Notes under the pieces: model-generated
Databases searched by the model: none
What the model was told of the DNA's origin: nothing
What the model saw: only the letters and a program-made list of their open reading frames with translations
Translations under genes and position numbers: made by a program
In this document: positions 1-64,000 of the stretch, one piece after another
How positions within the stretch are numbered: position 1 is the stretch's first letter
How the letters are laid out: each line of letters opens with the position of its first letter
Assembly: GCA_964487475.1 (NCBI GenBank)
Contig: CAZAPM010000006.1
Span: forward strand, 21,702-85,701
DNA: 64,000 bases
Direction of reading: 5' to 3'
From: an uncultured Planctomycetales bacterium
GTDB taxonomy: Bacteria > Omnitrophota > Gorgyraeia > Gygaellales > Profunditerraquicolaceae

Positions 1-225
1 CGCTTCCTGGACCGCCGTCACGGCCGCATCCACCGCGACCTCCGGCTTAGGCTCGGGGGTCTTCATCTCACCGGCTGCAGGCGCGCCGTCGGTAGGCAGC
101 GTGCTCAACGCCGACATGGAAAGCGAATCCTGGGACAACTCGGAAGATTCCTTTTTTCCGCATCCCGCCATTGCCAATGATACCGAAACCGCCGCCACCG
201 CCGCTACTGCCACTGCCTTGTTCAT
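1..225 (-). CDS. Lipoprotein, N-terminal fragment; gene continues beyond window start
   Basis: Minus-strand ATG at 225-223 behind a GGGGAGG RBS. Translation MNKAVAVAAVAAVSVSLAMAGCGKKESS has a signal peptide and lipobox (LAMAGC). The ORF runs off the window edge. Confidence 0.4.
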   Translation of the reverse strand, partial: MNKAVAVAAVAAVSVSLAMAGCGKKESSELSQDSLSMSALSTLPTDGAPAAGEMKTPEPKPEVAVDAAVTAVQEA

Positions 226-244
226 TTCCCGCCTCCCCGGTTGA

Positions 245-724
245 CTACTTCCGATATGTGTGAAGAATCCTGATGATCTCTTTCTTATCCTTGGCCTGCT
301 TCAACAGCTCCACCACGAACTTATCCTTGACCACGCGGGAGATCTCCGCGAGTATCTTCAAATGCATCCCCACCTGCTCCTGGGGGGAAGCCAGCGCGAA
401 AAAGAGAAAGGTCTTCTCACCGTCCAGCGCCCCGAAATCGACCCCCTCTTTGCGCCGGCCGAACACCAGCACGAAATCCTTGGCCACCTTGGTCTTGGCA
501 TGGGGGATCGCCACCCCGTTGCCGATCCCCGTCGAGCCGAGCGCTTCGCGTTCCAGGATCGCCTTGAGAAAGGCTTTCTGGTTCGCCAGCTTGCTGGACT
601 GACCGGCGAGTTCGGAAAGCTCCGCGATCACCTGCGGCTTGGTCTGGCCCTCCAGAGAAAGGCTGATATATTTCTCCTTGAGCAGGGAGACCAGGGTAAC
701 GCTCTTCGCTTCCTTTGCACACAT
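245..724 (-). CDS. ptsN: PTS EIIA type-2 (PtsN/EIIA-Ntr-like) regulatory protein
   Basis: The track ORF 245..1021 carries a C-terminal about 150 aa PTS_EIIA_2 domain (GIGNGVAIPHAK). The upstream part overlaps the MFS gene, so the start was moved to the in-frame ATG at 724 (MCAKEAKSVTLV), giving 160 aa. Confidence 0.65.
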   Translation of the reverse strand: MCAKEAKSVTLVSLLKEKYISLSLEGQTKPQVIAELSELAGQSSKLANQKAFLKAILEREALGSTGIGNGVAIPHAKTKVAKDFVLVFGRRKEGVDFGALDGEKTFLFFALASPQEQVGMHLKILAEISRVVKDKFVVELLKQAKDKKEIIRILHTYRK

Positions 725-738
725 ACGCACTGCTCCTT

Positions 739-1935
739 CTATAGTTCCAGCATCTGCGGAAACCGCAGGGGGATCACCACAAAAAAGAACACGCAGATCA
801 GACCGCTTGCCGCCACTGCCGCCGACACCCCCCACTGGTGCGCCAGCCATCCGCCGAGCAGGTTGCCGAATGGCATCAGCCCGGCGAAGGTGAAAAGAAA
901 GGCGCTCATGATCCGGCCGCGGATATGATCCGGCACGGTCGCCTGCAATAACGTATTGATGAGGCTGGAGGTCGTGACCGCTCCCCACCCCACCAGCATC
1001 AGCAGCGCCAGGGAAAGCCATACCGTATGCGAACAGGCGAATGCCGTGAGCGCCGCGCCGAAGACCAGGGATGAGGCCGCCAGCAGCCTGCCTTTGCGGG
1101 GAAAGTCCCCGCGGCGAGCCAGCAGCAACGCCGCCAGAAGCGCCCCGCAGCCGGCAGCGGACATCAAGGCGCCCAGGCCGCGGATACCGGTATGCAGCAC
1201 GCGTTCGGCGAACAGGGGCATGAGGATGATATAAGAAAGACCGAAAAGGCTCATGATACCCATGATCACCAGAAGCAGCAATACCTGGCGGTGCGCGCGG
1301 ATATACCGCAGCGCATCCCGCACTTCGCTCACCCAGGAGCCGGTCTGCGGCTCACGGGGGATATGGCGGTTGCGGATGCTCAAAAGAGCGAAGATCACGG
1401 CGAGAAAACTCACGCCGTTAAGATAAAAACACCCGCTCATCCCGATCACGGCGACAAACACACCGCCGAGCGCCGGCCCGATGATCCGGGCGGAATTGAA
1501 CGCCGCGGAGTTAAGCGCGATCGCGTTCATCAGATGCTTCTTGCCCACCAGCTCCACGACCATCGCCTGCCGGCTGGGGGCGTCGAACGCCATCACTGCG
1601 CCGTTAAGAAGAGCGATTACCATTATATGCCAAGTCTGCACGATTTGCAACTGTGTTAACAGCCCCAGCGCAAAGGCCAGGACCATGAAGATGTTCTGGG
1701 TCACCAGCAGGATGGCGCGCTTGTTCACCCGGTCCGCGACCACCCCGGCGAACGCGGTAAGGAAGAACATGGGGATGGCGCTCAAGAACCCGACCAGGCC
1801 CAGCAGGAACGCGGAATTCGTCAGCTGGAATACCAGCCAGCTCTGGGAAACGCTCTGGATCCAGGTGCCGATCAGGGAGACCAGCATCCCCGCCCAGTAA
1901 ATGCGAAAATCCCTGATCTTAAGGGAAGAGAACAT
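739..1935 (-). CDS. MFS transporter (DHA3/EntS-like)
   Basis: 398 aa with 12 predicted TM segments and MFS motifs (GVVADRVNKR; GPALGG). Confidence 0.8.
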   Translation of the reverse strand: MFSSLKIRDFRIYWAGMLVSLIGTWIQSVSQSWLVFQLTNSAFLLGLVGFLSAIPMFFLTAFAGVVADRVNKRAILLVTQNIFMVLAFALGLLTQLQIVQTWHIMVIALLNGAVMAFDAPSRQAMVVELVGKKHLMNAIALNSAAFNSARIIGPALGGVFVAVIGMSGCFYLNGVSFLAVIFALLSIRNRHIPREPQTGSWVSEVRDALRYIRAHRQVLLLLVIMGIMSLFGLSYIILMPLFAERVLHTGIRGLGALMSAAGCGALLAALLLARRGDFPRKGRLLAASSLVFGAALTAFACSHTVWLSLALLMLVGWGAVTTSSLINTLLQATVPDHIRGRIMSAFLFTFAGLMPFGNLLGGWLAHQWGVSAAVAASGLICVFFFVVIPLRFPQMLEL

Positions 1936-1943
1936 GCGCGGCG

Positions 1944-2315
1944 TTACGGAGAGATATCCGCGAGATAACTGAGGAGCGTGCGGATAGGCCCGGGATCGGA
2001 GAATTCGAATTTCACGCCCGAATAATACCAGGATTCCTTATGCCGGCGGTAGGTCCGGGTGACCTTACCGAATACCCGCTGCATCACCGGGTTTCCCGGG
2101 AGATTGAAACGGAGCTCGATCCTGGTGCCGGGGAGTATCTTTTTCTCCGTGGTCATCAGGAAGACCCCTCCCTTGGAAATATTGATGATCTCGGGAGTGA
2201 CTTCCCTGACGCTTCCGTCGGGCGCCAGGTGCACCAGGGACACCGGCAGCGAAGCCTTGGGTTCATATCGAGGGTCCTTGCGCCGGTTGAAAGGCTTGAG
2301 CTTTCTCAAAAACAT
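1944..2315 (-). CDS. PilZ domain protein (putative c-di-GMP receptor)
   Basis: 123 aa with an RxxxR...D/NxSxGG-like pattern (RRKDPR ... NISKGGVF). Lies 31 bp downstream of hydF on the same strand. Confidence 0.55.
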   Translation of the reverse strand: MFLRKLKPFNRRKDPRYEPKASLPVSLVHLAPDGSVREVTPEIINISKGGVFLMTTEKKILPGTRIELRFNLPGNPVMQRVFGKVTRTYRRHKESWYYSGVKFEFSDPGPIRTLLSYLADISP

Positions 2316-2346
2316 GACAGTATTGTAACTCCGTTATCCCCGGTTT

Positions 2347-3600
2347 TCAATCCAAAACTTCGCCTTTCGCCTTCCGGTACGCCTCCAGGGCTGCCGGGAA
2401 CGGTTCCAGCACCCGGGAGACCACCCCCTGCAGGGCGCTGATGCACACCCCGTAGTTGGTCACCGCGACCCCTTCGGCGCGCGCCTTCTGGATGCGGGAG
2501 AGCATCTCCCGGCGGTTCATCATGCACCCGCCGCAGTGTACCACTAGCTTATACTCATGCAAAGTCTCGGGATAATCCCTCCCCGAGACCACATCCACCG
2601 CGATATCCGCGCCGATGTACTGGCGTATCCAGCGGGGGATCTTCACCCTGCCGATATCGTCCTCGATGGCGTGATGGCTGCACGACTCGGCGATGAGCAC
2701 CTTATCCCCGCGCGAAAGCCTCTCCAGCACCGCCGCCCCGCGGCTGGACTCGATAAGATCGCCTTTATACCGGGAAAACAGTGTGGAGAACGTAGTGCAG
2801 CGGATATCCCTGGGCGTATCGGCGACCACCTTAAGCACCACCTGCGAATCGCAGACCACGATATCGGGTTTGACGGAAAGGTTTTTTAACATCGCCCCGT
2901 ACTCCCGCTCCTTGACCACCAGGGCGGCTGCGTCGGAATCCAGCGCCTCGCGGATCACCTGCACCTGCGGCAGGATGAGCCTGCCCTTGGGCGCCTGCAG
3001 ATCGATGGGCACCACCATGACCGCGATCCCTCCGGGGGAAAGCAGGTCGGAGATCAGGGGAGGCGGATTGAGGAACTCATCCGGGCAGACCTCCAGAAGA
3101 AGGCGGGTAAGGGTACTCACGTAAAATTCCCGCTTCGCCGTATCGATGCTCGAGGAGACCATCATACGGGCCGATCCCGCCTTGACCGTCTCGAGGAACC
3201 CGGGGGAAGGATCCGCCGTATCGCATTTATTGACCACCGCGATCAGAGGCGCCTTGCGGCTGCGCGCTTCGGCGACCACCCCCTCCTCATACTCCCCCCA
3301 GATATTGGGCTCGCAGATAAGTAGGACCACTTCGCTGCGGGTGAAGACCTGTCTGGTTTTTTTGAGGCGCAGTGGCGAGAGCACCGAAGCATCGTCGAGC
3401 CCGGCGGTATCCAGGAACACCACCGGCCCCAAAGGCAGAAGCTCCATGACCTTCTCCACCACATCCGTGGTGGTGCCGGCGACCGGGGAAGTAATGGCCA
3501 CGTCCTGGCCTGCCACCAGGTTAAGGAAGCTCGATTTCCCGACGTTGGTGCGGCCGAATATGCCGATGTGCAGGCGAAGCGCCTTAGGCGTTTTTTCCAT
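2347..3600 (-). CDS. hydF: [FeFe]-hydrogenase maturase HydF (GTPase scaffold)
   Basis: N-terminal GTPase (GRTNVGKSS; DTAG; NKCD) and C-terminal CxH...HCxxC FeS motif (ESCSHH ... HCGGC). Start moved to the ATG at 3600 (MEKTPK). Confidence 0.85.
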   Translation of the reverse strand: MEKTPKALRLHIGIFGRTNVGKSSFLNLVAGQDVAITSPVAGTTTDVVEKVMELLPLGPVVFLDTAGLDDASVLSPLRLKKTRQVFTRSEVVLLICEPNIWGEYEEGVVAEARSRKAPLIAVVNKCDTADPSPGFLETVKAGSARMMVSSSIDTAKREFYVSTLTRLLLEVCPDEFLNPPPLISDLLSPGGIAVMVVPIDLQAPKGRLILPQVQVIREALDSDAAALVVKEREYGAMLKNLSVKPDIVVCDSQVVLKVVADTPRDIRCTTFSTLFSRYKGDLIESSRGAAVLERLSRGDKVLIAESCSHHAIEDDIGRVKIPRWIRQYIGADIAVDVVSGRDYPETLHEYKLVVHCGGCMMNRREMLSRIQKARAEGVAVTNYGVCISALQGVVSRVLEPFPAALEAYRKAKGEVLD

Positions 3601-4972
3601 GGTCGCGGAACCCCAGAGAGGTAAGGTTATGCGGATCGAGCACTCTGTCAACCAGTTCGGCGCCGAGCTTCTCGACGAGGAACGCACGCACCGAAAGCGC
3701 GCGCCCGCTTCGGCTGCGGTACTCCTGCGCCAGCGCAGTAGCTTTCTCGTATCCTATGTGCGGCAAAAACGCCGTGATCAGGGTGATGCTTTTATCAAAT
3801 GAGGCGCGGCAGGCATCGGGATCAGCGCTGATACCGGAAATATGTTCCGCGAATATCGGCGAGAGGGCAAGCAGAAGCTCCAGTGACTCGAGGATGCTCT
3901 GGGAAAGCAGCGGCATGAACTCGTTGATCTGGAATGTTGCCTTTGCGCAACAATCCGTGATAAGCGCGTCATTGGCAATCACTTTCATGCCTGTCTGTAT
4001 GGCGGCTTCCAGGATCACCGGGTTGACCTTGCCCGCCATGACGGATGAGCCGGCCTGCCTGGCGGGCAGCGCGATCTCGCCCAAAAGGGACATCATCCTG
4101 AGGTCGTTGCTGACCTTGATCAGGTTGACGGCATGGCTTTTCAGTATCCCGGAGACCTCGACAAAACAATCGGTGTTGGCGGTGGCATCCAGGGAATTCT
4201 CCCCGCGGGAAAGACCCATCCCGGTCCCTTCGCGCAGCTTCTCGATCACCAGGAAGATGTAACTGCGGGGCGCGGTCAATCCGGTGCCTACGGCCGTGCC
4301 TCCGATGTTGACCACGCGCAGCCGCTCCTCGCATTTGAAGGTGCGCCAGCGGTCGCGGGAGAAAGCCTCGGCAAAGGCGCCGAACTCGGCGCCCAGGGTG
4401 ATCGGCACCGCTTCCTGCATCTCCGTGCGCCCGATCTTGACCACCGCGGCGAACTCCTTCTCCTTTTTTTGGAACGCTCCCTGCACGGCAGCGATCTCCT
4501 GATTGAGCAGCCGGAACGCCTCGATACAGGCGATCTTTAACGCCGTCGGATACACATCATTGGTGGACTGATGCAGGTTGACGTCTTCCACGGGATGTAT
4601 CCCCGCATAATCGCCTTTGGCTTTACCGAGGATCTCCAGCGCGCGGTTGGCAAGCACCTCGTTGACGTTCATGTTGGTGGACGTGCCCGCCCCTCCCTGC
4701 AGGGCAGCGACGGGGAACTGGTCGGCATACGCTCCCTGCGCGACCTCGTCGCAGGCGCTGATGATCGCCCGGGACTTTACCGCATCGAGATACCCCAGCT
4801 CGGCGTTCGCCTGGGCGCAGGCTTTCTTGACATGCGCCAGCGCGCGGATAAGGCGCGGCTGCACTCCCGGGCCCGGGAAAGGGAAATTCTCCAAAGCCCG
4901 CTGCGTATGGATCCCCCAATACGCCTCCTGCGGCACCTGCTTCTCTCCCAGCATATCCTTCTCAACCCTCAT
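3584..4972 (-). CDS. aspA: Aspartate ammonia-lyase family protein (AspA-like) embedded in the hyd maturase operon
   Basis: Fumarase/aspartase signature GSSVMAGKVNP. N-terminus MRVEKDMLGEKQVPQEAYWGIHTQRALENF is aspartase-like. ATG at 4972 overlaps the hydE stop (ATGA). Confidence 0.8.
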   Translation of the reverse strand: MRVEKDMLGEKQVPQEAYWGIHTQRALENFPFPGPGVQPRLIRALAHVKKACAQANAELGYLDAVKSRAIISACDEVAQGAYADQFPVAALQGGAGTSTNMNVNEVLANRALEILGKAKGDYAGIHPVEDVNLHQSTNDVYPTALKIACIEAFRLLNQEIAAVQGAFQKKEKEFAAVVKIGRTEMQEAVPITLGAEFGAFAEAFSRDRWRTFKCEERLRVVNIGGTAVGTGLTAPRSYIFLVIEKLREGTGMGLSRGENSLDATANTDCFVEVSGILKSHAVNLIKVSNDLRMMSLLGEIALPARQAGSSVMAGKVNPVILEAAIQTGMKVIANDALITDCCAKATFQINEFMPLLSQSILESLELLLALSPIFAEHISGISADPDACRASFDKSITLITAFLPHIGYEKATALAQEYRSRSGRALSVRAFLVEKLGAELVDRVLDPHNLTSLGFRDHGKNA

Positions 4973-6075
4973 TTTAGGGACGCTCCTAAAGGGGACGCCC
5001 CTAAAGGGGACACCCCCGCAGAAGGCGGGGCACCGGCCGCTTCCTCTTGGGCCGGGTGCGCAGAAGGCGGGCGTTTTATCGCATCGCCTCTGGAATAGTC
5101 GATAAAGCGGCCGAGGCTCTTGGCCACCGCCTCCATACATCCGACACAGGCCCCCTCTTTCTCCTCGATACATTTCTTCCCGGGATAGATCTCGTATAAT
5201 TTCCGGTACTTGACCGGGGTAAAATTGGGCATGATCACGTTGGCGCCGGCTTTCAAACCTTCCAGGCGGTAATCCTTCTCCAGGCTCCCCAAAGCGGTAG
5301 TGGCCGGAAGATGCGGGGTTCTCACCGCGATACGGGTCACGGCAAGCGCCTTTAAGGTCAAGGCCACCTCCCCGTGCAGCTGTTCGGCCAAAGGCGTCTG
5401 GCGGTGAGGGATAAAAGGGCCGATGCCGATCATCTCGAAATCGAAACTCTTGTAGAAAAGGATATCCTCGGCGATGGTCTCTAAGGTCTGCCCTTTAAGG
5501 CCGATGATCCCGCCGGATCCGGTCTGGTATCCGAGCTTCTTGAGCGCGCGCAGGCACTGCACGCGGTGCTCGAAGCTCATCCCCGGATGCAGGGACTCGT
5601 AAAGCTTGCGGTTCGCGGTCTCGATCTTGAGCAGGTAACGGTCAGCGCCGGCATCCTTCCACAGCGCATACTCCGCTTCGGGACGCTCGCCCACGCAAAG
5701 GGTGACCGCCATATCCGCATGCCGGGACTTGATCTGCGCGACCAGCTCCGCCAGCCAGCGGGGATCGAGGGAATCCTCCTCCCCGGATTGCAGCACCACG
5801 GTCTTCATCCGGCACTCCGCGATCTTATCCACCGCGGCCAGGACCTCCTCGCTGCTCATACGGTAGCGCGGCAGCGCGGTATTATTCTTGTTGAGCCCGC
5901 AGTAATAGCAGGTGTTGCGGCAATGATTGGAGAATTCCACGATACCGCGCAGCAATATCCCCTCGCCCATGTACGTGCGGCGCACTTCGTCCGCATGCGA
6001 GAAGAGTTCCTGCAACGCGGCATCCTCCGTCCGCGAAAGCAATTCCACGATATCCCGGATATTAGACGTATTCAT
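4969..6075 (-). CDS. hydE: [FeFe]-hydrogenase maturase HydE (radical SAM)
   Basis: CRNTCYYCGL radical-SAM motif and BioB/HydE-like fold. The low-complexity C-terminal tail is encoded by the tandem repeat at 4976-5017. Confidence 0.85.
   Translation of the reverse strand: MNTSNIRDIVELLSRTEDAALQELFSHADEVRRTYMGEGILLRGIVEFSNHCRNTCYYCGLNKNNTALPRYRMSSEEVLAAVDKIAECRMKTVVLQSGEEDSLDPRWLAELVAQIKSRHADMAVTLCVGERPEAEYALWKDAGADRYLLKIETANRKLYESLHPGMSFEHRVQCLRALKKLGYQTGSGGIIGLKGQTLETIAEDILFYKSFDFEMIGIGPFIPHRQTPLAEQLHGEVALTLKALAVTRIAVRTPHLPATTALGSLEKDYRLEGLKAGANVIMPNFTPVKYRKLYEIYPGKKCIEEKEGACVGCMEAVAKSLGRFIDYSRGDAIKRPPSAHPAQEEAAGAPPSAGVSPLGASPLGASLK
4976..5017. repeat. Tandem 15-bp GC-rich repeat (GGGACGCTCCTAAAG x about 3), member of a short dispersed repeat family
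   Basis: Read directly. Encodes the hydE C-terminal tail (PLGASPLGASLK). Confidence 0.6.
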
Positions 6076-7447
6076 CGCGCGCCCCCTGAGCGATGTGCGC
6101 GAAGAACGCCTCCACGCACTGCTTATCCTCCGGCGGAAGTTTCGCCTTAAGCTCCTCGATCATCCGGTATCCGGCATCCCGGGTCTTCGGGGAGCCGAAA
6201 TCATCGAGGTACTCCCGCAGGGTGATCAGGGCATTCATGCTGCACTTACCCTTGATGGTGCCGGGCTTGGCCAGGTCCATGAACGCCTCTCCGGTGCGCT
6301 CCTTGCGGTAACAGGCGGCGCAAAAACTCGGGATGAACCCGCGCTCGATCAGGGAAGCCATCACCTCGTCGAGGGAACGGGTATCGCTTAAGGTGAACTG
6401 CTCGGCAGCGCCTTCGCGCTCGTCGTTGTACCCGCCGGGATTGGTACGGCTCTCCGCGCTGACCTGCGAGATGCCCAGGTTGAAAAGCTCGTCGCGCATA
6501 TCGGCGTTCTCGCGGGTGGAGAGGATGATGCCGGTGTAGGGGACCGCCAGGCGCAGCACCGCTACGATGCGCCGAAAATCCTCGTCGCGCACCTTATACT
6601 TCAGGTCCTTGACGAACTCCACCCCCTCCGCCGGCTCGATGCGAGGCACGGAGATAGTATGCGGGCCGACACGATGCTTCTTTTCCAGGGCCTCCACGTG
6701 CATGAGCATGGCCAGCGTATCGAATCTCCAGTCATACAGCCCGTAGAGTACGCCGATACCGATATCGTCGATCCCGGCGGCAAACGCCCGGTCGACCGCA
6801 TCGATGCGGTTATCCGGATCGGATTTCGGCCCCTTGGGGTGCACGTACCGGTACGTCTCTTCGTGATACGTCTCCTGGAATATCTGATAGGTGCCTATTC
6901 CCGCGGCTTTGAGCTTCCGGAATTCATCGACGGATAACGGCGCGGCGTTGACATTGACCCGCTTGATCTTATGCGGGCCGACGCTCACCTCGTAAATGGC
7001 TTTTACCGCATCCACATAATAATCGACAGGTGCGAGGCCTGGGATCCCCGCCTCGCCGCTGACCATCAGGATGCGCTTGTGGCCGCGCGTCAGGAGCCAG
7101 GAGACCTGCTCCTTGATCTCGGGGATGGAAAGCGCCCGGCGCCTGGTGGATGTATTGTCCGCCTTGAACGCACAGTAAAGGCAGGCATTGGCGCAAAGGT
7201 TGCTTATGTAAAGGGGCGCAAAAAGCACCACCCGCTTACCGTAGATGCGGTCCTTGACTTCGGCGGCAGCGGCAAATATCTCCCTGACCAACTCCGGGTC
7301 CCGGCAGCACAAAAGCGCGGCGGTTTCCTCGAGGGAAAGGCGGGTCAAGGTGCGACTCTTGGCCAGGATGGAGCGGATGCGCGCGGCAGTCGCCTGCGGC
7401 GCTTTGGAGATGATATCGAAGATCAACGCTTCGTCGATGTATCGCAT
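6062..7447 (-). CDS. hydG: [FeFe]-hydrogenase maturase HydG (radical SAM tyrosine lyase)
   Basis: CANACLYC radical-SAM motif, ThiH-like core, and C-terminal auxiliary-cluster motif CAACYRKERTGEAFMDLAKPGTIKGKC (CxxCx22C). Confidence 0.9.
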   Translation of the reverse strand: MRYIDEALIFDIISKAPQATAARIRSILAKSRTLTRLSLEETAALLCCRDPELVREIFAAAAEVKDRIYGKRVVLFAPLYISNLCANACLYCAFKADNTSTRRRALSIPEIKEQVSWLLTRGHKRILMVSGEAGIPGLAPVDYYVDAVKAIYEVSVGPHKIKRVNVNAAPLSVDEFRKLKAAGIGTYQIFQETYHEETYRYVHPKGPKSDPDNRIDAVDRAFAAGIDDIGIGVLYGLYDWRFDTLAMLMHVEALEKKHRVGPHTISVPRIEPAEGVEFVKDLKYKVRDEDFRRIVAVLRLAVPYTGIILSTRENADMRDELFNLGISQVSAESRTNPGGYNDEREGAAEQFTLSDTRSLDEVMASLIERGFIPSFCAACYRKERTGEAFMDLAKPGTIKGKCSMNALITLREYLDDFGSPKTRDAGYRMIEELKAKLPPEDKQCVEAFFAHIAQGARDEYV

Positions 7448-7459
7448 GTGAACCTTTCT

Positions 7460-7978
7460 TTACTCCCCGCACATCCAGGTACCGGAGGCGTCGCGGTGGC
7501 ACAGCTGCCACGCCGGAGCATCATACCAGAGCTGGAAGGTATCCTTCTGCGCATTGGGGATATAATGGAACCCGCTGTGCTGGAATGCAGGCGCGGGGAT
7601 GGATTTAAGATGGTCAGGGATCAGGTCCTGCAGGGTCTCGGGAAGCCGGCCCTTGGTGCTGCGGTACTCCTGAATGGCGGAGAACACCCTGTTCCCGTCT
7701 ATCTGGGAGAATTCATGCAGATGCTTCCTGCGCTCGAAGGCCATGCCCCGCACCATGAAGAACGCGCCCGCGGCCAGCGCCACCAGCAGTATCCCGGCGA
7801 TATTGCGCCGCACAAAGGAGGCGGCGATAAGCAGCAGAGAAATGATCCCGACACCCAGGAGAAAAAGCCCCATGAGCGCGGAGAAAATGAATCCGATCGC
7901 CATCACCGATGAGAAATAGAAAAATCCGACCGCGACCAGCACCAGCCCCAGGTACACCAGATACAGCCAATTGCCCAT
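7460..7978 (-). CDS. Uncharacterized membrane protein (3 TM helices plus soluble Cys-containing C-terminal domain) in the hyd maturase operon
   Basis: 172 aa ORF between the TM1266-like regulator gene and hydG, with short gaps on both sides. Hydrophobic N-terminal half. Confidence 0.5.
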   Translation of the reverse strand: MGNWLYLVYLGLVLVAVGFFYFSSVMAIGFIFSALMGLFLLGVGIISLLLIAASFVRRNIAGILLVALAAGAFFMVRGMAFERRKHLHEFSQIDGNRVFSAIQEYRSTKGRLPETLQDLIPDHLKSIPAPAFQHSGFHYIPNAQKDTFQLWYDAPAWQLCHRDASGTWMCGE

Positions 7979-7979
7979 C

Positions 7980-8231
7980 TTACCCTCCCTTGCTCAATGC
8001 CGACTTGACCGAAACCCCGGGCACCTTGCCGAGCTTGCCCGTCAACGCCCCCAACTCGTCGGTCGTGGCGTCCACGATCAGCGCGATGACGTTCATGTCC
8101 CGCTTGGCGTGCGGGATACCCATGCGACCGATGACCAGGCCGCCGAATTCGGTCAGTATCTCGTTGACCTTGGGCGCCGCGCCCTTCCTGTCCTCGATGA
8201 TCACACCCACGAACCCTAACCGCTTATCCAT
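7980..8231 (-). CDS. Putative iron-only hydrogenase system regulator (TM1266-like, NikR C-terminal/ACT-like)
   Basis: 83 aa (MDKRLGFVGVIIEDRKGA ... ), the size and pattern of the family found with hydEFG. AAGGAGG RBS. Confidence 0.6.
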   Translation of the reverse strand: MDKRLGFVGVIIEDRKGAAPKVNEILTEFGGLVIGRMGIPHAKRDMNVIALIVDATTDELGALTGKLGKVPGVSVKSALSKGG

Positions 8232-8247
8232 TCGACCTCCTTGAAGC

Positions 8248-8298
8248 AGGGACGGTTCTCCCTGGGGACACTTTTAACCGTAAATGAGAACCGTCCCT
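8248..8298 (-). promoter_or_regulatory. Stable 13-bp-stem hairpin in the leader 5 nt upstream of the RBS of the TM1266-like gene
   Basis: AGGGACGGTTCTC (8248-8260) pairs with GAGAACCGTCCCT (8286-8298). Its first arm resembles the GGGACGCTCCT repeat family. Confidence 0.4.
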
Positions 8299-8302
8299 AA
8301 CT

Positions 8303-8345
8303 AAACAAAAACGGTCTTACCGCAGCTGCCTGCAGTAAGACCGGG
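8303..8345 (-). terminator. Rho-independent terminator downstream of hydA (minus strand)
   Basis: Minus-strand reading CCGGTCTTACTGCAGGCAGCTGCGGTAAGACCG followed by TTTTTGTTT. Confidence 0.6.
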
Positions 8346-8437
8346 ATAAAATGAACCTATCTCGTTCTCCCTTGGGCTCAGAACGCGCACCTCGCGATTC
8401 CTTACCGCAGGCAATCGACACACACCGCACACCAGAA

Positions 8438-10186
8438 CTACTTCGCGTATACCGGACGGGCCTTATATTTCGTGTGCAGAAGCTTCTCGGATTTTTCTCC
8501 CAGAGGCTTGCCCAGGAATTCCTTGTACAGCTGCTGGATGTACGGATTCTCATGCGAACATCGCAGCTTGTGGTCCTTATCGTCCTGATAGATTCCCTTG
8601 GCCCGCAGGATGCGCAGCTCATCCGTCACACCGTACGGCTGGCCGCCTCCGCCTACACAGCCGCCCAGGCAGGCCATGACCTCCACGAAATGGAACGCCG
8701 GCTCCTTGCCCGCCTTCTCCGAATCGCGGATCATCTGCAGCACTTCCTCCACATGGCTTAACCCGTGGGCCACGGCAATGCGCAGCTTCTTGCCCGGGGC
8801 CACCTCGATCTCCGCGGTCTTGACGCCCTTTAAGCCCCGCACATCCTCCAGATCGATCCTGCCCAGATTCTTGCCGTTGACGAAATAGTACGCGGTACGG
8901 ACCGCCGCTTCCATGACGCCGCCCGTAGCCCCGAAAATGACGCCCGCTCCGGTGTAATCGCCGAGTATGGAATCCGGTTCCTCATCCGGCAAATTGACGA
9001 AGTCCACGCCCGCCTGCTTGATCATGCGCGCAAGTTCCCGGGTGGTCAGGGCTACGTCCACATCCTGCAGCCCGGAGGCATACATCTCTTCGGAACGGAT
9101 GATCTCGTTCTTCTTGGCGGTGCAGGGCATGATGGAGACCATGAAGATCTTCTTCGGGTCGATCCCCGTCTTTTGCGCATAATACGTCTTGGAAAGCACC
9201 CCCACCATCTCGTGCGGGGATTTGCAGGAGGAAAAATGATCGATCATATCCGGATGGAACTTCTCCATGAAATCCACCCACCCCGGACAGCAGGAAGTGA
9301 TCAGGGGGAGAGAACCCTTGCCGTGGGCATAGCGCTCCACGAACTCGCTGGCCTCCTCCATGATGGTCAGATCCGCGCCGAAGTTGGTATCGAACACCGC
9401 CTTGAAACCCAAACGCCGCAGCAACGCGTACAGCCGTTTGGTCATGTTGGTACCGATGGGAAGCCCGAACGCCTCGCCTATCGCCACACGGACCGCCGGA
9501 GCGATCTGCACCACGCAGTACTTCTCCGCATCCTGCAAGGATTCCCACACCTGCGCGGTCTGGTCCTGCTCGACGATCGCCCCCGTCGGGCAATGATTGG
9601 AACATTGGCCGCAGCGGATACAGGGCGAATCCGCAAGCTGGATGTCTCCGGCAGGCGAGATCCTGGTGCAGAAACCGCGCTCGAGGAATGAAAGCGCCCA
9701 GACGTTCTGCATCTCCTGACAGACCTTCACGCACCGGCCGCAGCGGATGCACTTCTGCGCATCCAGCACGATGGTGCGGGTGGAATCGTCCTTCGGCACA
9801 TCGGGAAGGAACTTATCGAAAGGCTCCTGCCGGATGGCGAAATCCGCCACCAGACGCTGCAGCTCGCAATCGTTATTGCGACCGCACTGCAGGCAATCGT
9901 TGGGATGATTGGAAAGGATGAGCTCGACCACGGTGCGGCGCACCGCCACGATCTCCGGGTCATGGGTGATGATATCCATCCCGTTCTCCAGCGGAGTCGA
10001 ACAGGCCCGCAGCATCTTCGGGGTGCCCTTGATCTTGACGATGCACAGCCCGCAGCCCGCTCCCGGAGGAAGGTCGGGATGCTTGCATAAAGTAGGGATA
10101 TTGATCTGCACCTTCTTGGCGGCGTCGAGGATCGTCGTTCCTTCCTTCACCTCGATGGGAAATCCGTTTATTTTCGCACTGATCAT
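8438..10186 (-). CDS. hydA: [FeFe]-hydrogenase catalytic subunit HydA (M3 type, without C-terminal thioredoxin-like domain)
   Basis: H-cluster motifs TSCCPGW, MPCTAKKNE and EVMACLGGCVGGGGQP. N-terminal 2Fe-2S and 4Fe-4S ferredoxin domains. Start at the ATG at 10186 with an AAGGAG RBS. Confidence 0.9.
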   Translation of the reverse strand: MISAKINGFPIEVKEGTTILDAAKKVQINIPTLCKHPDLPPGAGCGLCIVKIKGTPKMLRACSTPLENGMDIITHDPEIVAVRRTVVELILSNHPNDCLQCGRNNDCELQRLVADFAIRQEPFDKFLPDVPKDDSTRTIVLDAQKCIRCGRCVKVCQEMQNVWALSFLERGFCTRISPAGDIQLADSPCIRCGQCSNHCPTGAIVEQDQTAQVWESLQDAEKYCVVQIAPAVRVAIGEAFGLPIGTNMTKRLYALLRRLGFKAVFDTNFGADLTIMEEASEFVERYAHGKGSLPLITSCCPGWVDFMEKFHPDMIDHFSSCKSPHEMVGVLSKTYYAQKTGIDPKKIFMVSIMPCTAKKNEIIRSEEMYASGLQDVDVALTTRELARMIKQAGVDFVNLPDEEPDSILGDYTGAGVIFGATGGVMEAAVRTAYYFVNGKNLGRIDLEDVRGLKGVKTAEIEVAPGKKLRIAVAHGLSHVEEVLQMIRDSEKAGKEPAFHFVEVMACLGGCVGGGGQPYGVTDELRILRAKGIYQDDKDHKLRCSHENPYIQQLYKEFLGKPLGEKSEKLLHTKYKARPVYAK

Positions 10187-10188
10187 GG

Positions 10189-11931
10189 CTACTCCTTGGA
10201 GATGGCGCCGAATTTGCACACTTCAAAACACTTGCCGCATTTGACGCACTTATCCTGGTGCAGGGTAAAACCCTGCTCCTTGTCGCCGGTAATGGCGCCC
10301 ACGGGACAGTTGATCACGCAGACGCGGCAGCGCTTGCATTTATCCTGGATGATGTCGTAATTGATGAGATTCCGGCACTTATGCGAACGGCATTTCTTAT
10401 GCACGATATGGTCCATGAACTCCTGCTCGAAATACTTCAGGGTGGAGACCACCGGATTGGCGGCGGTCTGCCCGAGCGCGCACAGGGATGCTTTCTGCAT
10501 AGCCAGGGCGATCTGCTTCAGTTTGGCGATGTCTGAAAGCAGCCCTTTTCCCTCGCTGATCCGGTTCAGGATCCCCAGCATCTGGTAGCCGCCGATGCGG
10601 CAGGGCACGCACTTTCCGCAGGACTCGTCCACGCAGAACCCTAAATAGAATTTGGCGATATCCACCATGCAGTCGTCCTCGTCCATGACGATCATACCGC
10701 CGGATCCCATGATGGAGCCGAGTTTCGAGAGATTGTCGTAATCGATGGGCGTATCCAGGTACTCCTTGGGGATGACGCCACCGGAAGGCCCGCCGGTCTG
10801 CACCGCCTTGATGGCCTTGCCGGAATACATGCCGCCTCCGATATCGAAGACGATCTCGCGCAGGGTGGTGCCCATGGGCACTTCCACCAGCCCGGAGTTC
10901 TTGACCTTGCCCGTGAGCGCAAAGACCTTGGTGCCCTTGGATTTCTCGGTGCCGATGGCGCCGTACCAGGCCCCGCCCCGGACCATGATCTCGGGGATGT
11001 TGGCGAGCGTCTCCACGTTATTGATCGCGGTCGGTTTCTCCCAGAGTCCGGACACCGACGGATACGGAGGACGGGGACGCGGCGTGCCGCGTTTCCCCTC
11101 GATGGAAGCGATCAGCGCGGTTTCCTCTCCGCAGACGAACGCGCCCGCTCCCAGGCGGATATCCAGGTCGTAGCTGAAATCGCTCCCCAGGATATTCTTT
11201 CCCAGCAGCCCCAGCTCATAGGCCTGGGCAATGGCCTTTTCCACGCGCTTGACCGCCAGAGGATACTCCGCGCGGATATAGAAGAAACCCTTTGAGGCTC
11301 CGATGGTATAGCCGGCGATGATCATGCCTTCCAGCACCGAATGGGGGTCCCCTTCCAGCACTCCGCGGTCCATGTACGCCCCCGGGTCCCCCTCGTCGGC
11401 GTTACAGATCATGTATTTCTGATCTCCCTTGGATTCGCGGGTCAGCTTCCACTTCATCCAGGTCGGGAATCCCGCGCCGCCCCGGCCGCGCAGCCCGCTC
11501 TTTTTCATCTCCTCGATCACCGCTTCCGGTGTCATCTCCGTCAAAACCTTCTTCAGGCCCTGATACCCTCCCTGGCCGATATATTCCTCGATCGACTCCG
11601 GATCGACCTTGCCGCAGTTGCGCAGCACGATGCGCATCTGCTTGGGCTCCTGGGTGAACGCCAGGTCCGAAAGCACCTTGCCGTCCTTTAAGGTCTCGTC
11701 CACGATCCGGTTGATATCGGACTCGCGCACGTTGGTATAGACGATGCCGTCGGGCACGATCTTGATCACCACCCCCTGGCTGTAGATGCCGATATCCGCC
11801 ACCCGCACCACCTGCACGGACTCCTCGAGCTTATCCTCCCGGATGCGGTTGGAGAAAAGCGTGTAGAAATCGTGGGTGGAGTCCTGGGTCAGGCCTTCCG
11901 AATCCTTCAACAGTACGATCTTCTTATCCAT
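10189..11931 (-). CDS. hydB: NADH-binding subunit HydB (NuoF-like, C-terminal 2x[4Fe-4S])
   Basis: GGAGFPTW and NADH/FMN-site motifs, soluble-ligand-binding and NuoF 4Fe-4S region, C-terminal CxxCxxCxxxCP x2. The N-terminal about 100 aa contains no cysteines. Confidence 0.85.
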   Translation of the reverse strand: MDKKIVLLKDSEGLTQDSTHDFYTLFSNRIREDKLEESVQVVRVADIGIYSQGVVIKIVPDGIVYTNVRESDINRIVDETLKDGKVLSDLAFTQEPKQMRIVLRNCGKVDPESIEEYIGQGGYQGLKKVLTEMTPEAVIEEMKKSGLRGRGGAGFPTWMKWKLTRESKGDQKYMICNADEGDPGAYMDRGVLEGDPHSVLEGMIIAGYTIGASKGFFYIRAEYPLAVKRVEKAIAQAYELGLLGKNILGSDFSYDLDIRLGAGAFVCGEETALIASIEGKRGTPRPRPPYPSVSGLWEKPTAINNVETLANIPEIMVRGGAWYGAIGTEKSKGTKVFALTGKVKNSGLVEVPMGTTLREIVFDIGGGMYSGKAIKAVQTGGPSGGVIPKEYLDTPIDYDNLSKLGSIMGSGGMIVMDEDDCMVDIAKFYLGFCVDESCGKCVPCRIGGYQMLGILNRISEGKGLLSDIAKLKQIALAMQKASLCALGQTAANPVVSTLKYFEQEFMDHIVHKKCRSHKCRNLINYDIIQDKCKRCRVCVINCPVGAITGDKEQGFTLHQDKCVKCGKCFEVCKFGAISKE

Positions 11932-11949
11932 GCGGCTTCACCTTATCTA

Positions 11950-12300
11950 TTATTTGCTGCGCAGTTCGTAGATGCTATCCTTAACCAGGACGTTGGAGCA
12001 GACATGCTTCTCCATGATCTTGGCCGCGATCTCCTTGTTCACCTTCCCGTAGAGCACCGCCGGAAGGCCCTCGGTCTTGACCTCCACCATCGGCTCGGCA
12101 TAACACATCCCCTGGCAGCCGCAGCGCTTGATCTCGATGGCGCAATTGCGCTTCTTGGCTTCCTCCTGCAGGGTGGCGAACACCACATCCGCGCCCGCGG
12201 CGATCCCGCAGGTGCTCATCCCCACTTTGATCCACGCCGACGGTTCGGCGGAAAGGTCCTTGCGCATCGCTTCCAGGCCGTTCTTATCGAGCTTCGCCAT
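11950..12300 (-). CDS. Thioredoxin-like [2Fe-2S] ferredoxin (stand-alone NuoE-like domain)
   Basis: 116 aa with a CGIAAG ... CxxxC ... C cysteine pattern. Sits between hydC and hydB. Confidence 0.55.
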   Translation of the reverse strand: MAKLDKNGLEAMRKDLSAEPSAWIKVGMSTCGIAAGADVVFATLQEEAKKRNCAIEIKRCGCQGMCYAEPMVEVKTEGLPAVLYGKVNKEIAAKIMEKHVCSNVLVKDSIYELRSK

Positions 12301-12305
12301 ATCCC

Positions 12306-12788
12306 TTAACCCTCTTTCTTGCTGTTGCCGTACTGCGAAAGGATATCCATCACTTCGCTTTTCTTGACCTTGCCGTAGACCTTATCGTCGATCATGATGA
12401 CCGGAGAAAGTCCGCAGCATCCCAGGCAGCGCACCACGTCGAGCTGGAAAAGCTTGTCCTTGGTGCTCCCCCCCTCCTCCACGTTCAGGATGGTCTTGAT
12501 CTCGTTGAGGATGACCGGGGCTCCCTTGAGGTAGCAGGCGGTCCCCATGCACACCGCGATCTTATGCTTGCCCGGAGCCTCCAGCTTGAAAAAATTATAG
12601 AAGGTGATGACCTCGTAGATGCGCGCCAGCGGCACGCCGAGTATCTTGGAGAGCTCCAGCGCTGCCGGCCGGGGCACATACCCGTAATGATTCTGCAGCT
12701 CGTGCAGGATCATGATCAGGTTGCCCTGCTTGTCCTTCCACTTGCTGGCCAGTAAGGCGATCTCTTGCTTTACTTCCTGCGGATCCAT
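12306..12788 (-). CDS. hydC: NuoE-like 24 kDa subunit HydC
   Basis: Thioredoxin-like 2Fe-2S motifs (CMGTACYLKG ... CLGCCGLSP). Start moved to the internal ATG (MDPQEVKQ) behind an AGGAG RBS. The TTG-initiated extension in the track was rejected. Confidence 0.75.
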   Translation of the reverse strand: MDPQEVKQEIALLASKWKDKQGNLIMILHELQNHYGYVPRPAALELSKILGVPLARIYEVITFYNFFKLEAPGKHKIAVCMGTACYLKGAPVILNEIKTILNVEEGGSTKDKLFQLDVVRCLGCCGLSPVIMIDDKVYGKVKKSEVMDILSQYGNSKKEG

Positions 12789-12829
12789 AGGTTTCGCTCC
12801 TGTAAAAATTTCGGGGGACTTCGTTACTT

Positions 12830-12847
12830 TGTGAAAACTATCACAAA
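12830..12847 (-). promoter_or_regulatory. Rex operator (TTGTGAA-N4-ATCACAA) in the hydC-fdx-hydB-hydA leader
   Basis: TTGTGAAAACTATCACAA read directly, with one mismatch to TTGTGAAnnnnTTCACAA. Lies just downstream of the -10. Confidence 0.55.
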
Positions 12848-12877
12848 TCGGCGATAAAAAAAATAATAGTGCAGTTA

Positions 12878-12906
12878 TACTACCTTTCTTCCGGTTCCCT
12901 GTCAAG
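12878..12906 (-). promoter_or_regulatory. Sigma70-type promoter of the hydCBA operon
   Basis: Minus-strand TTGACA - 17 bp - TAGTAT. Confidence 0.5.
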
Positions 12907-12929
12907 GGAAATCTCCCCGGACCGGGGCT

Positions 12930-14186
12930 TCAAATCACCGTGCCGGAAGGGATTACCGTATCTTTGGGGATGATGATGATCCCGTGCCTCGCCACGCAGA
13001 ACTCGTTCTCGAACTCATCCAAGCCCTTCTTATTGGTGATCTTGACGTTATCCCCGATGCGGCAGTTCTTATCCACGATCACCTTGGAGAGATGGCAGTT
13101 GCGGCCGATACCCAACGGCGGCTGTTGGGCCGCGCCGTGCCTGGCCGCGTACGCCTCCGCCGGGTCATAATAATCGTTTCCCATGAGGATGGAGTCCTCG
13201 ACCACGGAATCCGCGCCGATACGCGCGCGCAAGCCGACGATGGAATGCGTGATGCGCGACTTGTCGATCATGGCACCCTCCGCGATGATGGAGCGCTCGA
13301 TGCGGCTCTCCGCGATCTTGGAAAGGGGCAGGAAGCGCGAACGGGTGAAGAACTGCCAGTTCTCGTCATAAAAATCCAGGGGCGGCTGCGCGTCCGTAAA
13401 CGCCAGGTTCTCCTCGTAGAAGGACTCGATCGACCCGATATCCTTCCAGTACCCCTCGTGCAGGAAGGCGAAGGTCTTGGCCCGGACTAAAGCGTCGGGA
13501 ATGATCTCCTTGCCGAAATCCACCTTATGCTGGTCTAAAAGCAGCTGGGCCAGAACGTCTTTGTTGAAAAGGTAAATGCCGGTAGAGGCCAGGAACTTCT
13601 CTTTACCCCCCACCTCGATCTCCATCCCTTCGATCTCCTCGCTCTTTTTGGGCTTCTCGATGAAGGTGCGGATACGGCTGGTCTTGTCGATCCCCATGAT
13701 CCCCAGTTCCGGAGTCTCCTTGCGGTCGACGGGATTGCAGGCGACCGTGATCTCCGACTTCTTCTCGATGTGGAAATTGAACAGGGCGCTGAAATCCATG
13801 CGGTAGAGCTGGTCGCCGGAGAGGATCAGCAGGTACTTGATGCGGGGGTCGCCCAAATGCCGGAAGCATTTGCGCACGGCATCCGCGGAACCCTGGAACC
13901 AGTCCGCATGCTCCATGGACTGGGACGCGGCCAGGATCTCGATGAACCCTTCGGAGAAGGAGTCGAGCTTGTACGCCCGGGTGATGTGCCGGTTCAGCGA
14001 TGCGGAGTTGAATTGCGTCAGGATGACGATCTTCTTGATGCCGGAGTTGATGCAGTTGCTGATAGGGACGTCGACCAGGCGGTACTTCCCGAAGATGGGG
14101 ACCGCGGGTTTGGCGCGGTACTTGGTGAGGGGATAAAGCCGGGTGCCCCGCCCTCCCCCTAAGATCACGCACAGGACGTCTTTCAT
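12930..14186 (-). CDS. glgC: Glucose-1-phosphate adenylyltransferase
   Basis: N-terminus MKDVLCVILGGGRGTRLYPLTKYRAKPAVPIFGKYRLVD and a left-handed beta-helix C-terminus. Confidence 0.9.
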   Translation of the reverse strand: MKDVLCVILGGGRGTRLYPLTKYRAKPAVPIFGKYRLVDVPISNCINSGIKKIVILTQFNSASLNRHITRAYKLDSFSEGFIEILAASQSMEHADWFQGSADAVRKCFRHLGDPRIKYLLILSGDQLYRMDFSALFNFHIEKKSEITVACNPVDRKETPELGIMGIDKTSRIRTFIEKPKKSEEIEGMEIEVGGKEKFLASTGIYLFNKDVLAQLLLDQHKVDFGKEIIPDALVRAKTFAFLHEGYWKDIGSIESFYEENLAFTDAQPPLDFYDENWQFFTRSRFLPLSKIAESRIERSIIAEGAMIDKSRITHSIVGLRARIGADSVVEDSILMGNDYYDPAEAYAARHGAAQQPPLGIGRNCHLSKVIVDKNCRIGDNVKITNKKGLDEFENEFCVARHGIIIIPKDTVIPSGTVI

Positions 14187-14190
14187 CTGC

Positions 14191-14643
14191 TTACGCGCCT
14201 CCGGAGAGCACCTGGCGCACCAGATCGCTGACGGTTTTCCCGTCGGCGCGGCCCTGCACCTTGGCGTTGACCTCTTTCATCACTTTCCCCATATCGCGCG
14301 GCCCGATGGCGCCGGTTGAGGCGACCGCCTCCTTGACCAGCGCGCGCAGCTCCTCCTCGCCCATCTCCGGAGGAAGATACGCCTTAAGCACCTCCAGCTC
14401 CCGGGCCTCCTTCTGCGCGAGCTCCGGGCGCTCCCCCTTGGTAAAGGCCTCGATGGAATCCTGGCGCTGCTTGATCTGCTTCTTGATCACCGGGATGACG
14501 TCGGCATCATCGAGCGCCTTGACGTTCTTGGCGGTAGATACGTATTTAAGCTCCGCGCGCAGAAAGCTCAGGACCGAGCTCTTCAGCGAATCCTTGGCCT
14601 TCATGGCCTCCATATAATCCTTGAGCACTTTCTCTTCCAGCAT
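14191..14643 (-). CDS. GatB/YqeY domain protein
   Basis: 150 aa with a YqeY-like pattern. Confidence 0.7.
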   Translation of the reverse strand: MLEEKVLKDYMEAMKAKDSLKSSVLSFLRAELKYVSTAKNVKALDDADVIPVIKKQIKQRQDSIEAFTKGERPELAQKEARELEVLKAYLPPEMGEEELRALVKEAVASTGAIGPRDMGKVMKEVNAKVQGRADGKTVSDLVRQVLSGGA

Positions 14644-14655
14644 GACAGCCTCCCT

Positions 14656-15555
14656 CTAGAACATAAAGCACTTTTTGTACTCCGCCAGCCGCTGCGTGAC
14701 CTGCCGCAGGGTAAGCTGACTGGTACGCTCCGTGCCGAACCCTTCGACGTTGAATGACGCGCACACCGTGCCGTAGGCCAGCGCCTTCTTGATCGACGAG
14801 GAACTGATGGTCCGCTGCGCCGCCAGATACCCCATGAACCCTCCGGCAAAGGTATCACCCGCGCCGGTAGGGTCGACCACCGAGCCGGTCGGATACGCCG
14901 GCAGGGCGAAGAAAAAATCCCCGAGGGAGAACATCACCCCGTGCTCCCCCTTCTTGATCAGCACCATTTTCGGCCCCTTGGCCGCCAGCGCCCTGGCCGC
15001 GCAGATCAGGTTGCTTTCCCCGGTCAGATCGCGGGCTTCCTGGTCATTGGCCACGAATATATCCACCTGCTTCAAAACCTTAAGCAGCGCCTTTTTCTTG
15101 GTATTGATCCAGTAATTCATGCTGTCCAGACCGACAAGCCTCGGCCGGCGCATCTCGTGCAAAAGCTTCTCCTGGATCTCCGGATCGACGTTGGCCAGGA
15201 ACAGATGCCTTATTCCGCGCTGCGTCGCCGCGATCCTGGGGCGGAAGGCCGCCAGCACGCCCAGTTCCGTACGCAGGGTACGCGCGCTGTTAAGGTCCCC
15301 GTGGTACTCCCCGGCCCAGGCAAAGGTCTTGCCCTCTCCCTTGATCAGGGAAGTAAGCCCCACCCCCCGGCTTTTCAGGAAATTGATGTGCTTCTGCGGA
15401 AAATCCTCGCCGATGATCGCCACCAGGTCCACGCCGGTAAAGAGCCGGGCGGACATGGAAAAATGCACTGCCGAGCCCCCGAGCATCTGCTCCCGTTTCC
15501 CGAAAGGGGTTTTCACCGAATCCAGCGCGACGGTCCCCAACACCACGATACCCAT
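14656..15555 (-). CDS. PfkB-family carbohydrate kinase
   Basis: Ribokinase-family motifs (DPTGAGDTFAGG). Start at the ATG at 15555 behind a GAGGTGA RBS. The upstream 150 aa of the track ORF is not coding-like. Confidence 0.75.
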   Translation of the reverse strand: MGIVVLGTVALDSVKTPFGKREQMLGGSAVHFSMSARLFTGVDLVAIIGEDFPQKHINFLKSRGVGLTSLIKGEGKTFAWAGEYHGDLNSARTLRTELGVLAAFRPRIAATQRGIRHLFLANVDPEIQEKLLHEMRRPRLVGLDSMNYWINTKKKALLKVLKQVDIFVANDQEARDLTGESNLICAARALAAKGPKMVLIKKGEHGVMFSLGDFFFALPAYPTGSVVDPTGAGDTFAGGFMGYLAAQRTISSSSIKKALAYGTVCASFNVEGFGTERTSQLTLRQVTQRLAEYKKCFMF

Positions 15556-15557
15556 AC

Positions 15558-16301
15558 TCACCTCACGAATAATAAGGTCGCCGCAGCCGCGGCCAGACAG
15601 TAATACCCGAAAAGATAGAACACCTTCCGCTGCATGATCCTCTTCAACAGGATCAGCGCGCACCACCCCGAAAAAAAGCTCGCCACGAAACCCGCGGCCA
15701 GCTGCCAGGGACTGGCGGAGATCGCCGCGCCGATATCTTTGGCGTCCAGCAGCGCCGCTCCCAGGATCGCAGGGATGGAGGCGATGAAAGAGAACGCAAA
15801 GGCGGCTTTCCTTTCCGCGCCGCGGAACAAAAGCGAAGCGATGGTAAACCCGGAACGGGAGATGCTGGGAACGACCGCCAGCCCCTGCGCAACGCCCATC
15901 ACCGCAGCGTCGGTACGGGTAAGTTTCTCCCTGGTGCCGGCCATATAGCCCCTGGTCAGAAGCAGCACGATCCCGGATACCGCCCAGCCGGCGGCCAGCC
16001 ACCATGCGCTGTCATAAATGCTGAGGAAGAATTTTTTACCGCCCACGCCGATCACGCCGGTGATCACCGTCACCAGGCCGATCAGCCCCCACATGCGCGC
16101 ATCCCGCAGCGCCTTCCTGATATCGGGAAAGAAATATATCCCCACTGCCAGCAGGGTGCCTAAGTGCAGCGTGACATCCAGCGCCACATCCATGCTGCTG
16201 ACCCCTAAAAGCTTCTGGAACACTTTCAGGTGGCCGTGGCTGCTTACGGGCAGGAATTCGGTGATCCCCTGCACGACCCCCAGAACGATGTACGCGACCA
16301 T
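15558..16301 (-). CDS. uppP: Undecaprenyl-diphosphatase
   Basis: BacA motifs (QGITEFLPVSSHGH; SRSG). Confidence 0.85.
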   Translation of the reverse strand: MVAYIVLGVVQGITEFLPVSSHGHLKVFQKLLGVSSMDVALDVTLHLGTLLAVGIYFFPDIRKALRDARMWGLIGLVTVITGVIGVGGKKFFLSIYDSAWWLAAGWAVSGIVLLLTRGYMAGTREKLTRTDAAVMGVAQGLAVVPSISRSGFTIASLLFRGAERKAAFAFSFIASIPAILGAALLDAKDIGAAISASPWQLAAGFVASFFSGWCALILLKRIMQRKVFYLFGYYCLAAAAATLLFVR

Positions 16302-16307
16302 GGCAGC

Positions 16308-16934
16308 TTACCGGTGCTCCTGGATGAAAGTTTCCATGTCCTTAGGCAGAGGCGCTTTTGCCGCGACCTCCCCGCCCGTCACAGGATGAGGGAAACTTAT
16401 TTTATATGCATGCAGCATAAGGGATTTCGTCTTGAACGTAAAGTCCCTGCGGAACGCGAACTTGGTGTCCCCCAGCACCGGATGCCCGATCTGGCGGAAA
16501 TGGATCCTGATCTGATTGGTCCTGCCGGTTTCCGGCATTATCTCTACGATATCAAAACCACCGCGTTTTTCAATAACTTTATAGTGGGTAACGGACTTGC
16601 GGCCTTCGATGGGACTGACGACCGTCCCCCGCCGCTCCTGAAGGTTCCCGCTGGTCAGCGCCCAATAGGTCTTCTTCACCAGGCGGGCATGGAAACGCTC
16701 CATCATCCTCTGCTGGGTAGCCTTGCCCTTGGCGAACACGATCGCGCCGGAAGTGTCCCGGTCCAGCCGGTGGCAGGGGTGCAGCCGGTACGTAACCCCC
16801 TTTTCCCTGGCATCGTCGTTAAGGATGCTTTCCAGGGTGCGGGATTCTTTAGCCGGGGTGGGGATGGTCAGCAGGCCGCGCGGCTTGTCGACTATGCAAA
16901 GATGCTCATCCTCGAAAAGCACGGGAATGTTCAT
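16308..16934 (-). CDS. RluA-family pseudouridine synthase
   Basis: HRLD catalytic motif and TSG. Confidence 0.8.
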   Translation of the reverse strand: MNIPVLFEDEHLCIVDKPRGLLTIPTPAKESRTLESILNDDAREKGVTYRLHPCHRLDRDTSGAIVFAKGKATQQRMMERFHARLVKKTYWALTSGNLQERRGTVVSPIEGRKSVTHYKVIEKRGGFDIVEIMPETGRTNQIRIHFRQIGHPVLGDTKFAFRRDFTFKTKSLMLHAYKISFPHPVTGGEVAAKAPLPKDMETFIQEHR

Positions 16935-17855
16935 TTATACGATCTCGAGCATCCGGTCAATGGCGCGCCTGGCCCTAAGGCGGATGTCGGCAGGGACCTT
17001 CACCTCCTCCTTCATCTCCTCCAGAGCCCAGAGCACCTTCTCCTGGGTGGTGCGCTTCATGTTCGGGCACACCGCCGCTTCGGAAGCCGGGTAAAACTCC
17101 TTATCGGGAAAATCCTTCTTCAGCCGGTAGATCAGCCCTGCCTCCGTGCCGATGATGAATTCTTTATCGCGGGAGTCCTTGGCGAACTGCCACATCCCGC
17201 TGGTGGAAAGCACCTCATCCGCCAGCGCCACCACTCCGGAAAGGCATTCGGGGTGCACCAGTACTTTCGCTTTGGGGTGAAAATGTTTCTCCCGGAGGAT
17301 GTCCTCGGGCAGGATCTTAACGTGCGTGGGGCAGAACCCCTTCCAGGTGATGAGCTTGCGGCCGCTTTTCCTGGAAGCATACTCCCCCAGGTATTTATCC
17401 GGCACGAAGATGATCTCCTTGGCGTCCTTCAGGTAATTGATGACCTTCACGGCATTGGTGGAGGTGCAGCAGTAATCCAGTTCGGCTTTGACCTCGGCGG
17501 AGGTATTAACGTATCCGACGGTGACCGCCTGGGGATGCCTGGCCTTAAGCTCGCGCAGGTCCTGCGGGGTGATCATATTGGCCATGGGACAGCCGGCGTG
17601 GATATCCGGGACGAGCACGGTCTTCTCCGGAGAGAGGATCTTGGCGGTCTCGGCCATGAAATGCACTCCGCAGAACACGATGACGTCGGCCTTGGTTTTG
17701 GCAGCGGCCCGGGAAAGCTCCAGGGAATCCCCGCGCAGATCGGCGATATCCTGCACTTCGGGAAGCTGGTAGTTATGCGCCAGGATCACCGCATTGCGCT
17801 GCTTCTTGAGCTCCTTGATCCTCTTGGGGATATCGTCTTTAATCAGGGGTCCCAT
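16935..17855 (-). CDS. nadA: Quinolinate synthase
   Basis: NadA pattern with the ILAHNYQ motif. Confidence 0.9.
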   Translation of the reverse strand: MGPLIKDDIPKRIKELKKQRNAVILAHNYQLPEVQDIADLRGDSLELSRAAAKTKADVIVFCGVHFMAETAKILSPEKTVLVPDIHAGCPMANMITPQDLRELKARHPQAVTVGYVNTSAEVKAELDYCCTSTNAVKVINYLKDAKEIIFVPDKYLGEYASRKSGRKLITWKGFCPTHVKILPEDILREKHFHPKAKVLVHPECLSGVVALADEVLSTSGMWQFAKDSRDKEFIIGTEAGLIYRLKKDFPDKEFYPASEAAVCPNMKRTTQEKVLWALEEMKEEVKVPADIRLRARRAIDRMLEIV

Positions 17856-17862
17856 ATCTTAC

Positions 17863-18930
17863 CTATATTACCTTTTCTATGATACCGCCCCCTACCACTA
17901 TGTCCTGGCGGTAGAAGACTGCGGATTGACCGGGAGTAACGGCAAACTGCGGGGTTTTGAATATGACCTTGAGCGAACCTTTCCCAGGGACAACCTCGGC
18001 AGGTGCTTGGGGGTGATTATACCGTATCTTGACATCCAGGGCAACCTTCTTTTTGAACGGCTCCCCGGAAAAATGCACCTGCGAGACCAGGCACTCCCTG
18101 GAACTCGCCTGCTCCCGCGTGCCGACGACCACCGTATGAGAGGCGGCATCCAGGGAAACCACGTATGCGGGTTTTCCCAGCGCCACTCCCAGGCCCTCAC
18201 GCTGGCCGATGGTATAAAAAGCCACCCCCTGGTGCCGGCCGACGATTCTGCCCTCCACCGTCCGGATCGGCCCGGGTGCCGCCTTGTACCCCCTGCGGCG
18301 GAGGAATGAGCGGTAGTCATTGTCCGGAAGGAAACATATCTCCTGGCTGTCGGGCTTCTCCGCCACCGGCAGATGCAGGCTTCTCGCCAGCTCCCGGATC
18401 CGGGATTTGGTGAATGCGCCGATAGGGAACATCAGCCGGGAAAGCTCCTTCTGGCCCGCCCGGTAGATAAAATAGGACTGGTCCTTGCGCGGGTCTTTTC
18501 CCCGGGCCAGGAAACGGTTTGTGGTGCGGCGCACGATGCGGGCGTAATGGCCGGTCGCCAGGTGCGTGGCGCCGATCGCCTGCGCCTTGGCCAGCAGGGC
18601 CTCGAACTTGACGAACTGGTTGCAGCGCACGCAGGGATTGGGAGTGCGGCCCAGGGAGTATTCGGAGAGGAAATCCGCGATCACCTTGTCGTTTAAGTGC
18701 CGCTGCATGTTCAGCACATAGTGCCTGATCCCCAGGGCGGAGGCGACCCGGCGCGCATCCTCGATCGCCTGCACTCCGCAGCAGCTCGGATGCGCCCCCT
18801 CTCCATCGGAAAGATTAAAGCACATGGTCAGTCCGACCACTTCGAATTTTTTTTGCACCAGGAGCGCCGCGGCCACGGAGGAATCCACCCCTCCGCTCAT
18901 GGCCACCGCCACTCGGCGGGGTCTTTTCAT
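17863..18930 (-). CDS. mnmA: tRNA-specific 2-thiouridylase
   Basis: SGGVDSS PP-loop, NPCVRCN, and catalytic QEICF. Confidence 0.85.
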   Translation of the reverse strand: MKRPRRVAVAMSGGVDSSVAAALLVQKKFEVVGLTMCFNLSDGEGAHPSCCGVQAIEDARRVASALGIRHYVLNMQRHLNDKVIADFLSEYSLGRTPNPCVRCNQFVKFEALLAKAQAIGATHLATGHYARIVRRTTNRFLARGKDPRKDQSYFIYRAGQKELSRLMFPIGAFTKSRIRELARSLHLPVAEKPDSQEICFLPDNDYRSFLRRRGYKAAPGPIRTVEGRIVGRHQGVAFYTIGQREGLGVALGKPAYVVSLDAASHTVVVGTREQASSRECLVSQVHFSGEPFKKKVALDVKIRYNHPQAPAEVVPGKGSLKVIFKTPQFAVTPGQSAVFYRQDIVVGGGIIEKVI

Positions 18931-18948
18931 GCGGGTATTATACCAGCC

Positions 18949-20112
18949 TTACAGGTAATTTACCACCACCAGCTTGCCGCACTTCCTGATCTTTTCCGCA
19001 AGCAAAGGCACCACATCGAGGCGCGGCAGGATACCCAGCTCCTTGAACAGGATGGATTCATTGGCCGGATTAGGGGCGCGCCCCACCCAGAAGACGATAT
19101 GGTCCGCTTCCCGGATCATCTCGCAGAACCGGCTGACCCCCGAATCCGGCTGGTAGTTGCGCGGGTCCTCGTCGAAGATGTTGCAGACGCGGTTCAAGGT
19201 AAAAGCCCCCTCGGTGACAAGATCCACGCCATTGATGTAATACCTCGGGGGCTCAAAATAGTTTCCCAGCTCCTCCTGCACCTGCATGGAGATACCCAGC
19301 GACCGCGAGACGATCTCGGCGGTAGTGGACCCGCAGATGATCTTCGGGCCCTCCAGGTCCATGAACTCCTGCACCACGGCGCGGTCATGGTGCGGGGAAA
19401 GGGGCGGCCCGCTCAGGATAGTGAGGGGCTTTCCCGGACGGCTGGTGATAAGGCAGGCCGTGGCATCGTCATGGAACACGCCCTGCGAATACTCGCCCGC
19501 CTGGGCCAGCACGTACTCCGGCACGTCCCGCATGGCGCGCGATTCGGCGATGCACTTGTTGACAAAATCCCTCACCCCTTCGCTCGTCCAGCCCAGGCGC
19601 AGGGTCTGGCCCATGCCCGCCTGGGATATCCCGTCGGAAAAAAGCAGCAGGTGCTGCTGATGGTGCAGTGTCAGGTGCGCCTGGCCCAGCACTTCCCCTC
19701 CCAGGGTGAAAAAATGCTGCGGCAGGATACAGGCGCGCGAATCCTGGATCGCCACCGGCGCGGGCATCTCATAGGTCAGGACCGAAGCGCTGCCGTCGTT
19801 CAGCACCCGGACCAGGCAGAACGCGGAAAAAGGGATATCCTCGGTGCGGGCCTGGTGCATGGTCTGCATCAGGCTTTCGCACGTCTTCATCAGGGATACG
19901 CCGCGGCGCATGAGCTCCATCATCCGGGAGGCGCATAAGGTCGCGGCGACATGCGCCTTGATCCCGCTGCCCAGCCCGTCGCAAAGGAGCACGGTGGTAG
20001 CCTCGGGGGTGCGCTCCGTGACCGCCAGGTCGCCGCACACGGAATGCTCCCCCTTAGCCGCCTGCGCCATGGCGACGTCAATATGGGTATAGCCTTTCTG
20101 CACGGAGTTCAT
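18949..20112 (-). CDS. PP2C/SpoIIE-type serine/threonine phosphatase with an uncharacterized C-terminal domain
   Basis: GDL ... DGLGSG ... FSDG PP2C motifs. ATG at 20112 overlaps the hydS stop (ATGA). Confidence 0.65.
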   Translation of the reverse strand: MNSVQKGYTHIDVAMAQAAKGEHSVCGDLAVTERTPEATTVLLCDGLGSGIKAHVAATLCASRMMELMRRGVSLMKTCESLMQTMHQARTEDIPFSAFCLVRVLNDGSASVLTYEMPAPVAIQDSRACILPQHFFTLGGEVLGQAHLTLHHQQHLLLFSDGISQAGMGQTLRLGWTSEGVRDFVNKCIAESRAMRDVPEYVLAQAGEYSQGVFHDDATACLITSRPGKPLTILSGPPLSPHHDRAVVQEFMDLEGPKIICGSTTAEIVSRSLGISMQVQEELGNYFEPPRYYINGVDLVTEGAFTLNRVCNIFDEDPRNYQPDSGVSRFCEMIREADHIVFWVGRAPNPANESILFKELGILPRLDVVPLLAEKIRKCGKLVVVNYL

Positions 20113-21857
20113 CACTGCTTCTCCTGCTGGCTGATGAGCTTGTTGATCAGCTCTTCGGAACGGGCGGTGCTCTCCCCCAGGAACTGCGCCAGTTTCTGCG
20201 CCATCCCGATCTGATGGCGCAGCAGGTCCTTGGCCTGCGCCTGGGTCTCCTCCTTCAGCTTCGCCAGCTGGGCCTGATTGTTCTGGTACTTCGTGACGTC
20301 GACGAAGATCCCCACGAAATGCCGGTCGTCGCGCATGGCGTACATCTGCTGGTGGCACACCAGATTATAGGACGCGTGGCGCACGGTTTCCTCCAGCTGG
20401 TCCACCGTGCCGGCAGCCAGCTTCTCGAAGGGCGCCGGGTCCATCAGACAGGAAACGTGCTTGCCGATCAGGGCATCGGAACAGACGAAGAACCTGCGGA
20501 ACGAAGGGTTCATGCTCATGATATGCAGCCCCTCGTCGAGGGTCACGATCCCGTTCGGGCTGGTCTCGATGATACGGTCGGTGCGCCGCTCCGCCAGCCG
20601 GCGCATGTACGGCATGCACATGGAAACCTCCGCCATGCCCCGCACCACGGCCTGAGCCTTTTCCCGGCAGGTCGCGTACCCGCACGCTCCGCAGTTAAGC
20701 TCGTCCTCTGCCGCATATTTGCCCGTGCGCGCGAGGACCTGCGCGATCTCCTCCGGAGCGACCTCGCGCAGCGCTTCGGGCGCGGCGGCATACTGCGCCC
20801 GCAGCTGCGGCATGGTCAGCGCGCCCTCCGTCACGGCAGGAGCCTCGGCGGCGGAAAAGCTGCGGGAGTGCACGTACTCCAGAAGCTTGCCCTTGCGCTC
20901 GAAGACGTTCGTCCCGGAAGGGACTCCCGGCCCGTTGATACACCCCTGGGAGCAGAACAGCGGCTCGACCAGCGAGAACGCCTCTCCGGAACCCCGGCGC
21001 GCGACCTCGTCCAGGGCCTCCTTGACCTCCTGCGGCCCGCTGACGTGCGTCAGCTCGCGATGCATTCCTCCGTGGTCAAGGTGCGCCGCCTTCAAAAGCC
21101 CTCCGGGAAGCGCAAAGAACCTCGCCTCCGCAAGGGCATCTCCGTCAAAACCGCTCTCCTCGCAATTGGCCAGCACCACACCCCGCCTCGCGAACCACTC
21201 CTCCAGCTCCTGGAAGGTCAGCACCACCTCGACCAATCCCTTATACTCCGGCCGCTGGGCCTCGATCTTCTTGGCCACGCAGGGGCCGATAAACACCACC
21301 CGCGCATGCTGCCCCAGCCTCGCCTTGAGATATTTCGCATGGGCGATCATGGGAGAGACCACCTGCACCAGGGTGCCGGCCAGCTCGGGACGGTACCGCT
21401 CGACGTAATGCACCACCGCCGGACAGGCAGTGCACACCTGCGCCCGCGCGCCGGATGCCTGCGCCGCCTGTATGGTCGCCGACGCCACCTCACCCGCACC
21501 CCGGGCGGTCTCATGCACTTCGGCGAACCCCAGCGCCCTAAGCGCCGACGCGAGTCTAGAGCGCTGCCAGGGAGTGTACACCGCGGCATACGAAGGCGCG
21601 ACCGAAGCCGCCACCGGGACCTTCAGCTCGAGCAGATCCTGCGCCAGGTCGATATCCATACGGTAGGTCTTGGCCCCCTGCGGGCACTCCCGGATGCAGG
21701 TGCCGCAGCCGAGGCACAGGCGCTCATCCACATATGCCTGGCCCTCGCGCATGCGTATGGCCTTGACCGGGCAGACCCGCAGGCACCGGTAACAGTCACG
21801 GCACCGGGCGCTTAAGGTAAAGACCACCTGCCTGGGGTGCTGCAGCATCTCAGCCAT
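20112..21857 (-). CDS. hydS: Sensory [FeFe]-hydrogenase (HydS-type)
   Basis: N-terminal 2x[4Fe-4S]. The H-domain has variant motifs CTACPAV (vs TSCCPxW), GPCVAKKIE (vs MPCxxKxxE, Met to Gly) and EPLFCSQGCINGPG (vs ExMxCxxGC). An extra CGACGYATC cluster and a C-terminal PAS domain follow. Confidence 0.75.
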   Translation of the reverse strand: MAEMLQHPRQVVFTLSARCRDCYRCLRVCPVKAIRMREGQAYVDERLCLGCGTCIRECPQGAKTYRMDIDLAQDLLELKVPVAASVAPSYAAVYTPWQRSRLASALRALGFAEVHETARGAGEVASATIQAAQASGARAQVCTACPAVVHYVERYRPELAGTLVQVVSPMIAHAKYLKARLGQHARVVFIGPCVAKKIEAQRPEYKGLVEVVLTFQELEEWFARRGVVLANCEESGFDGDALAEARFFALPGGLLKAAHLDHGGMHRELTHVSGPQEVKEALDEVARRGSGEAFSLVEPLFCSQGCINGPGVPSGTNVFERKGKLLEYVHSRSFSAAEAPAVTEGALTMPQLRAQYAAAPEALREVAPEEIAQVLARTGKYAAEDELNCGACGYATCREKAQAVVRGMAEVSMCMPYMRRLAERRTDRIIETSPNGIVTLDEGLHIMSMNPSFRRFFVCSDALIGKHVSCLMDPAPFEKLAAGTVDQLEETVRHASYNLVCHQQMYAMRDDRHFVGIFVDVTKYQNNQAQLAKLKEETQAQAKDLLRHQIGMAQKLAQFLGESTARSEELINKLISQQEKQ

Positions 21858-23853
21858 TGCCCATCTCCTGCGTAAGCACTGCCGTTGCCTTCTCCAGGGT
21901 GCATTTTTCCAATACCTGGGAGTTGATCCTCACCACCGGCCCGCGGTCGCACTTCTCGAAACAGAACGACGCTTTGACCTCGACCGCGTCCTTCCACCCC
22001 TTCTCCGCGATGTGCGCGATCAGGGATCTGAAAAGCTTCTGCGCGCCCTTGAGGAAACACCCCGTGCCGAAACACACTTCCACTTCCATCTTCTTCACCT
22101 GGGGCTGCGCCAGGGTCAGCGCCTTTTTCACCACCCGGCGCCGGCTTTTATACCCGGTGTGCAGCAGTTCGTGCACCCGGTGGCCGGCGTGCCCCTTGAA
22201 CACGTTCTTATAAAGCTCCTGGACATACGGGTTCTCCTGCGCCTTGTGCAGCTGCAGCATCTTGTCGTTCTCGTAAAGCCCGCGCGTACGCTTCTGCCGC
22301 ACCCCCGGGTCCTTGTACACCGGCTGGCCGGCCCCGCCGATACATCCGCCCGGACAGGCCATGACCTCGATAAGGTCGAAGGCATAGATCCCTTTACGCA
22401 CCCCCTCGAGCACTTTCTTCGCGTTGGCCAGGCCGTGCGCGATCCCCAAGGTATACTCGCGCCCGTTGACCGCGAGGGTCGCCTGCCTGATCCCCTGCTC
22501 CCCGCGGACCATGGCGAACTCGTACGTATCCCGCGTATCCGCGGCCAGCTTCTCCGACACGTAGCGCAGCACCGCCTCGCTCACCCCGCCGGTGTTGCCG
22601 AAGATCACTCCGGCGCCGGTCTTGAAGCCGAAGGGCAGGTCGAAGGACTCCGGCTCGAGCTCCTCGAAACGCAGCCCCGCCTCCTCGATCATGCGCGCCA
22701 GTTCCTGCGTGGTGATGACGTGGTCCACATCGTAAAGCCCGTCCCGGGAGAACTCCTCCCGCTTGGCCTCGAACTTTTTCGCGGTGCAGGGCATCAGGGA
22801 GACCACGACCAGGTCCTCCCGCTTCACCTTCAGCGCCTCGGGCAAAAGCTCCTTGGCGAGCGACCCGAACATCTGCTGCGGAGAACGGCAGGTGGACACG
22901 TGCGGCAGGAAATCGGGATAATACTGCTCAACGAACTTCACCCACGCCGGGCAGCAGGAGGTCAGCAAAGGCAGGGGCGCGCGCTCCTTGATGCGCCCGA
23001 TAAACTCGTTGCCCTCTTCGATCACGGTCAAGTCCGCGGTAAAGGAAGTATCGAACACCTTGTCGAAGCCCATCGCCCGCAGCGCCGCCACGATCTGCCC
23101 GGTCGCCGAAACCCCGGGGGCCAGGCCGAAGAGCTCGCCGATCGCGACGCGCACGGCAGGCGCGATCTGCACTACCACGGTCTTCCCGGGATCGTCCAGC
23201 GCTTTCCAGACCTCCTCCACTTCGGAACGGGGGGTCAGGGCTCCGGTGGGACAGACCCGCGCGCACTGGCCGCAGTTGACGCACTCCACTTTATCCAGGT
23301 TCTTGCCGAAGGACGGCACCACCATGGACTGTGACCCGCGGTGGGCGAAATCGATGGCGCCCACTCCCTGCACCTCCTCGCACATGCGCACGCAATCGCC
23401 GCAGAGCACGCACTTGTTCGGGTCGCGCACGAGAGAGCGGCTGGAGCAATCCACCGCACGCGCCGGGGCCTGGGACTTGAAGCGCACCTTCTTGACCCCC
23501 AGGCGGCGGGCCAGGTTCTGCAGCTGGCAGGTCGAGCTCTTGGCGCAGGTAGGGCACGCCTGCTCATGGGATGCCAGCAATAGCTCCACGATGATCCTGC
23601 GCATGCTGCGGATCTCCTCGGTATTGGTCCTCACCTTCATCCCCGCTTCGGCGATGGTGGAACACGACGGCACCAGCCCTTTGCCCTCGATATCCACCAT
23701 GCACAGACGGCAGGCGCCGTACACAGAGAGCTCCGAATGGTAGCAGAACGTCGGCAGCTCGATCTTCGCCTTGCGGATCACCTCCAGCAGATTGCGCTCC
23801 CCGTTCAGGGGAAGCTCTTTGTTATCTATGGTAATGTGCGCCGTGGTCTTCAT
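21850..23853 (-). CDS. hydA: [FeFe]-hydrogenase catalytic subunit HydA2 with fused C-terminal thioredoxin-like [2Fe-2S] domain
   Basis: TSCCPAW, MPCTAKKFE and EVMACPGGCIGGAGQP. C-terminal extension with CFGTGCFLKG ... CFEKC. Confidence 0.9.
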   Translation of the reverse strand: MKTTAHITIDNKELPLNGERNLLEVIRKAKIELPTFCYHSELSVYGACRLCMVDIEGKGLVPSCSTIAEAGMKVRTNTEEIRSMRRIIVELLLASHEQACPTCAKSSTCQLQNLARRLGVKKVRFKSQAPARAVDCSSRSLVRDPNKCVLCGDCVRMCEEVQGVGAIDFAHRGSQSMVVPSFGKNLDKVECVNCGQCARVCPTGALTPRSEVEEVWKALDDPGKTVVVQIAPAVRVAIGELFGLAPGVSATGQIVAALRAMGFDKVFDTSFTADLTVIEEGNEFIGRIKERAPLPLLTSCCPAWVKFVEQYYPDFLPHVSTCRSPQQMFGSLAKELLPEALKVKREDLVVVSLMPCTAKKFEAKREEFSRDGLYDVDHVITTQELARMIEEAGLRFEELEPESFDLPFGFKTGAGVIFGNTGGVSEAVLRYVSEKLAADTRDTYEFAMVRGEQGIRQATLAVNGREYTLGIAHGLANAKKVLEGVRKGIYAFDLIEVMACPGGCIGGAGQPVYKDPGVRQKRTRGLYENDKMLQLHKAQENPYVQELYKNVFKGHAGHRVHELLHTGYKSRRRVVKKALTLAQPQVKKMEVEVCFGTGCFLKGAQKLFRSLIAHIAEKGWKDAVEVKASFCFEKCDRGPVVRINSQVLEKCTLEKATAVLTQEMGNG

Positions 23854-25749
23854 CTATGCCCCCCTGGTGATCGCCTTGAATTTGCATGTAGTGACGCACG
23901 CGCCGCATTTGACGCAGGCGGCCGCATCGATGCGGTGCGGCTTTCCCTTCTCCCCGCTGATCGCGCCGGCAGGACAGGCGCGGCCGCATAACGTACATCC
24001 CTTGCACAACGCCTCCGCGATCGCATACTTCGCGAGGGCCTTGCACCTTCCGGCAGGGCAATGCTTATGCTCGACGTGCGCATCGTATTCTTCCCGGAAA
24101 TACTTGAGCGTCGCGAGCACGGGGTTGGGCGCGGTCTTTCCCAGCCCGCACAAGGACCCCTTCTGCACCGCCACCGCCAATGACCGCAGCACCTCGATCG
24201 TCTCCCTGGTCGCACGCCCTTCGATGATATCGTCCAGCAGCACCAGCATCTGCTTGGTGCCTTCCCGGCAGAGCACGCATTTTCCGCAGGACTCGTTCTG
24301 GGTGAACTGCATGAAAAACCGGGCGATACTGACCATACAGGTATCGCTGTTCATCACCACCAGCCCTCCCGACCCGACCATCGCCCCGGCTTTACGCAGA
24401 GAATCGAAATCCAGAGGAAGGTCAAGGTGGTCGGAGGTAAGACATCCTCCCGAAGGCCCTCCGATCTGCACCGCCTTGAAGGCTTTTTCGGCGATGGTCC
24501 CGTCGTCAGAGGTCACCCCTCCGGCGATCGAGAAGACCACCTCCCGCAGGGTCGTGCCGAAAGGCACTTCGATCAGCCCGGTATTGGCCACGTGGCCGGT
24601 AATGGCAAAGGTCTTGGTGCCGGGAGAATTGGCGGTCCCCTTCTTACGGAACTCCTCCACCCCTTCCCGCAGGATAAGGGGCACGGTAGCCAACGTCTCG
24701 ACGTTATTGATGACCGTGGGTTTGCCCCAAAGGCCGCTTTGCGCCGGGAACGGAGGCTTCGGCGAAGGCATGCCGCGCTTCCCCTCAACGGAGGCGATCA
24801 GCGCCGTTTCCTCGCCGCAGACGAACGCCCCTGCTCCCTCCATCACCTGCACGGAGAACGCCTGCTCCGTACCGAAGACATTCTTCCCCAGCACGCCCAT
24901 CTCCTGCGCATCCTTAACCGCCTTGCGCATGCGACGCACCGCCAAGGGATACTCGGTACGCACGTAGACCACGCCTTCGTCCGCGCCGATGGCCCGGGCG
25001 GCGATAAGCATCCCCTCGAGCACGCTGTGCGGATTGCCCTCCATGACGCTGCGGTCCATGAACGCGCCCGGATCCCCTTCATCCCCGTTGCAAATGACGT
25101 ATTTTTTTGTGCCCGGCTGCACCCGGGTGATATCCCATTTCTTCCCCGCGGGGAATCCGCCGCCTCCCCGCCCGCGCAGTCCGGACGCGCTGATCAGATC
25201 GCAGATATCCTTGGCCGACATCTCCCGGTACGCCTTCGCAGCCGCCGCATACCCGCCTTTGTGCACGTATTCGCGGATATCCTCGGGATCGATGAGCCCG
25301 CACTCCTTGAGCACATAACGGTGCTGCTTTTTATAAAAGGGTATTTCCTGCGGCCCGGCGCACGCCTGGCGGGTGGATGGCTCGAGATACAGCAGCCGCG
25401 TGACCAGCTCGCCTTTGACCAGGGTCGTGTCGATGATCTCATCCACATCCCCGGCTTTGACCTTGGTATACAGGATATTCTCGGGAAGGATGGTCACCAG
25501 CGGGCCCATCTGGCAGAACCCCTGACAGCCGCTCTTCGAAACGTACGCGCCCCGGGACTCCTCCTTCAGCTCGACGCAGAAAGGCAACCCCTTTTCCTTA
25601 AGCCTCCGGATAAGGGTGTCGTATACTTTCAGGGAGCCGCCGGCCACGCACCCCGTGCCGGCGCATACCACTACCCGGCGGGTGCAGGCATGCAGCGCGG
25701 CGTGCACCTCCCGGGCGATCCCGGGGATATCAAGCGACTCGGGCTTCAT
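23854..25749 (-). CDS. hydB: NADH-binding subunit HydB2 (NuoF-like with N-terminal Cys4 thioredoxin-like domain)
   Basis: N-terminal CAGTGC ... CQGFC. NuoF core (GGGGFPAG). C-terminal 2x[4Fe-4S]. Confidence 0.85.
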   Translation of the reverse strand: MKPESLDIPGIAREVHAALHACTRRVVVCAGTGCVAGGSLKVYDTLIRRLKEKGLPFCVELKEESRGAYVSKSGCQGFCQMGPLVTILPENILYTKVKAGDVDEIIDTTLVKGELVTRLLYLEPSTRQACAGPQEIPFYKKQHRYVLKECGLIDPEDIREYVHKGGYAAAAKAYREMSAKDICDLISASGLRGRGGGGFPAGKKWDITRVQPGTKKYVICNGDEGDPGAFMDRSVMEGNPHSVLEGMLIAARAIGADEGVVYVRTEYPLAVRRMRKAVKDAQEMGVLGKNVFGTEQAFSVQVMEGAGAFVCGEETALIASVEGKRGMPSPKPPFPAQSGLWGKPTVINNVETLATVPLILREGVEEFRKKGTANSPGTKTFAITGHVANTGLIEVPFGTTLREVVFSIAGGVTSDDGTIAEKAFKAVQIGGPSGGCLTSDHLDLPLDFDSLRKAGAMVGSGGLVVMNSDTCMVSIARFFMQFTQNESCGKCVLCREGTKQMLVLLDDIIEGRATRETIEVLRSLAVAVQKGSLCGLGKTAPNPVLATLKYFREEYDAHVEHKHCPAGRCKALAKYAIAEALCKGCTLCGRACPAGAISGEKGKPHRIDAAACVKCGACVTTCKFKAITRGA

Positions 25750-26236
25750 CTTCCTGCTCCTTCCTGATCACTTCGTCTATAAGCGCCGCGGCGAGCGCCG
25801 GGGTCATCTGCCCGTGGACCTCGTCGTTGAGCACCACTGCCGGGGCCAGGCCGCAGGCGCCCAGGCAGGAGACGGTCTCCAGGGTAAAAAGCATGTCCGG
25901 GGTCGTGGTCTGCCCGTCGGATAATCCCAGCTTGCGCTGCAGCGCGTCCAAAATGGCGGTGGACTTCTTCACATGGCAGGCCGTGCCGTCGCACACCCGG
26001 ATCACGTACTTGCCTTTGGGGGTCAGGGTGAAATGGGAGTAGAACGTGGCCACTCCGTAGACCTTCGCCGGAGAAAGCCCGAGGGAGGTCGCGATGAAAG
26101 TCAGGATCTCCTCCGGGAGATACCGGTACTCCTCCTGCACCGCCTGGAGGATGGGGATGAGCTTGGCCGGATCATGGTCATACCTGGCCAGGATCTCGCA
26201 GAGTTTATGGAATTTATGCAACGCGTCGTTTTTCAT
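25730..26236 (-). CDS. hydC: NuoE-like subunit HydC2
   Basis: CDGTAC ... CLGACGLAP motifs. 168 aa. Confidence 0.8.
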   Translation of the reverse strand: MKNDALHKFHKLCEILARYDHDPAKLIPILQAVQEEYRYLPEEILTFIATSLGLSPAKVYGVATFYSHFTLTPKGKYVIRVCDGTACHVKKSTAILDALQRKLGLSDGQTTTPDMLFTLETVSCLGACGLAPAVVLNDEVHGQMTPALAAALIDEVIRKEQEDEARVA

Positions 26237-26247
26237 CGGTATACCCC

Positions 26248-26919
26248 TTATTTCATCCCGGTCTTCAGCGCCGTGCTCAGGCGCTTCGAGAGCACTGCCA
26301 GGGAAGATGCCAGATTCTCGTGCTGTACGATCACCCCTTCCCGCACGCTGATGCGGTAAGGGGAAAAATTCCAGATCCCCTTGATCCCGGCGGCGATCAT
26401 GGTGTCCGCCACGGCCTGGGCCTGGGCGGAGGGGACGGTCAGGATGCCGATCTTCACTTTCATGCGGCGGGTGAGGTCTTCCAGTTTCGCCAGGTCGAAG
26501 ATCTTCTTCCCGTGGAACTCCCGGCCGATCTTTCTTTTATCCACGTCGAAGGCGGCCACGATGTTAAGGCCGTAATCCTTGAACCCCTGATATCCCAGGA
26601 GCGCCAATCCGAGGTTCCCGGCGCCGATCAGGAAGGCGTCGGCGGCGTTATCCCACCCCAGGAAATTCTCGATAGCCTTGATCAGGACGTCCGTCTGGTA
26701 CCCCACCTTGGGCTTGCCCGCCACGCCCGTGACCTCCAGGTCCTTGCGCACCTGGATGGGAGTAAGCCCCAGGGCTTCCGCGATCTGCGTGCAGGAGACG
26801 ACGTTCTTTTCCTCCGCCAGGATATTCTTGAGGTACTGGTTGTAGATCGGCAGCCGGCGCAGGCTCGGTTCCGGCACTCCCTTGAAAACCTCCTGGTTAT
26901 CCATCGCGCTTACCGTCAT
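26248..26919 (-). CDS. rex: Redox-sensing transcriptional repressor Rex
   Basis: N-terminal winged helix plus Rossmann GAGNLG. Lies 11 bp upstream of hydC2. Confidence 0.85.
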   Translation of the reverse strand: MTVSAMDNQEVFKGVPEPSLRRLPIYNQYLKNILAEEKNVVSCTQIAEALGLTPIQVRKDLEVTGVAGKPKVGYQTDVLIKAIENFLGWDNAADAFLIGAGNLGLALLGYQGFKDYGLNIVAAFDVDKRKIGREFHGKKIFDLAKLEDLTRRMKVKIGILTVPSAQAQAVADTMIAAGIKGIWNFSPYRISVREGVIVQHENLASSLAVLSKRLSTALKTGMK

Positions 26920-26970
26920 CCCCGCCTCCTTGTAAAGAGAACTCGCAATCGGTATATTTTTATCAATAAA

Positions 26971-26999
26971 AGTATATCGATATAATTTTATCTTGTCAA
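26971..26999 (-). promoter_or_regulatory. Promoter of the rex-hydC2B2A2-hydS operon
   Basis: Minus-strand TTGACA - 17 bp - TATACT, overlapped by the 12-bp palindrome TATATCGATATA (26973-26984). Confidence 0.45.
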
Positions 27000-27010
27000 G
27001 GCAAAATTTT

Positions 27011-28819
27011 TTAGAAGTCGATGCGCACTCCCGCGCGCAGCCAGCGGCCGGGCTGCACCACCCCGCCCGCCTCCCGGTAATGGGCGTTATTGAGGTTGGT
27101 GCCGGAGATGAAGGGGGTGACCGTACAGGAAGGGTAGGCCATCTGGCGGGAGAGGCCGAGGTCGAGGAGGAAATACTCCTCTCCCAGGCGGCGGGATACG
27201 TACGTTCCCGCCCAGGAGAAGTCCAGTCCGCACACCCGGTGGGTCAGGGTGCCTGCGGCCTTATGCCGCACGATATCCAGCGCGTATTTAGAAAGAAGAT
27301 CCCCGGGATCGTTGCGGGGCTCCATATAGATATAGGAAAAGGCGGCTTCCGAGATGCGCACCCCCCGCCCTTTCTGGCGCGGCTTCCAGGTGACCCCGGC
27401 CTCCACCCCCCGCACCTCGACCCTCCCGATATTCGCGGCATCCCAGGGATCGGTGGAACGGGCGCGGGTCCAGTCGATCAGGTCCCGGCTTTGGCGCAGG
27501 AAGGGCTCCAGGAGGATATGCACCTGCGGCAGCGCACAGGTTGCGTTGAGCGCGAAGGTATCGGCGCGCTCCGTGCCCAGCCCGGGGTTTCCCCTGTTCG
27601 CCGCATCCCGGTAATACAATTCCGTGAATGTCGGTAGCCGGTAACTGCGGGCGTAAGAAGCGGAAAACGAGAGCGTATCCTCGATCGCGTCCCAGCCCAG
27701 GAGGACGTCCCCGGCATACCGCATCCGCTGCTGCGAAAAGTACGCCGGCGCCGCACCGGCTTCGAGACGCAGTCCGGCCCCGGGCCTAACCCTCGCCCGC
27801 GCGCCGGTGCCTGCGCTCCACCGGGAATGACGGCCGAGGTTGCTGGAGGTGATGCGCTCCTCCTTCAGCATCCCCGAGAGATCGATCTGCGCCGTATCGA
27901 AAGGAATGGTGCGCTCGGAGACTATGCCGTACATATGCGTGGTATGGATGTTCTGACGGGAAGGGAACTCCTTCTGCAGGATGAACGTATCGCCGTGCCG
28001 GCGCCAGAGCGCCGTGTGTTTCCAGGGGCCCTCCTCCTCCAGGGAAGCGGCGGAGAGCCGGACGAGCAAGGTGTCGGTACGCTCCTCCTCCCGGGGGAAA
28101 AGATTCGAGTAAAAATTGGCTGCCCCGAACTCCTTCTCCTGATACCCGAAGAACGCCTCATAACGCCGCTTTCCGGATTCATACGCCGCATGCGCGGTGC
28201 CGGTACCGGAATCGAACTCCGTATCCGGGCGGGCGGCTTTCGCCTGCGCATGCTCAAAGGATATTCTGGCCCCGAGCCCCCGGCGGAACCGGGAAAAAGA
28301 TGCCCCCTCGCCAAAAAGCCCGTGCTGGCCGAAGTATCCCATGGCCCGGGATCCGTTATGCAACGGGTCCTTAAGCCGCACCCCCACGCCCCCGGCAAGG
28401 CCGGAGAAGGCGGCGGTTCCCGGAGGCAACTGGTCCAGGCGGGCGACGTCAAACAAAGTAAAGGGAAGGTCGAAGGAATGGTGCCCGGTCTGGGGATCGG
28501 CGAGGGGAACCCCTTCGAGATACACCCCGGACTGGTCGAAGGTAGCGCCGCGCAGCGACACATCCTGTTGGATCCCGAACGCCCCGCGGCTGCGCACGTC
28601 AAAGGACGCGGCGCGGTCAAGCACGCGGGAGAGCGTATCCGCCTCGGCGGCAGAAAACTCCGCGGCGCCCGCGATCCTGCGGGATGATTCATCCGCCACG
28701 CGGGATAAAGAAACCACCGTGATCGGATCGAGCTCGGAGGATACCTCGGCGCCGGCCCGCCCGGCGCATAGGGACACTACCGCGGCCAGGGACAAAAAAA
28801 TCCTTTCTCTGCGGCACAT
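27011..28819 (-). CDS. TonB-dependent outer-membrane receptor
   Basis: Signal peptide at the internal ATG at 28819, a plug domain, beta-barrel character, and a C-terminal Phe. Confidence 0.7.
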   Translation of the reverse strand: MCRRERIFLSLAAVVSLCAGRAGAEVSSELDPITVVSLSRVADESSRRIAGAAEFSAAEADTLSRVLDRAASFDVRSRGAFGIQQDVSLRGATFDQSGVYLEGVPLADPQTGHHSFDLPFTLFDVARLDQLPPGTAAFSGLAGGVGVRLKDPLHNGSRAMGYFGQHGLFGEGASFSRFRRGLGARISFEHAQAKAARPDTEFDSGTGTAHAAYESGKRRYEAFFGYQEKEFGAANFYSNLFPREEERTDTLLVRLSAASLEEEGPWKHTALWRRHGDTFILQKEFPSRQNIHTTHMYGIVSERTIPFDTAQIDLSGMLKEERITSSNLGRHSRWSAGTGARARVRPGAGLRLEAGAAPAYFSQQRMRYAGDVLLGWDAIEDTLSFSASYARSYRLPTFTELYYRDAANRGNPGLGTERADTFALNATCALPQVHILLEPFLRQSRDLIDWTRARSTDPWDAANIGRVEVRGVEAGVTWKPRQKGRGVRISEAAFSYIYMEPRNDPGDLLSKYALDIVRHKAAGTLTHRVCGLDFSWAGTYVSRRLGEEYFLLDLGLSRQMAYPSCTVTPFISGTNLNNAHYREAGGVVQPGRWLRAGVRIDF

Positions 28820-28880
28820 GCGGACAGTATACCGTAGAAAAAGGATAAACGTCAACCGATATTTAACGACTGGTTTACAA

Positions 28881-29837
28881 TTACCGGCAGTGCACCACGT
28901 CCCCTGCGGTGACCCGGCGCACCAGCCCGGCATCGTCCCGCACCAGCAGCGCCCCGTCCGCGTCCAGGTCCACGGCCTCCCCTTCGAGCGCGGCATGCGG
29001 GGCATGCACCTTGACCCGGCGCCCTAAGGTCACGGCATGGCTTTTCCACGCCTCGATCACCGGCGCCGGCCCCTCCTTCTGGAAACGCAGGTACCACGCC
29101 TCCATCCGGCGCAGGAACTCCTGGAGAAGCATAATACGGGAACAAGGAGCGCCCGTCACCTCGCGCAGGGAAACCGCCTGGCCGGGGAGATCCGCCGCAC
29201 GGGCGTTCACGTTCAATCCCAGCCCGATCACCACGAAACGCACCGCGTCCGTTTCCGCTTCCAGCTCCGTGAGTATCCCCCCGAGCTTCTTTCCCTGCAC
29301 CAGGATATCATTGGGCCACTTGATGGAAGCCGCCACCCCCGCGGTTTCCAGGCAGGCTTCGCACGCCGCCACGGCGGTCAACAGGGTCAGCACCGGAGCC
29401 TGGGCCGGCGCGATCTCCGGCCTCAAGATCAGGGATAGATAGAGGCCTTTATATTTCGGGGAAGCCCATTCCCTGCCCATCCTTCCCCGCCCCTTCTGCT
29501 GTGATTCCGCCAGGACCAAGGTCCCTTCCGGCGCCTTCTGCAGCCCCAGGGATACCGCCACCTCCATGGTGGAGGAAACCGCGTCGAAATAGTAGATCTT
29601 TCTGGCCATGGTCCTGGCCTGCAGTCCGGAGGAGATCTCGGGGGGGAAAAGGCGGTCGGGGGAAGAGACCAGCTGGTAACCGATGTGCGGCACGGCGGCG
29701 ATATCGTACCCGTCATCCTTGAGCTGCTGGATATGTTTCCACAACCCCTGACGGGTGATCTTCAGGCGCTCGCTTATCTCCTCGCCGGACACATACCCCT
29801 GGGCTTTCTTAAGGATGGAAAGGATCTTATCCTGCAT
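28881..29837 (-). CDS. birA: Bifunctional biotin-protein ligase/biotin operon repressor
   Basis: N-terminal HTH followed by a BPL catalytic domain (GRGRMGREW). Confidence 0.85.
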   Translation of the reverse strand: MQDKILSILKKAQGYVSGEEISERLKITRQGLWKHIQQLKDDGYDIAAVPHIGYQLVSSPDRLFPPEISSGLQARTMARKIYYFDAVSSTMEVAVSLGLQKAPEGTLVLAESQQKGRGRMGREWASPKYKGLYLSLILRPEIAPAQAPVLTLLTAVAACEACLETAGVAASIKWPNDILVQGKKLGGILTELEAETDAVRFVVIGLGLNVNARAADLPGQAVSLREVTGAPCSRIMLLQEFLRRMEAWYLRFQKEGPAPVIEAWKSHAVTLGRRVKVHAPHAALEGEAVDLDADGALLVRDDAGLVRRVTAGDVVHCR

Positions 29838-30873
29838 GTGCTTTTTTCAGGTACTCCTCGAAACGCTGCCAGAAAGGATCGACACCGGGATGAGAAAGCG
29901 GGCGCACCTGCCCGTCCCTCCTGACCGTGATCCCCTGCGCCAGAGGCACCACTTCTCCCGCGATCGCTGCCTCGATCCCGGCGCGCTTCAAGGCCGAGAT
30001 GATGGCGGGAGCGCGGGAAGCCCTGGCCGTCGCCAGAAGCGTACCCTCGCTGATGGAGATGAACGGATCGAGGGAGAAGCATTCGCAGGCCCGGCGCACT
30101 GCCTCCGGCATGGGGATCGCGTCCGCGTCGATGGCCATACCTACCCGGCTGTGCGTGGCGATCTCATAAAGGCCTCCCAGCACCCCGCACTCGGTCGCAT
30201 CATGCATGGCGGTCACTCCCCCCACCGCCGCGGCGATACCCGCGTCCTTGACCACGGACATCTGATAGTACACGTCCTGCGACTCCTTGCGCGCGGCAGC
30301 CCCGTAACGCTTTTCCAGGTACTGAGGGAAATACGCGGCCATCAGCCCCGTCGCCTCGATCGCCGGCCCCTTGGTCACGATCACGGCGTCCCCGGCCTCC
30401 GCCTTGGGGATGATGAGCTTTTCGCGCGGCCCGATGCCGAAGACCGTAGCACCCCCCACCATGGGGTAGGAGCATCCGGCATACCGCGCCGTGTGACCCG
30501 TCACCACGGAGATACCCAGGGCGCGGCACTCCTGATGCACCGCCTCCCACATCTCCTCGAGCTCCTTATCCGTGATCTCCGGAGGAAGGTTCAAATCCAC
30601 CGCCATATGCGTCGGCGCGATGCCGCTGACCGCCACGTCGCTGGCGAGAATATGCACGGCGAACCAGGCGGCGCGCGCCATCCCCAGCTCCCTGGCGATG
30701 TAAAAAGGATCGGTGGAAAGCGCCATCACCTGTTCCCCCAGGTCGATCACGCCGAAATCCACCCCGTTGTTGGGCCTGACGATGACCCGGGGATCCTCCG
30801 CGCCCAAACGCGGCTTGATCACCCGGTCAAAAAACGACCCCTCTATCTTTCCCAGCTTGCCTTGCGTAGACAT
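29827..30873 (-). CDS. AIR synthase-related (PurM/HypE-like) protein
   Basis: PurM-like N- and C-domain pattern. The specific function is not assignable. Confidence 0.5.
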   Translation of the reverse strand: MSTQGKLGKIEGSFFDRVIKPRLGAEDPRVIVRPNNGVDFGVIDLGEQVMALSTDPFYIARELGMARAAWFAVHILASDVAVSGIAPTHMAVDLNLPPEITDKELEEMWEAVHQECRALGISVVTGHTARYAGCSYPMVGGATVFGIGPREKLIIPKAEAGDAVIVTKGPAIEATGLMAAYFPQYLEKRYGAAARKESQDVYYQMSVVKDAGIAAAVGGVTAMHDATECGVLGGLYEIATHSRVGMAIDADAIPMPEAVRRACECFSLDPFISISEGTLLATARASRAPAIISALKRAGIEAAIAGEVVPLAQGITVRRDGQVRPLSHPGVDPFWQRFEEYLKKAHAG

Positions 30874-30881
30874 AGGTAAGG

Positions 30882-32054
30882 TTATGGTTTCTGTTCGTAA
30901 AGCGGGGACATCTGCCGCAGGGTATGCACGATCTTGGGCAGCGTCTTGACCACGGCTTCCGCATCCTCCCGCGTGCTCCAGCGCCCGAGGGAAAAACGCA
31001 GGGAACCGTGGGCCACTTCGTGCGAAAGACCGATCGCCAGCAGCACATGGGACGGCTCCAGGGAGCTCGAGGTACAGGCAGAACCGGTGGAAGCCGCGAT
31101 ACCCAGCATATCGAGGTTCAGCAGCATCGCTTCGCCTTCGATGTATTTGATGGAGATGTTGACGTTATTGGGCAGCCTCAACGCAGGGTGTCCGTTCAGG
31201 ATGCTCTCCGGGATCAGGGAGGTCAGCTCCTTGATCATCCAGTCCCGCAGTCCGCTTTGCGCGATCGCCTCCTGCTCCATCTTCTCCCGGCAAAGCTCCG
31301 CGGCTTTCCCTAAGCCGACGATACCGGGGGTATTGTAGGTGGATGCCCGGCGCCCCTGCTCCTGGTCGCCGCCGTGCAGGAAACGGTCGATACGCGTGCC
31401 CTTTTTCACGTACAGCGCGCCGACCCCCTTGGGGCCGTAGAACTTGTGCGCCGAAAGGGAGAGCATGTCGACATTGAGATCCGCCACGTCGATCGGGATA
31501 TGCCCGACGGTCTGCACCGCGTCGGTGTGCATGCACACCCCTTTTTCCCTGGCGATGGCGCCGATCTCGCGGATCGGCTGGATCGTGCCGATCTCGTTGT
31601 TGGCGTGCATCACGGAGATCAGCACCGTCTTGTCGGTGATGGCCTTCTTTATGTCGGCAGGATCGACCAGTCCGTACTTATCCACCCCCACCGTCGTCAC
31701 CTTGAAACCGCGTGACGCCAGGTGCGCTGCCGGCTCGCTCACCGCATGGTGCTCCACCGCGCTGACGATGATATGGTTACCCTTTTTCTGCCTTTCGAAG
31801 GCATGGGCCGCGCCGATGATCGCCGTATTGTTGGACTCCGTCCCGCCGGAAGTGAACACGATCTCCTGCGGCAGGGCGCCGATCAGCCCGGCTAAGGCGA
31901 TACGCGCCTGCTCGATCCCCTTCTTCGCCTGCTGCCCGTAGGAATGTATGCTGGAGGCGTTACCGAACTCCTCCAGAAAATAAGGCTCCATCGCCTTGAG
32001 CACCAGCGGATCGCAAGGCGTGGTCGCGGCATAATCCAGATATATTCTCTTCAT
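30882..32054 (-). CDS. nifS: Cysteine desulfurase (NifS/IscS)
   Basis: Class-V aminotransferase fold with PLP lysine context SAHKFYGPKG and active-site SGSAC. Confidence 0.9.
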   Translation of the reverse strand: MKRIYLDYAATTPCDPLVLKAMEPYFLEEFGNASSIHSYGQQAKKGIEQARIALAGLIGALPQEIVFTSGGTESNNTAIIGAAHAFERQKKGNHIIVSAVEHHAVSEPAAHLASRGFKVTTVGVDKYGLVDPADIKKAITDKTVLISVMHANNEIGTIQPIREIGAIAREKGVCMHTDAVQTVGHIPIDVADLNVDMLSLSAHKFYGPKGVGALYVKKGTRIDRFLHGGDQEQGRRASTYNTPGIVGLGKAAELCREKMEQEAIAQSGLRDWMIKELTSLIPESILNGHPALRLPNNVNISIKYIEGEAMLLNLDMLGIAASTGSACTSSSLEPSHVLLAIGLSHEVAHGSLRFSLGRWSTREDAEAVVKTLPKIVHTLRQMSPLYEQKP

Positions 32055-32845
32055 CGTTCCCTCACTTCGTTCATGCTTCCCACCCTGTACCCCTCCAGAT
32101 CGAGGGTTATATAATTATAACCCAACCGCTTGAGGCGAGCCACTAAAAAAGCGCGGCGGGCGGCCGCACGCGGCACACGCGCCGGCTCCACCTCGATCCT
32201 GCAGGAAAGGCCGTAATCCCTCACCCGCACCTGGGAGAAACCCTGGCGCCGCAGGTACTCCTCTGCGGAGTTGACCCGGCGCAGCGCTTCTGCGGAAAGA
32301 GGGGTGCCGTACGGGATACGGGAAGCCAGGCAGGCTAGGCTCGGCTTATCCCACGTAGGCAATCCCCAGGAACGGCTTATCCGGCGCACCTCCTCCTTGG
32401 TCAGTCCCGCCTCCAGAAGCGGGGAACGTACGCGCGCCTGCTCCTTCGCCCGGGTGCCGGGGCGGAAATCGGAAAGATCGGTGCGCGTGCTGGCCTCGGC
32501 CACCGCGCGCAGCCCCTTTTTCCGCGCCAAGACCTTAAGCCTCCGGAAAAGCTCCCCCTTGCAGTAATAGCACCTCTGGGGGGAGTTGGCGCGAAACCGC
32601 CGGTCTTCCATCTCGCGCGTGCGGATCACCATGTGCGGCGCGCACAGCCCTGCCGCGATCCTGCGGGCAGCGCGAAGCTCCTGCGCGGGGTAGGTCTGCG
32701 ACGCGGCGGTCACCGCAAGCACCTTGCCCGGCAGCGCGTGCTGCGCGGCTGCCAGCAAAAACGTACTGTCCGCACCCCCGGAGAAGGCCACCAGGCACGA
32801 TCCCATCTCCTCGAGGATGCGGCACAGCCGTACTACCTTGTCCAT
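32051..32845 (-). CDS. PP-loop ATPase, LarE-like sulfur transferase family
   Basis: SGGADS PP-loop and CYYCK. Start at the ATG at 32845. Confidence 0.6.
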   Translation of the reverse strand: MDKVVRLCRILEEMGSCLVAFSGGADSTFLLAAAQHALPGKVLAVTAASQTYPAQELRAARRIAAGLCAPHMVIRTREMEDRRFRANSPQRCYYCKGELFRRLKVLARKKGLRAVAEASTRTDLSDFRPGTRAKEQARVRSPLLEAGLTKEEVRRISRSWGLPTWDKPSLACLASRIPYGTPLSAEALRRVNSAEEYLRRQGFSQVRVRDYGLSCRIEVEPARVPRAAARRAFLVARLKRLGYNYITLDLEGYRVGSMNEVRER

Positions 32846-32853
32846 GCCGGTGC

Positions 32854-33075
32854 TCAGACCGCCATCACTTCCTTGATCTCGGGGACTTCCTTCTTGAGGA
32901 TACGTTCGATCCCCATCTTCAGGGTCATCTGGCTCATCGGGCAGCAACCGCAGGCACCGGTGAGCTTGAGCTTTACCACGCCGTCTGCCGTCACGTCCAC
33001 CAGCTCCACGTTGCCTCCGTCGGCCTGCAGCATGGGCCTGACCTGTTCTAACGCCTTCAGCACTTTTTCTTTCAT
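32854..33075 (-). CDS. NifU-like (Nfu) Fe-S assembly domain protein
   Basis: 73 aa with CGCCPMS. Start at the internal ATG at 33075. Confidence 0.7.
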
Positions 33076-33091
33076 TGCGCTCTCCTTGTAG

Positions 33092-33895
33092 TTACTGCAA
33101 CGGTACGTATCGGTTGATCCGGGAATGCAGGTATATCCGCTTCCAGTCCTGCCGGCGCAGACCCCCGTAATAGAACACGGTGGCCGGCTTATGCAACGCG
33201 GCGGAAAGGGTCGCTCCGCCGCTGGCAAAACAATAATACTTTTTACAGGAATAAAGCAGGTCGGCGAAGTGCCTAAGGTCCGGGAGGGTAAGCCACTGGC
33301 CGGCCCCGGCAACCTCCACATGCTTTCTCCGCAGCGCCATCTGCAGATCTATCCGCGCGCCCTCCCGGAGGAAGAACGCGCGCACCATCTCGCCGGTGAT
33401 CCCCTCTCCCGCGTTGGTCCAGTAGTTCGGGTCGTACACGACCTTGCCGGCGTATTCCGGCCGCACGGAAGGGGTGAAATACACTTCCGGCTCATGGAAC
33501 CTCTTGCCGTCGTCAAGCCCGTAGAACCTCATGAACTCGTCCATGAGGTTATGGCCTGCGCGCACGCGCGTGAACTCGGCGTAATACGAAAGGATGCCGA
33601 TCGTCGTGTGCGCTCCGGGCTCGTCCACGAACCCGTCGATGTACGGATTGGTCTCCCATAGCAGGGAACGGATATCCGGATAACGGAACTCCGAACGGGT
33701 GGAGATATACACCTTGTCGTACTTCCTCAGCTGCTTGGCGAGCCGGGGGAGATGGGAATAAAACAGATGATCCCCCAGCCCTCCGTAGCGGATCTCCAGG
33801 ACCAGGATACGGCGGCGGGAAACTTCCCGCATATACTCCCGGCCGCGGCGACGGTGCGCATACAAAGAGGAAAGATACCGCAGCGTATTGCTCAT
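33092..33895 (-). CDS. Hypothetical protein (weak glycosyltransferase-9-like N-terminus)
   Basis: 267 aa ORF with coding-like composition. The [15 protein letters not shown] segment weakly resembles GT9. Confidence 0.35.
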
Positions 33896-33907
33896 GGCAG
33901 ATGTATG

Positions 33908-34450
33908 TCAGACCCTCAGCACGTTCCACAAGAACGAGACCCTCTCCGGGCCCTGGTTCTTCTGGTATGAGAATGCGGGGTTGACCAGATATATGCTGTC
34001 CCCCGCCTCCAAAGTGAAAGATTTTCCGTTGACGCCTATCTCGATGCGCCCCGTTATCGCGACACCCAGCATCTCCTCGCCCTGCGGGGAACGGTCGGCA
34101 GGCAGCTCCTCCCCCGGATCGAGGGTCAAAAGCATGGGCAGGATACGGATATCCATGACCCCGGATGCCAGGAGCTCATAATTTCCGATAGGATCCTTTG
34201 GCCGCGCCTGCTGCTGCGGTGATCTGCGCAGGAACACGAACTCGGAGGCCCTCTCCTCCTGGAAAAGATCGCCCACCCCTACCTCCAGCGCTTTGGCGAT
34301 CCTGCGCAAGGAATCCACGGAAGGCGCGGTCATCCCGTTCTCCAGCTGGGAAAGGAAACTCGAAGTGAGCCCGGTCCTGGCCGCGACCTCCTTCAGAGGG
34401 AGCTTTTTCTGCGATCTCAGCTGTTTGATACGCTGCCCGATATCGTTCAT
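33908..34450 (-). CDS. XRE-family HTH plus cupin-domain transcriptional regulator
   Basis: N-terminal HTH_XRE (QLRSQKKLPLKEVAARTGLTSSFLSQLENG) and C-terminal cupin. Confidence 0.75.
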   Translation of the reverse strand: MNDIGQRIKQLRSQKKLPLKEVAARTGLTSSFLSQLENGMTAPSVDSLRRIAKALEVGVGDLFQEERASEFVFLRRSPQQQARPKDPIGNYELLASGVMDIRILPMLLTLDPGEELPADRSPQGEEMLGVAITGRIEIGVNGKSFTLEAGDSIYLVNPAFSYQKNQGPERVSFLWNVLRV

Positions 34451-34758
34451 GAGGAAAGCTTAAGTCGAACCGCCAGGTCAAAGAGCGTCCGCACCAGGAA
34501 TTCCTTAAGGAAAAGTATCAGTAAAAACGCGATAATGGGGGAGATATCGACACCCAGCCTGAAACGGTAAGGCAGCATCCCGCGCAGAGGCGCGAGGAGC
34601 CATTCCGTGCTCGCGTGAAGGAACTGCACCAGGGGATTGAAAGGGTCCGGGTTCACCCAGCTGATCAGCGCCCGCACCAGGATCAGCCAATAGAGACCCG
34701 TCAGCACCACATTCAGGATGGAAGCTGCGGAAACGAGGAAATTACTTACGATGAACAT
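34447..34758 (-). CDS. YggT-family membrane protein
   Basis: 103 aa with the YggT pattern. Confidence 0.65.
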   Translation of the reverse strand: MFIVSNFLVSAASILNVVLTGLYWLILVRALISWVNPDPFNPLVQFLHASTEWLLAPLRGMLPYRFRLGVDISPIIAFLLILFLKEFLVRTLFDLAVRLKLSS

Positions 34759-34811
34759 AGCTGGTTTAACCCCACTAACGCGGAGAGATACCGGAATGAT
34801 TTTTGTATCGG

Positions 34812-34840
34812 TTCCGCATTGATTATATGCGCTATTAATT
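34812..34840 (-). promoter_or_regulatory. Consensus sigma70 promoter
   Basis: Minus-strand TTGACA - 17 bp - TATAAT, upstream of yggT. Confidence 0.5.
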
Positions 34841-34906
34841 TCATTGTCAACACGTTGCCTGCCAGCATAACTCCGTTAAGAAAATTCAGTGTGGATGAAC
34901 TCCCGA

Positions 34907-35830
34907 TCACTGCGGATGCTGCAGAAGGTACTTGAACGCGCTTAAGCAGGCTTTTGCCCCTTCGCCGGCAGCTACGATGATCTGCTTTTCCGGCACATCG
35001 GTGACATCCCCGGCCGCAAAGATCCCCGGCACATTGGTCTCATTCGCGGCATTGACCAGTATCTCCCCGTAAGGATTCCGCGCGACCGCTTCGGCAAAGG
35101 AGCTGTTAGGGATTAGGCCGATCTCGACGAATACTCCCTCCACCGCAAGCTTCTTCTCTTTGCCTTCGTGCAGGAAGGTGATCCCCTGCACGAAACGCTC
35201 CCCCTGGATCCCGGTGATCCGGGCAGTGCGGTACACCGTGACCAGCGGGTTGGAGAAAAGCTGTTCCTGCATCACGGCATCCCCGCTTAAGGAATCCGCG
35301 TTGGTGAGCACCGAAACCGAAGTGCATATCTTCACCAGCTGCAACGCGGCATCGAGCGCCGAATTCCCCCCGCCGACCACGGCCACGGCCTTGCGGGAGA
35401 ACAGCGGCCCGTCGCACGTCGCGCAGTACGCCACGCCCCGGTTCTTGAACTCCTTTTCCCCGGGCACTCCCAGCTCCCGGGAACGCTTGCCCGAAGCGAT
35501 GATCACGGTGCGGCTTTCATACGCGGCCTTGTCCGTCTCCACCCTGATCGCTCCGTCAGGGAGGACCTTGAGCCCCCGGCACACCTCGCGCTCATGCACC
35601 GCGATCCCGTAGTTACGCATGTGCTCCTCGAACTTCGCCGCCAGCTCGGGCCCGGTGACGAACTGGTAGCCGGTGTAATTCTCGATATCCCCGCTCCAGA
35701 TTGTCTGGCCTCCGATATCGTCGGTAAGCATCAGGAAGCGCATGCGCTTGCGGGCGGCATACACCCCTGCGGTGATCCCCGCGGGTCCGGCGCCGATGAT
35801 GATCAGTTCGTACCTCTCCGGTGCGGCCAT
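34907..35830 (-). CDS. trxB: Thioredoxin reductase
   Basis: GAGPAG FAD motif, CATC redox-active disulfide, and NADPH GGGNSA. Confidence 0.85.
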   Translation of the reverse strand: MAAPERYELIIIGAGPAGITAGVYAARKRMRFLMLTDDIGGQTIWSGDIENYTGYQFVTGPELAAKFEEHMRNYGIAVHEREVCRGLKVLPDGAIRVETDKAAYESRTVIIASGKRSRELGVPGEKEFKNRGVAYCATCDGPLFSRKAVAVVGGGNSALDAALQLVKICTSVSVLTNADSLSGDAVMQEQLFSNPLVTVYRTARITGIQGERFVQGITFLHEGKEKKLAVEGVFVEIGLIPNSSFAEAVARNPYGEILVNAANETNVPGIFAAGDVTDVPEKQIIVAAGEGAKACLSAFKYLLQHPQ

Positions 35831-35839
35831 GCGCGTACC

Positions 35840-36076
35840 TTAGATCCCCAGCGCCTGCTGGATGCGCGGCTTATCGAACCCGACGATGATCTCCCCTTCG
35901 ATATCCAGCACCGGTACCCCCATCTGTCCCGATTTCTTGATCATCTCCTCCCCTGCCGTTTCGTCGGCGGAGACATCGATATCCCGGAAGGCGATACCGC
36001 TGTCCTTGAGATACTGTTTCGCCCGGATGCAATACGGGCAGGTGGGAGTGCTGTACACCAATACGTTCTTTGCCAT
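35840..36076 (-). CDS. Glutaredoxin-like protein (CPYC)
   Basis: 78 aa with the TCPYC motif. GGAGG RBS. Start at the ATG at 36076. Confidence 0.7.
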   Translation of the reverse strand: MAKNVLVYSTPTCPYCIRAKQYLKDSGIAFRDIDVSADETAGEEMIKKSGQMGVPVLDIEGEIIVGFDKPRIQQALGI

Positions 36077-36089
36077 GCCTGCTCCTCCG

Positions 36090-36563
36090 TTATTCCGCCG
36101 CCCGGTTCTGGTAATGCGCCAAATCCACCACCTCGTCGATCGCGACACCGATGAGGAACTTCGGGGTAGGCAGCAGCAGTTCGGGATGCCGGGGATGCCC
36201 CTTTTCCCCGCCGATGTTCTTCAATAACCGGCTGGTGATACGGGAGGTGATACGCGCCTCCCAGGCCTTCACCAGCTCGGTGCCGATATCCTCCTGGGTG
36301 ATGGAGACAGCCTTACCCTTAAGGCAGTACCCCTTGAAGTGATGCTCGTCGACCGCGGTCAGCGAGATATTGGGGGTCCGCTTCAGATTGGCCAGGGTCT
36401 TGCCGTGATACAGGTCAAAAAGGTAGACCCGCCCCGCAGGGCTGACGTGCACGATATCCTTGCAGGAATTGTGCACCGCCCCGTTCTCATCCACGGTCGA
36501 GACGATCACGAAATTCTGCTCCCGCAGGAATTGCAGCGCGTCTTCCACCGGTGATTGCGCCAT
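36090..36563 (-). CDS. Pyridoxamine 5'-phosphate oxidase-like FMN-binding split-barrel protein
   Basis: 157 aa with a PNPOx-like fold pattern. Confidence 0.55.
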   Translation of the reverse strand: MAQSPVEDALQFLREQNFVIVSTVDENGAVHNSCKDIVHVSPAGRVYLFDLYHGKTLANLKRTPNISLTAVDEHHFKGYCLKGKAVSITQEDIGTELVKAWEARITSRITSRLLKNIGGEKGHPRHPELLLPTPKFLIGVAIDEVVDLAHYQNRAAE

Positions 36564-36564
36564 C

Positions 36565-36723
36565 TTACACCTTTTCGAACATATCCTTGCCTACCCCGCA
36601 TTCGGGGCAGACCCAGTCCGCCGGCAGGCTTTCGAACGCCGTGCCCGGCTTGACGCCGTTCTCCGGATCCCCCTTCGCCGGATCATAGATATACCCGCAC
36701 ACCGTACATTTGTATTTATCCAT
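36565..36723 (-). CDS. rd: Rubredoxin
   Basis: Not in the ORF track. 52 aa [52 protein letters not shown] with the canonical CxxCG ... CPxCG pattern. Confidence 0.8.
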
Positions 36724-36914
36724 CAGATGATACCCCCCTGTTCGGTCAGCTCATTGATCTTTCTTTCGATGAGCTCCTTGTGTTTGTACTCCTCGGAGAC
36801 CAGGAACTCGAATATCTCCCGCACTCCGGGGAAATCCTCCGCATACCTCTGATACGCCTCCATTGCCTCCTGCTCCTTAAGCAATGCCAATCGCAACGCG
36901 TCTACCGGGGTCAT
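36723..36914 (-). CDS. Small ferritin-like/rubrerythrin-like helical protein (tentative)
   Basis: ExxH-type half-site (EEYKHKEL). The stop overlaps the rubredoxin ATG (ATGA). Start placed at the internal ATG. Confidence 0.35.
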
Positions 36915-36992
36915 TCTCCCTCCCACTGGATCGACGAACGCGCAGGGGCCGGATATCAGGCCGGCCCCCGCGCACATCGTTTCACGGGACAA

Positions 36993-37076
36993 TTACTTCT
37001 TTTTCTTCTTGGCAACCTTCTTCTTGGCAACCTTCTTCACTGCTTTCTTCTTCGGTTTGCAGCTTCCACACGCCAT
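36993..37076 (-). CDS. Tiny Lys-rich ORF with N-terminal CxxC (27 aa), tentative
   Basis: MACGSCKPKKKAVKKVAKKKVAKKKKK, preceded by a GGAGGTGA RBS at 6 nt. Confidence 0.3.
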   Translation of the reverse strand: MACGSCKPKKKAVKKVAKKKVAKKKKK

Positions 37077-37093
37077 GAGACTTCACCTCCCTT

Positions 37094-37954
37094 CTATACG
37101 AACTCTTTGAAGAGCGGCGCGATATCCACCGCGGAAATATCCTGTCGCACCAAAGGACCGGGCCTCAACGCGGCGACCTCGTCCTCATAGGTCGGACGCG
37201 ATTCCTGATAGAACACTCCTATGGGGATGCGGTCTTCCTGAGCCAGGGCCTTCGCCAGCGCCGCCGGCTTGTTCCCGCGGTCATACCCCGCCTCCTCCTC
37301 CAGCGTATACACCCGCTTCTGGAACCACTCATAGGTATTGACGCTGTTGAAGGTGACGCACGGCTGGAAGATATCCACCACGGCGAACCCCTTGTGCGCC
37401 AGGGCCTGCGTCATCACCGTCTTGATATGGTCGAAGGAGCCGACAAAGGTACGCGCCACGAACGTGGCTCCGCTGGCGATGGCCAGGGCCACGGGGTTGA
37501 CCGGCACTTCAATCACTCCCGAAGGAGTGGACTTGGTCACGAACCCTTTAAGGCTGGTGGGCGAGGTCTGCCCGGTGGTCAATCCGTACACCTGATTGTT
37601 GTGCACGAAGTAGGTGATGCCGATATTACGGCGGCAGGCGTGCAGGAAATGGTTCCCTCCGATGCCGTAGGCATCCCCGTCCCCCGAACACCCGATCACC
37701 GTAAGGGCGTGGTTGGCCAGCTTGATGCCGGTGGCCACCGGAAGGACTCGGCCGTGGAGCCCCTCGAACCCGTAGGTGGAGATGAAGTGCGAATCCTTGC
37801 CCGAGCATCCGATGCCCGAGACCACCACCGTCGATTCCGGCACGATATTGGATTTGGACAAAGACTGCAGCAGGCTGTTGAGCAGCCCGTAATTGCCGCA
37901 CCCCGGGCACCAGGAGGGTGTATACTTTGATTTCAACTGCTGCGGCGTCGTCAT
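37094..37954 (-). CDS. korB: 2-oxoacid:ferredoxin oxidoreductase beta subunit (TPP-binding)
   Basis: CPGCG and the TPP motif GDG ... N. Confidence 0.85.
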   Translation of the reverse strand: MTTPQQLKSKYTPSWCPGCGNYGLLNSLLQSLSKSNIVPESTVVVSGIGCSGKDSHFISTYGFEGLHGRVLPVATGIKLANHALTVIGCSGDGDAYGIGGNHFLHACRRNIGITYFVHNNQVYGLTTGQTSPTSLKGFVTKSTPSGVIEVPVNPVALAIASGATFVARTFVGSFDHIKTVMTQALAHKGFAVVDIFQPCVTFNSVNTYEWFQKRVYTLEEEAGYDRGNKPAALAKALAQEDRIPIGVFYQESRPTYEDEVAALRPGPLVRQDISAVDIAPLFKEFV

Positions 37955-39690
37955 GCGGAAAACCCCTTTTGCACTTCCTGAAATATCGCGTCGGGATAAA
38001 AAGGCTGGCCGTCGTATTTGAGGATGCGGGAGCCGAAGACATACCCCGTTTCCCTCGCGATCAGCTGCCCGAGCTGCCCGGTCTGATTGAGCTCCACCAG
38101 GATCGTCCGCGCACAGGAACGCAGCAGCGCACCTGCCTTATCCGACGGAAAAGGCCAAAGATGCGTGAAATGGAGATAATTGGCTTTGATCCCCGAGGCC
38201 GCGAGCATCTCCAGGGCTTCCAGGATAGGCCCTTTGTTCGATCCCCAGCTGACCAGGGTCACCTGCGCCTGGTCGGCGGGCACGCCCAGGAGCACGGGAG
38301 GCGGCACTTCCCGCTGCATCGCGCTCATCTTGGCGGTGCGCTTGTCGAACATCTTCTTTACCAACGCCTGGTCCTCGGCGTAATACCCGTATTCGTCATG
38401 CTCATAGCTGGTGGCCAGGTGTATCGCGCCCGCGGTGCCGGGAAACGCCCGCGGAGAGACCCCGTGCTCCGTCAGCCGGTACCGGGCATACTCCCCCTGC
38501 GGCGGCGATACGACAACCTCGCCCCGGTCGATCCCGACGGACCGGAGATCGAAGGGGTCCGCCGTCACATAACTTTCCCCCAGATACTTATCGGTCAGCA
38601 CGATCACCGGCACCTGGAAACGCTCCGCCAGATTGAACGCTTCCTGCGCCGCAAAGAACGCTTCCTGCGCGTCTCCGGAAGCAAGGATGAACCTGGGGAA
38701 CTCCCCCTGCGAAGCATGCAGGGCAAAAAGCAGGTCTCCCTGGGCGGTATGCGTCGGCTGTCCGGTGGCAGGACCGGGCCTCTGGCCGAGCACAAAAACC
38801 ACCGGGACTTCCGCCTGCGCCGCCAGGCCTAACGCTTCGGTCATCAGGCAGAACCCTCCTCCCGAAGTGCAGGTCATGGCGCGCACGCCGGCATACGCGG
38901 CGCCGATCGCCATATTCGCGGCGGCGATCTCGTCCTCCGTATGCTTGACCACCAGGTTATATTCCTTTTCCTTGGAGGCGAGGTAATGCAGGATGGGAGA
39001 TGCGGGGGTCATGGGATAGGCGCTTAAGAATTTCAGGCCCGCCTTAAGCGCGCCCGCGGAGAACGCTTCGTTACCGTTAAGGAACATACGCGGATGCGGA
39101 TCGCCGATCTCGATGGCCTCCCGGCACGGATAGGTATAGACCTGCCGCACGTAATGATACCCCTCCTCCAGCGCGGAAAGATTGAGCGCCACCGTCTCCT
39201 CTCCCTTTCGCGCGAACTGTTCCTCGATCAGTGTTTTCAGCGCATCGAGAGGATAACAAAGCAGGCCCAGCAGCGCGCCCAACGCAATGGTGTTGCGCAT
39301 CACCGGGGGGACCTTGAGCTTGGCGGTCAGCTGCTCCAGGGGAACGCCGTAATAATACACCCCGGGCCGCTTATCCGCCTCGGAAAGGGGGATCATCTCG
39401 GAATCAAAAAGCACCATGGCCCCGGGCAGGAGCTCCGTCTGGCGCTTTGCTACCGCATCCTTGGAAAGGGCCACCAGCACATCCACCCGGGCCGACTGAC
39501 AGGCGACCGGTACGGAACTGATACGCACGCTGCACCAGGCATGCTCGAGCTTGATGGAATTGGGATTGTCGGTAAGGAGGTGGACCCAGGCGCCCTGCCG
39601 GGTGAACGCGCGCGCCAGGGACAATGCCGAAACATTGATCCCCTGCCCTGCTTCCCCGGCGATCTTGATGCAAAGGTCGCGGTACGCCAT
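37951..39690 (-). CDS. korA: 2-oxoacid:ferredoxin oxidoreductase gamma-alpha fusion subunit
   Basis: N-terminal gamma domain (IAGEAGQGI) fused to an alpha domain. Start at the ATG at 39690. Confidence 0.85.
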   Translation of the reverse strand: MAYRDLCIKIAGEAGQGINVSALSLARAFTRQGAWVHLLTDNPNSIKLEHAWCSVRISSVPVACQSARVDVLVALSKDAVAKRQTELLPGAMVLFDSEMIPLSEADKRPGVYYYGVPLEQLTAKLKVPPVMRNTIALGALLGLLCYPLDALKTLIEEQFARKGEETVALNLSALEEGYHYVRQVYTYPCREAIEIGDPHPRMFLNGNEAFSAGALKAGLKFLSAYPMTPASPILHYLASKEKEYNLVVKHTEDEIAAANMAIGAAYAGVRAMTCTSGGGFCLMTEALGLAAQAEVPVVFVLGQRPGPATGQPTHTAQGDLLFALHASQGEFPRFILASGDAQEAFFAAQEAFNLAERFQVPVIVLTDKYLGESYVTADPFDLRSVGIDRGEVVVSPPQGEYARYRLTEHGVSPRAFPGTAGAIHLATSYEHDEYGYYAEDQALVKKMFDKRTAKMSAMQREVPPPVLLGVPADQAQVTLVSWGSNKGPILEALEMLAASGIKANYLHFTHLWPFPSDKAGALLRSCARTILVELNQTGQLGQLIARETGYVFGSRILKYDGQPFYPDAIFQEVQKGFSA

Positions 39691-39706
39691 AAAGGATTTG
39701 CGGAAA

Positions 39707-40897
39707 CTACGCGCGAAGCTGCTGCGCGAACTTCTGACCCCAGGCATAGCACTGCGCAAGCTGCGCCTGGTCCGGAACGTACTGAACGCTCATCGACTCC
39801 TGAGGCAGAGCGACACCGGTCTCGGCAAGCAATTTCTCGATCTCCTTGACCGCGCCTCCGGCCCACCCATAGGAGCCGAACACCCCGGCGAGACGGCCCT
39901 TAGGCTTCAAGCCTTTGAAATACTCCAGGAAACCGGCGATGATGATAAGCATATCGTTATCATGGGTGGAAGAACCGAAGACGAACCCCTTGGCATCCAG
40001 CATCTCGGTGATGATCTCGGTGGAATTGGATACCGCGATATCGTAGAGCTGCACGCGTACCCCCGCATCGGCGATGCCCTGAGCGATTGCCCTGGCCATC
40101 ATGGCGGTCGAGCCCCACATGGTCTCGTAGACCACTACCGCCTTAGGGACCGTGGTATTGCCCGCCCAGCGCACGTATGCTTCGACGATCCCCGCCGGGT
40201 CCTTGCGCCAGATCACCCCGTGCGAAGGCGCGATCATATCGATGGGAAGCGCCATTTTCTGGAGGTCCTGCAGTTTCTTCAGGATTATGCCGCTCAAGGG
40301 CCAGAGGATATTGGCGTAATATTTCTTCGCCTCGTCCATCAGCACCGCCTGATCGACCTCGTCATCGAAACGCTCGGCCGTGGCCAGATGCTGTCCGAAG
40401 GCGTCATTGGGGAAGAGCACCTTTTCTTCGGGGCAATAGGTGAACATGGAATCCGGCCAGTGGATCATGGGCGCTTCGATGAAGGAAAGGGTACGAGAAC
40501 CTAAGGAGACCGTATCCCCGGTCTTGACCACCCGGAAATCGAACTTCCGGTGATAGACCTTCTCCAGCCCTTCCTGGCATTTCGCCGTACCCAGGAATTT
40601 CGCCCGGGGACAGAGCTCTGCCAGCTGGGGCAAACCCCCGGAATGGTCCGTTTCCACATGGTTGGCCACGATATAATCGATGCGCTCCAAAGGCACGATC
40701 TCCCTGATCCGATCGAGATGCTCTTTGACGAAAGGCCCGAAGACGCTGTCGATAAGCGCGATCTTCTCATCCACCACCAGATAGGAATTATACGTCGATC
40801 CCCGGCGGGTGGTATACGTGTTGCCGTGAAAGGTGCGAATATTCCAGTCCACCACTCCGACCCAGTATATGCCTTTTTTGATCTCTACCGGCTTCAT
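39707..40897 (-). CDS. fprA: Flavodiiron protein (rubredoxin:oxygen/NO oxidoreductase)
   Basis: Metallo-beta-lactamase diiron site (HVETDHSGG) followed by a flavodoxin domain. Confidence 0.85.
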   Translation of the reverse strand: MKPVEIKKGIYWVGVVDWNIRTFHGNTYTTRRGSTYNSYLVVDEKIALIDSVFGPFVKEHLDRIREIVPLERIDYIVANHVETDHSGGLPQLAELCPRAKFLGTAKCQEGLEKVYHRKFDFRVVKTGDTVSLGSRTLSFIEAPMIHWPDSMFTYCPEEKVLFPNDAFGQHLATAERFDDEVDQAVLMDEAKKYYANILWPLSGIILKKLQDLQKMALPIDMIAPSHGVIWRKDPAGIVEAYVRWAGNTTVPKAVVVYETMWGSTAMMARAIAQGIADAGVRVQLYDIAVSNSTEIITEMLDAKGFVFGSSTHDNDMLIIIAGFLEYFKGLKPKGRLAGVFGSYGWAGGAVKEIEKLLAETGVALPQESMSVQYVPDQAQLAQCYAWGQKFAQQLRA

Positions 40898-40919
40898 ACC
40901 TTCCCCCTTGCGCCCGAAA

Positions 40920-41771
40920 CTACTGCGCCAACCCGTCGATGATGCTCGCCATGATGAAATCGTTCATGCTCAGCCCCTTGGCCGCATGCGTCGTCAGGGT
41001 GACCTTGACCTTGTTCCAGGAGATCGTCAGCGTGGGATGATGCCCCTGTTCCTGCGCCGCCAGGGCGATCATATCCAGCAGGACCTTCGCGTCCGCGAAA
41101 TCGGAGCGGACGAACTCTTTGACCAGCTTTTTGCCTTCGACCAGCTCCCATCCCGGAGCGGCGGCTGCCAGCTCCCCGGCCTTCTGCGGGTCCAGCGCCT
41201 GAGCCGGGCCTTCGCACGCCACGCATTTGAGCACGGCTTCACGGTTGGAGGCTTTCCCCGGATCAGCCTGCACCTTCTGCAGGAACTCCAGCGCGGCATC
41301 ATAATCGGGCGCGTGAGTCACTTCCTCCACCACCTGCAGGTAACGGACGATATCCGCCCGGTCCACGATAAGCACTGCCCGGGCGAGAAGCCCCAGCTCC
41401 CGGATCAGCAGCCCGTAGTGCAACCCGAAGGAACGCGTGGCATAATCGGAGACCACCGTCACGGCACGGATGTCATGCTCGGAGCAGAAACGCTTCTGGG
41501 CGAAAGGCAGGTCCATGCTGATACCCACGATCGCCACATCCTGCCCCAGGGACGCCGCGCGCCTGTTGAACTCCTTGACCTGCAGGTCGCACACCGGCGT
41601 ATCCAGGGAAGGAAACGTGGTAAGCACCTTGATCTTTCCGGAGAAAGAATCCAAAGTCACGGAGGAAAGGTCCTGCGCGGTCACGGTGAAACGCGGCGCC
41701 AGCCCCCCCACCCGCACCTTGTGCCCGGCCAGGGTCAAGGGCGATCCCTTGAACGTAACGGTCTCGGCCAT
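40920..41771 (-). CDS. tpx: Thiol peroxidase (Tpx) fused to a pterin-4a-carbinolamine dehydratase (PCD/DCoH)-like domain
   Basis: N-terminal Tpx (TFPSLDTPVCDLQ ... peroxidatic Cys; resolving Cys). C-terminal about 100 aa is PCD-like (EGHHPTLTISWNKVKVTLTTHAAKGLSMNDFIMASIID). Confidence 0.7.
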   Translation of the reverse strand: MAETVTFKGSPLTLAGHKVRVGGLAPRFTVTAQDLSSVTLDSFSGKIKVLTTFPSLDTPVCDLQVKEFNRRAASLGQDVAIVGISMDLPFAQKRFCSEHDIRAVTVVSDYATRSFGLHYGLLIRELGLLARAVLIVDRADIVRYLQVVEEVTHAPDYDAALEFLQKVQADPGKASNREAVLKCVACEGPAQALDPQKAGELAAAAPGWELVEGKKLVKEFVRSDFADAKVLLDMIALAAQEQGHHPTLTISWNKVKVTLTTHAAKGLSMNDFIMASIIDGLAQ

Positions 41772-41781
41772 GCCGGCCTCC

Positions 41782-42273
41782 TTAGGCTCCCCTTCTGGCT
41801 AACTCGCGGTCCAGCATGATCAATGCCGGGCCTTCGGCTTTGAACATCTTCATGGTATCGATCACGTAGGTCGCGTTCTTCTCCTCTTCGACCTGCTCGG
41901 TGATGAACCACTGCAGGAACACCTGGGATGCGGTGTCCTTCGTCTCCAGCGCCAGCTTATAGAGGTCGTTGATCCACGCGGTCACTTTGCGTTCGTGCCC
42001 GAGGGCGGCCTGAAACACCGCCAGCGGAGAGGCGAATTCCGCCTCCGGCTCTCCCAAGGCCTGCAAATTCACCCTCACCCCGCGGTCGACGAGGAATTCG
42101 AACATCTTCATGGCATGGCCCTGCTCTTCCTTGGTCTGCACCTTCATCCAGTGGGCGAATCCCGGAAGGTTCACGGACTCGAAATACGCCGCCATGGAAA
42201 GGTAAAGATACGCCGAATAAAGCTCGTTCTTGATCTGGTCATTGAATGCCTTCTGAAGTTTCTTATCCATCAT
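41782..42273 (-). CDS. ftn: Ferritin (non-haem)
   Basis: ELYSAYLY ... EEQGHAMKMFEF ferroxidase residues. Start at the internal MMDKK. Confidence 0.85.
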   Translation of the reverse strand: MMDKKLQKAFNDQIKNELYSAYLYLSMAAYFESVNLPGFAHWMKVQTKEEQGHAMKMFEFLVDRGVRVNLQALGEPEAEFASPLAVFQAALGHERKVTAWINDLYKLALETKDTASQVFLQWFITEQVEEEKNATYVIDTMKMFKAEGPALIMLDRELARRGA

Positions 42274-42299
42274 GATCTCCTTGTTATGCGTATCGCGTA

Positions 42300-42695
42300 T
42301 TATTCGACTGAAACCTGCTTGCTGCTTTCCCAAAGGCCGTGGATATTGCAGTAGGACACGGCGATAAGCGTACCGGGCTTTTCGGTCTTGAAGGAGCAGA
42401 CCGCTGCCGGCACGGTGTATACGGTGCTGGTATTCGGCCCCTGCGCGGAAGCCCCGTGCGCGGCAAACTCATACCGCCCCAGCTGATAGGAGAATTTCTC
42501 ACCCTGGGGAAGGAAATAAAGGCTCGCCCAGGCGATGTGATGTTCCGTGGTATTGGGATGCGCGATCTCCCTGCCCACCGATACGGACACCTGGAGCGCT
42601 TCCCCTTTTTTGACCTTATCCGGAGCTTCTATGACCGGAACGTGCTTCTCGGTCTTCCAATCCGCGGACTGAACGATATCCTTTGCCGATGCCAT
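42300..42695 (-). CDS. sor: Superoxide reductase (desulfoferrodoxin/neelaredoxin family)
   Basis: KHVPVIE ... HPNTTEHHIAW ... C and H ligands for centre II. Confidence 0.8.
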   Translation of the reverse strand: MASAKDIVQSADWKTEKHVPVIEAPDKVKKGEALQVSVSVGREIAHPNTTEHHIAWASLYFLPQGEKFSYQLGRYEFAAHGASAQGPNTSTVYTVPAAVCSFKTEKPGTLIAVSYCNIHGLWESSKQVSVE

Positions 42696-42754
42696 AATGC
42701 CCTCCTTGAGTATCTTTTAAGTATACTGCGGAAGCGAATGCAAGTAAACCACTT

Positions 42755-43360
42755 TCACTCCAGCTTATCGCCGACCTTACCCACCAGGTCCTTGCCCGGA
42801 GTAAGGGTCTTATTCCCGGATTTCCACTTTGCCGGACACACCTGCGCAGGGTTGCCGCGCACATATTTGAACGCCTTGAGCTTGCGCATCAGCTCCTCCG
42901 CGTTGCGGCCGACAGGGAAATAATTGACCTCGGAGGCCATGAGGGTCCCGTCCGGATCGATCAGGAAGGTGCCCCGCAGCGCCAGGCCGCTGGCCTCATC
43001 ATACACCCCGAACGCCTTGGAAAGACTGTGCGTCGGGTCCGCCGCCATGGGGAAGGCGATGTGCGAAAGCATCTTTTCCGACCCGTGCCAGGCGTAATGC
43101 ACATAGTGCGTATCCGTGCTTACCGATACCAGCTCGGCGCCTTCCTTGACGATCTCCTCATACTTTTCCCCCACGTCCGCGAGTTCCGTCGGACAGACAA
43201 AGGTATAATCCGCAGGGTAGAAGAACAGCACCAGCCATCTGCCCTTTCCCGTGATCTCGGATACCTTCAACGACCCGAAATCCTTCTTCGCGGGCAGATA
43301 CACGTTCATCGCGAAATCAGGGACCTTATCCCCTATCTTCAACACGCAACTCTCATCCAT
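42755..43360 (-). CDS. ahpC: Peroxiredoxin (2-Cys AhpC/Prx1)
   Basis: FYPADYTFVCPTEL peroxidatic Cys and C-terminal resolving VCPAKW. Start at the ATG at 43360 behind an AAGGAGAGGG RBS. Confidence 0.85.
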   Translation of the reverse strand: MDESCVLKIGDKVPDFAMNVYLPAKKDFGSLKVSEITGKGRWLVLFFYPADYTFVCPTELADVGEKYEEIVKEGAELVSVSTDTHYVHYAWHGSEKMLSHIAFPMAADPTHSLSKAFGVYDEASGLALRGTFLIDPDGTLMASEVNYFPVGRNAEELMRKLKAFKYVRGNPAQVCPAKWKSGNKTLTPGKDLVGKVGDKLE

Positions 43361-43757
43361 GACCCTCTCCTTTTTTTGGGGCAGCGCATGCATGGCAGCG
43401 CCCGTACAGATCCACTCTCTGATAGGCGACCGAAAACTTGAACTTCCGGCGCGCCAGCTTGGCGAACTCCCCGCAGTGCGGCTCCTCGATATCCAGCACC
43501 CGCCCGCAGGAAAGGCACACCAGGTGGGAATGGTCCTGCACCGTGGCATCATACCGGCTGGGTTTCTTCCCGAACCCCAGCTCCACGATACTGCCCTCCT
43601 CCTGCAGCAGGCGGAGATTCCGGTAGATGGTCCCGAAGCTTACCGCGGGAATACGCTTGCGCACCATCCGGTAGAGGGTTTCCGCCGTAGGGTGCGTCTT
43701 GACCTTACGAAGCTCCTCCAGGATCATGCTGCGCTGCCGGCTCACCCTGCGTTGCAT
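43353..43757 (-). CDS. perR: Fur-family peroxide-responsive regulator (PerR-like)
   Basis: Fur fold with HxH, CxxC ... CxxC. Its end overlaps the ahpC start by 8 bp. Confidence 0.8.
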   Translation of the reverse strand: MQRRVSRQRSMILEELRKVKTHPTAETLYRMVRKRIPAVSFGTIYRNLRLLQEEGSIVELGFGKKPSRYDATVQDHSHLVCLSCGRVLDIEEPHCGEFAKLARRKFKFSVAYQRVDLYGRCHACAAPKKGEGHG

Positions 43758-43769
43758 CCGCCCTCCTCC

Positions 43770-43830
43770 TATTAACAGTAATGATTCTTATTATCAATAT
43801 ACTATACGAAAAAGGCCCCGGAGTCAATGA
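43770..43830 (-). promoter_or_regulatory. perR-ahpC promoter region with AT-rich Fur/PerR-box-like element
   Basis: Minus-strand TTGACT ... TATAGT, then ATTGATAATAAGAATCATTA before the GGAGGAGGG RBS. The operator assignment is tentative. Confidence 0.3.
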
Positions 43831-43846
43831 TTATTTTCCGGAGCCG

Positions 43847-44563
43847 TCAATACCCGACGAAATTCTCCGTTTTTACCGCCTGCGGATCGCAGCCTAAGGA
43901 GACGCACAGCGACTGCATCGCCTGCACCATGCGCGGAGGGCCGTAGATGAAGAAGGTCCGCTGCGCGATATCGCAGATATACCGCCTGACCGCCTGCTCG
44001 TCGATGACCCCGAAGACGCAGACATTATCCTTCGGCGGGCACTCGGAAACCAGATAAGACACGCGCATCCGCGGATTTCCCGCGGCCCATCCGTCGAGCT
44101 CCCTGCGGAAGGCGATATCCTCGTCGGTACGGTTGGAGTAGAGCAGGCAGATATCCGTGGGCAATCCCCGGGAGGCCACGTGCTCGACGATCGAGATCAC
44201 CGGCGTGATGCCGATCCCTCCGATGAGGAATCCGATCTTGCGCATCCCCTCTTCGAACACGCAGGTGCCCAGGGGCGCCTTGACCGAAAGCTCGTCCCCC
44301 GGCGAAAGCGCCTGCAGCTGCCGGGAAAAATCGCTCTGGCTCAAACGTTTGGTGAATTCGATGTAGCCCTTGCCCGGGGCGCAGGAAAAGGAAAGATATT
44401 TGTTCAAGAGCTTGTCCCCCGGGACGGCGGGATTGAACATCACCTGCAAGAACTGCCCGGGCAGGAAATCTATCTTTTCTTTGGAGACCGGCTCGCAGCG
44501 GAAGCTCTCCACTCCCGGCGCACGCACGATCCTCTCCCGCAGCCGCACCCGGTGCTCCTTCAT
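43847..44563 (-). CDS. FAD/NAD(P)-binding ferredoxin-reductase-like oxidoreductase
   Basis: FNR-like fold with RxYS FAD motif and GGIGITP NAD motif. Confidence 0.65.
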   Translation of the reverse strand: MKEHRVRLRERIVRAPGVESFRCEPVSKEKIDFLPGQFLQVMFNPAVPGDKLLNKYLSFSCAPGKGYIEFTKRLSQSDFSRQLQALSPGDELSVKAPLGTCVFEEGMRKIGFLIGGIGITPVISIVEHVASRGLPTDICLLYSNRTDEDIAFRRELDGWAAGNPRMRVSYLVSECPPKDNVCVFGVIDEQAVRRYICDIAQRTFFIYGPPRMVQAMQSLCVSLGCDPQAVKTENFVGY

Positions 44564-45501
44564 ATCCCGGCCTCCTGTATGACCACGCGCAGCTTCTGCG
44601 CGGAAACCTTGAACAGCTCCTGCTCGTGGTCATCCAGCGCCAGCGGCAGCACCTCCCGCACTCCCCGGCGGCCCACCACCGCCGGAATGCTCATGTAAAG
44701 CCCCTCGGCTCCGTACATCCCCTGCACCAGGCTGGAAACCGGGAGGATGGAATGCTCGTCCTTGACCAGCGCTTCGGTGATGCGCACCAGCGCCAGGCCG
44801 ATCCCATAGGAAGTCTCCCCCTTGCGCTCGATGACCTTGTACGCGAAATCCCGCACGTCCTCGAAGATCTCCTGGAGCTTGCTGCCGTGATCGCAGCGCC
44901 GGCACGACTTCCCGTACTCGTCCAGCGGGGTCGTCCCCAGCATGGCCTTGCTCCACACCGGGAATTCGCTGTCGCCGTGCTCACCCAGGATATAGGCGTG
45001 GATGTTGCGGGAATCCAGCCCGCAATGTTCGGAGAGCAGGTAACGCAGCCGGGCGCTGTCCAGCACCGTCCCGGATCCCAACACCTCCTGCCAGGGCTTT
45101 CCCGATATCCTGAACGCCGCATAGGAGAGAACGTCCACGGGATTGCTTACCACCAGCTGAATCGCTTCGGGCGCATGCCGCATGATGCGGGGAATGATCT
45201 CCTTGAACAACGCCACGTTATCCCGCACCAGGTCGAGCCTGGTCTGTCCGGGTTTTTGCCTGCGGCCCGCCGTGATCACCACCACATCGCTTCCCGCGAT
45301 ATCGGCATAATCTCCCGCCATGATCCTGACCGGGGACACATACGGCATACCGCTTCCCAAGTCGAGGACCTCCCCTTCGGTACGGTTGCGGTCCACATCC
45401 ACCAGCACGATCTCGCGGGCCAGGCCGCTGATCATCAATCCGTAGGCATACCGCACTCCCACGTTGCCCGCCCCGATAACGCTAATTTTTGGAGTATTCA
45501 T
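44560..45501 (-). CDS. ldh: L-lactate/malate dehydrogenase family
   Basis: GAGNVG Rossmann motif and catalytic GEHGDS. Start at the internal ATG (MNTPKISVIG). Confidence 0.85.
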   Translation of the reverse strand: MNTPKISVIGAGNVGVRYAYGLMISGLAREIVLVDVDRNRTEGEVLDLGSGMPYVSPVRIMAGDYADIAGSDVVVITAGRRQKPGQTRLDLVRDNVALFKEIIPRIMRHAPEAIQLVVSNPVDVLSYAAFRISGKPWQEVLGSGTVLDSARLRYLLSEHCGLDSRNIHAYILGEHGDSEFPVWSKAMLGTTPLDEYGKSCRRCDHGSKLQEIFEDVRDFAYKVIERKGETSYGIGLALVRITEALVKDEHSILPVSSLVQGMYGAEGLYMSIPAVVGRRGVREVLPLALDDHEQELFKVSAQKLRVVIQEAGI

Positions 45502-46726
45502 CTTTCCCCTCCTTGCGCAGCAGCATCGCCGCCATCGCCTCCGCTGCCGCCTCATGCGCCCGGGCGTCGTAATGGTTATCCCACTGCGACGTCCTGAAGC
45601 GCGTCCCGTCCTTAAGCGTAGCCTTGAACGCCGGATACAGGTCCCACACTTCGAATCCCCTATCATTCGCCAGTGCCGCCAGCCGCGCGTGCACTTCGGC
45701 GAAATAATACTCCGTATAATCCTCCGTCACCGGCAGTATGACGAAGACGGGCGGCGCATCCGATAGCCTCCGGGAAAGGGCCGCACACTCGTCCAGGGCA
45801 TTTCCCAGCTGCTTCCAGCGCAGCGCGTAAGTGCGCTCCCGGGGGTCATACTGCGCAAAGAGCTGCCGGTGGTACTGCCCGACGTCCTGCATGCGCCCCC
45901 GGGCCAGCGCGTCGCTTACCAGTCCCAGCAAAGGAGATGTCCTTGAACGCAAAGCCCCGAACCCTGCCTTGAATCTCTCCTGCACCCCCCCGGCCGGGAT
46001 CATGTCATTATGATAATACGCCAGTATCACCCGCCCTGCCCGCGCGCCCCGAGGGACCCGGCGAAGGATCCGCGCATACCCTCCGACATTCTCGCCCGCC
46101 AGCCCCAGGCTGAACACCCTGCCCGTTTTTTGGGCAGCGCGCAGTTTCTCCTCGAGCTTATCCCCCATCCGCTGCGAAACCTCAACCCCCACGCCCCAGA
46201 CAAAAGAATCACCGATGAGCAGGATATCCCGCGGGCCTGCGGTGCGCAGGTCGTAGCCCACCCGCAACTGCGCTCCGAGAGGCCCCTCGCTGGCAGGACG
46301 CGTCATCTGCCATATCCCCAGTCCGGCATCCGCGGCCGATGCCGCGATGAAACACGTTCCCAGCGCCAGCAACCAGGCCTTTGACGCGGCCAGGCGGAAA
46401 GCCCCCCATACCAGCCCCGCGCCGCAAAGGAACCGCACCCCGATCAGCGCTGCGGGCATACCCCAGGCGTCCTGCACCGCATTACTGCCGATCACCGCCA
46501 GTGACGCGAACCCGAAATACGCCACCACGGCACAAAGCCACGATTCCCGTCTCGTGCGCCACGCCCACACCCCAGCCGCATATCCGAGTACGTGCGCGAG
46601 GATCATCCCCGCCGCCTCCCAGGAGTAACGGCCGAAGACGACTCCCACCGAAGACCGGCCCAGGGCCTGGACTACGGCCGGATACAGATACAGGGCCATC
46701 ACCGCCAATGCCAGCGCACGCAACAT
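45482..46726 (-). CDS. Membrane-anchored SGNH/GDSL-like hydrolase family protein
   Basis: N-terminal TM helices and LLIGDSFVWG. Confidence 0.45.
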   Translation of the reverse strand: MLRALALAVMALYLYPAVVQALGRSSVGVVFGRYSWEAAGMILAHVLGYAAGVWAWRTRRESWLCAVVAYFGFASLAVIGSNAVQDAWGMPAALIGVRFLCGAGLVWGAFRLAASKAWLLALGTCFIAASAADAGLGIWQMTRPASEGPLGAQLRVGYDLRTAGPRDILLIGDSFVWGVGVEVSQRMGDKLEEKLRAAQKTGRVFSLGLAGENVGGYARILRRVPRGARAGRVILAYYHNDMIPAGGVQERFKAGFGALRSRTSPLLGLVSDALARGRMQDVGQYHRQLFAQYDPRERTYALRWKQLGNALDECAALSRRLSDAPPVFVILPVTEDYTEYYFAEVHARLAALANDRGFEVWDLYPAFKATLKDGTRFRTSQWDNHYDARAHEAAAEAMAAMLLRKEGKDEYSKN

Positions 46727-46736
46727 TCCCGCTCCC

Positions 46737-46775
46737 CTAAAAAAACACCGGATGCCGCATGAGCGGCACCCGGCG
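46737..46775 (-). terminator. Rho-independent terminator after hcp
   Basis: Minus-strand CCGGGTGCCGCTCATGCGGCATCCGG followed by TGTTTTTTT. Confidence 0.55.
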
Positions 46776-46801
46776 TAATGCTCCTGCGTGCGTTTATTAT
46801 A

Positions 46802-48094
46802 CTACTTCTTCCCCAGAATATCAGCCAAATCCTTATCCGGAGTGGTGATCAGTTTCAGATCGAAGGCATCCTGCAGCACCTTGAACACCCCCGGAGAGAT
46901 GAATGCGGGAGGTGTCGGGCCGACGCGGATACCCTTGACGCCCAGAGAGAAAAGGGTCAACAGGATCGCCACGGCCTTCTGCTCGAACCAGGAGAGTACA
47001 AAAGAAAGCGGAAGGTCGTTGACCCCGCAGTTGAACACTTTTGCCAGGGCGAGCGCCACCTGGATCCCGGAGTACGCGTTATTGCACTGCCCCAGGTCGA
47101 TCAATCGCGGGATACCGTCGATCTCGCCGAAGTCGAGCTTGTTGAACCGGTACTTGCCGCAGGCGACCGTCAGGATCACGCAATCCTGCGGGACCTTTTC
47201 GGCCAGCTCGGTGTAATAATTACGGCCCGGTTTCGCGCCGTCGCAGCCGCCGATCAGGAAGAACCTCCGGATCTTGCCGGCCTTGACCGCGGCCACGATC
47301 TTATCCGCCAGCCCCAGGATCGCGGTATGATGGAACCCGGTCATGATCTTCTTTCCCGGTGCCTCCGGCAGCGCCGGAAGGGATTTGGCCTTCGCGATCA
47401 CCTCGCTGAAATCACGGCCCTTCAGATGTTTTGCGCCGGGCACTCCGGTGATACCGATGGTATAAAGCCGGTCCAGGTACGTCCCGTCCGGCGGGATCAA
47501 TACGCAGTTGGTGGTGGCGATGAGCGCGCCGGAGAACGCGGCGAACTCCTTCTTCTGCTCCTGCCAGGCTCCCCCGTAATTGCCGGCCAGATGCTTGAAC
47601 TTGCGCAGCTCGGGATATGCGTGCGCCGGAAGCATCTCGCTGTGGGTATAGACATTGATCCCCGTGCCTTCGGTCTGCTTAAGCAGCTCATAGAGGTCCA
47701 GCAGGTCATGCCCGGTTACCAGTATCCCCGGCCCCTTGCGCGTCCCCGTATCCACTGCCACCGGAGAAGGAGCGCCGAAACGAGCCACGTGCGCGGCATC
47801 CAGCATCTCCATGGTCTTCAGGTTCATCTCCCCGCATTTAAGCACCGTCGCCACATGGTCGTTGAGATCGAAGCTCACGTTGGTGATGGTCTTGAAAAGC
47901 GCTTCGTGCATGAAGGCATCCACTTCCTCATTGCGCGCGCCAAGCTCACGGGCATGGAATGCATACGCCGCCATACCTTTGAGGCCGTAGAGCAACGTAT
48001 CCTGCAGGCTCTGAATATCCTCGTTCTTGCCGCACACCCCTACCTTGGTGCACCCCGTTCCCATCGCCGTCTGTTCGCACTGATAGCAAAACAT
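46802..48094 (-). CDS. hcp: Hybrid cluster protein / hydroxylamine reductase (short class)
   Basis: N-terminal MFCYQCEQT ... C cubane motif and a hybrid-cluster domain. 430 aa. Confidence 0.85.
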   Translation of the reverse strand: MFCYQCEQTAMGTGCTKVGVCGKNEDIQSLQDTLLYGLKGMAAYAFHARELGARNEEVDAFMHEALFKTITNVSFDLNDHVATVLKCGEMNLKTMEMLDAAHVARFGAPSPVAVDTGTRKGPGILVTGHDLLDLYELLKQTEGTGINVYTHSEMLPAHAYPELRKFKHLAGNYGGAWQEQKKEFAAFSGALIATTNCVLIPPDGTYLDRLYTIGITGVPGAKHLKGRDFSEVIAKAKSLPALPEAPGKKIMTGFHHTAILGLADKIVAAVKAGKIRRFFLIGGCDGAKPGRNYYTELAEKVPQDCVILTVACGKYRFNKLDFGEIDGIPRLIDLGQCNNAYSGIQVALALAKVFNCGVNDLPLSFVLSWFEQKAVAILLTLFSLGVKGIRVGPTPPAFISPGVFKVLQDAFDLKLITTPDKDLADILGKK

Positions 48095-48098
48095 GATT

Positions 48099-48323
48099 TC
48101 AACCTCCGTTTGGTTTTTTTACCGCGTCTTCGCCGATACATTCCTTCGCCGCCTTGCACCACTGGGTGCAGGAAGGCAATGCTTCCTTCATCACCCGCGC
48201 GCCGCACTCCGGGCAGCGCACGCTTACTTCATCCGAGAACACTTCCACGGCATACCCGCACCCTGAGCACGGCACCGTGGCCGCTTTCAACTTCCGGCGG
48301 TCCTGTCCCGGACATTTACCCAT
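48099..48323 (-). CDS. Small zinc-ribbon protein
   Basis: 74 aa with CSGCG ... CPECG. Confidence 0.4.
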   Translation of the reverse strand: MGKCPGQDRRKLKAATVPCSGCGYAVEVFSDEVSVRCPECGARVMKEALPSCTQWCKAAKECIGEDAVKKPNGG

Positions 48324-49203
48324 CGATCAGCTCCCCCTGGATGGAAACCGTCACCTGCGAGAAGGGGATCTCTTTCCCCGATGCGGCCAGCGCCTCCTCG
48401 ATCACCGGGATCAGCCCGAAACAACAGGGCACTTCCATATGGGCATAAGTGACCGAGCGGATATTGCGATGCGTGAATATCTGGGTAAGCTTCTCCCGGT
48501 ACGCCTGGGTGTTATCGAGCTTGGGGCAGCCCACCACCAGGACCTTGCCTGCCAGCAGACCGCGGTGGAAATCCGGATACGCGAAAGGCACGCAATCCGC
48601 GGCGATCAGGAGGTCCGCGTCCTCCAGGAACGAGGCCATGGGAGACACCAGGTTCAGCTGCACCGGCCAGTGCGTCAACTCCGCGCTCATGGGTGTCCCC
48701 TTCAGGAGCGTCCCTTTTAGGGACGCTCCTGCGGGAGCCACCCCTTTGCGCGCCGCAGCCGGGATCTTCCTCTCCGCGCTTCCCGGACATCCTCCTCCGT
48801 GGCATCCCGCCCCTTCCCCCAGCACTTCCTGAGGGCTTACCTTAATATTACGCTCCTGGAGCACCTCCATCGCTTCGCGCAAATACCCCATCTCATTATG
48901 CTCCTTCAAATGCCTCAAATGCGCGATAATGGTGCCTCGCCCCTGCTTGACAATATTCTCCATGACCTTTCGCTCACTGTAGGGCTCGGCCTCCCGCTCC
49001 TCGATCGTGATCGCACCCTCCGGGCAATGCCCCAGGCACGCTCCCAGGCCGTCGCAGAACAGGTCGCTGACCAGCCTCGCCTTGCCTTCGATCAGCTGAA
49101 TCGCGCCCTCCGGACAGTTCGGGATACACTGCCCGCATCCGTTGCACTTCTCATCGTCAATGCGAATAATCTTGCGCTTTGCCATGGTTATCCTTCCTTG
49201 CAC
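48316..49203 (-). CDS. 4Fe-4S ferredoxin-domain protein with Cys-rich C-terminal domain (hcp-associated)
   Basis: N-terminal CNGCGQCIPNCP and CDGLGACLGHCP. C-terminal CVPF ... GCPKL ... VPCCFG. The interdomain linker is encoded by the palindromic repeat at 48692-48730. Confidence 0.6.
   Translation of the reverse strand: MQGRITMAKRKIIRIDDEKCNGCGQCIPNCPEGAIQLIEGKARLVSDLFCDGLGACLGHCPEGAITIEEREAEPYSERKVMENIVKQGRGTIIAHLRHLKEHNEMGYLREAMEVLQERNIKVSPQEVLGEGAGCHGGGCPGSAERKIPAAARKGVAPAGASLKGTLLKGTPMSAELTHWPVQLNLVSPMASFLEDADLLIAADCVPFAYPDFHRGLLAGKVLVVGCPKLDNTQAYREKLTQIFTHRNIRSVTYAHMEVPCCFGLIPVIEEALAASGKEIPFSQVTVSIQGELIDG
48692..48730. repeat. Second copy of the repeat family, with perfect palindrome AGGAGCGTCCC-TTTT-AGGGACGCTCCT
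   Basis: Shares GGGACGCTCCT(R)AAGGGGACACCC with the copy at 4976. Lies in-frame inside the ferredoxin-like gene. Confidence 0.6.
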
Positions 49204-49592
49204 AATTCCGCCAGCGTCACCTCTTCCAGCTGCCGGCGCACCTGTTCTTCTATCACCGATATTTTCGACCGCAACACGCAGGTCTTCCGGTCAGGGCACA
49301 AATGCTTCTTGAATGCGCACTCGTTGAGCTTAAGCGGCCCCTGGAAGATCCGCATAATATCGGTCAAATGCACCTTCCCGGGGTCTGCCTTGAGCCCGAA
49401 CCCTCCGGACTTGCCCTTATAGGAAAAAAGGATATTCTCCTTCTGCAGCATCTGAAGTATCTTGCGCAGGAAAGGCCTCGGCATAGCCAAAGACTGCACC
49501 AGCTCCGCAGCCGTCACCAGCCCGTCCTTCTTTCGGCCGATATAACAAAGCGCCTTCAGCGCGTAATCCGTATCCCGTGTGATTAATTTCAT
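49188..49592 (-). CDS. Rrf2-family transcriptional regulator (NsrR/IscR-like, 3-Cys)
   Basis: MKLITRDTDYALKAL HTH and CAFKKHLCPDRKTC cluster ligands. Start at the ATG at 49592. Confidence 0.8.
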   Translation of the reverse strand: MKLITRDTDYALKALCYIGRKKDGLVTAAELVQSLAMPRPFLRKILQMLQKENILFSYKGKSGGFGLKADPGKVHLTDIMRIFQGPLKLNECAFKKHLCPDRKTCVLRSKISVIEEQVRRQLEEVTLAELCKEG

Positions 49593-49719
49593 AGTAGTAG
49601 GACGAAGGGGCCTTTTAACGTCGTGCCCAGGACATGCGACTGCAACCTTCCTTACATCGGGCAACAGGCCGCAGCATGAAATCAACTGTGATATCCATGT
49701 CTGCCTCCTTTCATCATAA

Positions 49720-49738
49720 TGATACCATTATTGTATCA
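49720..49738. promoter_or_regulatory. Palindrome TGATAC-N7-GTATCA in the Rrf2-hcp operon upstream region
   Basis: TGATACCATTATTGTATCA read directly. Confidence 0.35.
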
Positions 49739-49771
49739 TTTGTCAAGGATTATTACAAAGTATTTTTTCCT

Positions 49772-52084
49772 TTAATATGCGCCGGGACGGATACGGCGGC
49801 CGAAGACGGTACGGCCGTGCAGCGGGTTGCGGAACTGAGGGGTGTGCGCGTTTCCGTCGGAGTCCCCGCTTCCCGGCCCGGGCTTGGGGACACGGGTGCG
49901 CAGGGCTAATGAATTGAGCACCACGGAAAGGGAGCTCAACGACATGGCGGCTCCGGCCAGGGCCGGATGCAGCAGAAAACCGGTAGCGCGGTAAAGCACG
50001 CCGGCCGCCAGGGGAAGACTGATGACATTGTACAGGAACGCCCAGAAGAGGTTCATCCGGATGGTGCGCATGGTGAGCGCGGAAACCTCGAGCGCCCGCG
50101 GCACCTGCAGCAGCTCGTCGCGGATGAGCACGATATCGGCGGCATCCAGCGCGACATCGATCCCCGAACCCAACGCCACCCCCAGATCCGCCTGGGTCAG
50201 CGCCGGCGCATCATTGATCCCGTCCCCCACGAACGCCACTTTATGCTTCTGCTTCTGAAGGGTGCGGATAGCCTCGATCTTGTCCTGAGGCATGACATTC
50301 GCCAGCACGGTATAGATCCCCAGCTCCTTTGCCACCGCCTTGGCGGTACGCTCGTTATCCCCGGTGACCATCAATACTTCCTTTCCCATCGCCTTGAGGC
50401 GCTTGATGGTCTCGAAAGCGGCGGGATGTATCCTCGCCTGCGCCGAGATCACTCCCAGCAGGGTCGCATCCTTGGCCACGCACACCACTGCCCGGCCCAG
50501 TTCCTCGAACGTCTCGATATCCGCCTTGGCTTTTCCGATGGGGACACCGGATTCCTCCATGAAACGCTCGCTGCCGATCAATACCGTGCCAGTGCCGATC
50601 ACTCCGCGCGCGCCCCTGCCGGGGACTGCGGTAAACCCCTCCACCTCCGAGAGCGATATCTTCCGGGACTTCGCGTACGTCGCGATCGCCTCGGAAAGCG
50701 GATGCTCCGACTTGCTGGCCAGGGACGCCGCCAACCGCAGCAGCTCGCTTTCGCTGTATTGATAAGAGCGCACGTGCACGCTTCCCGGCAGCCGCTCCGT
50801 CAGCGTGCCGGTCTTGTCGAAAAGCACCATGTCGATATCCCGGGCCGCCTCGAGGCTCTGGGCGTTCTTGATGATGATCCCTTCCTTGGCCGCCACTCCC
50901 GTGCCCACCATGACCGCCAAGGGGGTCGCCAGCCCCAACGCACAAGGGCACGCCACCATCAGCATGGAGATCGCCACTTTAACCCCGAACCCGAAAGATT
51001 CACCCGCGCCGGCCACCCACCACCATCCCACGGCACAGGAAAGAAGGAACACTACCGGCACGAAATACGCCGCGACCCGGTCCGCGAACTTCTGCACCGC
51101 AGCCTTGGAGCGCTGCGCCTCTGCGACCAGCTCGATGATCCGGGAAAGCGCGGTCTCCCGGCCGACCCGGGTAGCCTTGAAAGTGAACGCGCCATGGCCG
51201 TTGACCGTGCCCCCGATCACCACGTCATGCTGGTTCTTCTCCACCGGAAGGCTTTCTCCGGTGACCATCGATTCGTCGATCGCGGAAGTGCCGCTGACCA
51301 CGACCCCGTCCACCGGAACCCGTCCTCCCGGCTTGACCGCCACGATATCCCCGACCACCACTTCCTCCACCGGGATCTCGATCTCCTGCCCCTGCCGGAT
51401 AACGAGCGCGGTTTCCGGGCGCAGCGCCAGAAGGTCCTCCATGGCCGCACGGGTACGCTGCAGCGTCCTGGCCTCCAGATATTTCCCCAGAAGGATGAAT
51501 GCGATAAGGAACGCCGCGGTCTCGTAATATAACGGCTGGTGCTTTGCGCCATACACCCCCTGCCACACCTGCACGCTTACCCCCAGGCTATACACCAGCG
51601 CGCTTCCCACGCCCAGCACGATCAGCGTATCCATGGTCGCCCGCCGGAATCTGACCACCGACAACACGCCCTTGACGAAGAAATCCCATCCGCAGGCCAC
51701 TACCGCCAGGGAAAGCACGAACTGCAGGAACACCGAAACATCGGAGTGCGGCGCCAGATGCAGCAAAAGCAGCACCCCGGCCCCGGAAAGCGCGGCAACC
51801 GTCTTTATGCGCACCCCGCGCATCTCCTGCGCCCGGGATTCTCCGACATCCGCGCCCTCCGTCACCGCCTTATACCCCGCCCTGCTCACCGCGCCCTGGA
51901 TACTTTCCGGGGACACGGCATCCGCGTCATACGTCACGGTCAAAGTATGCGCCACGGGATCCACCCGGGCCTGCTGCACGCCGGAGAGTCCCCGCACCGC
52001 CTGTTCGATCACGCCGGCACACGCCACGCAATGCATCCCGGTAACCGCGAACCTGCTTTCGACCTGTCTCATCGCGCCCCCCAT
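49772..52084 (-). CDS. copA: Copper-translocating P1B-type ATPase
   Basis: N-terminal HMA (GMHCVACAG), CPC, DKTGTLT, and GDGINDAP. Confidence 0.9.
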
Positions 52085-53349
52085 ATTCCCCAGACAAACG
52101 CTCCCGCCGCTGCCACTGCCACCAGGGTGAACGGCACCCCGATGCGCATGAACTGCGGAAAGGTGACCGGATGCCCGTGTTTTTTAAGCAAGCCGCACGC
52201 CACGATATTCGCCGATGCGCCGATGGGCGTGATATTACCCCCCAGAGAAGCGCCGATCAGCAACCCGAAAAGCAGCACCGGCGCAGGCACTCCCAGCTTC
52301 TCCGCCAGGGAAAGCGCCACCGGCAGCATCGCCGCCAGGAACGGCACGTTATCGATGAACGCGGATAACAGCACCGCTAAAAACACCAGCAGCGCATACG
52401 CCGCCAGAAGGTTGGTCCCCACCACCTGGGCCAGGGATGCCGCAATGACTTCGATCCACCCGGTCTCGGCAATGCTCCCCACGAGAACGAAAACTCCGAT
52501 CAGGAAAAAAGAAGTGTCCCAATCCATTTTCTGTACGCCCTGGCGTATCGACCGCTGGTTCGACCCGCGGTCCCAGGCCAGCGCAACAAACCCGCAGATC
52601 ATGCAGATGATGCCGGCCAGATAGGAAAAACCCTTATCCAGGAAGGAAGAAACCGCCAGGGCCACCACCATTCCCACCAGCAGCACCGTAGGGAACCAGG
52701 AACGCACCTTTTCAGTCGGCACCACTACCGGTTTTTCCCGGTGCTGCCTGAAAAACCAGTACAGCACGAACGCGGAAGCCAGCGCTCCGATCTCAACGGC
52801 GAAGAAGATCCCCGGCTTTCCCTGATAGATAAAAAAATCCCAGAAGGTCATCTTGGCAAACCCGCCTAAAAGCATGCTCGGAGGGTCCCCGATCAGCGTC
52901 GCAGCACCCTGCAAATTGCTGGAAACCGCAATAGAGATCATCAACTGGGAAGGATTGATCTTGAGCTTGCTTGCCATGGCAAACGCGATCGGCGCGACGA
53001 TCAGCACGGTCGCCACATTCTCCACGAACGCGGAGATGAACCCGGTGAGCCCGCACAACGCCAGCATGGCCCACGCCGTGCTGGGCACGCGGTTAACGAT
53101 ACGTTCGGCCATGTACGCCGGCACCCTGCTCTCCATGAAGATATCCGCCACCGCCAGAGTGCCGACGAATATCCCCATCACGTTCCAGTTGATCGCAAGG
53201 AACGTCTCCTGCGGAGTGAGTATCCCGGCCGCGACCAGCAGCGCGCTGCCGGAAAGCGCCACAAGGGTGCGCTTCGCCGGGAACACCACGAACAACACAT
53301 ATGCCAGCACGAATATCGCCATCGCGGCAGCCTGATGCCAATCACCCAT
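52069..53349 (-). CDS. ArsB/NhaD-superfamily anion permease
   Basis: 426 aa polytopic membrane protein with the ArsB/NhaD permease pattern. Confidence 0.7.
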
Positions 53350-53361
53350 CCCGATCCCTCC

Positions 53362-53943
53362 CTACCAGGTTATCACTCCGAACGCCTCCAGGAACATCAA
53401 CACCCCGAAAAGCACGAATATGCATGCGCAGACTGTCTTGATGGTCCTCTCCGGCAGATGCTTTCCCGCCAGCACTCCCGCGCCGATCGCCACGGCATCG
53501 GCGAGGATCATCCCCGCACTTGCGCCAAGCCACACCCCCAGCAGCGAACGGTACTTCGCTGCCAACGACATGGTGGCCAGCTGGGTCTTATCCCCGAGCT
53601 CCGCCAGAAAAAAGGTCATGGCCACGGTCAGCACCGGAGAAATTCCTCCCTTCGCCGGGCAGCACTTCCCGTCTTCCTTCTGCTTCTCCAGCAACGTCCA
53701 CACCCCGAAGCCGACGAATACCGTCGCGATGATCAGCTTGAGCACCTGCTCCGGGATAAGCAGGCTCAACCGCTCTCCGATCAGCACCGCCAGCAGATTG
53801 ACCGCCGCGATCCCCAGTATCACTCCGGTGACCGCATGCCTGGGCCGGTACGCCGCGGCGCAGGAAAGCGCCAGCAGCTGGGTCTTATCCCCCAGCTCGG
53901 CGAGCAGGACCAGCAAGAACGAAGGCAGGAAACCCGTCATCAC
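53362..53943 (-). CDS. GDT1/TMEM165 (UPF0016) family cation transporter
   Basis: Two E-x-G-D-K-T motifs (ELGDKTQL, twice). Confidence 0.75.
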   Translation of the reverse strand: MMTGFLPSFLLVLLAELGDKTQLLALSCAAAYRPRHAVTGVILGIAAVNLLAVLIGERLSLLIPEQVLKLIIATVFVGFGVWTLLEKQKEDGKCCPAKGGISPVLTVAMTFFLAELGDKTQLATMSLAAKYRSLLGVWLGASAGMILADAVAIGAGVLAGKHLPERTIKTVCACIFVLFGVLMFLEAFGVITW

Positions 53944-54533
53944 CTCACCCCTTTACTTCGGATAAGCCGGGACGCGGTGACAAATACAACCCCGCGGCTT
54001 TTCATCAATGTCATCGCCTTCCGGGAATCCCCGGGTTTCACCTCCACGCCCCGGATCGCATCCCCCAGCACCCTGACCTTCAGCCCGGAGGATACCGCAT
54101 CGAGCGCGGTGAATTTGACGCAATAGTCGGTTGCCAGTCCTGCGATCAGAAGCTCATCGACCCCCAGCACCTTAAGCAATATGGCAAAGGGGATGCCGTC
54201 CTCATCCTGCGCCTGGAACACCGAATAGCTGTCTTTTTTCGGGTCCATCCCTTTGTACAGTTGTATATGCCGGGCCGGGATACGCAGGCGCGGATGGAAT
54301 CGGGCGCCTTTCGTATCCATCACGCAGTGCACCGGCCACGCCCCGCCGTACTTCGAAAAATGCGAGGTCTTTCGCGGATGCCAGTCCCGGCTCAAAAAAA
54401 CCGGCCACCCTTTGGCCTCGGCATACTTTAAGTACCGGTTCAGCACCGGGATGATCTCGTCCCCCCGGGGCACGGACAATGCTCCGCCCGGGCAGAAATC
54501 GTTCTGCACATCCACCGCCAGCAGCGCTTTCAT
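53940..54533 (-). CDS. pncA: Nicotinamidase/isochorismatase-family hydrolase
   Basis: MKALLAVDVQNDF ... catalytic Cys (DYCV). Start at the ATG at 54533. Confidence 0.75.
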   Translation of the reverse strand: MKALLAVDVQNDFCPGGALSVPRGDEIIPVLNRYLKYAEAKGWPVFLSRDWHPRKTSHFSKYGGAWPVHCVMDTKGARFHPRLRIPARHIQLYKGMDPKKDSYSVFQAQDEDGIPFAILLKVLGVDELLIAGLATDYCVKFTALDAVSSGLKVRVLGDAIRGVEVKPGDSRKAMTLMKSRGVVFVTASRLIRSKGVR

Positions 54534-55540
54534 GCGAATACCCCCGGGACCTTCGCCCCGCACCCCGGGCACTTCCCCTCTTTAAGCGTGTTCTTCTCCA
54601 GAGCTATCCCTGCCCTGGTGATCAGGGGAACTCCGCAGGAAGGACAATTCGTGTCATTACCCCAGCCTATGATGTTCCCGGCATACACATAGGCCAGCCC
54701 CGCGTGCCTTCCGATCACCTGCGCACGCTCCAGGGTCTTCTCCGCGGTCGGCTCCCCCTCTTCGAACTTATAATCGGGATGGTAGCGGGAAACGTGCCAG
54801 GGGATATTGGGGCTGATCCCGGCGATGGTGCCGGCGATCTTCTCTAAGGCCTTCGGCTGATCGTTCTCCCCGGGGATGACCAGCGTGGTCACTTCAACCC
54901 ACACTCCGGCCCGGTGCATCCTGCCGATCGAATCCACTACCGGCGAAAACTTACCCCCGCAGTGCTTCAGATACTGCTCGTCATCGCTGAATTTAAGGTC
55001 CACGTTGGCGGCATCCATGAACGGCAGCGCCTCTTCCAGCGCCTCCGGGGTCATATACCCGTTCGTGACAAATACGTTCTTTATCCCCGCTTCCTTCGCC
55101 TGAGCCGCCACGTCCAGCGCATACTCGAGATATATGGTCGGCTCGGTATAGGTATAGGCGATACTGGCGCACCCGCTTTCCCTGGCAGCGCGCACCACCT
55201 CGGGAACAGGGACCTCCTCGTTCTCCAGGGGGCCTTCCCGCGCCGAAACCTGGGAGATCTCCCAATTCTGGCAGAATCCGCAGCGGAAGTTACACCCGAT
55301 GGTCGCGATGGAAAAACTCCGGCTCCCCGGCAGAAAATGATACAGCGGCTTCTTCTCGATCGGGTCGATGTTGGCGGCGATGAGCTTGCCGTAGGTGTGC
55401 GTATAAAGCCTGCCTGCCCGTGCCTGCCTGACCCCGCAGAACCCGAACTGCTGATCGAGGATCCGGCAGCGATGACAGCACAAATGACAGGAAATTTCGC
55501 CGGATCCACCTGCCGGCGTAAAGAACCGGGCCTCTTTCAT
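54530..55540 (-). CDS. AmmeMemoRadiSam-system radical SAM enzyme (PflA-like)
   Basis: N-terminal Cys cluster CHLCCHRC and radical SAM CNFRCGFC. 336 aa. No AMMECR1 or Memo partner lies adjacent. Confidence 0.65.
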   Translation of the reverse strand: MKEARFFTPAGGSGEISCHLCCHRCRILDQQFGFCGVRQARAGRLYTHTYGKLIAANIDPIEKKPLYHFLPGSRSFSIATIGCNFRCGFCQNWEISQVSAREGPLENEEVPVPEVVRAARESGCASIAYTYTEPTIYLEYALDVAAQAKEAGIKNVFVTNGYMTPEALEEALPFMDAANVDLKFSDDEQYLKHCGGKFSPVVDSIGRMHRAGVWVEVTTLVIPGENDQPKALEKIAGTIAGISPNIPWHVSRYHPDYKFEEGEPTAEKTLERAQVIGRHAGLAYVYAGNIIGWGNDTNCPSCGVPLITRAGIALEKNTLKEGKCPGCGAKVPGVFA

Positions 55541-55558
55541 CGGACACGCCTCTGCATA

Positions 55559-56527
55559 CTATATCCTCTGCCGCTCCACCACATCTTCGGACACTTTCTG
55601 CGCTTCGAGCCGCATCTCCTCCGAAGGCAGATGACGGCAGACGATCTCTATCCGCGCTCCGGCGCGCTCGTCGCAATAGGAGCGCACGATACCGGCGGCC
55701 AGCGCGATCTCCTCTTCGCCGAAGCTCCCCCGGCCCAACGCCGATGGCCCGGCGGTTTCCGCGTCGGGAAGGAACAGCCAGTCCCCGGGCAAGGCCTGCG
55801 CCTCCAGGGCCAGACTTTCCTTTTCGTTACGCCCCACCACCAGCTTCGCCTGGGCGCTGACCCTGAAATGACGGCCGGTCTTCAGCAGCCGCGCATTCTC
55901 CAGCGTAAGGGCGTTCCTCTCCCGCAAGTCTTTGATACGCCGGGCGAAGGACGGATCGGTCAGCAGGCAGCCGCCCGCGGGCTGCGCATACTGCGTCAAT
56001 CCCAGCTCCTCGGCCAGGGCAAATTGCGGCTTGCGGGATCGGCCGTTAAAAGACAATAATTTATCCCGGGATATCCATCCCTGCGTTTCCGCGAGGGTCG
56101 CCGGAAGGAGCTTTCCCGAAAGAGGCCGCAGGAGCAGCCCTTCCACCCCGGCGCGCCTGGCGATCAGATCCAATGACTGGCGCTGTTGAGACATCGGCCG
56201 CTGGCCGAGCACTTCCCCCGTCACCAGGAAATGCGCCCCCCACGGCTCCAGCAGCGCCTTGGCCTTGGAGAGCATCAATATCTTGCAGTCGATGCACGGA
56301 TTCATGTTCGAGCCGAACCCGTACCGGGGGTTTCCCATCATCACGAGGAACTCCGCGCTGATATCGGCATAACGCACTTCGATGCCGATATCCGGCAGGG
56401 GCTTGGCCGACCGGATGTAGAAAGGCATGTCGAACTTGACGCCGATGACCTCGCAGCCGGCGCGCTGCACCACTTTCGCCGCGAGGATGCTGTCCAGTCC
56501 GCCGGATAACAACGCCAGTGCGCGCAT
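55559..56527 (-). CDS. PP-loop ATPase, divergent MnmA/TrmU-like tRNA thiolation family
   Basis: LLSGGLDS, NPCIDCK, and a GGCLLTD putative catalytic Cys. Confidence 0.5.
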   Translation of the reverse strand: MRALALLSGGLDSILAAKVVQRAGCEVIGVKFDMPFYIRSAKPLPDIGIEVRYADISAEFLVMMGNPRYGFGSNMNPCIDCKILMLSKAKALLEPWGAHFLVTGEVLGQRPMSQQRQSLDLIARRAGVEGLLLRPLSGKLLPATLAETQGWISRDKLLSFNGRSRKPQFALAEELGLTQYAQPAGGCLLTDPSFARRIKDLRERNALTLENARLLKTGRHFRVSAQAKLVVGRNEKESLALEAQALPGDWLFLPDAETAGPSALGRGSFGEEEIALAAGIVRSYCDERAGARIEIVCRHLPSEEMRLEAQKVSEDVVERQRI

Positions 56528-56532
56528 AAGGC

Positions 56533-58263
56533 TTATCCGCGCAGCAGGAGGTTAAGTATTCCGCCCACGACCGTGCCGGTCACGATCATGATCAGCGTGG
56601 CCTTGACCAGCGCCTTCCACCCCAGCTCCTTGAGCATCACGGCAAACGTGGCGATGCAGGGGAAGGAGATCGCCAGCAGGGTCGCGGCGATGAACATCTG
56701 TTTGACCGTCAGCCCCAAAGGCACCAGCATGCCCGCGGCCACGTCCTTGCGCACAAAGCCGACCAGCAGCGCGATCACCGTTTCCTGCGGGAGCCCGAAA
56801 ACCCCCTTTACCAGGGGGGAGAAGATCGCGGAAAATAATCCCAGCAGGTTCGAATACAATAAAAGGTTAACCGCCAGCACGCCGGCGAGCACCACCGGCA
56901 CCGCTTCGATCACGAACCCTTTGATGCGCAGGAACATCTTCTTCGCCAGCATCCCCAGCGGAGGGAAACGGTAGGGCGGGATCTCCAGCAGAAGCTCCGG
57001 GCTCGGCCCTTTGACCGTACGGTTGAGGATCATCCCCAATACCAGCCATATCACGAACAGCACCAGATAGACCCCGGCCACGTACCATCCGGAATACCCC
57101 CCCAGCAGGGCGATGATCATCGCCTGCAGCGCCACGCAGGGCACGCCGATCGAGATCAGCGTCGAGGCGATGAACCTCTCCCGCGCCGATTCCAAAGACC
57201 GGGTCGCCAGGATCCCGGGGACGTTGCACCCGAAACCAAGCAGCACGGGGATGATAGCGAATCCGTGCAGGCCCAGCCGGTGCAGAAAACTGTCCAGCAC
57301 CAGCGCCAGGCGGGGCAGATAACCGATATCCTCCAGCAGGCTCAGGATCAGGTAAAAGGCGAACACATACGGGAGCACCATGGCGAATTCGATGTAGGGC
57401 GCGGTAGTCAACACTCCCATGGCCTGCTTGAAATCGATGGTTCCGTCGATAAGGTCCCCGATGAACACATGGTGCAGGAAACTCTCCGGCCCCAGGATAA
57501 GGCTGATGCGTTCGACAAATGGGCGGTAGAGATGCTCGAACACCGGATCGGCCACGTACTGGATCAGCCCCTCTCCGATCAGGCGCACCAGGGAGAACGC
57601 TGCGGAGATCACCACCGCACCCATCAGCAGCCCGCTAAAAGGCTTCACCGATGCATCCTCGATGATCTCGCGCAGGGTGTGATGGCGATGAGAAAGGACC
57701 TGCACCTGCTCGATGATCTCGCCGATCTGGCTCCAGCGCTCAACGTGCGTGGCCGGAGGCCGCGCCACGGCTACCGCGTCAGGCAGACGCTGCAAAAGGA
57801 ACTTGACCCCCGCGCCGGTCACCGCGCAGGTAGGGATCACCGGCACGCCTAAAAGCTGCTCCAGCTTCTTCTCGTCGATCTTAATGCCCCGGTGGATGGT
57901 GTCATCGCACATGTTCAGGCACACCAGCACCCGCACCCCCCGCTCCAGCAGCTGCAGCGTCAGATAGAGATTGCGCTCCAGGTTGGTGGCGTCGACGATG
58001 TCGATCACCAGGGACTCTTCCCGGGCCTGTTCGGTCAGGAGGGAAACCGCCACCTCCTCTGCCGCGGACGCGGCATCAAGGGAATAGGTGCCCGGCAGAT
58101 CGATCACCTCCACCGCACCGGCTGCGGATTCCAGGAAACCCTTGGCGATCTCCACGGTCGTGCCGGGATAATTGGAAGAGATCACCTGCACGCCGGTAAG
58201 GCGTGAAAAGACCACGCTTTTTCCGACATTGGGATTGCCTAACAGGAAGATCTTCTTAATCAT
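56533..58263 (-). CDS. feoB: Ferrous iron transporter B
   Basis: N-terminal G-domain GNPNVGKS followed by a polytopic permease. Start at the ATG at 58263. Confidence 0.9.
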   Translation of the reverse strand: MIKKIFLLGNPNVGKSVVFSRLTGVQVISSNYPGTTVEIAKGFLESAAGAVEVIDLPGTYSLDAASAAEEVAVSLLTEQAREESLVIDIVDATNLERNLYLTLQLLERGVRVLVCLNMCDDTIHRGIKIDEKKLEQLLGVPVIPTCAVTGAGVKFLLQRLPDAVAVARPPATHVERWSQIGEIIEQVQVLSHRHHTLREIIEDASVKPFSGLLMGAVVISAAFSLVRLIGEGLIQYVADPVFEHLYRPFVERISLILGPESFLHHVFIGDLIDGTIDFKQAMGVLTTAPYIEFAMVLPYVFAFYLILSLLEDIGYLPRLALVLDSFLHRLGLHGFAIIPVLLGFGCNVPGILATRSLESARERFIASTLISIGVPCVALQAMIIALLGGYSGWYVAGVYLVLFVIWLVLGMILNRTVKGPSPELLLEIPPYRFPPLGMLAKKMFLRIKGFVIEAVPVVLAGVLAVNLLLYSNLLGLFSAIFSPLVKGVFGLPQETVIALLVGFVRKDVAAGMLVPLGLTVKQMFIAATLLAISFPCIATFAVMLKELGWKALVKATLIMIVTGTVVGGILNLLLRG

Positions 58264-58492
58264 GCGGCTCAATGAATATCTTTTCCGCCATCTGGTGGCC
58301 GAGCGCGACGGTGGCCCGGGCAACCCGTATCGTCACCGGCCCCTGCATCGCGAACTGGCCGACTTTGGTCACTTCCCGGCCGATATGGATACCCATCCCC
58401 ATCAGCCGCTGCGTCAAGGCGCTTCCGCCGGAGATCTCGACGATCCGGCCGCGCCGGCCGGCCTTCAGATGCGCCAAGGACTGTTTTCTCAT
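58256..58492 (-). CDS. feoA: FeoA
   Basis: 78 aa SH3-like LAHLKAGRRGRIVEI. Overlaps feoB by 8 bp. Confidence 0.8.
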   Translation of the reverse strand: MRKQSLAHLKAGRRGRIVEISGGSALTQRLMGMGIHIGREVTKVGQFAMQGPVTIRVARATVALGHQMAEKIFIEPHD

Positions 58493-58526
58493 CGAATGTC
58501 CCGCTCCCCCCTGACGCACCATACCG

Positions 58527-58922
58527 TTATCCCTTTCCCCACACGCAGAACTTTCCCGGACCGGCAAGCGCCAGCGCCAGGCAGACCGCCGCGATCACGA
58601 ACACATACTCAAAACCGCCATTCTGCAGAAAAAACCCCTTGGAGACGTGCACCTTGAACCCGGCGATCACGATCAGCACAAAAAGCAGCGCCGAGGCAGT
58701 GCGCGTGCCCGCCCCCAGAAGCACCAGCAATCCTGCCAGCAGCTCGATGTACGCCGCCAGATACGCCCAGGCCCAGGCCGGAGAGAATCCCAGGGAAGCA
58801 CAGAACTGCGTAAATCCCTGCATCCCCGGTCCGCCGAAGGCGCCGAAGGCCTTCTGCATCCCGTGCGCCATGAACATCACCCCTAACCCCACCCTCAGGA
58901 CCAGCAGCGCCCAATCCGTCAT
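58527..58922 (-). CDS. DoxX-family membrane protein
   Basis: 131 aa with 4 TM segments and a DoxX pattern. Confidence 0.65.
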   Translation of the reverse strand: MTDWALLVLRVGLGVMFMAHGMQKAFGAFGGPGMQGFTQFCASLGFSPAWAWAYLAAYIELLAGLLVLLGAGTRTASALLFVLIVIAGFKVHVSKGFFLQNGGFEYVFVIAAVCLALALAGPGKFCVWGKG

Positions 58923-60046
58923 CTTCCACCTCCTGTACAAAGATCCCGTATCACTCTCCATCTATGCTTCAGACCGGCGGAACGAAAGATGCTCACGGCA
59001 TAATGCAACCCGAGGGGCAGCCATCCCCGCAGAGAAACACCCAGCACAATGCCGCAGGCGGTATTATCGGCGAGCGGAACGATGTACCCGGCGTCAAAAG
59101 GCACGTAGGGCGTAAGGCCCAACCCCTGTTGCAGCCGGGCACTGGAGCGGCCGGCAGACTCCCCCTGAGAAACCGCGAACTGTACCGCCATGCGCAAGGG
59201 CTCCCCCTTCCACATGGAGACGCCGGCATCACCCACGACGAAACAGCGCTCGTCGACCCGCAGCGTCCCGTCCACCTTGACCCGGCCCTGAGGATTCTTC
59301 CCGAAAGGCAACGATTGCACGCACTCGCCGGTCCTGACACCCGCAGCCCAGACCACCAGCGCGCGGGGGAACATCTTCCCGCTGGAAAGGAACGCCGTAT
59401 CTTCCTCCAGCTTCTCCAAAGACGCATTGGCCTCTACGGAGATGCGCCATCTGCGCAAGCGGCCGGCGACGTACTCCTTCATCCACTCCGGAAGCGGACC
59501 TAAGATCGACGGCTGACGTTCCACTACCGTAACCGGCATGTTGCGGCGGCTGCGGATCAATGCCCGCCTGATATTGGTCGCGATCTCGATACCGGTATAC
59601 CCGCCTCCCACCACCAGATAATGCTCATGACGGCCGGAGGAGACCGCCTCGGATAAGGCCGCGGCATCCGCGGCGCAATCCACCCTGAACGCCCGCTTGG
59701 CCACGGCATCATTACCGTAGAAATTGGTCTCGGTCCCCGTGGCCACCACCAGATAATCATAGGAGAATGCCTCGGCCCCGGCAAAGACCCGGCGCGCTGC
59801 CGTATCGATAGAGGTAACGCGGCGCCGCAGAAAAGCCGCGCCGCAGCGGCGGCACAAGCCGGAGATATCCGCGCTGACCGCACCCGAGGTCATCCCGCGG
59901 CCGACCATGTCGGGCAAAAGCGGCAGGAAATCCTGGGAAGGACGCTGATCAAGCACCGTGACCCGGCATTGCTTCGCCTCCCGGCGCAGCGCAGCGGCGC
60001 AGGCGATCCCCGCGAACCCTCCTCCGACCACAAGTACTTGTGTCAT
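58919..60046 (-). CDS. ndh: FAD-dependent pyridine nucleotide-disulfide oxidoreductase (NDH-2-like)
   Basis: VVGGGFAG and a second GGGYTG Rossmann motif. Confidence 0.7.
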   Translation of the reverse strand: MTQVLVVGGGFAGIACAAALRREAKQCRVTVLDQRPSQDFLPLLPDMVGRGMTSGAVSADISGLCRRCGAAFLRRRVTSIDTAARRVFAGAEAFSYDYLVVATGTETNFYGNDAVAKRAFRVDCAADAAALSEAVSSGRHEHYLVVGGGYTGIEIATNIRRALIRSRRNMPVTVVERQPSILGPLPEWMKEYVAGRLRRWRISVEANASLEKLEEDTAFLSSGKMFPRALVVWAAGVRTGECVQSLPFGKNPQGRVKVDGTLRVDERCFVVGDAGVSMWKGEPLRMAVQFAVSQGESAGRSSARLQQGLGLTPYVPFDAGYIVPLADNTACGIVLGVSLRGWLPLGLHYAVSIFRSAGLKHRWRVIRDLCTGGGR

Positions 60047-60093
60047 CTGTATTTTTGTTTGCGTTACAACTCACCCTATGGTAGCATAAACTC

Positions 60094-61134
60094 ATGTTGA
60101 AAGAAATAAAAAAGAGGCTGGAAAAAGAGCTCGTCCGCTACGTCTCCGAGATAGACGAACATTTCGGACTGCGCAACATCTCCCCCCTGCTTTTTTCCCG
60201 GATCCGCGAATTCGTGCTGCGCGAAGGCAAGCGTGTACGCCCCACCCTCTTTATAATCGGCTACCTGGGGTACTGCCGGCGCCCGGCCAAGGGCCTCTAC
60301 GCCAGCGCGCTTTCCCTGGAGCTCCTGCACGATTTCATGCTCGTGCATGACGATATCATCGACAAATCTGACCTGCGCCGGGGAAAACCCTCCCTGCACA
60401 AGCTTTTTGAAACCGCGCTCAAGCCCCATCCGGAAGCCAAATTCAACGGCCAGGACCTGGCGATCGTGGCCGGGGATGTGATGTACGCCATGGCGCTGCA
60501 CACCTTCCTGCGCATCGAGGAGCCTGCCGCCCGCAAAGAAGCCGCCTTCAAGAAACTCATCGAAGCGGCGATGTACACGGGCAGCGGGGAATTCATCGAA
60601 TTGATGTACGGGGTCCGCTCCCTGGAGCAGCTCAGTCTCGAGGATATCTACCGGGTCTACGATTATAAGACCGCGTATTATACCTTCGCCTATCCGCTGA
60701 CCATGGGAGCCACCTTAGGGGGCGCCTCTCCCAAAGAGATCGGGCGGCTGTTCAAATACGGGGTCTATCTGGGCCGGGCGTTCCAGATCAAGGATGATAT
60801 CATCGGGCTCTTCTCCGATGAGAAGGAGATCGGAAAGTCGAACCTGACCGATCTGCAGGAAGCGAAGAACACCGCGCTGGTATGGCACGCGCATGCCGGC
60901 GGGACTGCCCGTCAAAGAAAGCAGCTTAAGGATATCCTGCGCAAAGCGCATGCGGACCGCAAAGACCTGGAGCTGATGCAGGAACTTATCCGCGCGACCG
61001 GCTCCCTGGAGGCGAACAAGAAGGAGATCGCGCTCCTTATCGAGAAAGCGCAGACGATCGCCGACCGCCTCACCCTCTCCCCGCGGACAAAAGCGTTCCT
61101 CCGCGACTATCCCCGCGAGATCCTCTCCGTCTAG
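60094..61134 (+). CDS. crtE: Polyprenyl (geranylgeranyl) diphosphate synthase
   Basis: First DDxxD (LVHDDIID) and a second Asp-rich motif (KDDIIG). Confidence 0.8.
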   Translation: MLKEIKKRLEKELVRYVSEIDEHFGLRNISPLLFSRIREFVLREGKRVRPTLFIIGYLGYCRRPAKGLYASALSLELLHDFMLVHDDIIDKSDLRRGKPSLHKLFETALKPHPEAKFNGQDLAIVAGDVMYAMALHTFLRIEEPAARKEAAFKKLIEAAMYTGSGEFIELMYGVRSLEQLSLEDIYRVYDYKTAYYTFAYPLTMGATLGGASPKEIGRLFKYGVYLGRAFQIKDDIIGLFSDEKEIGKSNLTDLQEAKNTALVWHAHAGGTARQRKQLKDILRKAHADRKDLELMQELIRATGSLEANKKEIALLIEKAQTIADRLTLSPRTKAFLRDYPREILSV

Positions 61135-62012
61135 GGACAGATGAACCGGCAGGTGCCGGTAGAGACATCCCTGGCCAGTTCGTTCTTGGGGTCTAACGCC
61201 AGCGCTTTTTCCATGCTCTTCGTTGCCCCGGCCGCATTACCCTTCTTCTTATACGCCTGAGAAAGCCGCACATACGCATCGGCGAAAAGAGGGTCCGCGG
61301 CCACCGCCTTTTCCAGATACTCGATCGCGTGATCAAGGTCCCCGCCGCCGAACTTAGGCGCCAGCAGGTAGAAGGATCCCAGGCCGAAGAGCACCGCGGG
61401 AGCCTCCGGCTGCAAACGCTGCGCCTTCTTCAGGGTAGAAAGCACCACCGAGCCGTTGGTCACTTTCGCCATCGGACCCCCGTAGTGCGCGAGCATCCCC
61501 TTGGCGCCGGAATACATGGAACAGGCCCGGACATAATTGGAAGTATCCACCTCTCCTTCCGGCCTGAACATCACCGCCCCGGCATGCTTCGCCGTAGCGG
61601 AAAAATCCCCCTGCATGAACGCGATGTAACCGCGGCTTAAGTGCGCCGGGTAGAACACCGGGTCCTTTGCCAGGATCTCGTCGAGCATCATACGGCTCTC
61701 CTCGAGCTCATGGGCGCGGCGCAGCACCTCGGCCTGCCCCCAGCGCGCCGCCGGCATATCGGGAGCCGCCCGGCTCACCCGCTCGAACACAGCCCGGGCG
61801 TCGTCGATACGGTACAGATACAGGAACGCCACCCCCGCCACATACGCCTCCTGCCAGGAGATCGCAGGATCACGCGCCGCCTGCCGGGCCTCCTCCAGGC
61901 TCATGCGCTCCGCCCGCTCATGCAGGGATTTCCATGACACGGGATCCGCCGCAAAAACCGGAACCGCCCACCACACCGCCAGTAACAAACCCGCGCACAA
62001 TCGGCGCATCAT
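61131..62012 (-). CDS. Secreted TPR-repeat protein
   Basis: Signal peptide (LLLAVWWAVPVFA) and TPR-like helices. Confidence 0.55.
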   Translation of the reverse strand: MMRRLCAGLLLAVWWAVPVFAADPVSWKSLHERAERMSLEEARQAARDPAISWQEAYVAGVAFLYLYRIDDARAVFERVSRAAPDMPAARWGQAEVLRRAHELEESRMMLDEILAKDPVFYPAHLSRGYIAFMQGDFSATAKHAGAVMFRPEGEVDTSNYVRACSMYSGAKGMLAHYGGPMAKVTNGSVVLSTLKKAQRLQPEAPAVLFGLGSFYLLAPKFGGGDLDHAIEYLEKAVAADPLFADAYVRLSQAYKKKGNAAGATKSMEKALALDPKNELARDVSTGTCRFICP

Positions 62013-62320
62013 CGTCCACCCCTTCCCGCGCTACGGCGCAATTTGGACTCCCAGAGCACGATCGTAGCCGTAACCATGGAAAATCCGAACACGAAATCCT
62101 CCAGCGGGATCGTTCCCGCGCGGACCCCCATATAGAACGCAGGGTCATACCTGACCACCTGCGCGCCGGTAAGATACCCGTTGACCAGCAGCTTGATCAT
62201 GCCCATCGCCGCCAGGAACCAGTAGAATTCCTTCCGGCGAAAGACCCCGGTACGGCAGCGGATCTCCAGCCACCATACCGCCAGCACGGAACACAACGCC
62301 AGCAGCGTATACTCCTTCAT
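62009..62320 (-). CDS. Lycopene cyclase domain protein (CrtYd-like half)
   Basis: 103 aa with a TM pattern. Start at the ATG at 62320, overlapping the upstream stop (ATGA). Confidence 0.6.
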   Translation of the reverse strand: MKEYTLLALCSVLAVWWLEIRCRTGVFRRKEFYWFLAAMGMIKLLVNGYLTGAQVVRYDPAFYMGVRAGTIPLEDFVFGFSMVTATIVLWESKLRRSAGRGGR

Positions 62321-62625
62321 CGCAACCTCCGGCGCAGATATACGATAACCTCCCAGCTGAAAATGCAGCAAAAAGGTATCACCAGGAAAAACAGCACCTC
62401 CTCCAGGGGGAGGTTGAACAGGCGCAGAGGCAGGACCATCCGGGGATCGAAACTCCAGTGCCCCCGCCAGGTCGCATACACGTCCCACGCCGTAAAGACC
62501 ACGGCCACCTGGGCCAGCGTCGCCGCTAATTCCCGGTAGTGCCTCCAGAATTTAAGGGACGGCCAGAAACTGAATGCCAGAGGGACCAGGACGCAATACA
62601 GCAAGACTCCCAGATATGCGCTCAT
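62317..62625 (-). CDS. Lycopene cyclase domain protein (CrtYc-like half)
   Basis: 102 aa. Start at the ATG at 62625. Confidence 0.6.
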   Translation of the reverse strand: MSAYLGVLLYCVLVPLAFSFWPSLKFWRHYRELAATLAQVAVVFTAWDVYATWRGHWSFDPRMVLPLRLFNLPLEEVLFFLVIPFCCIFSWEVIVYLRRRLR

Positions 62626-62654
62626 GGCCGTATTATAGCGCATAAAGTTTAACT

Positions 62655-62683
62655 TGTCAGCGCTAATGCTCCCGAGGTACAAT
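62655..62683 (+). promoter_or_regulatory. Sigma70 promoter of crtB-ispH
   Basis: TTGTCA - 17 bp - TACAAT. The ATG at 62690 is only 7 bp downstream, so the transcript is probably leaderless. Confidence 0.45.
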
Positions 62684-62689
62684 ATCGGC

Positions 62690-63562
62690 ATGCGTGAATA
62701 CGGATCCCCCCTCCTGCGAAGCGGTTTTGCCCAGGCCGAGGCCATCACCCGGCGGTACGCGCACACCTTCTACCTCTCTTCCCTCTTTTTGCCTGCGCCG
62801 GTCAGACGGGGAGCCTATGCCGTCTATGCGGTATGCCGGATCAGCGATGAAAGCGTCGACACCGGTTCAGAAGAGACACGACACCGGGCGCTGGATTCGA
62901 TCGGCAAAAATATCCAAGCCTGTTACGGGACGGGCGAGGTGCCCCCGCTTTTCGCGGCCTTCCGCGCCACGGTCAACGCGTACGGCATCCCGAAAGCGCT
63001 CTTCGATGAGCTCCTCGCCGGGATGGAGATGGACCTGCGCGTGACCCGCTACGAGACCTTTGCTCAACTGCAGCGGTACTGCTATCTGGTCGCGGGAACG
63101 GTCGGACTGATCATGCTGCGCCTCTTCCAGGTCGATGACGCGGCCGCGCAGGAGCCGGCCAAAGCGCTGGGAGAAGCCATGCAGCTGACGAATATCCTGC
63201 GGGACGTGCGGGAGGATCATCTGCGGGACAGGATCTACCTCCCCCGTGAAGACCTCCTCCGCTTCGGGGTCACGGAAGAGGATATCGCGCAGGGGCGATA
63301 CGATACCGACCGCTGGCGCGCATTGATGCGCGCCCTGATCGGCCGCGCCAGGGAACGCTACGCCCTGGCAGATACGGGACTCTCCCTCATCCGCGATCCG
63401 GACTGCCGCCGCGTGGTGCTCCTGATGCGCACGCTTTACGCCGCCATCCTGGAGGTGATCGAAGCGCGGCAGGGGGATGTCTTCACCCGCAGGGCAGTGG
63501 TATCGCTGCCCCGCAAACTCCGTCTTACCGCGCGTATCCTATTGAAAAGGAGCCTTCCATGA
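62690..63562 (+). CDS. crtB: Phytoene/squalene synthase
   Basis: YAVCRISDE (DxxxD-like) and a second Asp-rich motif (MQLTNILRDVREDHLRDR). Confidence 0.8.
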   Translation: MREYGSPLLRSGFAQAEAITRRYAHTFYLSSLFLPAPVRRGAYAVYAVCRISDESVDTGSEETRHRALDSIGKNIQACYGTGEVPPLFAAFRATVNAYGIPKALFDELLAGMEMDLRVTRYETFAQLQRYCYLVAGTVGLIMLRLFQVDDAAAQEPAKALGEAMQLTNILRDVREDHLRDRIYLPREDLLRFGVTEEDIAQGRYDTDRWRALMRALIGRARERYALADTGLSLIRDPDCRRVVLLMRTLYAAILEVIEARQGDVFTRRAVVSLPRKLRLTARILLKRSLP

Positions 63563-64000
63563 AGATCAACGTTGCCCGCTCCGCGGGTTTTTGTTTCGGC
63601 GTCAAACGGGCGATCAACATCGCGCTGGAGAACGCCCGCTCTACCCCCGGCCTGGAAATGCTGGGCGATATCGTGCACAACGAAGAAGTAGTGGCGCAGG
63701 TCGCCAAAGCCGGCATACGAAAGATATCCTCGCTGCGCCGCAGAGGCGACGGAAAGACCCTGCTCATCCGGGCGCACGGGGCTTCGCAGGCCACGGTCTC
63801 CAGAGCCAAAGCGCTGGGATACCGCATCATCGATGCCACCTGCCCCATGGTGCAGGAGATACACCGTACCGTCACCCGGCTGGAAGGTCAGGGGTACCGC
63901 ATCATCGTCATCGGGGATAAAAAACATGACGAAGTGATCGGGATCGTCGGCCAGCTGAAACATAAAGCCGTGGTCATCGATTCGAAAGAGGCGTTCAAGC
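63559..64000 (+). CDS. ispH: 4-hydroxy-3-methylbut-2-enyl diphosphate reductase (IspH/LytB), 5' partial
   Basis: MKINVARSAGFCFGVKRAI ... N-terminus. ATG overlaps the crtB stop (ATGA). AAAAGGAG RBS. The gene runs off the window. Confidence 0.85.
   Translation, partial: MKINVARSAGFCFGVKRAINIALENARSTPGLEMLGDIVHNEEVVAQVAKAGIRKISSLRRRGDGKTLLIRAHGASQATVSRAKALGYRIIDATCPMVQEIHRTVTRLEGQGYRIIVIGDKKHDEVIGIVGQLKHKAVVIDSKEAFK

Follow-up and report, generated by a model that had tools for sequence, protein, structure and literature searches.

The window analysed here, a stretch of 64,000 nucleotides taken at its full length, carries an aspartase-like gene among the genes for [FeFe]-hydrogenase maturases, together with a gene for a 172-aa membrane protein and a PilZ gene. 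Does the lyase serve hydrogenase maturation, and do its two less expected neighbours? The locus is real but ordinary: its TM1266-like, hydG, hydE and hydF genes make up a standard [FeFe]-hydrogenase maturation operon, placed directly 3' of the genes of its client hydrogenase. The questions therefore bear on the additional genes, which are taken up below after a description of the locus.

Layout of the maturation locus

Reading of the sequence bore out the gene order, coordinates and junctions proposed in a first-pass annotation, including the ATGA overlap between hydE and aspA. All seven genes (TM1266-like, membrane protein, hydG, hydE, aspA-like, hydF and PilZ) lie on the minus strand at the positions collected in Table 1, and each was assigned to its family above the curated cut-off of a Pfam or NCBIfam profile, except the 172-aa open reading frame. 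Spacing is tight throughout. The TM1266-like gene is followed after 1 nt by the membrane-protein gene, and the latter after 12 nt by hydG; hydG and hydE overlap by 14 nt, hydE and aspA by 4 nt (ATG at 4972-4970, TGA at 4971-4969), and aspA and hydF by 17 nt, while 31 nt separate hydF from PilZ. As the MFS_3 gene starts only 8 nt past the PilZ stop, the tightly spaced run extends further.

Table 1. Positions of the genes and sites of the maturation locus in the window. Bit scores are followed by the profile cut-off in brackets.
Feature	Position	Strand	Match or description
MFS_3 (EntS-like) transporter	739-1935	-	
PilZ	1944-2315	-	PF07238, 41.9 bits (22.5); stand-alone, 123 aa
sigma-70-like promoter match	2322..2350	-	TTGAAA, 17 nt, TACAAT; spans the hydF stop, ends 7 nt before the PilZ ATG
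hydF	2347-3600	-	TIGR03918, 509.2 bits (325.55); HydF dimerisation and tetramerisation domains
aspA-like	3584-4972	-	NF008909, 552.5 bits (510); Pfam Lyase_1, FumaraseC_C
hydE	4969-6075	-	TIGR03956, 357.7 bits (254.6)
hydG	6062-7447	-	TIGR03955, 495.1 bits (312.15)
172-aa membrane protein	7460-7978	-	no Pfam or NCBIfam match
TM1266-like	7980-8231	-	TIGR03959, 106.9 bits (60.8); PF21699
second hairpin	8249..8298	-	about 13 bp, GGGACGGTTCTC...GAGAACCGTCCC; without T-run
terminator-like hairpin (scan)	8312..8343	-	after hydA; 14-bp stem, 8 G-C pairs, then TTTTTGTTT
hydA	8438-10219	-	NF040763, 795 bits (765)
nuoF-like, preceding hydA	10189-11931		
small ferredoxin-like, preceding hydA	11950-12300		
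nuoE-like, preceding hydA	12306-12788		

HydG, a tyrosine lyase of the radical SAM type, produces the Fe(CO)2(CN) synthon; HydE is a radical SAM maturase and HydF a GTPase scaffold. The three translations contain the motifs of these families. The radical SAM motif CX3CX2C reads CANACLYC in HydG and CRNTCYYC in HydE; HydG also has the C-terminal CX2CX22C motif (CAAC, 22 residues, C), and HydF the P-loop GRTNVGKS and the cluster motif CxH...HCxxC, in the form CSH...HCGGC. The profile match of HydE stops at residue 331 of 368, leaving a 37-aa C-terminal tail that is encoded in part by a 15-nt tandem repeat.

The TM1266-like protein is small (about 80 aa) and matches TIGR03959 and PF21699 over its full length. 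The databases give it a putative role in regulating the iron-only hydrogenase system, and nothing notable sets it apart from the rest of the TM1266 family. It heads the maturase genes here, as its homologues do in many related loci (L003, L037, L038, L094, L151 and others). On the other side lies hydA, whose product is the catalytic subunit of an NADH-dependent (trimeric-type) [FeFe] hydrogenase and the client enzyme of the maturases. A second HydA, with a HydS-like gene, is found in the window at 20112-23853.

The 206-nt gap between hydA and the TM1266-like gene contains a strong terminator-like hairpin, which separates the operon of the structural hydrogenase genes from that of the maturases. 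The predicted fold of the segment 8225-8440 has an energy of -84.4 kcal/mol (z = -3.8). The second hairpin of this gap, just 5' of the TM1266-like ribosome-binding site AAGGAGG, matched no Rfam family.

The aspartase-like gene and its association with hydF

The AspA-like protein has the Lyase_1 fold (PF00206, 252.7 bits) and aligns over its whole length with Bacillus sp. YM55-1 AspB (PDB 1J3U/3R6V; E = 1.6e-115). The start at 4972 is correct, since MRVEKDMLGEK aligns with residues 5-15 of the Bacillus protein (VRIEKDFLGEK). In AspB numbering, the catalytic and substrate-binding residues T101, S140, T141, N142, T187, S318, K324 and N326 are all kept. Like the housekeeping aspartases AspB and E. 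coli AspA (PDB 1JSW), the protein has the SS loop with the catalytic Ser318, Lys324, Asn326 and the aspartase-type GGAGTS, as opposed to the TGSGTQ of fumarases. The superfamily signature GS-x2-M-x2-K-x-N is also present, as GSSVMAGKVN, with Ala replacing the usual Pro after Met. The score against the strict aspA equivalog TIGR00839 was below its cut-off (451 versus 681.2 bits).

In the search for active-site differences from housekeeping AspA, proposed in the first-pass annotation, the catalytic residues proved to be conserved, and three differences were found. Position 188 is Glu, whereas AspB has His188 and many housekeeping or E. coli-type AspA proteins have Gln. The 5-residue SGPxxG segment that precedes the SS loop in housekeeping AspA is missing, a deletion shared by 53 of 80 hyd-linked relatives. 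Finally, MAGK in place of MPGK is unique to the window (0/80 relatives).

A comparison of gene neighbourhoods, suggested by the same annotation, was strongly positive. Among 80 AspA homologues from genomes, 46 had hydE, hydF or hydG within 5 kb. These hyd-linked proteins make up almost all of the approximately 48 most similar homologues (at least 46% identity), spread over more than 10 phylum-level labels; at identities of 45% or less, no homologue was hyd-linked. In a neighbour-joining tree of 78 sequences, built without bootstrap, the hyd-linked proteins formed one clade, apart from AspB and the housekeeping aspartases, and those in the sample keep all catalytic residues. In the reverse direction, starting from loci picked by HydF and hence unbiased with respect to aspA, the gene was directly upstream of hydF in 54 of the 66 that could be evaluated. 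The arrangement with aspA next to hydF, clustered with hydE and/or hydG, is shared with 86 related loci.

The junction between the two genes is itself conserved. Of 74 aspA/hydF junctions, 61 overlap, and 45 do so by exactly the 17 nt found in the window; the AspA stop codon falls inside the conserved Thr-Pro-Lys codons of HydF. The conserved coupling is thus that of aspA with hydF. The translational coupling of hydE with aspA, on which emphasis had been laid at first, is specific to the lineage of the window, which has hydG-hydE-aspA-hydF; relatives commonly show (TM1266)-hydG-aspA-hydF-hydE or TM1266-aspA-hydF-hydG-hydE. The closest relative by HydA (L151, 81% identity) keeps the order hydG-hydE-hydF without aspA, so that some close lineages can do without the gene.

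Readings of the role of AspA

The embedded aspA is a widespread and already published feature, which the comparisons above confirm and sharpen. Its position between hydG and hydF was noted in 2012 in Pelobacter carbinolicus (PMC3543383), and the aspA-hydF association was reported by Pagnier et al. in 2024 (J Biol Chem 300:107760, PMC11736057). Like these published clusters, the present locus combines the three maturase genes hydE, hydF and hydG, and a gene for an aspartate ammonia-lyase adjoins hydF. In the latter study, E. coli AspA supplied with 15N-aspartate labelled the dithiomethylamine bridge in vitro, and the role proposed for AspA was to supply ammonium for dithiomethylamine synthesis via the glycine cleavage H-protein (PMC11736057). 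The dedicated role suggested in the first-pass annotation, a local source of ammonia for the bridge, is therefore supported by synteny, and it is not new.

We favour this reading, with a probability of roughly 0.7: a maturation operon in which a hyd-linked aspA overlapping hydF supplies ammonium for the dithiomethylamine bridge. The AspA-like enzyme is probably an aspartase that would do this job in vivo. Fumarate and ammonium would arise from its cleavage of L-aspartate. With this ammonium, and with methylene-THF supplied by SHMT, the T-protein of the glycine cleavage system would form aminomethyl-lipoyl-H-protein, from which the CH2-NH-CH2 unit would be passed to the diiron precursor on HydF to give the bridge. 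The 17-nt overlap would tie production of the ammonium source to that of the scaffold that consumes it. Several points count against ammonium supply: the score below the TIGR00839 cut-off, the sequence differences described above, and the lack of aspA in L151. Free ammonium is usually plentiful in anaerobes, which weakens the case for a need of AspA-derived ammonium in vivo. In addition, the published labelling was obtained with the housekeeping E. coli AspA, and no assay of a hyd-linked AspA was found.

Alternatively, the aspartase might be there for metabolism, tying aspartate catabolism, nitrogen acquisition or a fumarate electron sink to hydrogen metabolism, and merely be co-regulated with the hyd genes, as was originally thought for P. 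carbinolicus (PMC3543383). The full aspartase active site would suit such a function, and fumarate is invoked as an anaerobic electron acceptor in PMC11736057 also. We consider this unlikely, however. The gene adjoins the maturase gene hydF and not the structural hydrogenase genes, its overlap with hydF is nucleotide-exact in the majority of junctions given above, and the separation of the hyd-linked clade from the housekeeping aspartases suggests a dedicated partner, not an enzyme of general metabolism.

The AspA-like protein might also act mainly on HydF, instead of or besides providing the nitrogen of the bridge: local NH4+ would be the monovalent cation that gates the GTPase, or AspA and HydF would form a complex. 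The strictly conserved overlap fits co-production of the two proteins, but the complex is purely hypothetical, and K+ likewise activates the class of GTPases to which HydF belongs. NH4+ does stimulate GTP hydrolysis by HydF (as cited in PMC11736057, with PMC12501116 cited alongside), a finding that also counts in favour of ammonium supply, whereas the arrival of aspartate 15N in the bridge in vitro (PMC11736057) speaks against HydF as the main target. We hold such an action to be improbable as the principal one; it is compatible with ammonium supply for the bridge and does not exclude it.

Neighbouring genes and the possible place of AspA in maturation

With respect to the published aspA-associated clusters, this locus adds the membrane-protein gene, which separates TM1266-like from hydG, and PilZ after hydF. 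The 172-aa protein is predicted to begin with three transmembrane helices and to end in a pilin-like alpha/beta domain, in which a cysteine pair is conserved; across 25 aligned family members, Cys160 and Cys170 are each found in 90% or more. In the AF2 model (pLDDT 94.7), a long helix would pack on a four-stranded sheet. The best fold matches by Foldseek were weak and concerned type IV pilins, 4d40 (E = 0.13) and 4tsm (E = 0.65). The predicted helix-on-sheet domain and the C-terminal cysteine pair recall type IV pilins and pseudopilins such as the Shewanella oneidensis pilin (PDB 4D40), whereas the three transmembrane helices differ from their single prepilin leader and helix. The N-terminus, MGNWLYLVYLG, also lacks the prepilin peptidase motif G/FxxxE (G|F/M-xxxE) of such pilins.

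This fast-evolving, pilin-like family counts 256 representatives. A member occupies the same place, 3' of TM1266-like and 5' of hydG, in only one close relative (L089), and the family was absent from 160 other hyd loci; elsewhere, it adjoins an IS110 transposase, an M48 peptidase or an HTH gene. No support was thus found for linking this protein with the hyd genes, and its gene is a lineage-specific insertion.

The PilZ protein is, by its domain and motifs, a putative c-di-GMP receptor. Both binding motifs are canonical, RRKDPR for RxxxR and NISKGG for D/NxSxxG, so that in domain and motifs it is like other stand-alone PilZ-domain receptors (PF07238); only the organism of the window has such a gene after hydF. 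A word-indexed search of 5.8 billion proteins returned only self-matches, and PilZ was found among the open reading frames 3' of hydF in 0 of 69 relatives. The scan detected no terminator-like site in the hydF-PilZ interval. The promoter-like match in front of PilZ is weak, given that 7 such sites were found in the region versus 4.6 expected from shuffles. L151 has the MFS orthologue (59% identity) some 5.4 kb 3' of hydF, and no PilZ. An association of PilZ with the hyd system did not hold in the relatives, and PilZ is a lineage-specific neighbour outside the conserved hyd cluster. The membrane-protein and MFS genes are likewise neighbours specific to the lineage.

[FeFe]-hydrogenase maturation is cytoplasmic, whereas the membrane protein, to judge by the conserved cysteine pair of its pilin-like domain, would face outside the cytoplasm. 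That PilZ, the membrane protein or both work in maturation, for example through c-di-GMP control of hydrogenase assembly, is very improbable: the tight spacing, the uninterrupted hydF-PilZ interval, the two c-di-GMP-binding motifs and the shared gene position in L089 are outweighed by the absence of PilZ after hydF in all 69 relatives, the promoter-like site directly before PilZ, the missing membrane family at other hyd loci with its unrelated neighbours elsewhere, the suggested extracytoplasmic location, and a literature in which no paper tying PilZ to [FeFe]-hydrogenase maturation was found.

Returning to ammonium supply by AspA, a bolder version of it may be considered, which we put forward tentatively and regard as rather doubtful. 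The hyd-linked AspA might be a dedicated fourth maturation factor, not interchangeable with a housekeeping aspartase: a physical partner of HydF, made in step with it by means of the 17-nt overlap, and passing ammonia, or other nitrogen derived from an amino-dicarboxylate, to the step that builds the bridge. If so, the changes specific to the clade, Glu/Gln at position 188 and loss of the SGPxxG segment by the catalytic SS loop, would mirror its specialisation as a fourth factor.

Organisation of the maturase locus

Family scans, together with the junctions read from the sequence, bore out the gene order and tight spacing that the first-pass annotation had described, including an ATGA shared by hydE and aspA. 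Spacers of 1 nt (TM1266/membrane gene), 12 nt (membrane gene/hydG) and 31 nt (hydF/PilZ) alternate with overlaps of 14 nt (hydG/hydE) and 17 nt (aspA/hydF). The translations contain the cofactor motifs CX3CX2C (HydE and HydG) and CX2CX22C (HydG), and HydF has both a P-loop and CxH...HCxxC. The locus is a genuine, well-organised hyd maturase operon of known kind. The AspA-like protein passed the subfamily model NF008909, whereas it scored under the threshold of the strict aspA equivalog TIGR00839 (451 bits, versus a cut-off of 681). Past PilZ, the same-strand gene run reaches the window edge via the PtsN-like gene.

Features of the maturase locus and of the second [FeFe]-hydrogenase cluster, with window coordinates
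Feature	Position	Strand	Evidence or remark
TM1266-family small protein	7980-8231	-	TIGR03959, 106.9 bits (cut-off 60.8)
172-aa ORF (membrane protein)	7460-7978	-	without Pfam or NCBIfam match
HydG	6062-7447	-	TIGR03955, 495 bits
HydE	4969-6075	-	TIGR03956, 358 bits
Aspartate ammonia-lyase-like protein	3584-4972	-	NF008909, 552.5 bits (cut-off 510)
HydF	2347-3600	-	TIGR03918, 509 bits
PilZ-domain protein	1944-2315	-	PF07238, 41.9 bits (cut-off 22.5)
MFS_3 transporter gene	739-1935	-	next after PilZ, 8 nt from it
PTS EIIA-2 (PtsN-like) gene	245-721	-	17 nt after MFS transporter gene
Terminator-like hairpin	8343-8312	-	14-bp stem and T-run, inside the 206-nt hydA/TM1266 gap
15-nt tandem pair	4985-5013	-	within hydE
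15-nt tandem pair	48693-48721	+	adjoins an 11-bp perfect hairpin
Second [FeFe]-hydrogenase cluster	18949-26919	-	
Rex-like repressor	26248-26919	-	second cluster
Second HydA	21850-23853	-	42% identical to first HydA
HydS-like sensory hydrogenase	20112-21857	-	Fe_hyd_lg_C and PF04060
PP2C/SpoIIE phosphatase	18949-20358	-	second cluster

The genes of the client enzyme lie upstream and encode nuoE-like, small ferredoxin-like and nuoF-like proteins and HydA (NADH-dependent trimeric type). The terminator-like hairpin in the hydA/TM1266 gap sets the maturase genes apart from this structural operon, and they may be expressed by partial read-through. A second hairpin follows in the gap, its stem of about 13 bp lacking a T-run and placed immediately ahead of the TM1266 ribosome-binding site; these two strong hairpins lie within 8249-8343. 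Compared with shuffled sequence, the gap folds much more stably (z = -3.8). A riboswitch or other known RNA was rejected, since Rfam gave no match at E up to 1 in the gap or in the rest of positions 1-13500. The two hairpins could act by attenuation or processing to keep maturase below hydrogenase levels. The second [FeFe]-hydrogenase cluster of the window also has nuoE-like and nuoF-like genes.

Two sites in the window carry a tandem pair of a 15-nt unit (GYGTCCCYTTYAGG-like), giving four matches versus 0.52 expected. The minus-strand pair encodes SPLGASPLG in the 37-aa C-terminal extension of HydE, at the hydE/aspA joint. The unit could be a small dispersed repeat, taken up by hydE as the junction formed.

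Linkage of aspA to hydF and the AspA-like active site

A genome scan with the AspA-like protein of the window yielded 80 loci (best match 64%), which were then searched by tblastn with the window's proteins. In 46 of them hydE, hydF or hydG lay within 5 kb of the aspA homologue, and these 46 are nearly all of the approximately 48 most similar homologues (at least 46% identity); homologues at 45% identity or less were unlinked housekeeping aspartases or fumarases. The hyd-linked genes carry the labels Planctomycetota, Omnitrophota, Bacteroidota, Hydrogenedentota, Calditrichota, Desulfobacterota, Bacillota, Spirochaetota, Actinomycetota and others; cultured carriers include Solidesulfovibrio (L016), Paenibacillus wynnii (L017), Clostridium caldaquaticum (L029) and Pelobacter carbinolicus. 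On a neighbour-joining tree, drawn without bootstrap, the products of the linked genes form one clade, apart from Bacillus AspB and the other housekeeping enzymes.

A second set of loci was picked by HydF similarity, and is hence unbiased towards aspA. There, aspA was directly upstream of hydF in 54 of 66 evaluable metagenomic loci. The synteny comparison that the first-pass annotation had put forward as a check on the AspA-like gene was strongly positive. Among junctions with a clear start codon, aspA and hydF overlapped in 61/74, and by exactly the 17 nt of the window in 45/74; the AspA stop TAA falls within the CCT-AAR codons of the conserved N-terminal Thr-Pro-Lys of HydF. Together, adjacency and overlap identify aspA-hydF as the deeply conserved coupling. 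In contrast, the hydE/aspA ATGA, on which the earlier annotation had laid stress, is peculiar to this lineage: the usual orders in relatives are hydG-aspA-hydF-hydE or TM1266-aspA-hydF-hydG-hydE.

The closest relative by HydA (comparison locus L151, 1994-12634; 81% identity) has the order hydA-TM1266-hydG-hydE-hydF, followed by a U32 peptidase gene, with neither aspA, membrane gene nor PilZ. It shares hydG-hydE-hydF with the window, whereas aspA is present only in the latter, which indicates that aspA was gained or lost between close lineages. No second aspartase is encoded within the 64-kb window.

The AspA-like protein was aligned to AspB (PDB 1J3U; E = 1.6e-115) and to 80 homologues. It bears the aspartase-type GGAGTS motif, not the TGSGTQ of fumarase. 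Thr101, Ser140, Thr141, Asn142, Thr187, Lys324, Asn326 and Ser318 of the SS loop are all kept; these match the AspB residues known from its structural papers, Ser318 being the catalytic one. Three differences were seen. At position 188, the protein has Glu in place of the His of AspB and the Gln of many housekeeping AspA; among the readable hyd-linked proteins Glu was found in 48 and Gln in 16. The SGPxxG segment just before the SS loop is affected by a 5-residue deletion, which is common to 53/80 hyd-linked relatives. Finally, in the SS loop (GSSVMAGKVN), MAGK replaces the near-universal MPGK by a Pro to Ala change found in 0/80 hyd-linked relatives; it is not a sequencing error, as identical copies occur in independent metagenome samples (comparison locus L085). 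Such features are consistent with a functional, somewhat specialised aspartase, its activity and substrate being predicted from the alignment. A large subgroup of hyd-linked AspA (many in L007-L040 and related comparison loci) has QDAVL(T/I)TLG where QDAVPxTLG is usual, with Leu replacing Pro five residues past position 188; Pro is retained in the unlinked aspartases that were aligned.

The membrane protein and PilZ genes

The two unexpected genes of the operon, for the 172-aa membrane protein and the PilZ protein, are not conserved. A word-indexed search for the membrane protein among 5.8 billion protein sequences returned only the protein itself, and its family was revealed only by an exhaustive HMMER search. 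This family has about 256 representatives, mostly of about 170 aa and 25-38% identical, with a common C-terminal motif containing conserved Pro, Trp and two cysteines. A confident AlphaFold model built on the family alignment (pLDDT 94.7) has three transmembrane helices, the third of which runs on into a long helix lying against a four-stranded sheet. Type IV pilins were its best structural matches, with weak statistics (4d40: probability 0.93, E = 0.13). As there is no prepilin leader, a true pilin was rejected, and the model is pilin-like in predicted fold only. If pilins are a guide, the cysteine pair would place the domain outside the cytoplasm.

In comparison locus L089, from a related organism, a homologue (160-678; 37-38% identical) sits at the equivalent place, between a TM1266-like gene (84% identity) and hydG (72% identity). 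The position is thus real in a narrow lineage, and the membrane gene evolves much faster than its neighbours, at a rate unusual for a gene inside an operon. None of five other family members examined had a hyd neighbour; the neighbour was an IS110 transposase in one case, an M48 peptidase in another and an HTH gene in a third, and two contigs were uninformative. Among 160 related hyd loci, tblastn gave no match and the family HMM no member, the only carriers being the same species and L089. A conserved hyd component was accordingly rejected, and we conclude that the membrane protein is a lineage-specific insertion with no demonstrated tie to maturation.

In the PilZ protein the two canonical motifs for c-di-GMP binding are present (RRKDPR and NISKGG), and it is a plausible c-di-GMP receptor. 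Its place 31 nt after hydF, noted at first pass as unexpected, was confirmed, but it is not conserved: a Pfam scan detected PilZ in 0/69 ORFs just downstream of hydF in relatives, and tblastn gave no match in 160 related loci, so that a conserved hyd component was again rejected. The word-indexed protein search found no close homologue, only the protein itself. In relatives (comparison loci L001-L171), the commonest family of the first ORF after hydF was DUF5818 (8/69), and four were Memo-like. A conserved PilZ-MFS pair was rejected as well: in L151 the MFS_3 orthologue is found about 5.4 kb downstream of hydF, after unrelated genes; the gene before it is ABC-F, and PilZ is absent. In the literature searched, no paper tied PilZ to the maturation of [FeFe] hydrogenases. 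Most simply, PilZ can be read as an unrelated neighbour that a local rearrangement placed beside hydF. No terminator-like site was detected between hydF, PilZ and the MFS gene. A sigma-70-like match (TTGAAA-17 nt-TACAAT) stops 7 nt short of the PilZ start codon; the region has barely more matches of this kind than shuffled sequence (7 versus 4.6). PilZ may be transcribed together with hydF through read-through, or from a promoter of its own. The PilZ and membrane-protein genes are apparently of no importance to hydrogenase biology.

AspA as a proposed ammonia source for the bridge

The origin of the amine nitrogen in the dithiomethylamine bridge of the H-cluster was a long-standing question, largely answered since 2022-2024. 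Strong association of hyd operons with ammonia-lyase genes, aspA almost always adjoining hydF, was reported by Pagnier et al. (2024, PMC11736057). There, ENDOR showed that aspartate 15N enters the bridge with E. coli AspA in a defined maturation system; nitrogen passes from ammonium via the glycine-cleavage T-protein to aminomethyl-lipoyl-H-protein, and stimulation of HydF GTPase activity by NH4+ is also noted (PMC11736057). A 2025 PNAS paper repeats the ammonium-supply model (PMC12501116), and the aspA gene between hydG and hydF of Pelobacter carbinolicus was noted in 2012 with a metabolic explanation (PMC3543383). The initial proposal that the AspA-like gene is a dedicated ammonia source is supported, but was already published (PMC11736057), and the locus adds nothing qualitatively new to the bridge-nitrogen answer.

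In the literature searched we found no report of the clade separation of hyd-linked AspA, of nucleotide-level conservation of the aspA/hydF overlap, or of an assay of any hyd-linked AspA enzyme. Published work tested the housekeeping AspA of E. coli, whereas the genes in hyd operons form a distinct clade with translation locked to hydF. That this clade is a dedicated partner of HydF, rather than a generic ammonia source, is a tentative reading to which we give roughly one chance in four. A cognate AspA-HydF pair could reveal whether HydF receives ammonia by channelling or from simple release in its vicinity; the answer would bear on how efficiently [FeFe] hydrogenases can be made in vitro or in heterologous hosts.

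Follow-up and report, generated by a model that had tools for sequence, protein, structure and literature searches.

A 15-bp GC-rich DNA repeat recurs in opposite orientations at the end of hydE and in a loop of a ferredoxin-like gene

Introduction

The hydE gene of an uncultured anaerobe, whose nearest protein relatives come mostly from Omnitrophota MAGs, ends in a run of short GC-rich repeats, and closely similar letters return inside a distant gene for a ferredoxin-like protein. Do the two genes share a piece of DNA, or did each protein acquire its own low-complexity segment? If DNA is shared, what kind of element is it, and does its presence within reading frames call for selection? A sequence-only reading of the window, that is, the whole 64-kb stretch of DNA analysed here, had proposed REP/MITE-like elements that tolerate, or are selected for, in-frame insertion into coding sequence. 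In this study, we sought to determine what is repeated at these loci and to weigh the explanations for its origin.

Results

The repeat is one of DNA sequence

The unit is 15 bp long and GC-rich (GGGACRCYCCTRAAG) and occurs at two loci about 44 kb apart within the window. In these 64 kb the 24-mer GGGACGCTCCTRAAGGGGACRCCC has three matches (4977, 4992 and, on the minus strand, 48691) against none in 100 shuffles, and its copies in the two genes are identical at 24 of 24 and 23 of 24 positions, on opposite strands. The 10-mer GGGACRCYCC is found five times, against 1.07 expected, each time within one of the two loci. In a PWM scan, no more than four instances scored higher than any shuffled sequence (42, 40.6, 40.5 and 20; null maximum 13), and these four again make up two loci. 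The shared core measures roughly 25-40 nt, beyond which similarity of the flanks is not significant (shuffle test, p = 0.28). Since the copies lie in opposite orientations and are translated into different peptides (GASPLGASPL at the HydE locus, KGTLLKGTP at the ferredoxin locus), what is repeated is the DNA and not the peptide; the two sites are a DNA-level repeat rather than two low-complexity peptides.

Each unit combines a G4-N3-C4 mini-palindrome with a TRAA spacer. Between the halves of GGGACGCTCC-TAAA-GGGGACACCC, only 5 of 9 positions can pair, and the sole self-pairing is the 4-bp G4/C4 match. The tetramer CGTC is internal, within GGAG-CGTC-CC, and is no terminal unpaired tag; TTAG stands before three copies (4974, 48717 and, on the minus strand, 8300). 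With a length of exactly five codons, the unit is free of stops in two of the three frames of either strand, and thus in four of six overall. A simple slippage VNTR was considered and set aside: it fits the tandem array described below but not the inverted distant copy, and local slippage alone is ruled out because the motif recurs, inverted, 44 kb away.

Exact protein look-up led to three same-species contigs of 1-3 kb each (L010, L026 and L029), and in two independent ones the repeats are unchanged (L010, from SRR12447100, and L026, from JGI 3300076594). Because two independent assemblies reproduce the repeats, an assembly artefact is ruled out.

A tandem array at the hydE-aspA junction

The features of the first locus are as follows.

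4969-6075, minus strand: hydE open reading frame, 368 aa, with the radical-SAM HydE core at residues 7-331 and a tail at residues 333-368
4977-5016, plus strand: tandem array of GGGACRCYCCTRAAG, 2.7 copies (4977-4991, 4992-5006 and 5007-5016), from Tandem Repeats Finder, motif search and translation
3584-4972, minus strand: aspartate ammonia-lyase-like gene (aspA), directly downstream of hydE (NF008909, 552.5 bits, residues 1-456)
4972-5078, minus strand: lineage-specific extra DNA, 102 nt from TAAAA to TAAAA, between HydE ..SRGDAIK and the aspartase-like ATG
5017-5070, minus strand: second, unrelated repeat structure in the HydE tail, from sequence and fold; not shared with the ferredoxin locus (shuffle test, p = 0.28)

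The roughly three tandem units seen earlier at the C-terminal end of HydE are borne out by Tandem Repeats Finder (period 15, 2.7 copies, 92% matches, score 66, consensus GGGACGCCCCTAAAG), and they lie in a continuous minus-strand reading frame. On that coding strand the array reads GVSPLGASPLGASLK*, residues 354-368, which form the last 15 residues of the 36-residue tail. The protein matches TIGR03956 at 357.7 bits, but the family model stops at residue 331, and HydE chains in the PDB align to residues 11-323, short of the tail. AlphaFold gives pLDDT values below 50 for residues 335-368, and the tail is accordingly predicted to be disordered. The remainder of the tail contains the second structure, in which a 12-nt direct repeat, CGCAGAAGGCGG, at 5017-5028 and 5059-5070 (42 nt apart) flanks a hairpin of CACCGGCC (5031-5038) and GGCCGGGTG (5050-5058).

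The hydE stop codon TGA (4971-4969) overlaps the ATG (4972-4970) of the downstream gene as ATGA, and the repeat supplies an AGGAG 11 nt 5' of that ATG. In the closest relatives (L024 and L025, with HydE 77% and 73% identical), HydE ends 6-8 residues past SRGD, as expected if orthologues lack the segment, and hydE joins the aspartase-like gene directly. This lineage thus has about 100 additional nucleotides here. The insert is flanked by TAAAA (5078-5074 and 4976-4972; the recurrence of this 5-mer is not significant), and its removal in silico restores GAT GCG ATA AAA TGA, which reads ..DAIK* and keeps the ATGA overlap. Together, the flanks and the restored reading are suggestive of an insertion event with GATGCGATAAAATGAGG as the predicted empty site. 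The insert happens to keep the HydE frame open. The idea of an in-frame insertion within coding sequence thus holds in that the repeat is translated in both reading frames, but this copy sits at a stop/start junction and is more aptly called a gene-junction insertion than an internal one. Nor is the whole ~100-nt insert one element shared with the ferredoxin locus, because no similarity extends past the core (p = 0.28).

A head-to-head pair in a ferredoxin/AF_0155 loop

The second locus comprises the following features.

48316-49203, minus strand: gene whose product joins a 2x[4Fe-4S] ferredoxin domain to a PF27217 (AF_0155) domain, as in fused homologues
48682-48752, no strand assigned: 71-nt imperfect palindrome, from inverted-repeat detection and RNA and DNA folds
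48691-48729, minus strand: codons for GASLKGTLLKGTP, residues 159-171, in the variable loop of the ferredoxin/AF_0155 protein
48679-48687, minus (coding) strand: proximal copy of the 9-nt direct repeat AGCGCGGAG, which brackets the palindrome
48772-48780, minus strand: distal copy of AGCGCGGAG, 93 nt from the proximal copy

The second copy with its perfect hairpin was confirmed and proved larger than claimed, as part of a palindrome whose arms (48682-48715 and 48719-48752, 34 nt each, 3 nt apart) are 79% complementary. Two units lie on the minus strand (48685-48699 and 48700-48714) and one on the plus strand (48720-48734), with a degenerate one after it (48735-48746); at the centre lies a perfect 25-nt hairpin, GGAGCGTCCC-TTTTA-GGGACGCTCC. 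The 71 nt fold at -58.2 kcal/mol as RNA (z = -6.6) and at -30.6 kcal/mol as DNA (z = -5.35), whereas the loop DNA of the nearest homologue is unstructured (z = +1.24).

The gene has an Rrf2 regulator upstream and hcp downstream, an Rrf2-ferredoxin order also found in L030, and the true start of its product is likely the methionine of MAKRKII at 49185. All homologues are fused (274-305 aa). Between the GCPG motif and the WPVQL strand lies a loop that is hypervariable among the homologues, with aligned lengths of 26-56 residues; one homologue (P0109) has a tandem repeat of its own there. AlphaFold assigns pLDDT values below 50 to residues 130-148 and 150-174, and the repeat-bearing loop is predicted to be disordered. 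In this gene the repeat also contributes AAGGGGA, 5 nt 5' of an in-frame ATG.

The AGCGCGGAG pair is possibly a target-site duplication, or else chance: bracketing of this kind has a chance probability of about 0.03, and 65 such 9-nt pairs occur in the 64 kb. A simple insertion model misfits this locus, because deletion of the 93 nt leaves almost no loop, unlike any homologue.

No third locus in the window, and few candidates outside it

The sequence-only reading had also placed a diverged copy at 8248-8270. This stretch supplies one arm of a different inverted repeat (13 nt, perfect; 8248-8260 and 8286-8298), which is intergenic and lies between the hydA terminator and a TM1266-like gene. It has only AGGGACG and GGGGACAC in common with the motif, gives no blastn-short match to it at E <= 1 and, with a rank of about 10 among 2131 windows, does not stand out from the best of the background. 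We dropped it as a copy.

In collections without the source genome, a scan with the DNA pattern returned 9 stretches from genomes and 13 from metagenomes; viral contigs gave no match. These totals are near the ~9 chance matches that we estimate for a database of that size with uniform composition, the matches were picked by the search pattern itself, and several fall in conserved coding sequence (the MurA N-terminus is one case). Among the others, metagenome contig L016 has two identical intergenic elements of 107 bp whose inverted ends consist of the two-unit motif; in Planctomycetia MAGs (CAZWMG01, CAZBMI01) the motif is a 30-nt intergenic repeat near contig ends, and in one such MAG a related motif stands right after a stop codon, between co-oriented genes. 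These occurrences are suggestive of a wider kind, judged by sequence likeness. The genes beside the foreign copies (aldolase, tgt, amidase, AsmA-like and FecR-like) are functionally unrelated, and a regulon was rejected on that ground.

The unit is absent from the corresponding loci of relatives (L024, L025, L027 and L028; 21 kb and 12.5 kb of two relatives). A search of all open translations of the repeat, joined end to end, against 5.8 billion proteins returned nothing at E <= 10, a search that had no power, as the known positives P0121 and P0001 were missed as well. Rfam recognized no RNA family in the window, and no terminator or promoter signal was found at the repeats. Pfam was searched with 30 of the 61 reading frames called in the window, about half, and none of them matched a transposase or RAYT. 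A literature search for the motif strings found only unrelated primer sequences.

Discussion

Copies of one sequence were placed, as DNA and in both orientations, at two permissive sites 44 kb apart. The stop/start junction of hydE and aspA gained about 100 nt with the HydE frame open through the insert to the original ATGA, so that HydE acquired a 36-residue disordered tail. In the hypervariable ferredoxin/AF_0155 loop, two head-to-head copies form the long hairpin and encode 13 loop residues. We consider it probable, at roughly 60%, that the copies represent a short, lineage-specific interspersed DNA repeat built on a 15-bp module and REP/RPE-like in behaviour. On this model, the hydE array would then have grown by one unit through replication slippage. 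A trans-acting transposase and repair-mediated template switching are candidate copying agents, and translation of the repeat would be a tolerated by-product rather than a function. Copies in tails and loops would survive because the unit is five codons long, leaves four of six frames open and encodes flexible peptides rich in Gly, Ala, Ser, Pro, Lys, Thr and Leu. With such a unit, special selection for tolerance is not needed, and the suggestion that in-frame insertion is selected for is not supported: chance and the purging of disruptive insertions are enough.

Several observations weigh against an interspersed family. With only two loci in 64 kb, the family is an extrapolation; the scanned window reading frames include neither transposase nor RAYT; the flanking direct repeats are unequal (5 and 9 nt) and each is weak; the motif is missing from 21 kb and 12.5 kb of two relatives; a single copy has no 6-9 bp stem; and the foreign match totals are close to chance.

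Among known systems, intragenic REPs of the GTAG/CGTC-tagged kind are short and GC-rich and occur singly, in groups or, frequently, as head-to-head or tail-to-tail dimers that form larger hairpins (Di Nocera et al. 2013, PMC3733652). They are dispersed at high copy number, with an associated RAYT, a Y1 transposase, in the genome (PMC3733652). Their units of 20-40 bp are imperfect palindromes, each with a 3-5 nt loop on a stem of about 6-9 bp (range 5-13); most lie near the 3' ends of ORFs, sometimes providing stop codons, and a minority lie wholly within ORFs, where dimers encode 20-30 residues (PMC3733652). They have been reported in the PVC superphylum, in Opitutus terrae and Rhodopirellula baltica (PMC3733652). 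The head-to-head pair in its 71-nt hairpin (z = -6.6) resembles them. However, the window unit is 15 bp long and forms true head-to-tail tandem arrays; its CGTC is internal, whereas the REP tag is terminal and unpaired; and it has only G4-N3-C4 mini-palindromes where the defining REP stem would be. With no stem of 6-9 bp in a single copy, the motif falls outside the canonical REPs. RPEs are palindromic selfish repeats found in frame in unrelated metabolic genes (Ogata et al. 2000, via PMC10969869 and PMC3733652), translated and tolerated at structurally permissive positions, about 100-150 bp long, each family yielding a conserved peptide in one orientation (PMC10969869, PMC3733652). The window repeats likewise lie in continuous ORFs, outside conserved domains and at pLDDT below 50, but with a core of about 25-40 nt, both orientations and different peptides, in an unrelated organism where sequence similarity to RPEs is not expected. 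MITEs, too, can fuse in frame with host ORFs (PMC10969869). They measure 70-300 bp overall, with terminal inverted repeats of 15-30 bp around a non-coding core; in the window, small size, inverted ends and possible flanking direct repeats are MITE-like. In contrast to MITEs, the arms at the ferredoxin locus are only 3 nt apart, with no internal segment; the hydE copy has one end only; and the direct repeats are unequal (5 vs 9 nt), where MITE target-site duplications have a fixed length. MITE architecture (inverted ends, 107 bp, two identical copies) occurs in the foreign contig L016, and no parent IS is known for the window repeat. As to the REP/MITE-like label, the head-to-head dimer hairpin is REP-like, the single motif lacks the REP stem, and no clear MITE layout of TIR plus TSD was seen in the window.

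The junction of hydE and aspA also behaves like the MIRUs of mycobacteria, with an open frame and overlapping stop and start. As Supply and co-workers are said to have described in 1997, MIRUs are tandem units of 46-101 bp between operon genes, in direct repeats only; their frame is reportedly open, their stop and start overlap the flanking genes, and translational coupling is kept. We know of no report of MIRU head-to-head hairpins inside genes.

Could the likeness come from one event instead? A stretch of about 40 nt might have been copied once between the loci, by ectopic gene conversion or template switching in repair, and then remodelled locally, through slippage of 15 bp at hydE and through an inverted duplication that produced the ferredoxin palindrome. 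We think this unlikely, yet worth serious weight: it agrees with two loci in the window, a likeness confined to the ~40-nt core (flanks p = 0.28), another local duplication in the HydE tail (12-nt repeat 42 nt apart), relatives' loci free of the motif and no transposase among the scanned ORFs. It leaves unexplained, however, why the same two-unit motif makes up the repeated ends of small elements in other genomes; a 64-kb sample would be unlikely to include both copies of a genome that had only two, and both orientations, with tandem and head-to-head layouts, are typical of REP-type families (PMC3733652). We regard as distinctly improbable a functional cis element under selection, be it a protein-binding site (the 25-nt palindrome is operator-like) or an mRNA hairpin and ribosome-binding module that would adjust stability or translational coupling. 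An ATG adjoins both sites on the coding strand, the hairpin is very stable, the overlap of HydE stop and aspA start was kept despite the insert, and in a Planctomycetia MAG the motif directly follows a stop codon between co-oriented genes. Yet the orientation relative to transcription differs between the two loci, no Rfam match and no terminator- or promoter-like signal was found, the hydE-aspA junction of relatives works without the repeat, the unrelated genes next to foreign copies speak against a regulon, and no cognate regulator was identified in this analysis. Ordinary low-complexity linkers of independent origin would account for peptides rich in Gly, Ala, Ser, Pro and Lys, as in many linkers, and for a ferredoxin loop that varies in all homologues. 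But a 24-mer matched at 24/24 and 23/24 positions on opposite strands, with different translations, makes convergence impossible, and recovery of the sequence from two independent assemblies counters an artefact; linkers and artefact alike are scarcely credible and effectively refuted.

On the preferred reading of a lineage-specific interspersed repeat, a bolder extension is a long shot: GGGACRYTCC-YAAA-GGGGACA might mark an undescribed family of tiny mobile or repair-propagated modules in uncultured PVC-related lineages. The lineages in question are those of the window's organism, the Planctomycetia MAGs and contig L016. If true, the design of the module (five codons, four of six open frames, SD-like AGGAG/AAGGGG and a TAAAATG end) would spare translation and coupling, and the module could settle at stop/start junctions and in loops as a ready-made donor of linkers and tails.

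The case is real but fairly ordinary: small bacterial repeats in genes were known before, the principle is already set by intragenic REPs and RPEs, and no new question is opened. For annotation, the last 36 residues of HydE and 13 loop residues of the ferredoxin/AF_0155 protein are repeat-derived and not domain features, and both segments are probably functionless. Altogether, this study provides an example of a repeat whose arrival at an ATGA stop/start overlap lengthened a protein, and adds a further case, from a poorly sampled anaerobic lineage, of small GC-rich repeats absorbed into coding tails and loops.

Results

The 15-bp unit lies at the end of hydE, within a maturase operon, and again inside a gene for a ferredoxin/AF_0155 protein. 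The relevant features, with a nearby intergenic element, are as follows.

2347-3687, minus strand: hydF
3584-4972, minus strand: aspartate ammonia-lyase-like (aspartase-like) gene (NF008909, 552 bits, full length)
4969-6075, minus strand: hydE (368 aa)
6062-7447, minus strand: hydG
4977-5016: hydE array, reading GGGACGCTCCTAAAG GGGACGCCCCTAAAG GGGACACCCC on the plus strand
5017-5070: second repeat structure of the HydE tail, CGCAGAAGGCGG twice, 42 nt (14 codons) apart, around the hairpin CACCGGCC/GGCCGGGTG
8231: Shine-Dalgarno/ATG of the TM1266-like regulator gene
8248-8260 and 8286-8298: perfect 13-nt inverted repeat AGGGACGGTTCTC/GAGAACCGTCCCT, 25-nt loop, intergenic
48316-49203, minus strand: ferredoxin/AF_0155 ORF, a 2x[4Fe-4S] ferredoxin domain fused to PF27217/AF_0155
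48682-48715 and 48719-48752: arms (79% complementary) of an imperfect 71-nt palindrome

Tandem Repeats Finder resolved the hydE array into 2.7 copies of period 15 with 92% matches, bearing out the tandem units that the sequence-only reading had placed at the end of HydE, while the hairpin copy it had seen in the ferredoxin-like gene proved larger than claimed, spanning the whole palindrome at 48682-48752. With up to three mismatches accepted, the 24-mer GGGACGCTCCTRAAGGGGACRCCC occurs three times in the window (4977 and 4992 on the plus strand, 48691 on the minus) and in none of 100 shuffles, and a 10-mer core, confined to the two loci, was observed five times against 1.07 expected. A position-weight-matrix scan of the window returned four instances, scoring 42, 40.6, 40.5 and 20; the next site scored 9.8 and the maximum in shuffled sequence was 13. 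The centre of the palindrome, GGAGCGTCCC-TTTTA-GGGACGCTCC, is perfect, and the whole forms the strongest local hairpin of the 64 kb (-58.2 kcal/mol, z = -6.6 as RNA; -30.6 kcal/mol, z = -5.35 as DNA). An assembly artefact is ruled out as the source of the repeats, since both loci are unchanged in independent assemblies of the same species, namely Logan contig L010 (SRR12447100; 99.8% identity over 1078 nt) and JGI contig L026, where the tail differs by one SNP.

Three sites had been proposed, and the two at 4977-5016 and 48682-48752 stand. The supposed diverged copy at 8248-8270 was rejected: it has in common with the motif only AGGGACG and GGGGACAC, gave no match to it by blastn-short at E <= 1, and came out about 10th when 2131 windows were scanned with gaps allowed, on par with the top background windows. 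It belongs to the separate inverted repeat at 8248-8298, which has the strong intrinsic terminator that follows hydA (8312-8343) on one side and the TM1266-like gene's Shine-Dalgarno sequence on the other. This inverted repeat could be a 5'-leader structure of the maturase operon; it has no Rfam match.

The hydE product matches the HydE equivalog TIGR03956 (a model of 340 positions) over residues 7-331, and Thermotoga HydE structures align to residues 11-323. Residues 333-368 (AIKRPPSAHPAQEEAAGAPPSAGVSPLGASPLGASLK) lie beyond the family match, the repeat making up the final 15, and the stop codon TGA overlaps the ATG (4972-4970) of the aspartase-like gene. The nearest HydE relatives among 5.8 billion proteins, P0122 (77% identical) and P0123 (73%), do lack this segment, terminating 6-8 residues past the conserved SRGD. 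On the contigs of these two, L024 and L025, which share the hydG-hydE-aspartase order, the end of hydE and the start of the aspartase gene are separated by an 8-nt gap or overlap by 17 nt; the junction in the window therefore carries about 100 nt of additional DNA. This DNA is flanked by TAAAA at 5078-5074 and 4976-4972, with a spacing of 102 nt (34 codons); taking out one TAAAA and the 97 nt between leaves GAT GCG ATA AAA TGA (..DAIK-stop) with the ATGA overlap kept, a plausible empty site, the TAAAA 5-mer alone being without statistical significance. The 12-nt direct repeat at 5017-5070, read in the protein as PPSA...PPSA, is unrelated to the 15-bp unit. Outside a core of about 40 nt the similarity of the two loci is not significant (p = 0.28), and the hydE insert is thus composite rather than a single long element common to both.

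The aspartase-like gene is itself a full-length member of the hydG-hydE-hydF operon, joined to hydE by the ATGA overlap. It also lies between hydE and hydF in L024 and L025, the two closest relatives; on two other relatives' contigs (L027, L028) hydF directly follows hydE, with no such gene between.

The ferredoxin/AF_0155 gene is flanked by an Rrf2 regulator gene and hcp. All 120 listed homologues share the fusion except P0001, a truncated same-species fragment. Their GCPG motif is invariant, but the loop that links it to the WPVQL strand cannot be aligned and ranges from 26 to 56 residues. The loop in the window has 36 residues, with the repeat encoding GASLKGTLLKGTP (residues 159-171). A 9-nt direct repeat, AGCGCGGAG, flanks the palindrome at a spacing of 93 nt; such pairs occur about once per kb in the window, and the chance of one bracketing the palindrome is about 0.03. 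A clean insertion at this locus is not established, because removal of the 93 nt would leave an almost loopless protein unlike all homologues. In P0002, the nearest available homologue (64% identical, same Rrf2-ferredoxin synteny), the loop DNA is unstructured (z = +1.24). In P0109, a homologue from another lineage, the loop holds its own triple tandem repeat of 10 residues each, GKEGMIGG[KD]R; repeat expansion thus seems to recur at this position.

The two loci are oriented oppositely relative to the coding strand. HydE is encoded by the reverse complement of the unit, giving GASPL; in the ferredoxin gene a single reverse unit precedes two forward ones, giving GAS-LK-GTLLKGTP. The repeated entity is therefore DNA, not peptide, and the alternative that these are ordinary low-complexity linkers is refuted by the same opposite reading. 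In AlphaFold2 models, pLDDT falls below 50 at HydE residues 335-368 (mean for the protein, 87.6) and at residues 130-148 and 150-174 of the ferredoxin-like protein, whose C-terminal domain is confident; disorder is thus predicted for both of the segments that the repeat encodes, and they fall outside the conserved domains. It had also been suggested that in-frame insertion is selected for. At both loci two of the three frames per strand are free of stops, and five codons fit the unit exactly. The prior chance of both copies being open is about 4/9, and a frame-breaking copy within the ferredoxin gene would have been lost. The suggested selection is unsupported, and these data do not require it.

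Of the 61 ORFs called in the window, 30 (about half) were compared with Pfam, and no transposase was found among them; the 15-bp unit was not found in the relatives' loci (2-21 kb). Two sizeable minus-strand ORFs (32051-32947, 33092-33895) lack a Pfam match at E <= 1e-5, as do the plus-strand ORFs 16230-17882, 53335-54126 and 54914-56059, and these last three may be wrong-strand shadow ORFs. The window also holds two paralogous NuoF-like/[FeFe]-hydrogenase gene clusters (8438-12905 and 20112-25749, about 13.7 kb apart), with stretches of 60-170 nt at 74-78% identity.

Pattern scans covered genome and metagenome collections that lack the window's source genome. Matches to the pattern GGGACRCYCCTRAAGGGGAC numbered 9 across 596 Gb of genomic sequence and 13 across the metagenomes, about as many as chance would give by our own estimate; some are conserved coding sequence, such as the MurA N-terminus. 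A protein search with all open repeat translations returned nothing and carries no weight, known positives having been missed too. Two sets of matches fall in repeats.

L001 6911-6940; L002 88-120 and 292-320; L007 305-335: GC-rich 30-nt GGGGACACTCCTAAAGGGGACRCCCCTGAG in AT-rich (41-44% GC) Planctomycetia MAGs, recurring in intergenic DNA near contig ends
L016 (metagenome contig) 7499-7605 and 9486-9592: intergenic elements of 107 bp each, 100% identical, 2 kb apart

One copy of GGGGACACTCCTAAAGGGGACRCCCCTGAG starts at the stop codon of the gene that precedes tgt; in another case, upstream of a class II aldolase gene, two inverted copies are separated by about 200 bp. The ends of the L016 elements are inverted copies of the same two-unit motif, GGGACGCTCCTAAAGGGGACA/TGTCCCTTTTGGGAACGTCCCC. 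Genes beside the copies in both sets are functionally unrelated. These matches, preselected by the query itself and at most putative homologues, suggest that small repeats of other lineages also end in the motif. The L016 elements enclose a promoter-like TTGATA-17-TAGTAT and lie upstream of AsmA-like and FecR-like genes; in Streptomyces sp. NBC_00400 (L005 3622-3680, 72% GC), tandem GGGGACACCCC-type units (CCCCCTGAAAGGGACACCCCTGAAGGGGACACCCCCTGAGGGGGCACCCCCTAA) stand right after a stop codon.

Discussion

GTAG- and CGTC-tagged REPs occur in more than 80 species, the PVC superphylum included, often as head-to-head dimers and mainly beside the 3' ends of ORFs; in some cases they supply stop codons, and a minority are intra-ORF, with dimers accounting for 20-30 residues of the protein (Di Nocera et al., PMC3733652). 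For in-frame insertion the classic example is that of the Rickettsia RPEs (PMC10969869). The window element, proposed to be REP/MITE-like, resembles both REPs and RPEs in its behaviour, but a single copy lacks a 6-9 bp stem and so falls outside REPs as structurally defined; no clear MITE architecture was found in the window. Its size and the lack of a conserved peptide also set it apart from RPEs. Rfam gave no match for the repeat, and no terminator- or promoter-like signals were found at its copies.

Altogether, a REP/RPE-type DNA repeat is incorporated into one ORF at a gene junction and into another within a variable loop. We favor, with a probability of roughly 0.6, a joint mechanism in which the repeat would have been copied at the DNA level into permissive sites, altered by local slippage and passively translated as disordered peptide.

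Follow-up and report, generated by a model that had tools for sequence, protein, structure and literature searches.

A putative H2-sensing [FeFe] hydrogenase-phosphatase module at the end of a rex-hydCBA operon

On the minus strand of the window, the 64-kb stretch of DNA analysed here, six tightly packed genes run from 26919 to 18949 in the order rex, hydC, hydB, hydA, hydS and a SpoIIE/PP2C phosphatase gene, joined by overlaps or short gaps and preceded by one strong promoter. The first-pass annotation had drawn the same ORFs and placed HydS and the phosphatase downstream of rex and hydABC; ORF coordinates, Pfam and NCBIfam agree with it. The reading frames of hydA and hydS overlap by 8 nt at the hydA stop; the start of the phosphatase gene is in turn coupled to the end of hydS via TGATG. 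The latter junction reads CAG-TGA-TGA-AC, with the HydS stop TGA at 20114-20112 and the phosphatase ATG at 20112-20110; the overlap is thus 1 nt, or a 4-nt GTGA should translation begin at the in-frame GTG at 20115, and not the ATGA proposed earlier. The phosphatase ATG is preceded, 8 nt away, by an AGGAG. No terminator follows the phosphatase gene, and mnmA starts 18 nt downstream, which leaves the 3' end of the operon provisional.

The first gene (26248..26919, minus strand, as for all features below) encodes Rex, a redox-sensing (NADH/NAD+) transcriptional repressor (NF003994 in NCBIfam, 300 bits, cut-off 130). Its N-terminal winged helix and Rossmann NADH domain (Put_DNA-bind_N and CoA_binding in Pfam) match the solved Rex 3wg9 with an E of 7e-40, and the GAGNLG motif and QVRKDL recognition helix are both there. 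hydC (25730..26236) encodes a NuoE-like, thioredoxin-like [2Fe-2S] subunit (PF01257, E 4.5e-52; NuoE/HoxE models) and hydB (23854..25749) a NuoF-like FMN/NADH subunit (Complex1_51K, NADH_4Fe-4S, Fer4; nuoF_fam, 457 bits), with an N-terminal 2Fe-2S domain and a C-terminal 2x[4Fe-4S] domain. hydA (21850..23853) encodes a group A catalytic [FeFe] hydrogenase (Fe_hyd_lg_C, E 1e-94; Fe_hyd_SSU; FeFe_hydrog_A, 496 bits against 406), in which TSCCP, MPCTAKK and EVMACPGGC are all intact and a thioredoxin-like [2Fe-2S] domain (PF01257) is fused to the C-terminus (aa 584-661). The NCBIfam A6 'NADH-dependent' model is met only just, at 765.3 against a threshold of 765. Judged by its sequence, in which one operon combines intact HydA motifs with NuoF-like HydB and NuoE-like HydC subunits, hydABC is a group A3-type multimeric hydrogenase. 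The complex is NADH-linked, probably ferredoxin-linked as well, and a candidate for electron bifurcation.

HydS (20112..21857, 581 aa) is a putative sensory [FeFe] hydrogenase that opens with a 2x[4Fe-4S] ferredoxin-like domain (aa 17-62, 21672..21809; two Fer4 sites in Pfam); its eight cysteines never vary among 30 relatives (51-57% identity), the set from which the HydS invariants below are taken. An H-domain follows (aa 82-310, 20928..21614; PF02906 Fe_hyd_lg_C, E 9e-46). Its motifs L1 CTACP (21434-21420), L2 GPCVAKK (21287-21267) and L3 EPLFCSQGC (20966-20940) align with TSCCP, MPC..KK and E.MAC..GC in group A enzymes of solved structure as well as in both HydA proteins of the window, and Pfam and this alignment bear out the earlier description of a complete H-domain with sensory-type variants. 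All four H-cluster cysteine ligands, C145 (L1), C193 (L2), C302 and C306 (L3), are invariant; the family-wide invariants comprise T143 A144 C145 P146, G191 P192 C193 K196 K197, and E298 L300 F301 C302 G305 C306. The first cysteine of CTACP is not conserved across the family, T-A-C-P being the invariant part. In HydS, Ala144 replaces the proton-relay cysteine (CpI C299), Gly191 replaces one of the methionines that flank the diiron site (M353), and the M497 position is Leu.

Beyond the H-domain lies a [4Fe-4S] site (C389, C392, C397, C414; 20610..20699; PF04060 FeS, aa 387-416, E 1e-11). It had been noted earlier as an extra Cx2Cx4C; the site exists, but it has four cysteines, forming a full Cx2Cx4Cx16C with CGACGYATC within it, and all four are invariant in the relatives. 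This motif has been described for M2e/M2f enzymes (PMC8163306). HydS retains every ligand for the H-cluster and three accessory [4Fe-4S] clusters. The PAS domain (aa 427-522, 20292..20579; PAS_8, 22.6-25.7 bits, cut-off 21.8) is weak on the single sequence, where PAS_8 covers aa 427-458 at 22.6 bits against 21.8, and firm on the family: PAS_8 and PAS_9 are matched by 17/17 relatives, and a profile of the region matches the PAS structures 3fc7 (E 1e-5) and 4gcz, as the earlier PAS call would have it. The protein ends in a helical tail (aa 523-581, 20115..20291) with conserved QA.ELLEHQI.MAQ and FLGESTA. The profile alignment extends across the PAS-to-DHp linker of YF1 (4gcz) and also takes in designed helical bundles; we infer that the tail probably serves as a coiled coil for output or dimerisation.

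HydS is set apart from group A enzymes by the curated NCBIfam cut-offs (91 vs 406 bits; the group B model, B1, is likewise missed at 212 vs 450) and by its H-domain, which is only 28% identical to that of either group A HydA in the window. The sensory-type reading put forward in the first-pass annotation agrees with the sequence on every point it named: HydS does not fall among group A enzymes with intact TSCCP/MPC motifs, and its PAS domain is not missing. The accompanying 'M2e' label is wrong for a PAS-bearing enzyme, as M2e denotes group D, which has no PAS, and M2f denotes group C (PMC8163306). HydS is assigned to [FeFe] group C3 / M2f by its motifs, its domains and the adjoining phosphatase. 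Group C3 is named 'phosphatase-linked (putative)' in HydDB (PMC5037454; also PMC6776011, PMC11406978), and the frequencies of M353 replacement by Gly, Ser or Thr in sensory enzymes have been reported (PMC10055695). HydS relatives fill more than 6,700 clusters at 90% identity; the closest are only 56% identical, and the lineage is therefore poorly sampled.

HydS might use its FeS clusters and PAS domain to sense not H2 but the cellular redox state, i.e., the ferredoxin or NADH pool, its H-cluster site being vestigial or structural. The loss of the proton pathway and the tight linkage of the module with Rex, another redox sensor, are in keeping with such a role, as is the behaviour of the group D enzyme TamHydS, whose C-terminal cluster is not reduced by H2 (PMC13104023), a result that also undercuts a simple redox relay through that cluster. 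However, the four H-cluster cysteines, the L2 lysine pair and the surrounding motifs are invariant in the 30 relatives, both TmHydS and TamHydS take up the [2Fe] cofactor and are reactive towards H2 (PMC10055695, PMC8163306), and genes for the maturases HydE, HydF and HydG lie in the same 64-kb window, 13-18 kb from the module. We regard a redox sensor of this kind as very improbable.

The phosphatase (20112-18949) has two domains. The N-terminal one (aa 1-226, 19435..20112) is a SpoIIE/RsbU-type PP2C domain (SpoIIE, E 1e-12 in Pfam) with all PP2C metal ligands and catalytic Asp residues intact. The C-terminal one (aa 227-387, 18949..19434), a conserved Rossmann-like alpha/beta domain of ~160 aa, belongs to no Pfam family, occurs only in this phosphatase family and carries the motifs LTGPP, CGSTTA, PP.Y, DLVTEGA.TLNQ, VG.A.NPAH and GKLV. 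The PP2C fold is closest to the RsbU/SpoIIE-type structures 3pu9, 5ucg and 3ke6, and PAS-to-PP2C inputs are common in partner-switching cascades. Both points would suit an input arm of a classical RsbU/SpoIIE cascade, with the STAS antagonist and anti-sigma kinase elsewhere in the genome. Such genes are usually adjacent, however, and when practically all plausible ORFs of the 64-kb window were scanned against Pfam, no kinase, STAS protein or response regulator was found, as the first reading had held. Across ~80 related loci, no STAS, HATPase_c / anti-sigma kinase or response regulator is conserved within 10 kb, and no gene for a phosphatase substrate was found nearby, either in the window or in those loci. 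On the evidence of the window and these loci a classical cascade is unlikely, and the lack of any conserved substrate, kinase or STAS partner around the module makes the output half of the mechanism proposed below pure inference.

What is conserved is the module itself. HydS lies directly upstream of this phosphatase in 75/78 assessable species-representative loci, and the strict rex-hydC-hydB-hydA-hydS-PP2C order recurs in at least 22 loci from Syntrophorhabdia, Omnitrophota, Planctomycetota, Ignavibacteriales, Bacteroidales, Bacillota and Armatimonadota. The HydS-phosphatase module thus belongs, as a typical example, to a class that has already been described and is very common. In the rex-hydCBA operon type, hydS always adjoins hydA. 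This constant adjacency and the 8-nt hydS/hydA overlap invite another explanation, in which HydS is a fourth, regulatory subunit of HydABC ('BfuT' in Hydrogenedentota) and the phosphatase has the hydrogenase complex or HydS itself as its post-translational target, tuning activity rather than expression. HydS has been treated as a subunit 'T' (PMC11406978); the lack of any conserved transcription-linked partner within 10 kb in the 80 loci would also fit, as would the family-restricted phosphatase C-terminal domain, which has a weak fold likeness to the Rossmann subdomains of NuoG and formate-dehydrogenase-type subunits. We nevertheless hold this distinctly unlikely: Bacillota have the HydS-phosphatase pair in the absence of HydABC, beside a monomeric hydrogenase or adhE, and Thermoanaerobacterium genetics show effects at the level of the adhE transcript (PMC5707799).

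The sigma-70-like promoter in front of rex (26971..26999; TTGACA, 17 nt, TATACT) matches 11/12 consensus positions, is the best such site within 17500-29200 and sits in an AT-rich intergenic region of 91 bp. Its -10 region is overlapped by tandem TATCGATA boxes (26947..26982) at an exact 14-bp period, a candidate operator: box 1, TATCGATA (26982-26975), box 2, TATTGATA (26968-26961), and a degenerate box 3, TACCGATT (26954-26947). TATCGATA-type arrays also precede rex in an unbiased set of 19 related loci spanning several phyla. Box density is 6.5 per kb upstream vs 0.49 per kb in the background, and 30 of the short box-to-box spacings are exactly 14 bp. These arrays stand in place of the canonical Rex operator: TTGTGAA-N4-TTCACAA has no match upstream of rex at <=3 mismatches, and its sole match in the window (12829-12846, 1 mismatch) lies upstream of the other hydC. 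Rex is the one DNA-binding protein that keeps company with the HydS-phosphatase pair through several gene-order permutations. There is a slim chance that the pair acts on this co-travelling Rex, or on an unlinked factor, instead of through conventional partner switching, that H2 and NADH/NAD+ signals are integrated at the 14-bp tandem TATCGATA operator overlapping the -10 region, and that the Rossmann-like C-terminal domain of the phosphatase is a docking or ligand-binding element. If so, the tandem boxes would be a previously undescribed operator. The array and the Pfam-less phosphatase domain are the two leads that the locus offers.

The reading that we favour, and think likely, is that the module is a [FeFe] group C3 putative H2-sensing unit on a Rex-controlled, NADH- and probably ferredoxin-linked HydABC operon. 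By analogy with TmHydS, TamHydS, Ruminococcus albus HydS and Thermoanaerobacterium saccharolyticum HfsB/HfsC, HydS would bind H2 and turn it over slowly. A redox or conformational change might then pass from the C-terminal cluster through the PAS domain and the helical region to the bound phosphatase, which would probably be held by its private C-terminal domain. The phosphatase would in turn alter the phosphorylation of a putative Ser/Thr phosphoprotein, whose state may adjust the expression or activity of hydrogenase and fermentation enzymes, with Rex layering NADH/NAD+ control on top. No enzyme of this class is known to signal H2, either in living cells or in vitro, and reviews call the role putative (PMC8924675).

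Among characterized enzymes, Thermotoga maritima TmHydS (group C, M2f), which has low activity and an altered H-cluster (PMC10055695), shares the order 2x[4Fe-4S], H-domain, Cx2Cx4Cx16C, PAS and is also encoded beside HydABC, a bifurcating one in T. maritima (PMC10055695, PMC8163306). The two proteins have in common the C299 -> Ala (A144 here, A131 there) and M353 -> Gly (G191 here, G177 there) replacements (PMC10055695), whereas the M497 position, known to vary, is Ser in TmHydS and Leu here. A Fervidobacterium HydS, taken as the Thermotogota proxy for TmHydS, is 30% identical, has TTSCP and EASACIGGC and lies in a different gene order (hydS, PP2C, hydC, hydB, hydA, rex). Thermoanaerobacter mathranii TamHydS (group D, M2e) shares the N-terminal clusters, an H-domain without C299, Cx2Cx4Cx16C and adjacency to a hydrogenase of bifurcating type; the HydS described here differs in having a PAS domain, Gly at the M353 position and a phosphatase next to it. 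There is no difference in kind from the HydDB C3 / 'BfuT' enzymes of Hydrogenedentota and Thermodesulfobacteriota, where a sensory-type enzyme with PAS has a Ser/Thr phosphatase and a group A3 hydABC cluster as its neighbours (PMC5037454, PMC11406978); group C3 enzymes with PAS adjoin group A3 clusters (PMC11406978).

The same pair is found in the R. albus HydS cluster and in Thermoanaerobacterium hfsABCD (HfsB, HydS-like; HfsC, Ser phosphatase), and the Bacillota loci encode the same two-domain phosphatase family of ~380-390 aa. R. albus HydS and its phosphatase subunit are 111-fold down-regulated at low H2 (PMC6776011), and hfsA/B and hfsC/D deletions have opposite phenotypes (PMC5707799). 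HydS of this type is ~31% identical to HydS of the window, and the pair accompanies a monomeric hydrogenase (HfsD/HydA2) and adhE, whereas here it ends rex-hydCBA. Both types have a thioredoxin-like [2Fe-2S] module immediately upstream of HydS: a free ~85-aa protein in the R. albus/hfs type (37 loci), fused to the HydA C-terminus here. By contrast with RsbU, RsbP and SpoIIE, the phosphatase has no STAS substrate or anti-sigma kinase nearby, its regulatory module is C-terminal and unique, and its input is a separate hydrogenase-PAS protein. The logic is the same as that of the [NiFe] HoxBC-HoxJ-HoxA system (group 2b), in which a crippled hydrogenase acts via a PAS-type domain on a phospho-signalling enzyme controlling hydrogenase genes, but the proteins are unrelated, and the output there, shown experimentally, is a histidine kinase and response regulator, in place of the putative Ser/Thr phosphatase output proposed here.

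The way in which anaerobes detect H2 has yet to be settled, and it matters for fermentation balance, syntrophy, methane from rumen and gut, and biofuel strains. As H2 sensors, the enzymes of [FeFe] group C are the foremost candidates and, to our knowledge, no output pathway has been demonstrated for them. The window holds a clean and complete example of the module (rex, hydCBA, hydS, phosphatase, hydEFG) from a poorly sampled lineage. Its G+C content is about 60%, and nearly all genes lie on the minus strand, among them six adjoining ORFs that run from 26919 down to 18949, overlapping or at most 12 nt apart. Pfam and NCBIfam searches identify all six cleanly, confirming the first-pass annotation in its placement of rex and hydABC upstream of the HydS-phosphatase pair. 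Rex (26919-26248) exceeds its curated NCBIfam cut-off of 130 bits with a score of 300. HydC (26236-25730) is a NuoE-like [2Fe-2S] protein (E 4.5e-52), and the NuoF-like HydB (25749-23854) has Complex1_51K, NADH_4Fe-4S and Fer4 domains. HydA (23853-21850), a group A enzyme, matches Fe_hyd_lg_C at E 1e-94 and, besides the small-subunit domain, has a thioredoxin-like [2Fe-2S] domain at its C-terminus (aa 584-661, window 21853-22102). The H-domain match of the HydS-like product (21857-20112) is weaker than that of HydA (E 9e-46) and is accompanied by Fer4, PF04060 and PAS matches; in the last product (20112-18949), a SpoIIE domain spans the first ~225 residues only.

The HydS translation contains each of the sequence motifs CTACP, GPCVAKK, EPLFCSQGC and CGACGYATC. 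Using HMMER against solved HydA chains and MAFFT against the window's two group A HydA proteins, they align opposite TSCCP, MPC..KK and E.MAC..GC. By this alignment, the four cluster-ligating cysteines of HydS are retained, the proton-relay cysteine (CpI C299) is replaced by Ala, M353 by Gly and M497 by Leu. Among 30 HydS relatives (51-57% identity), T-A-C-P, G-P-C-x-x-K-K and E-x-L-F-C-x-x-G-C are invariant; CTACP is present as originally read, but its first Cys is not conserved in these relatives. Likewise, an extra Cx2Cx4C site exists, but that description is incomplete: the full site is Cx2Cx4Cx16C, and its four Cys are invariant across the same 30 sequences. The proposed C-terminal PAS domain barely clears the cut-off when the window protein is searched alone (PAS_8, 22.6 bits vs 21.8) and is secure at the family level: each of the 17 relatives examined matches both PAS_8 and PAS_9, and a profile of the region retrieves the PAS structures 3fc7 and 4gcz, the latter alignment extending into the coiled-coil linker. 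A conserved helical tail of ~60 residues follows the PAS domain. At the junction with the phosphatase gene, the sequence reads CAG TGA TGA AC, so that the overlap is not the ATGA reported earlier; it is TGATG (1 nt), or GTGA if a GTG start is used. With AGGAG 8 nt upstream, this stop/start arrangement is nonetheless a translational-coupling signature.

The phosphatase consists of two domains and is conserved from end to end in an alignment of 43 sequences. In this alignment, the PP2C metal ligands D28, D45-G46, D160 and D215-D216 are invariant, so that the enzyme is probably catalytically active. Residues 227-387 (window 18949-19434, minus strand) form a separate, confidently modelled Rossmann-like alpha/beta domain of ~160 aa with the motifs LTGPP, CGSTTA, DLVTEGA.TLNQ, VG.A.NPAH and GKLV. 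The domain matches no Pfam or NCBIfam model, no close solved structure was found for it, and it is neither a STAS nor a kinase domain. An exhaustive profile search collects 1,186 clusters (50% identity), and among the matches listed the domain lies at the C-terminal end, at about positions 220-385 of ~380-aa proteins. Among the best 150 of the 1,186 clusters no other architecture occurs, and the shorter matches resemble fragments. Judging from these matches, this phosphatase family carries the domain as an appendage of its own.

Both proteins have many relatives: HydS more than 6,700 at E <= 1e-10 (90%-identity clusters), its closest non-self match being 56% identical, and the phosphatase more than 5,000. 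The phosphatase is encoded in at least 594 GTDB species representatives, and the closest match among the representatives fetched is 47% identical. In a comparative set of 80 fetched loci (designated by L numbers), adjacency to HydS could be judged in 78, and in 75 of these the phosphatase gene starts where a HydS gene ends. The exceptions, two from Planctomycetota and one from Bacteroidales, encode the same two-domain protein with no HydS upstream (L030, 2088-3470; L034, 4055-5314; L037, 6349-7503), and these orphan contexts might hint at partners. In L034, the orphan gene comes after a CheY-like response regulator.

The exact rex-hydC-hydB-hydA-hydS-PP2C order recurs in at least 22 of the 80 loci, spread over Syntrophorhabdia and other 'delta' lineages, Omnitrophota, Planctomycetota, Ignavibacteriales, Bacteroidales, Bacillota and Armatimonadota, and is also seen in a 5.5-Mb genome. 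Bacillota loci are mostly hfsABCD-like: a small [2Fe-2S] protein, HydS and the phosphatase are followed by a ~475-aa hydrogenase. Rex lies within 10 kb in 29/80 loci, in varied gene orders, and one locus (L041) is reduced to a minimal trio, rex-hydS-PP2C. All-vs-all clustering of the unassigned ORFs in the 80 loci yielded a sole widely shared neighbour family, a ~85-aa thioredoxin-like [2Fe-2S] protein whose gene directly precedes that of HydS in 37 loci; the next largest families reach at most nine loci each. This free protein (C.GS.CH.KGS...FC.G.C) is found mostly in Bacillota, in some loci in two copies (L043-L084), and is homologous to the domain fused at the C-terminus of the window HydA. 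Since the module occurs either free or HydA-fused, the recurring core seems to comprise this [2Fe-2S] module together with HydS and the phosphatase.

The signal may be relayed as follows. H2 would bind at the slow H-cluster of HydS, and the signal would pass from the cluster domain through PAS and then the helical tail into the phosphatase, which its own C-terminal domain probably docks to HydS; the phosphatase would then dephosphorylate a target protein, altering expression or activity of hydrogenase and fermentation genes, with Rex contributing NADH/NAD+ control. The footing of this scheme that can be read off directly is the module anatomy, the stop/start coupling, the intact phosphatase catalytic residues, the conservation of the pair and the presence of the maturases. 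The latest biochemical work speaks against redox relay of a simple kind via the C-terminal cluster, and singles out the identification of interaction partners as the critical gap (PMC13104023). The input of the scheme might instead be redox state, with HydS sensing this rather than H2. On the output side, the reported absence of a kinase, STAS protein or response regulator from the 64 kb proved correct: a Pfam scan of essentially every plausible ORF found neither a HATPase_c or STAS domain nor any domain of a response regulator or Ser/Thr kinase. Across the 80 loci, no conserved kinase, STAS protein or regulator besides Rex occurs near the module. A response-regulator/PAS cluster present in eight loci at variable positions was judged generic. 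A partner-switching cascade could be encoded remotely; alternatively, the phosphatase could control HydABC directly, at the post-translational level.

The AT-rich spacer of 91 bp upstream of rex contains the best sigma-70-like site in the surrounding 12 kb (TTGACA, 17 nt, TATACT), together with the ribosome-binding site AAGGAGG. No canonical Rex box is found upstream of rex within three mismatches at N6 or N4 spacing, and the recognition helix of the Rex protein, QVRKDL, is canonical. Three tandem boxes repeat in the promoter every 14 bp exactly (26947-26982, minus strand): TATCGATA, TATTGATA and a degenerate one; they overlap the -10 hexamer. Arrays of two to four boxes lie upstream of rex, hydC or adhE in 22 protein-fetched loci from several phyla (L003, L005, L006, L009, L016, L017, L019, L025, L026, L038 and L041 among them), directly upstream of rex in 19, window included, and upstream of adhE in L069. 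Box density is ~13x background, 30 of the short box spacings equal exactly 14 bp, and the array consensus is an 8-bp palindrome plus six AT-rich bases. Array geometry would permit overlapping Rex-like TCGATAA-N4-TTATCGA palindromes, but the spacer bases are not conserved. In some Phycisphaerae loci, a canonical Rex box and an array occur together.

Scanning metagenomes for perfect arrays of three boxes gave 63 loci: 15 adjoin rex, two adjoin an Fe-alcohol dehydrogenase, and the remainder lie in unrelated contexts, some phage-, plasmid- or satellite-like. Since perfect TATCGATA arrays with the 14-bp period are also seen away from hydrogenase loci (L085, L098, L136, L107, L108, L113, L120 and L127), the motif is not exclusive to rex promoters. 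Some of these form extended satellite-like stretches at the ends of contigs; others, on human-gut contigs, precede a conserved ~318-aa protein by ~46 bp and are possibly iterons of a mobile element. The searchable literature yielded no description of the tandem element, which may be an operator of the operon's Rex paralogue or, instead, a site for another regulator. The window's only canonical Rex box, TTGTGAAAACTATCACAA (12829-12846, one mismatch), is just upstream of the likely hydC start in the other hydABC cluster; Rex may control that cluster, instead of or besides its own operon.

That cluster opens a second minus-strand [FeFe] hydrogenase island (12905-2347), comprising NuoE-like hydC (12905-12306), a 116-aa 2Fe-2S ferredoxin-like protein (12300-11950), hydB (11931-10189), group A hydA (10219-8438), a TM1266-family 'iron-only hydrogenase system regulator' (8231-7980), an aspartase/fumarase-like lyase (about 5000-3584) and the window's maturase genes hydG (7447-6062), hydE (6075-4969) and hydF (about 3600-2347). 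Between the TM1266-like regulator and hydG lies a coding-like 172-aa ORF (7460-7978, minus strand; GC3 0.78) with no Pfam or NCBIfam match. Elsewhere, an anaerobe's oxygen and nitrosative stress gene cluster (39707-49685, minus strand) encodes a flavodiiron-type protein (ODP + flavodoxin), peroxiredoxins, a ferritin-like protein, desulfoferrodoxin (42695-42300), a hybrid-cluster protein (48094-46802) and an Rrf2-family regulator (49685-49188). Downstream of the module, the phosphatase stop and the mnmA start are 18 nt apart (18930-18949) and no terminator-like site was seen after the phosphatase on the minus strand; the operon transcript may continue into mnmA, nadA and rluA-like genes, none of them a conserved neighbour in other loci.

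The locus leaves the overall picture unchanged and alone makes the HydS-output question no more tractable; the comparative by-products may serve experimenters better. These leads, which could make the question more tractable, are a dedicated two-domain phosphatase with an unannotated C-terminal domain, its near-universal adjacency to HydS with no conserved kinase or STAS protein nearby, and the conserved tandem TATCGATA promoter element of Rex-led operons, a concrete DNA bait for the regulator.

Among known systems, M2f enzymes (group C) have a PAS domain and include TmHydS, whereas M2e enzymes (group D) lack PAS and have Ser/Thr at M353; the Cx2Cx4Cx16C site and the loss of C299 are common to both (Land et al., PMC8163306). 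The 'M2e' label of the first-pass annotation is therefore wrong, the window HydS having a PAS domain. At the three substituted positions, TmHydS has Ala, Gly and Ser (PMC10055695) and the window protein Ala, Gly and Leu. Thermoanaerobacterium hfsB/hfsC, which show regulatory phenotypes (PMC5707799, PMC11837493), are the same pair as HydS and the phosphatase, and group C3 genes with PAS lie beside group A3 clusters in Hydrogenedentota and Thermodesulfobacteriota (PMC11406978). The sensory-hydrogenase module is confirmed and its reading as an H2 sensor supported, with a function that, as for the whole HydS class, is still putative (PMC8924675). Anatomy and gene context both match the described class, of which the window module is, on these sequence criteria, a standard member.
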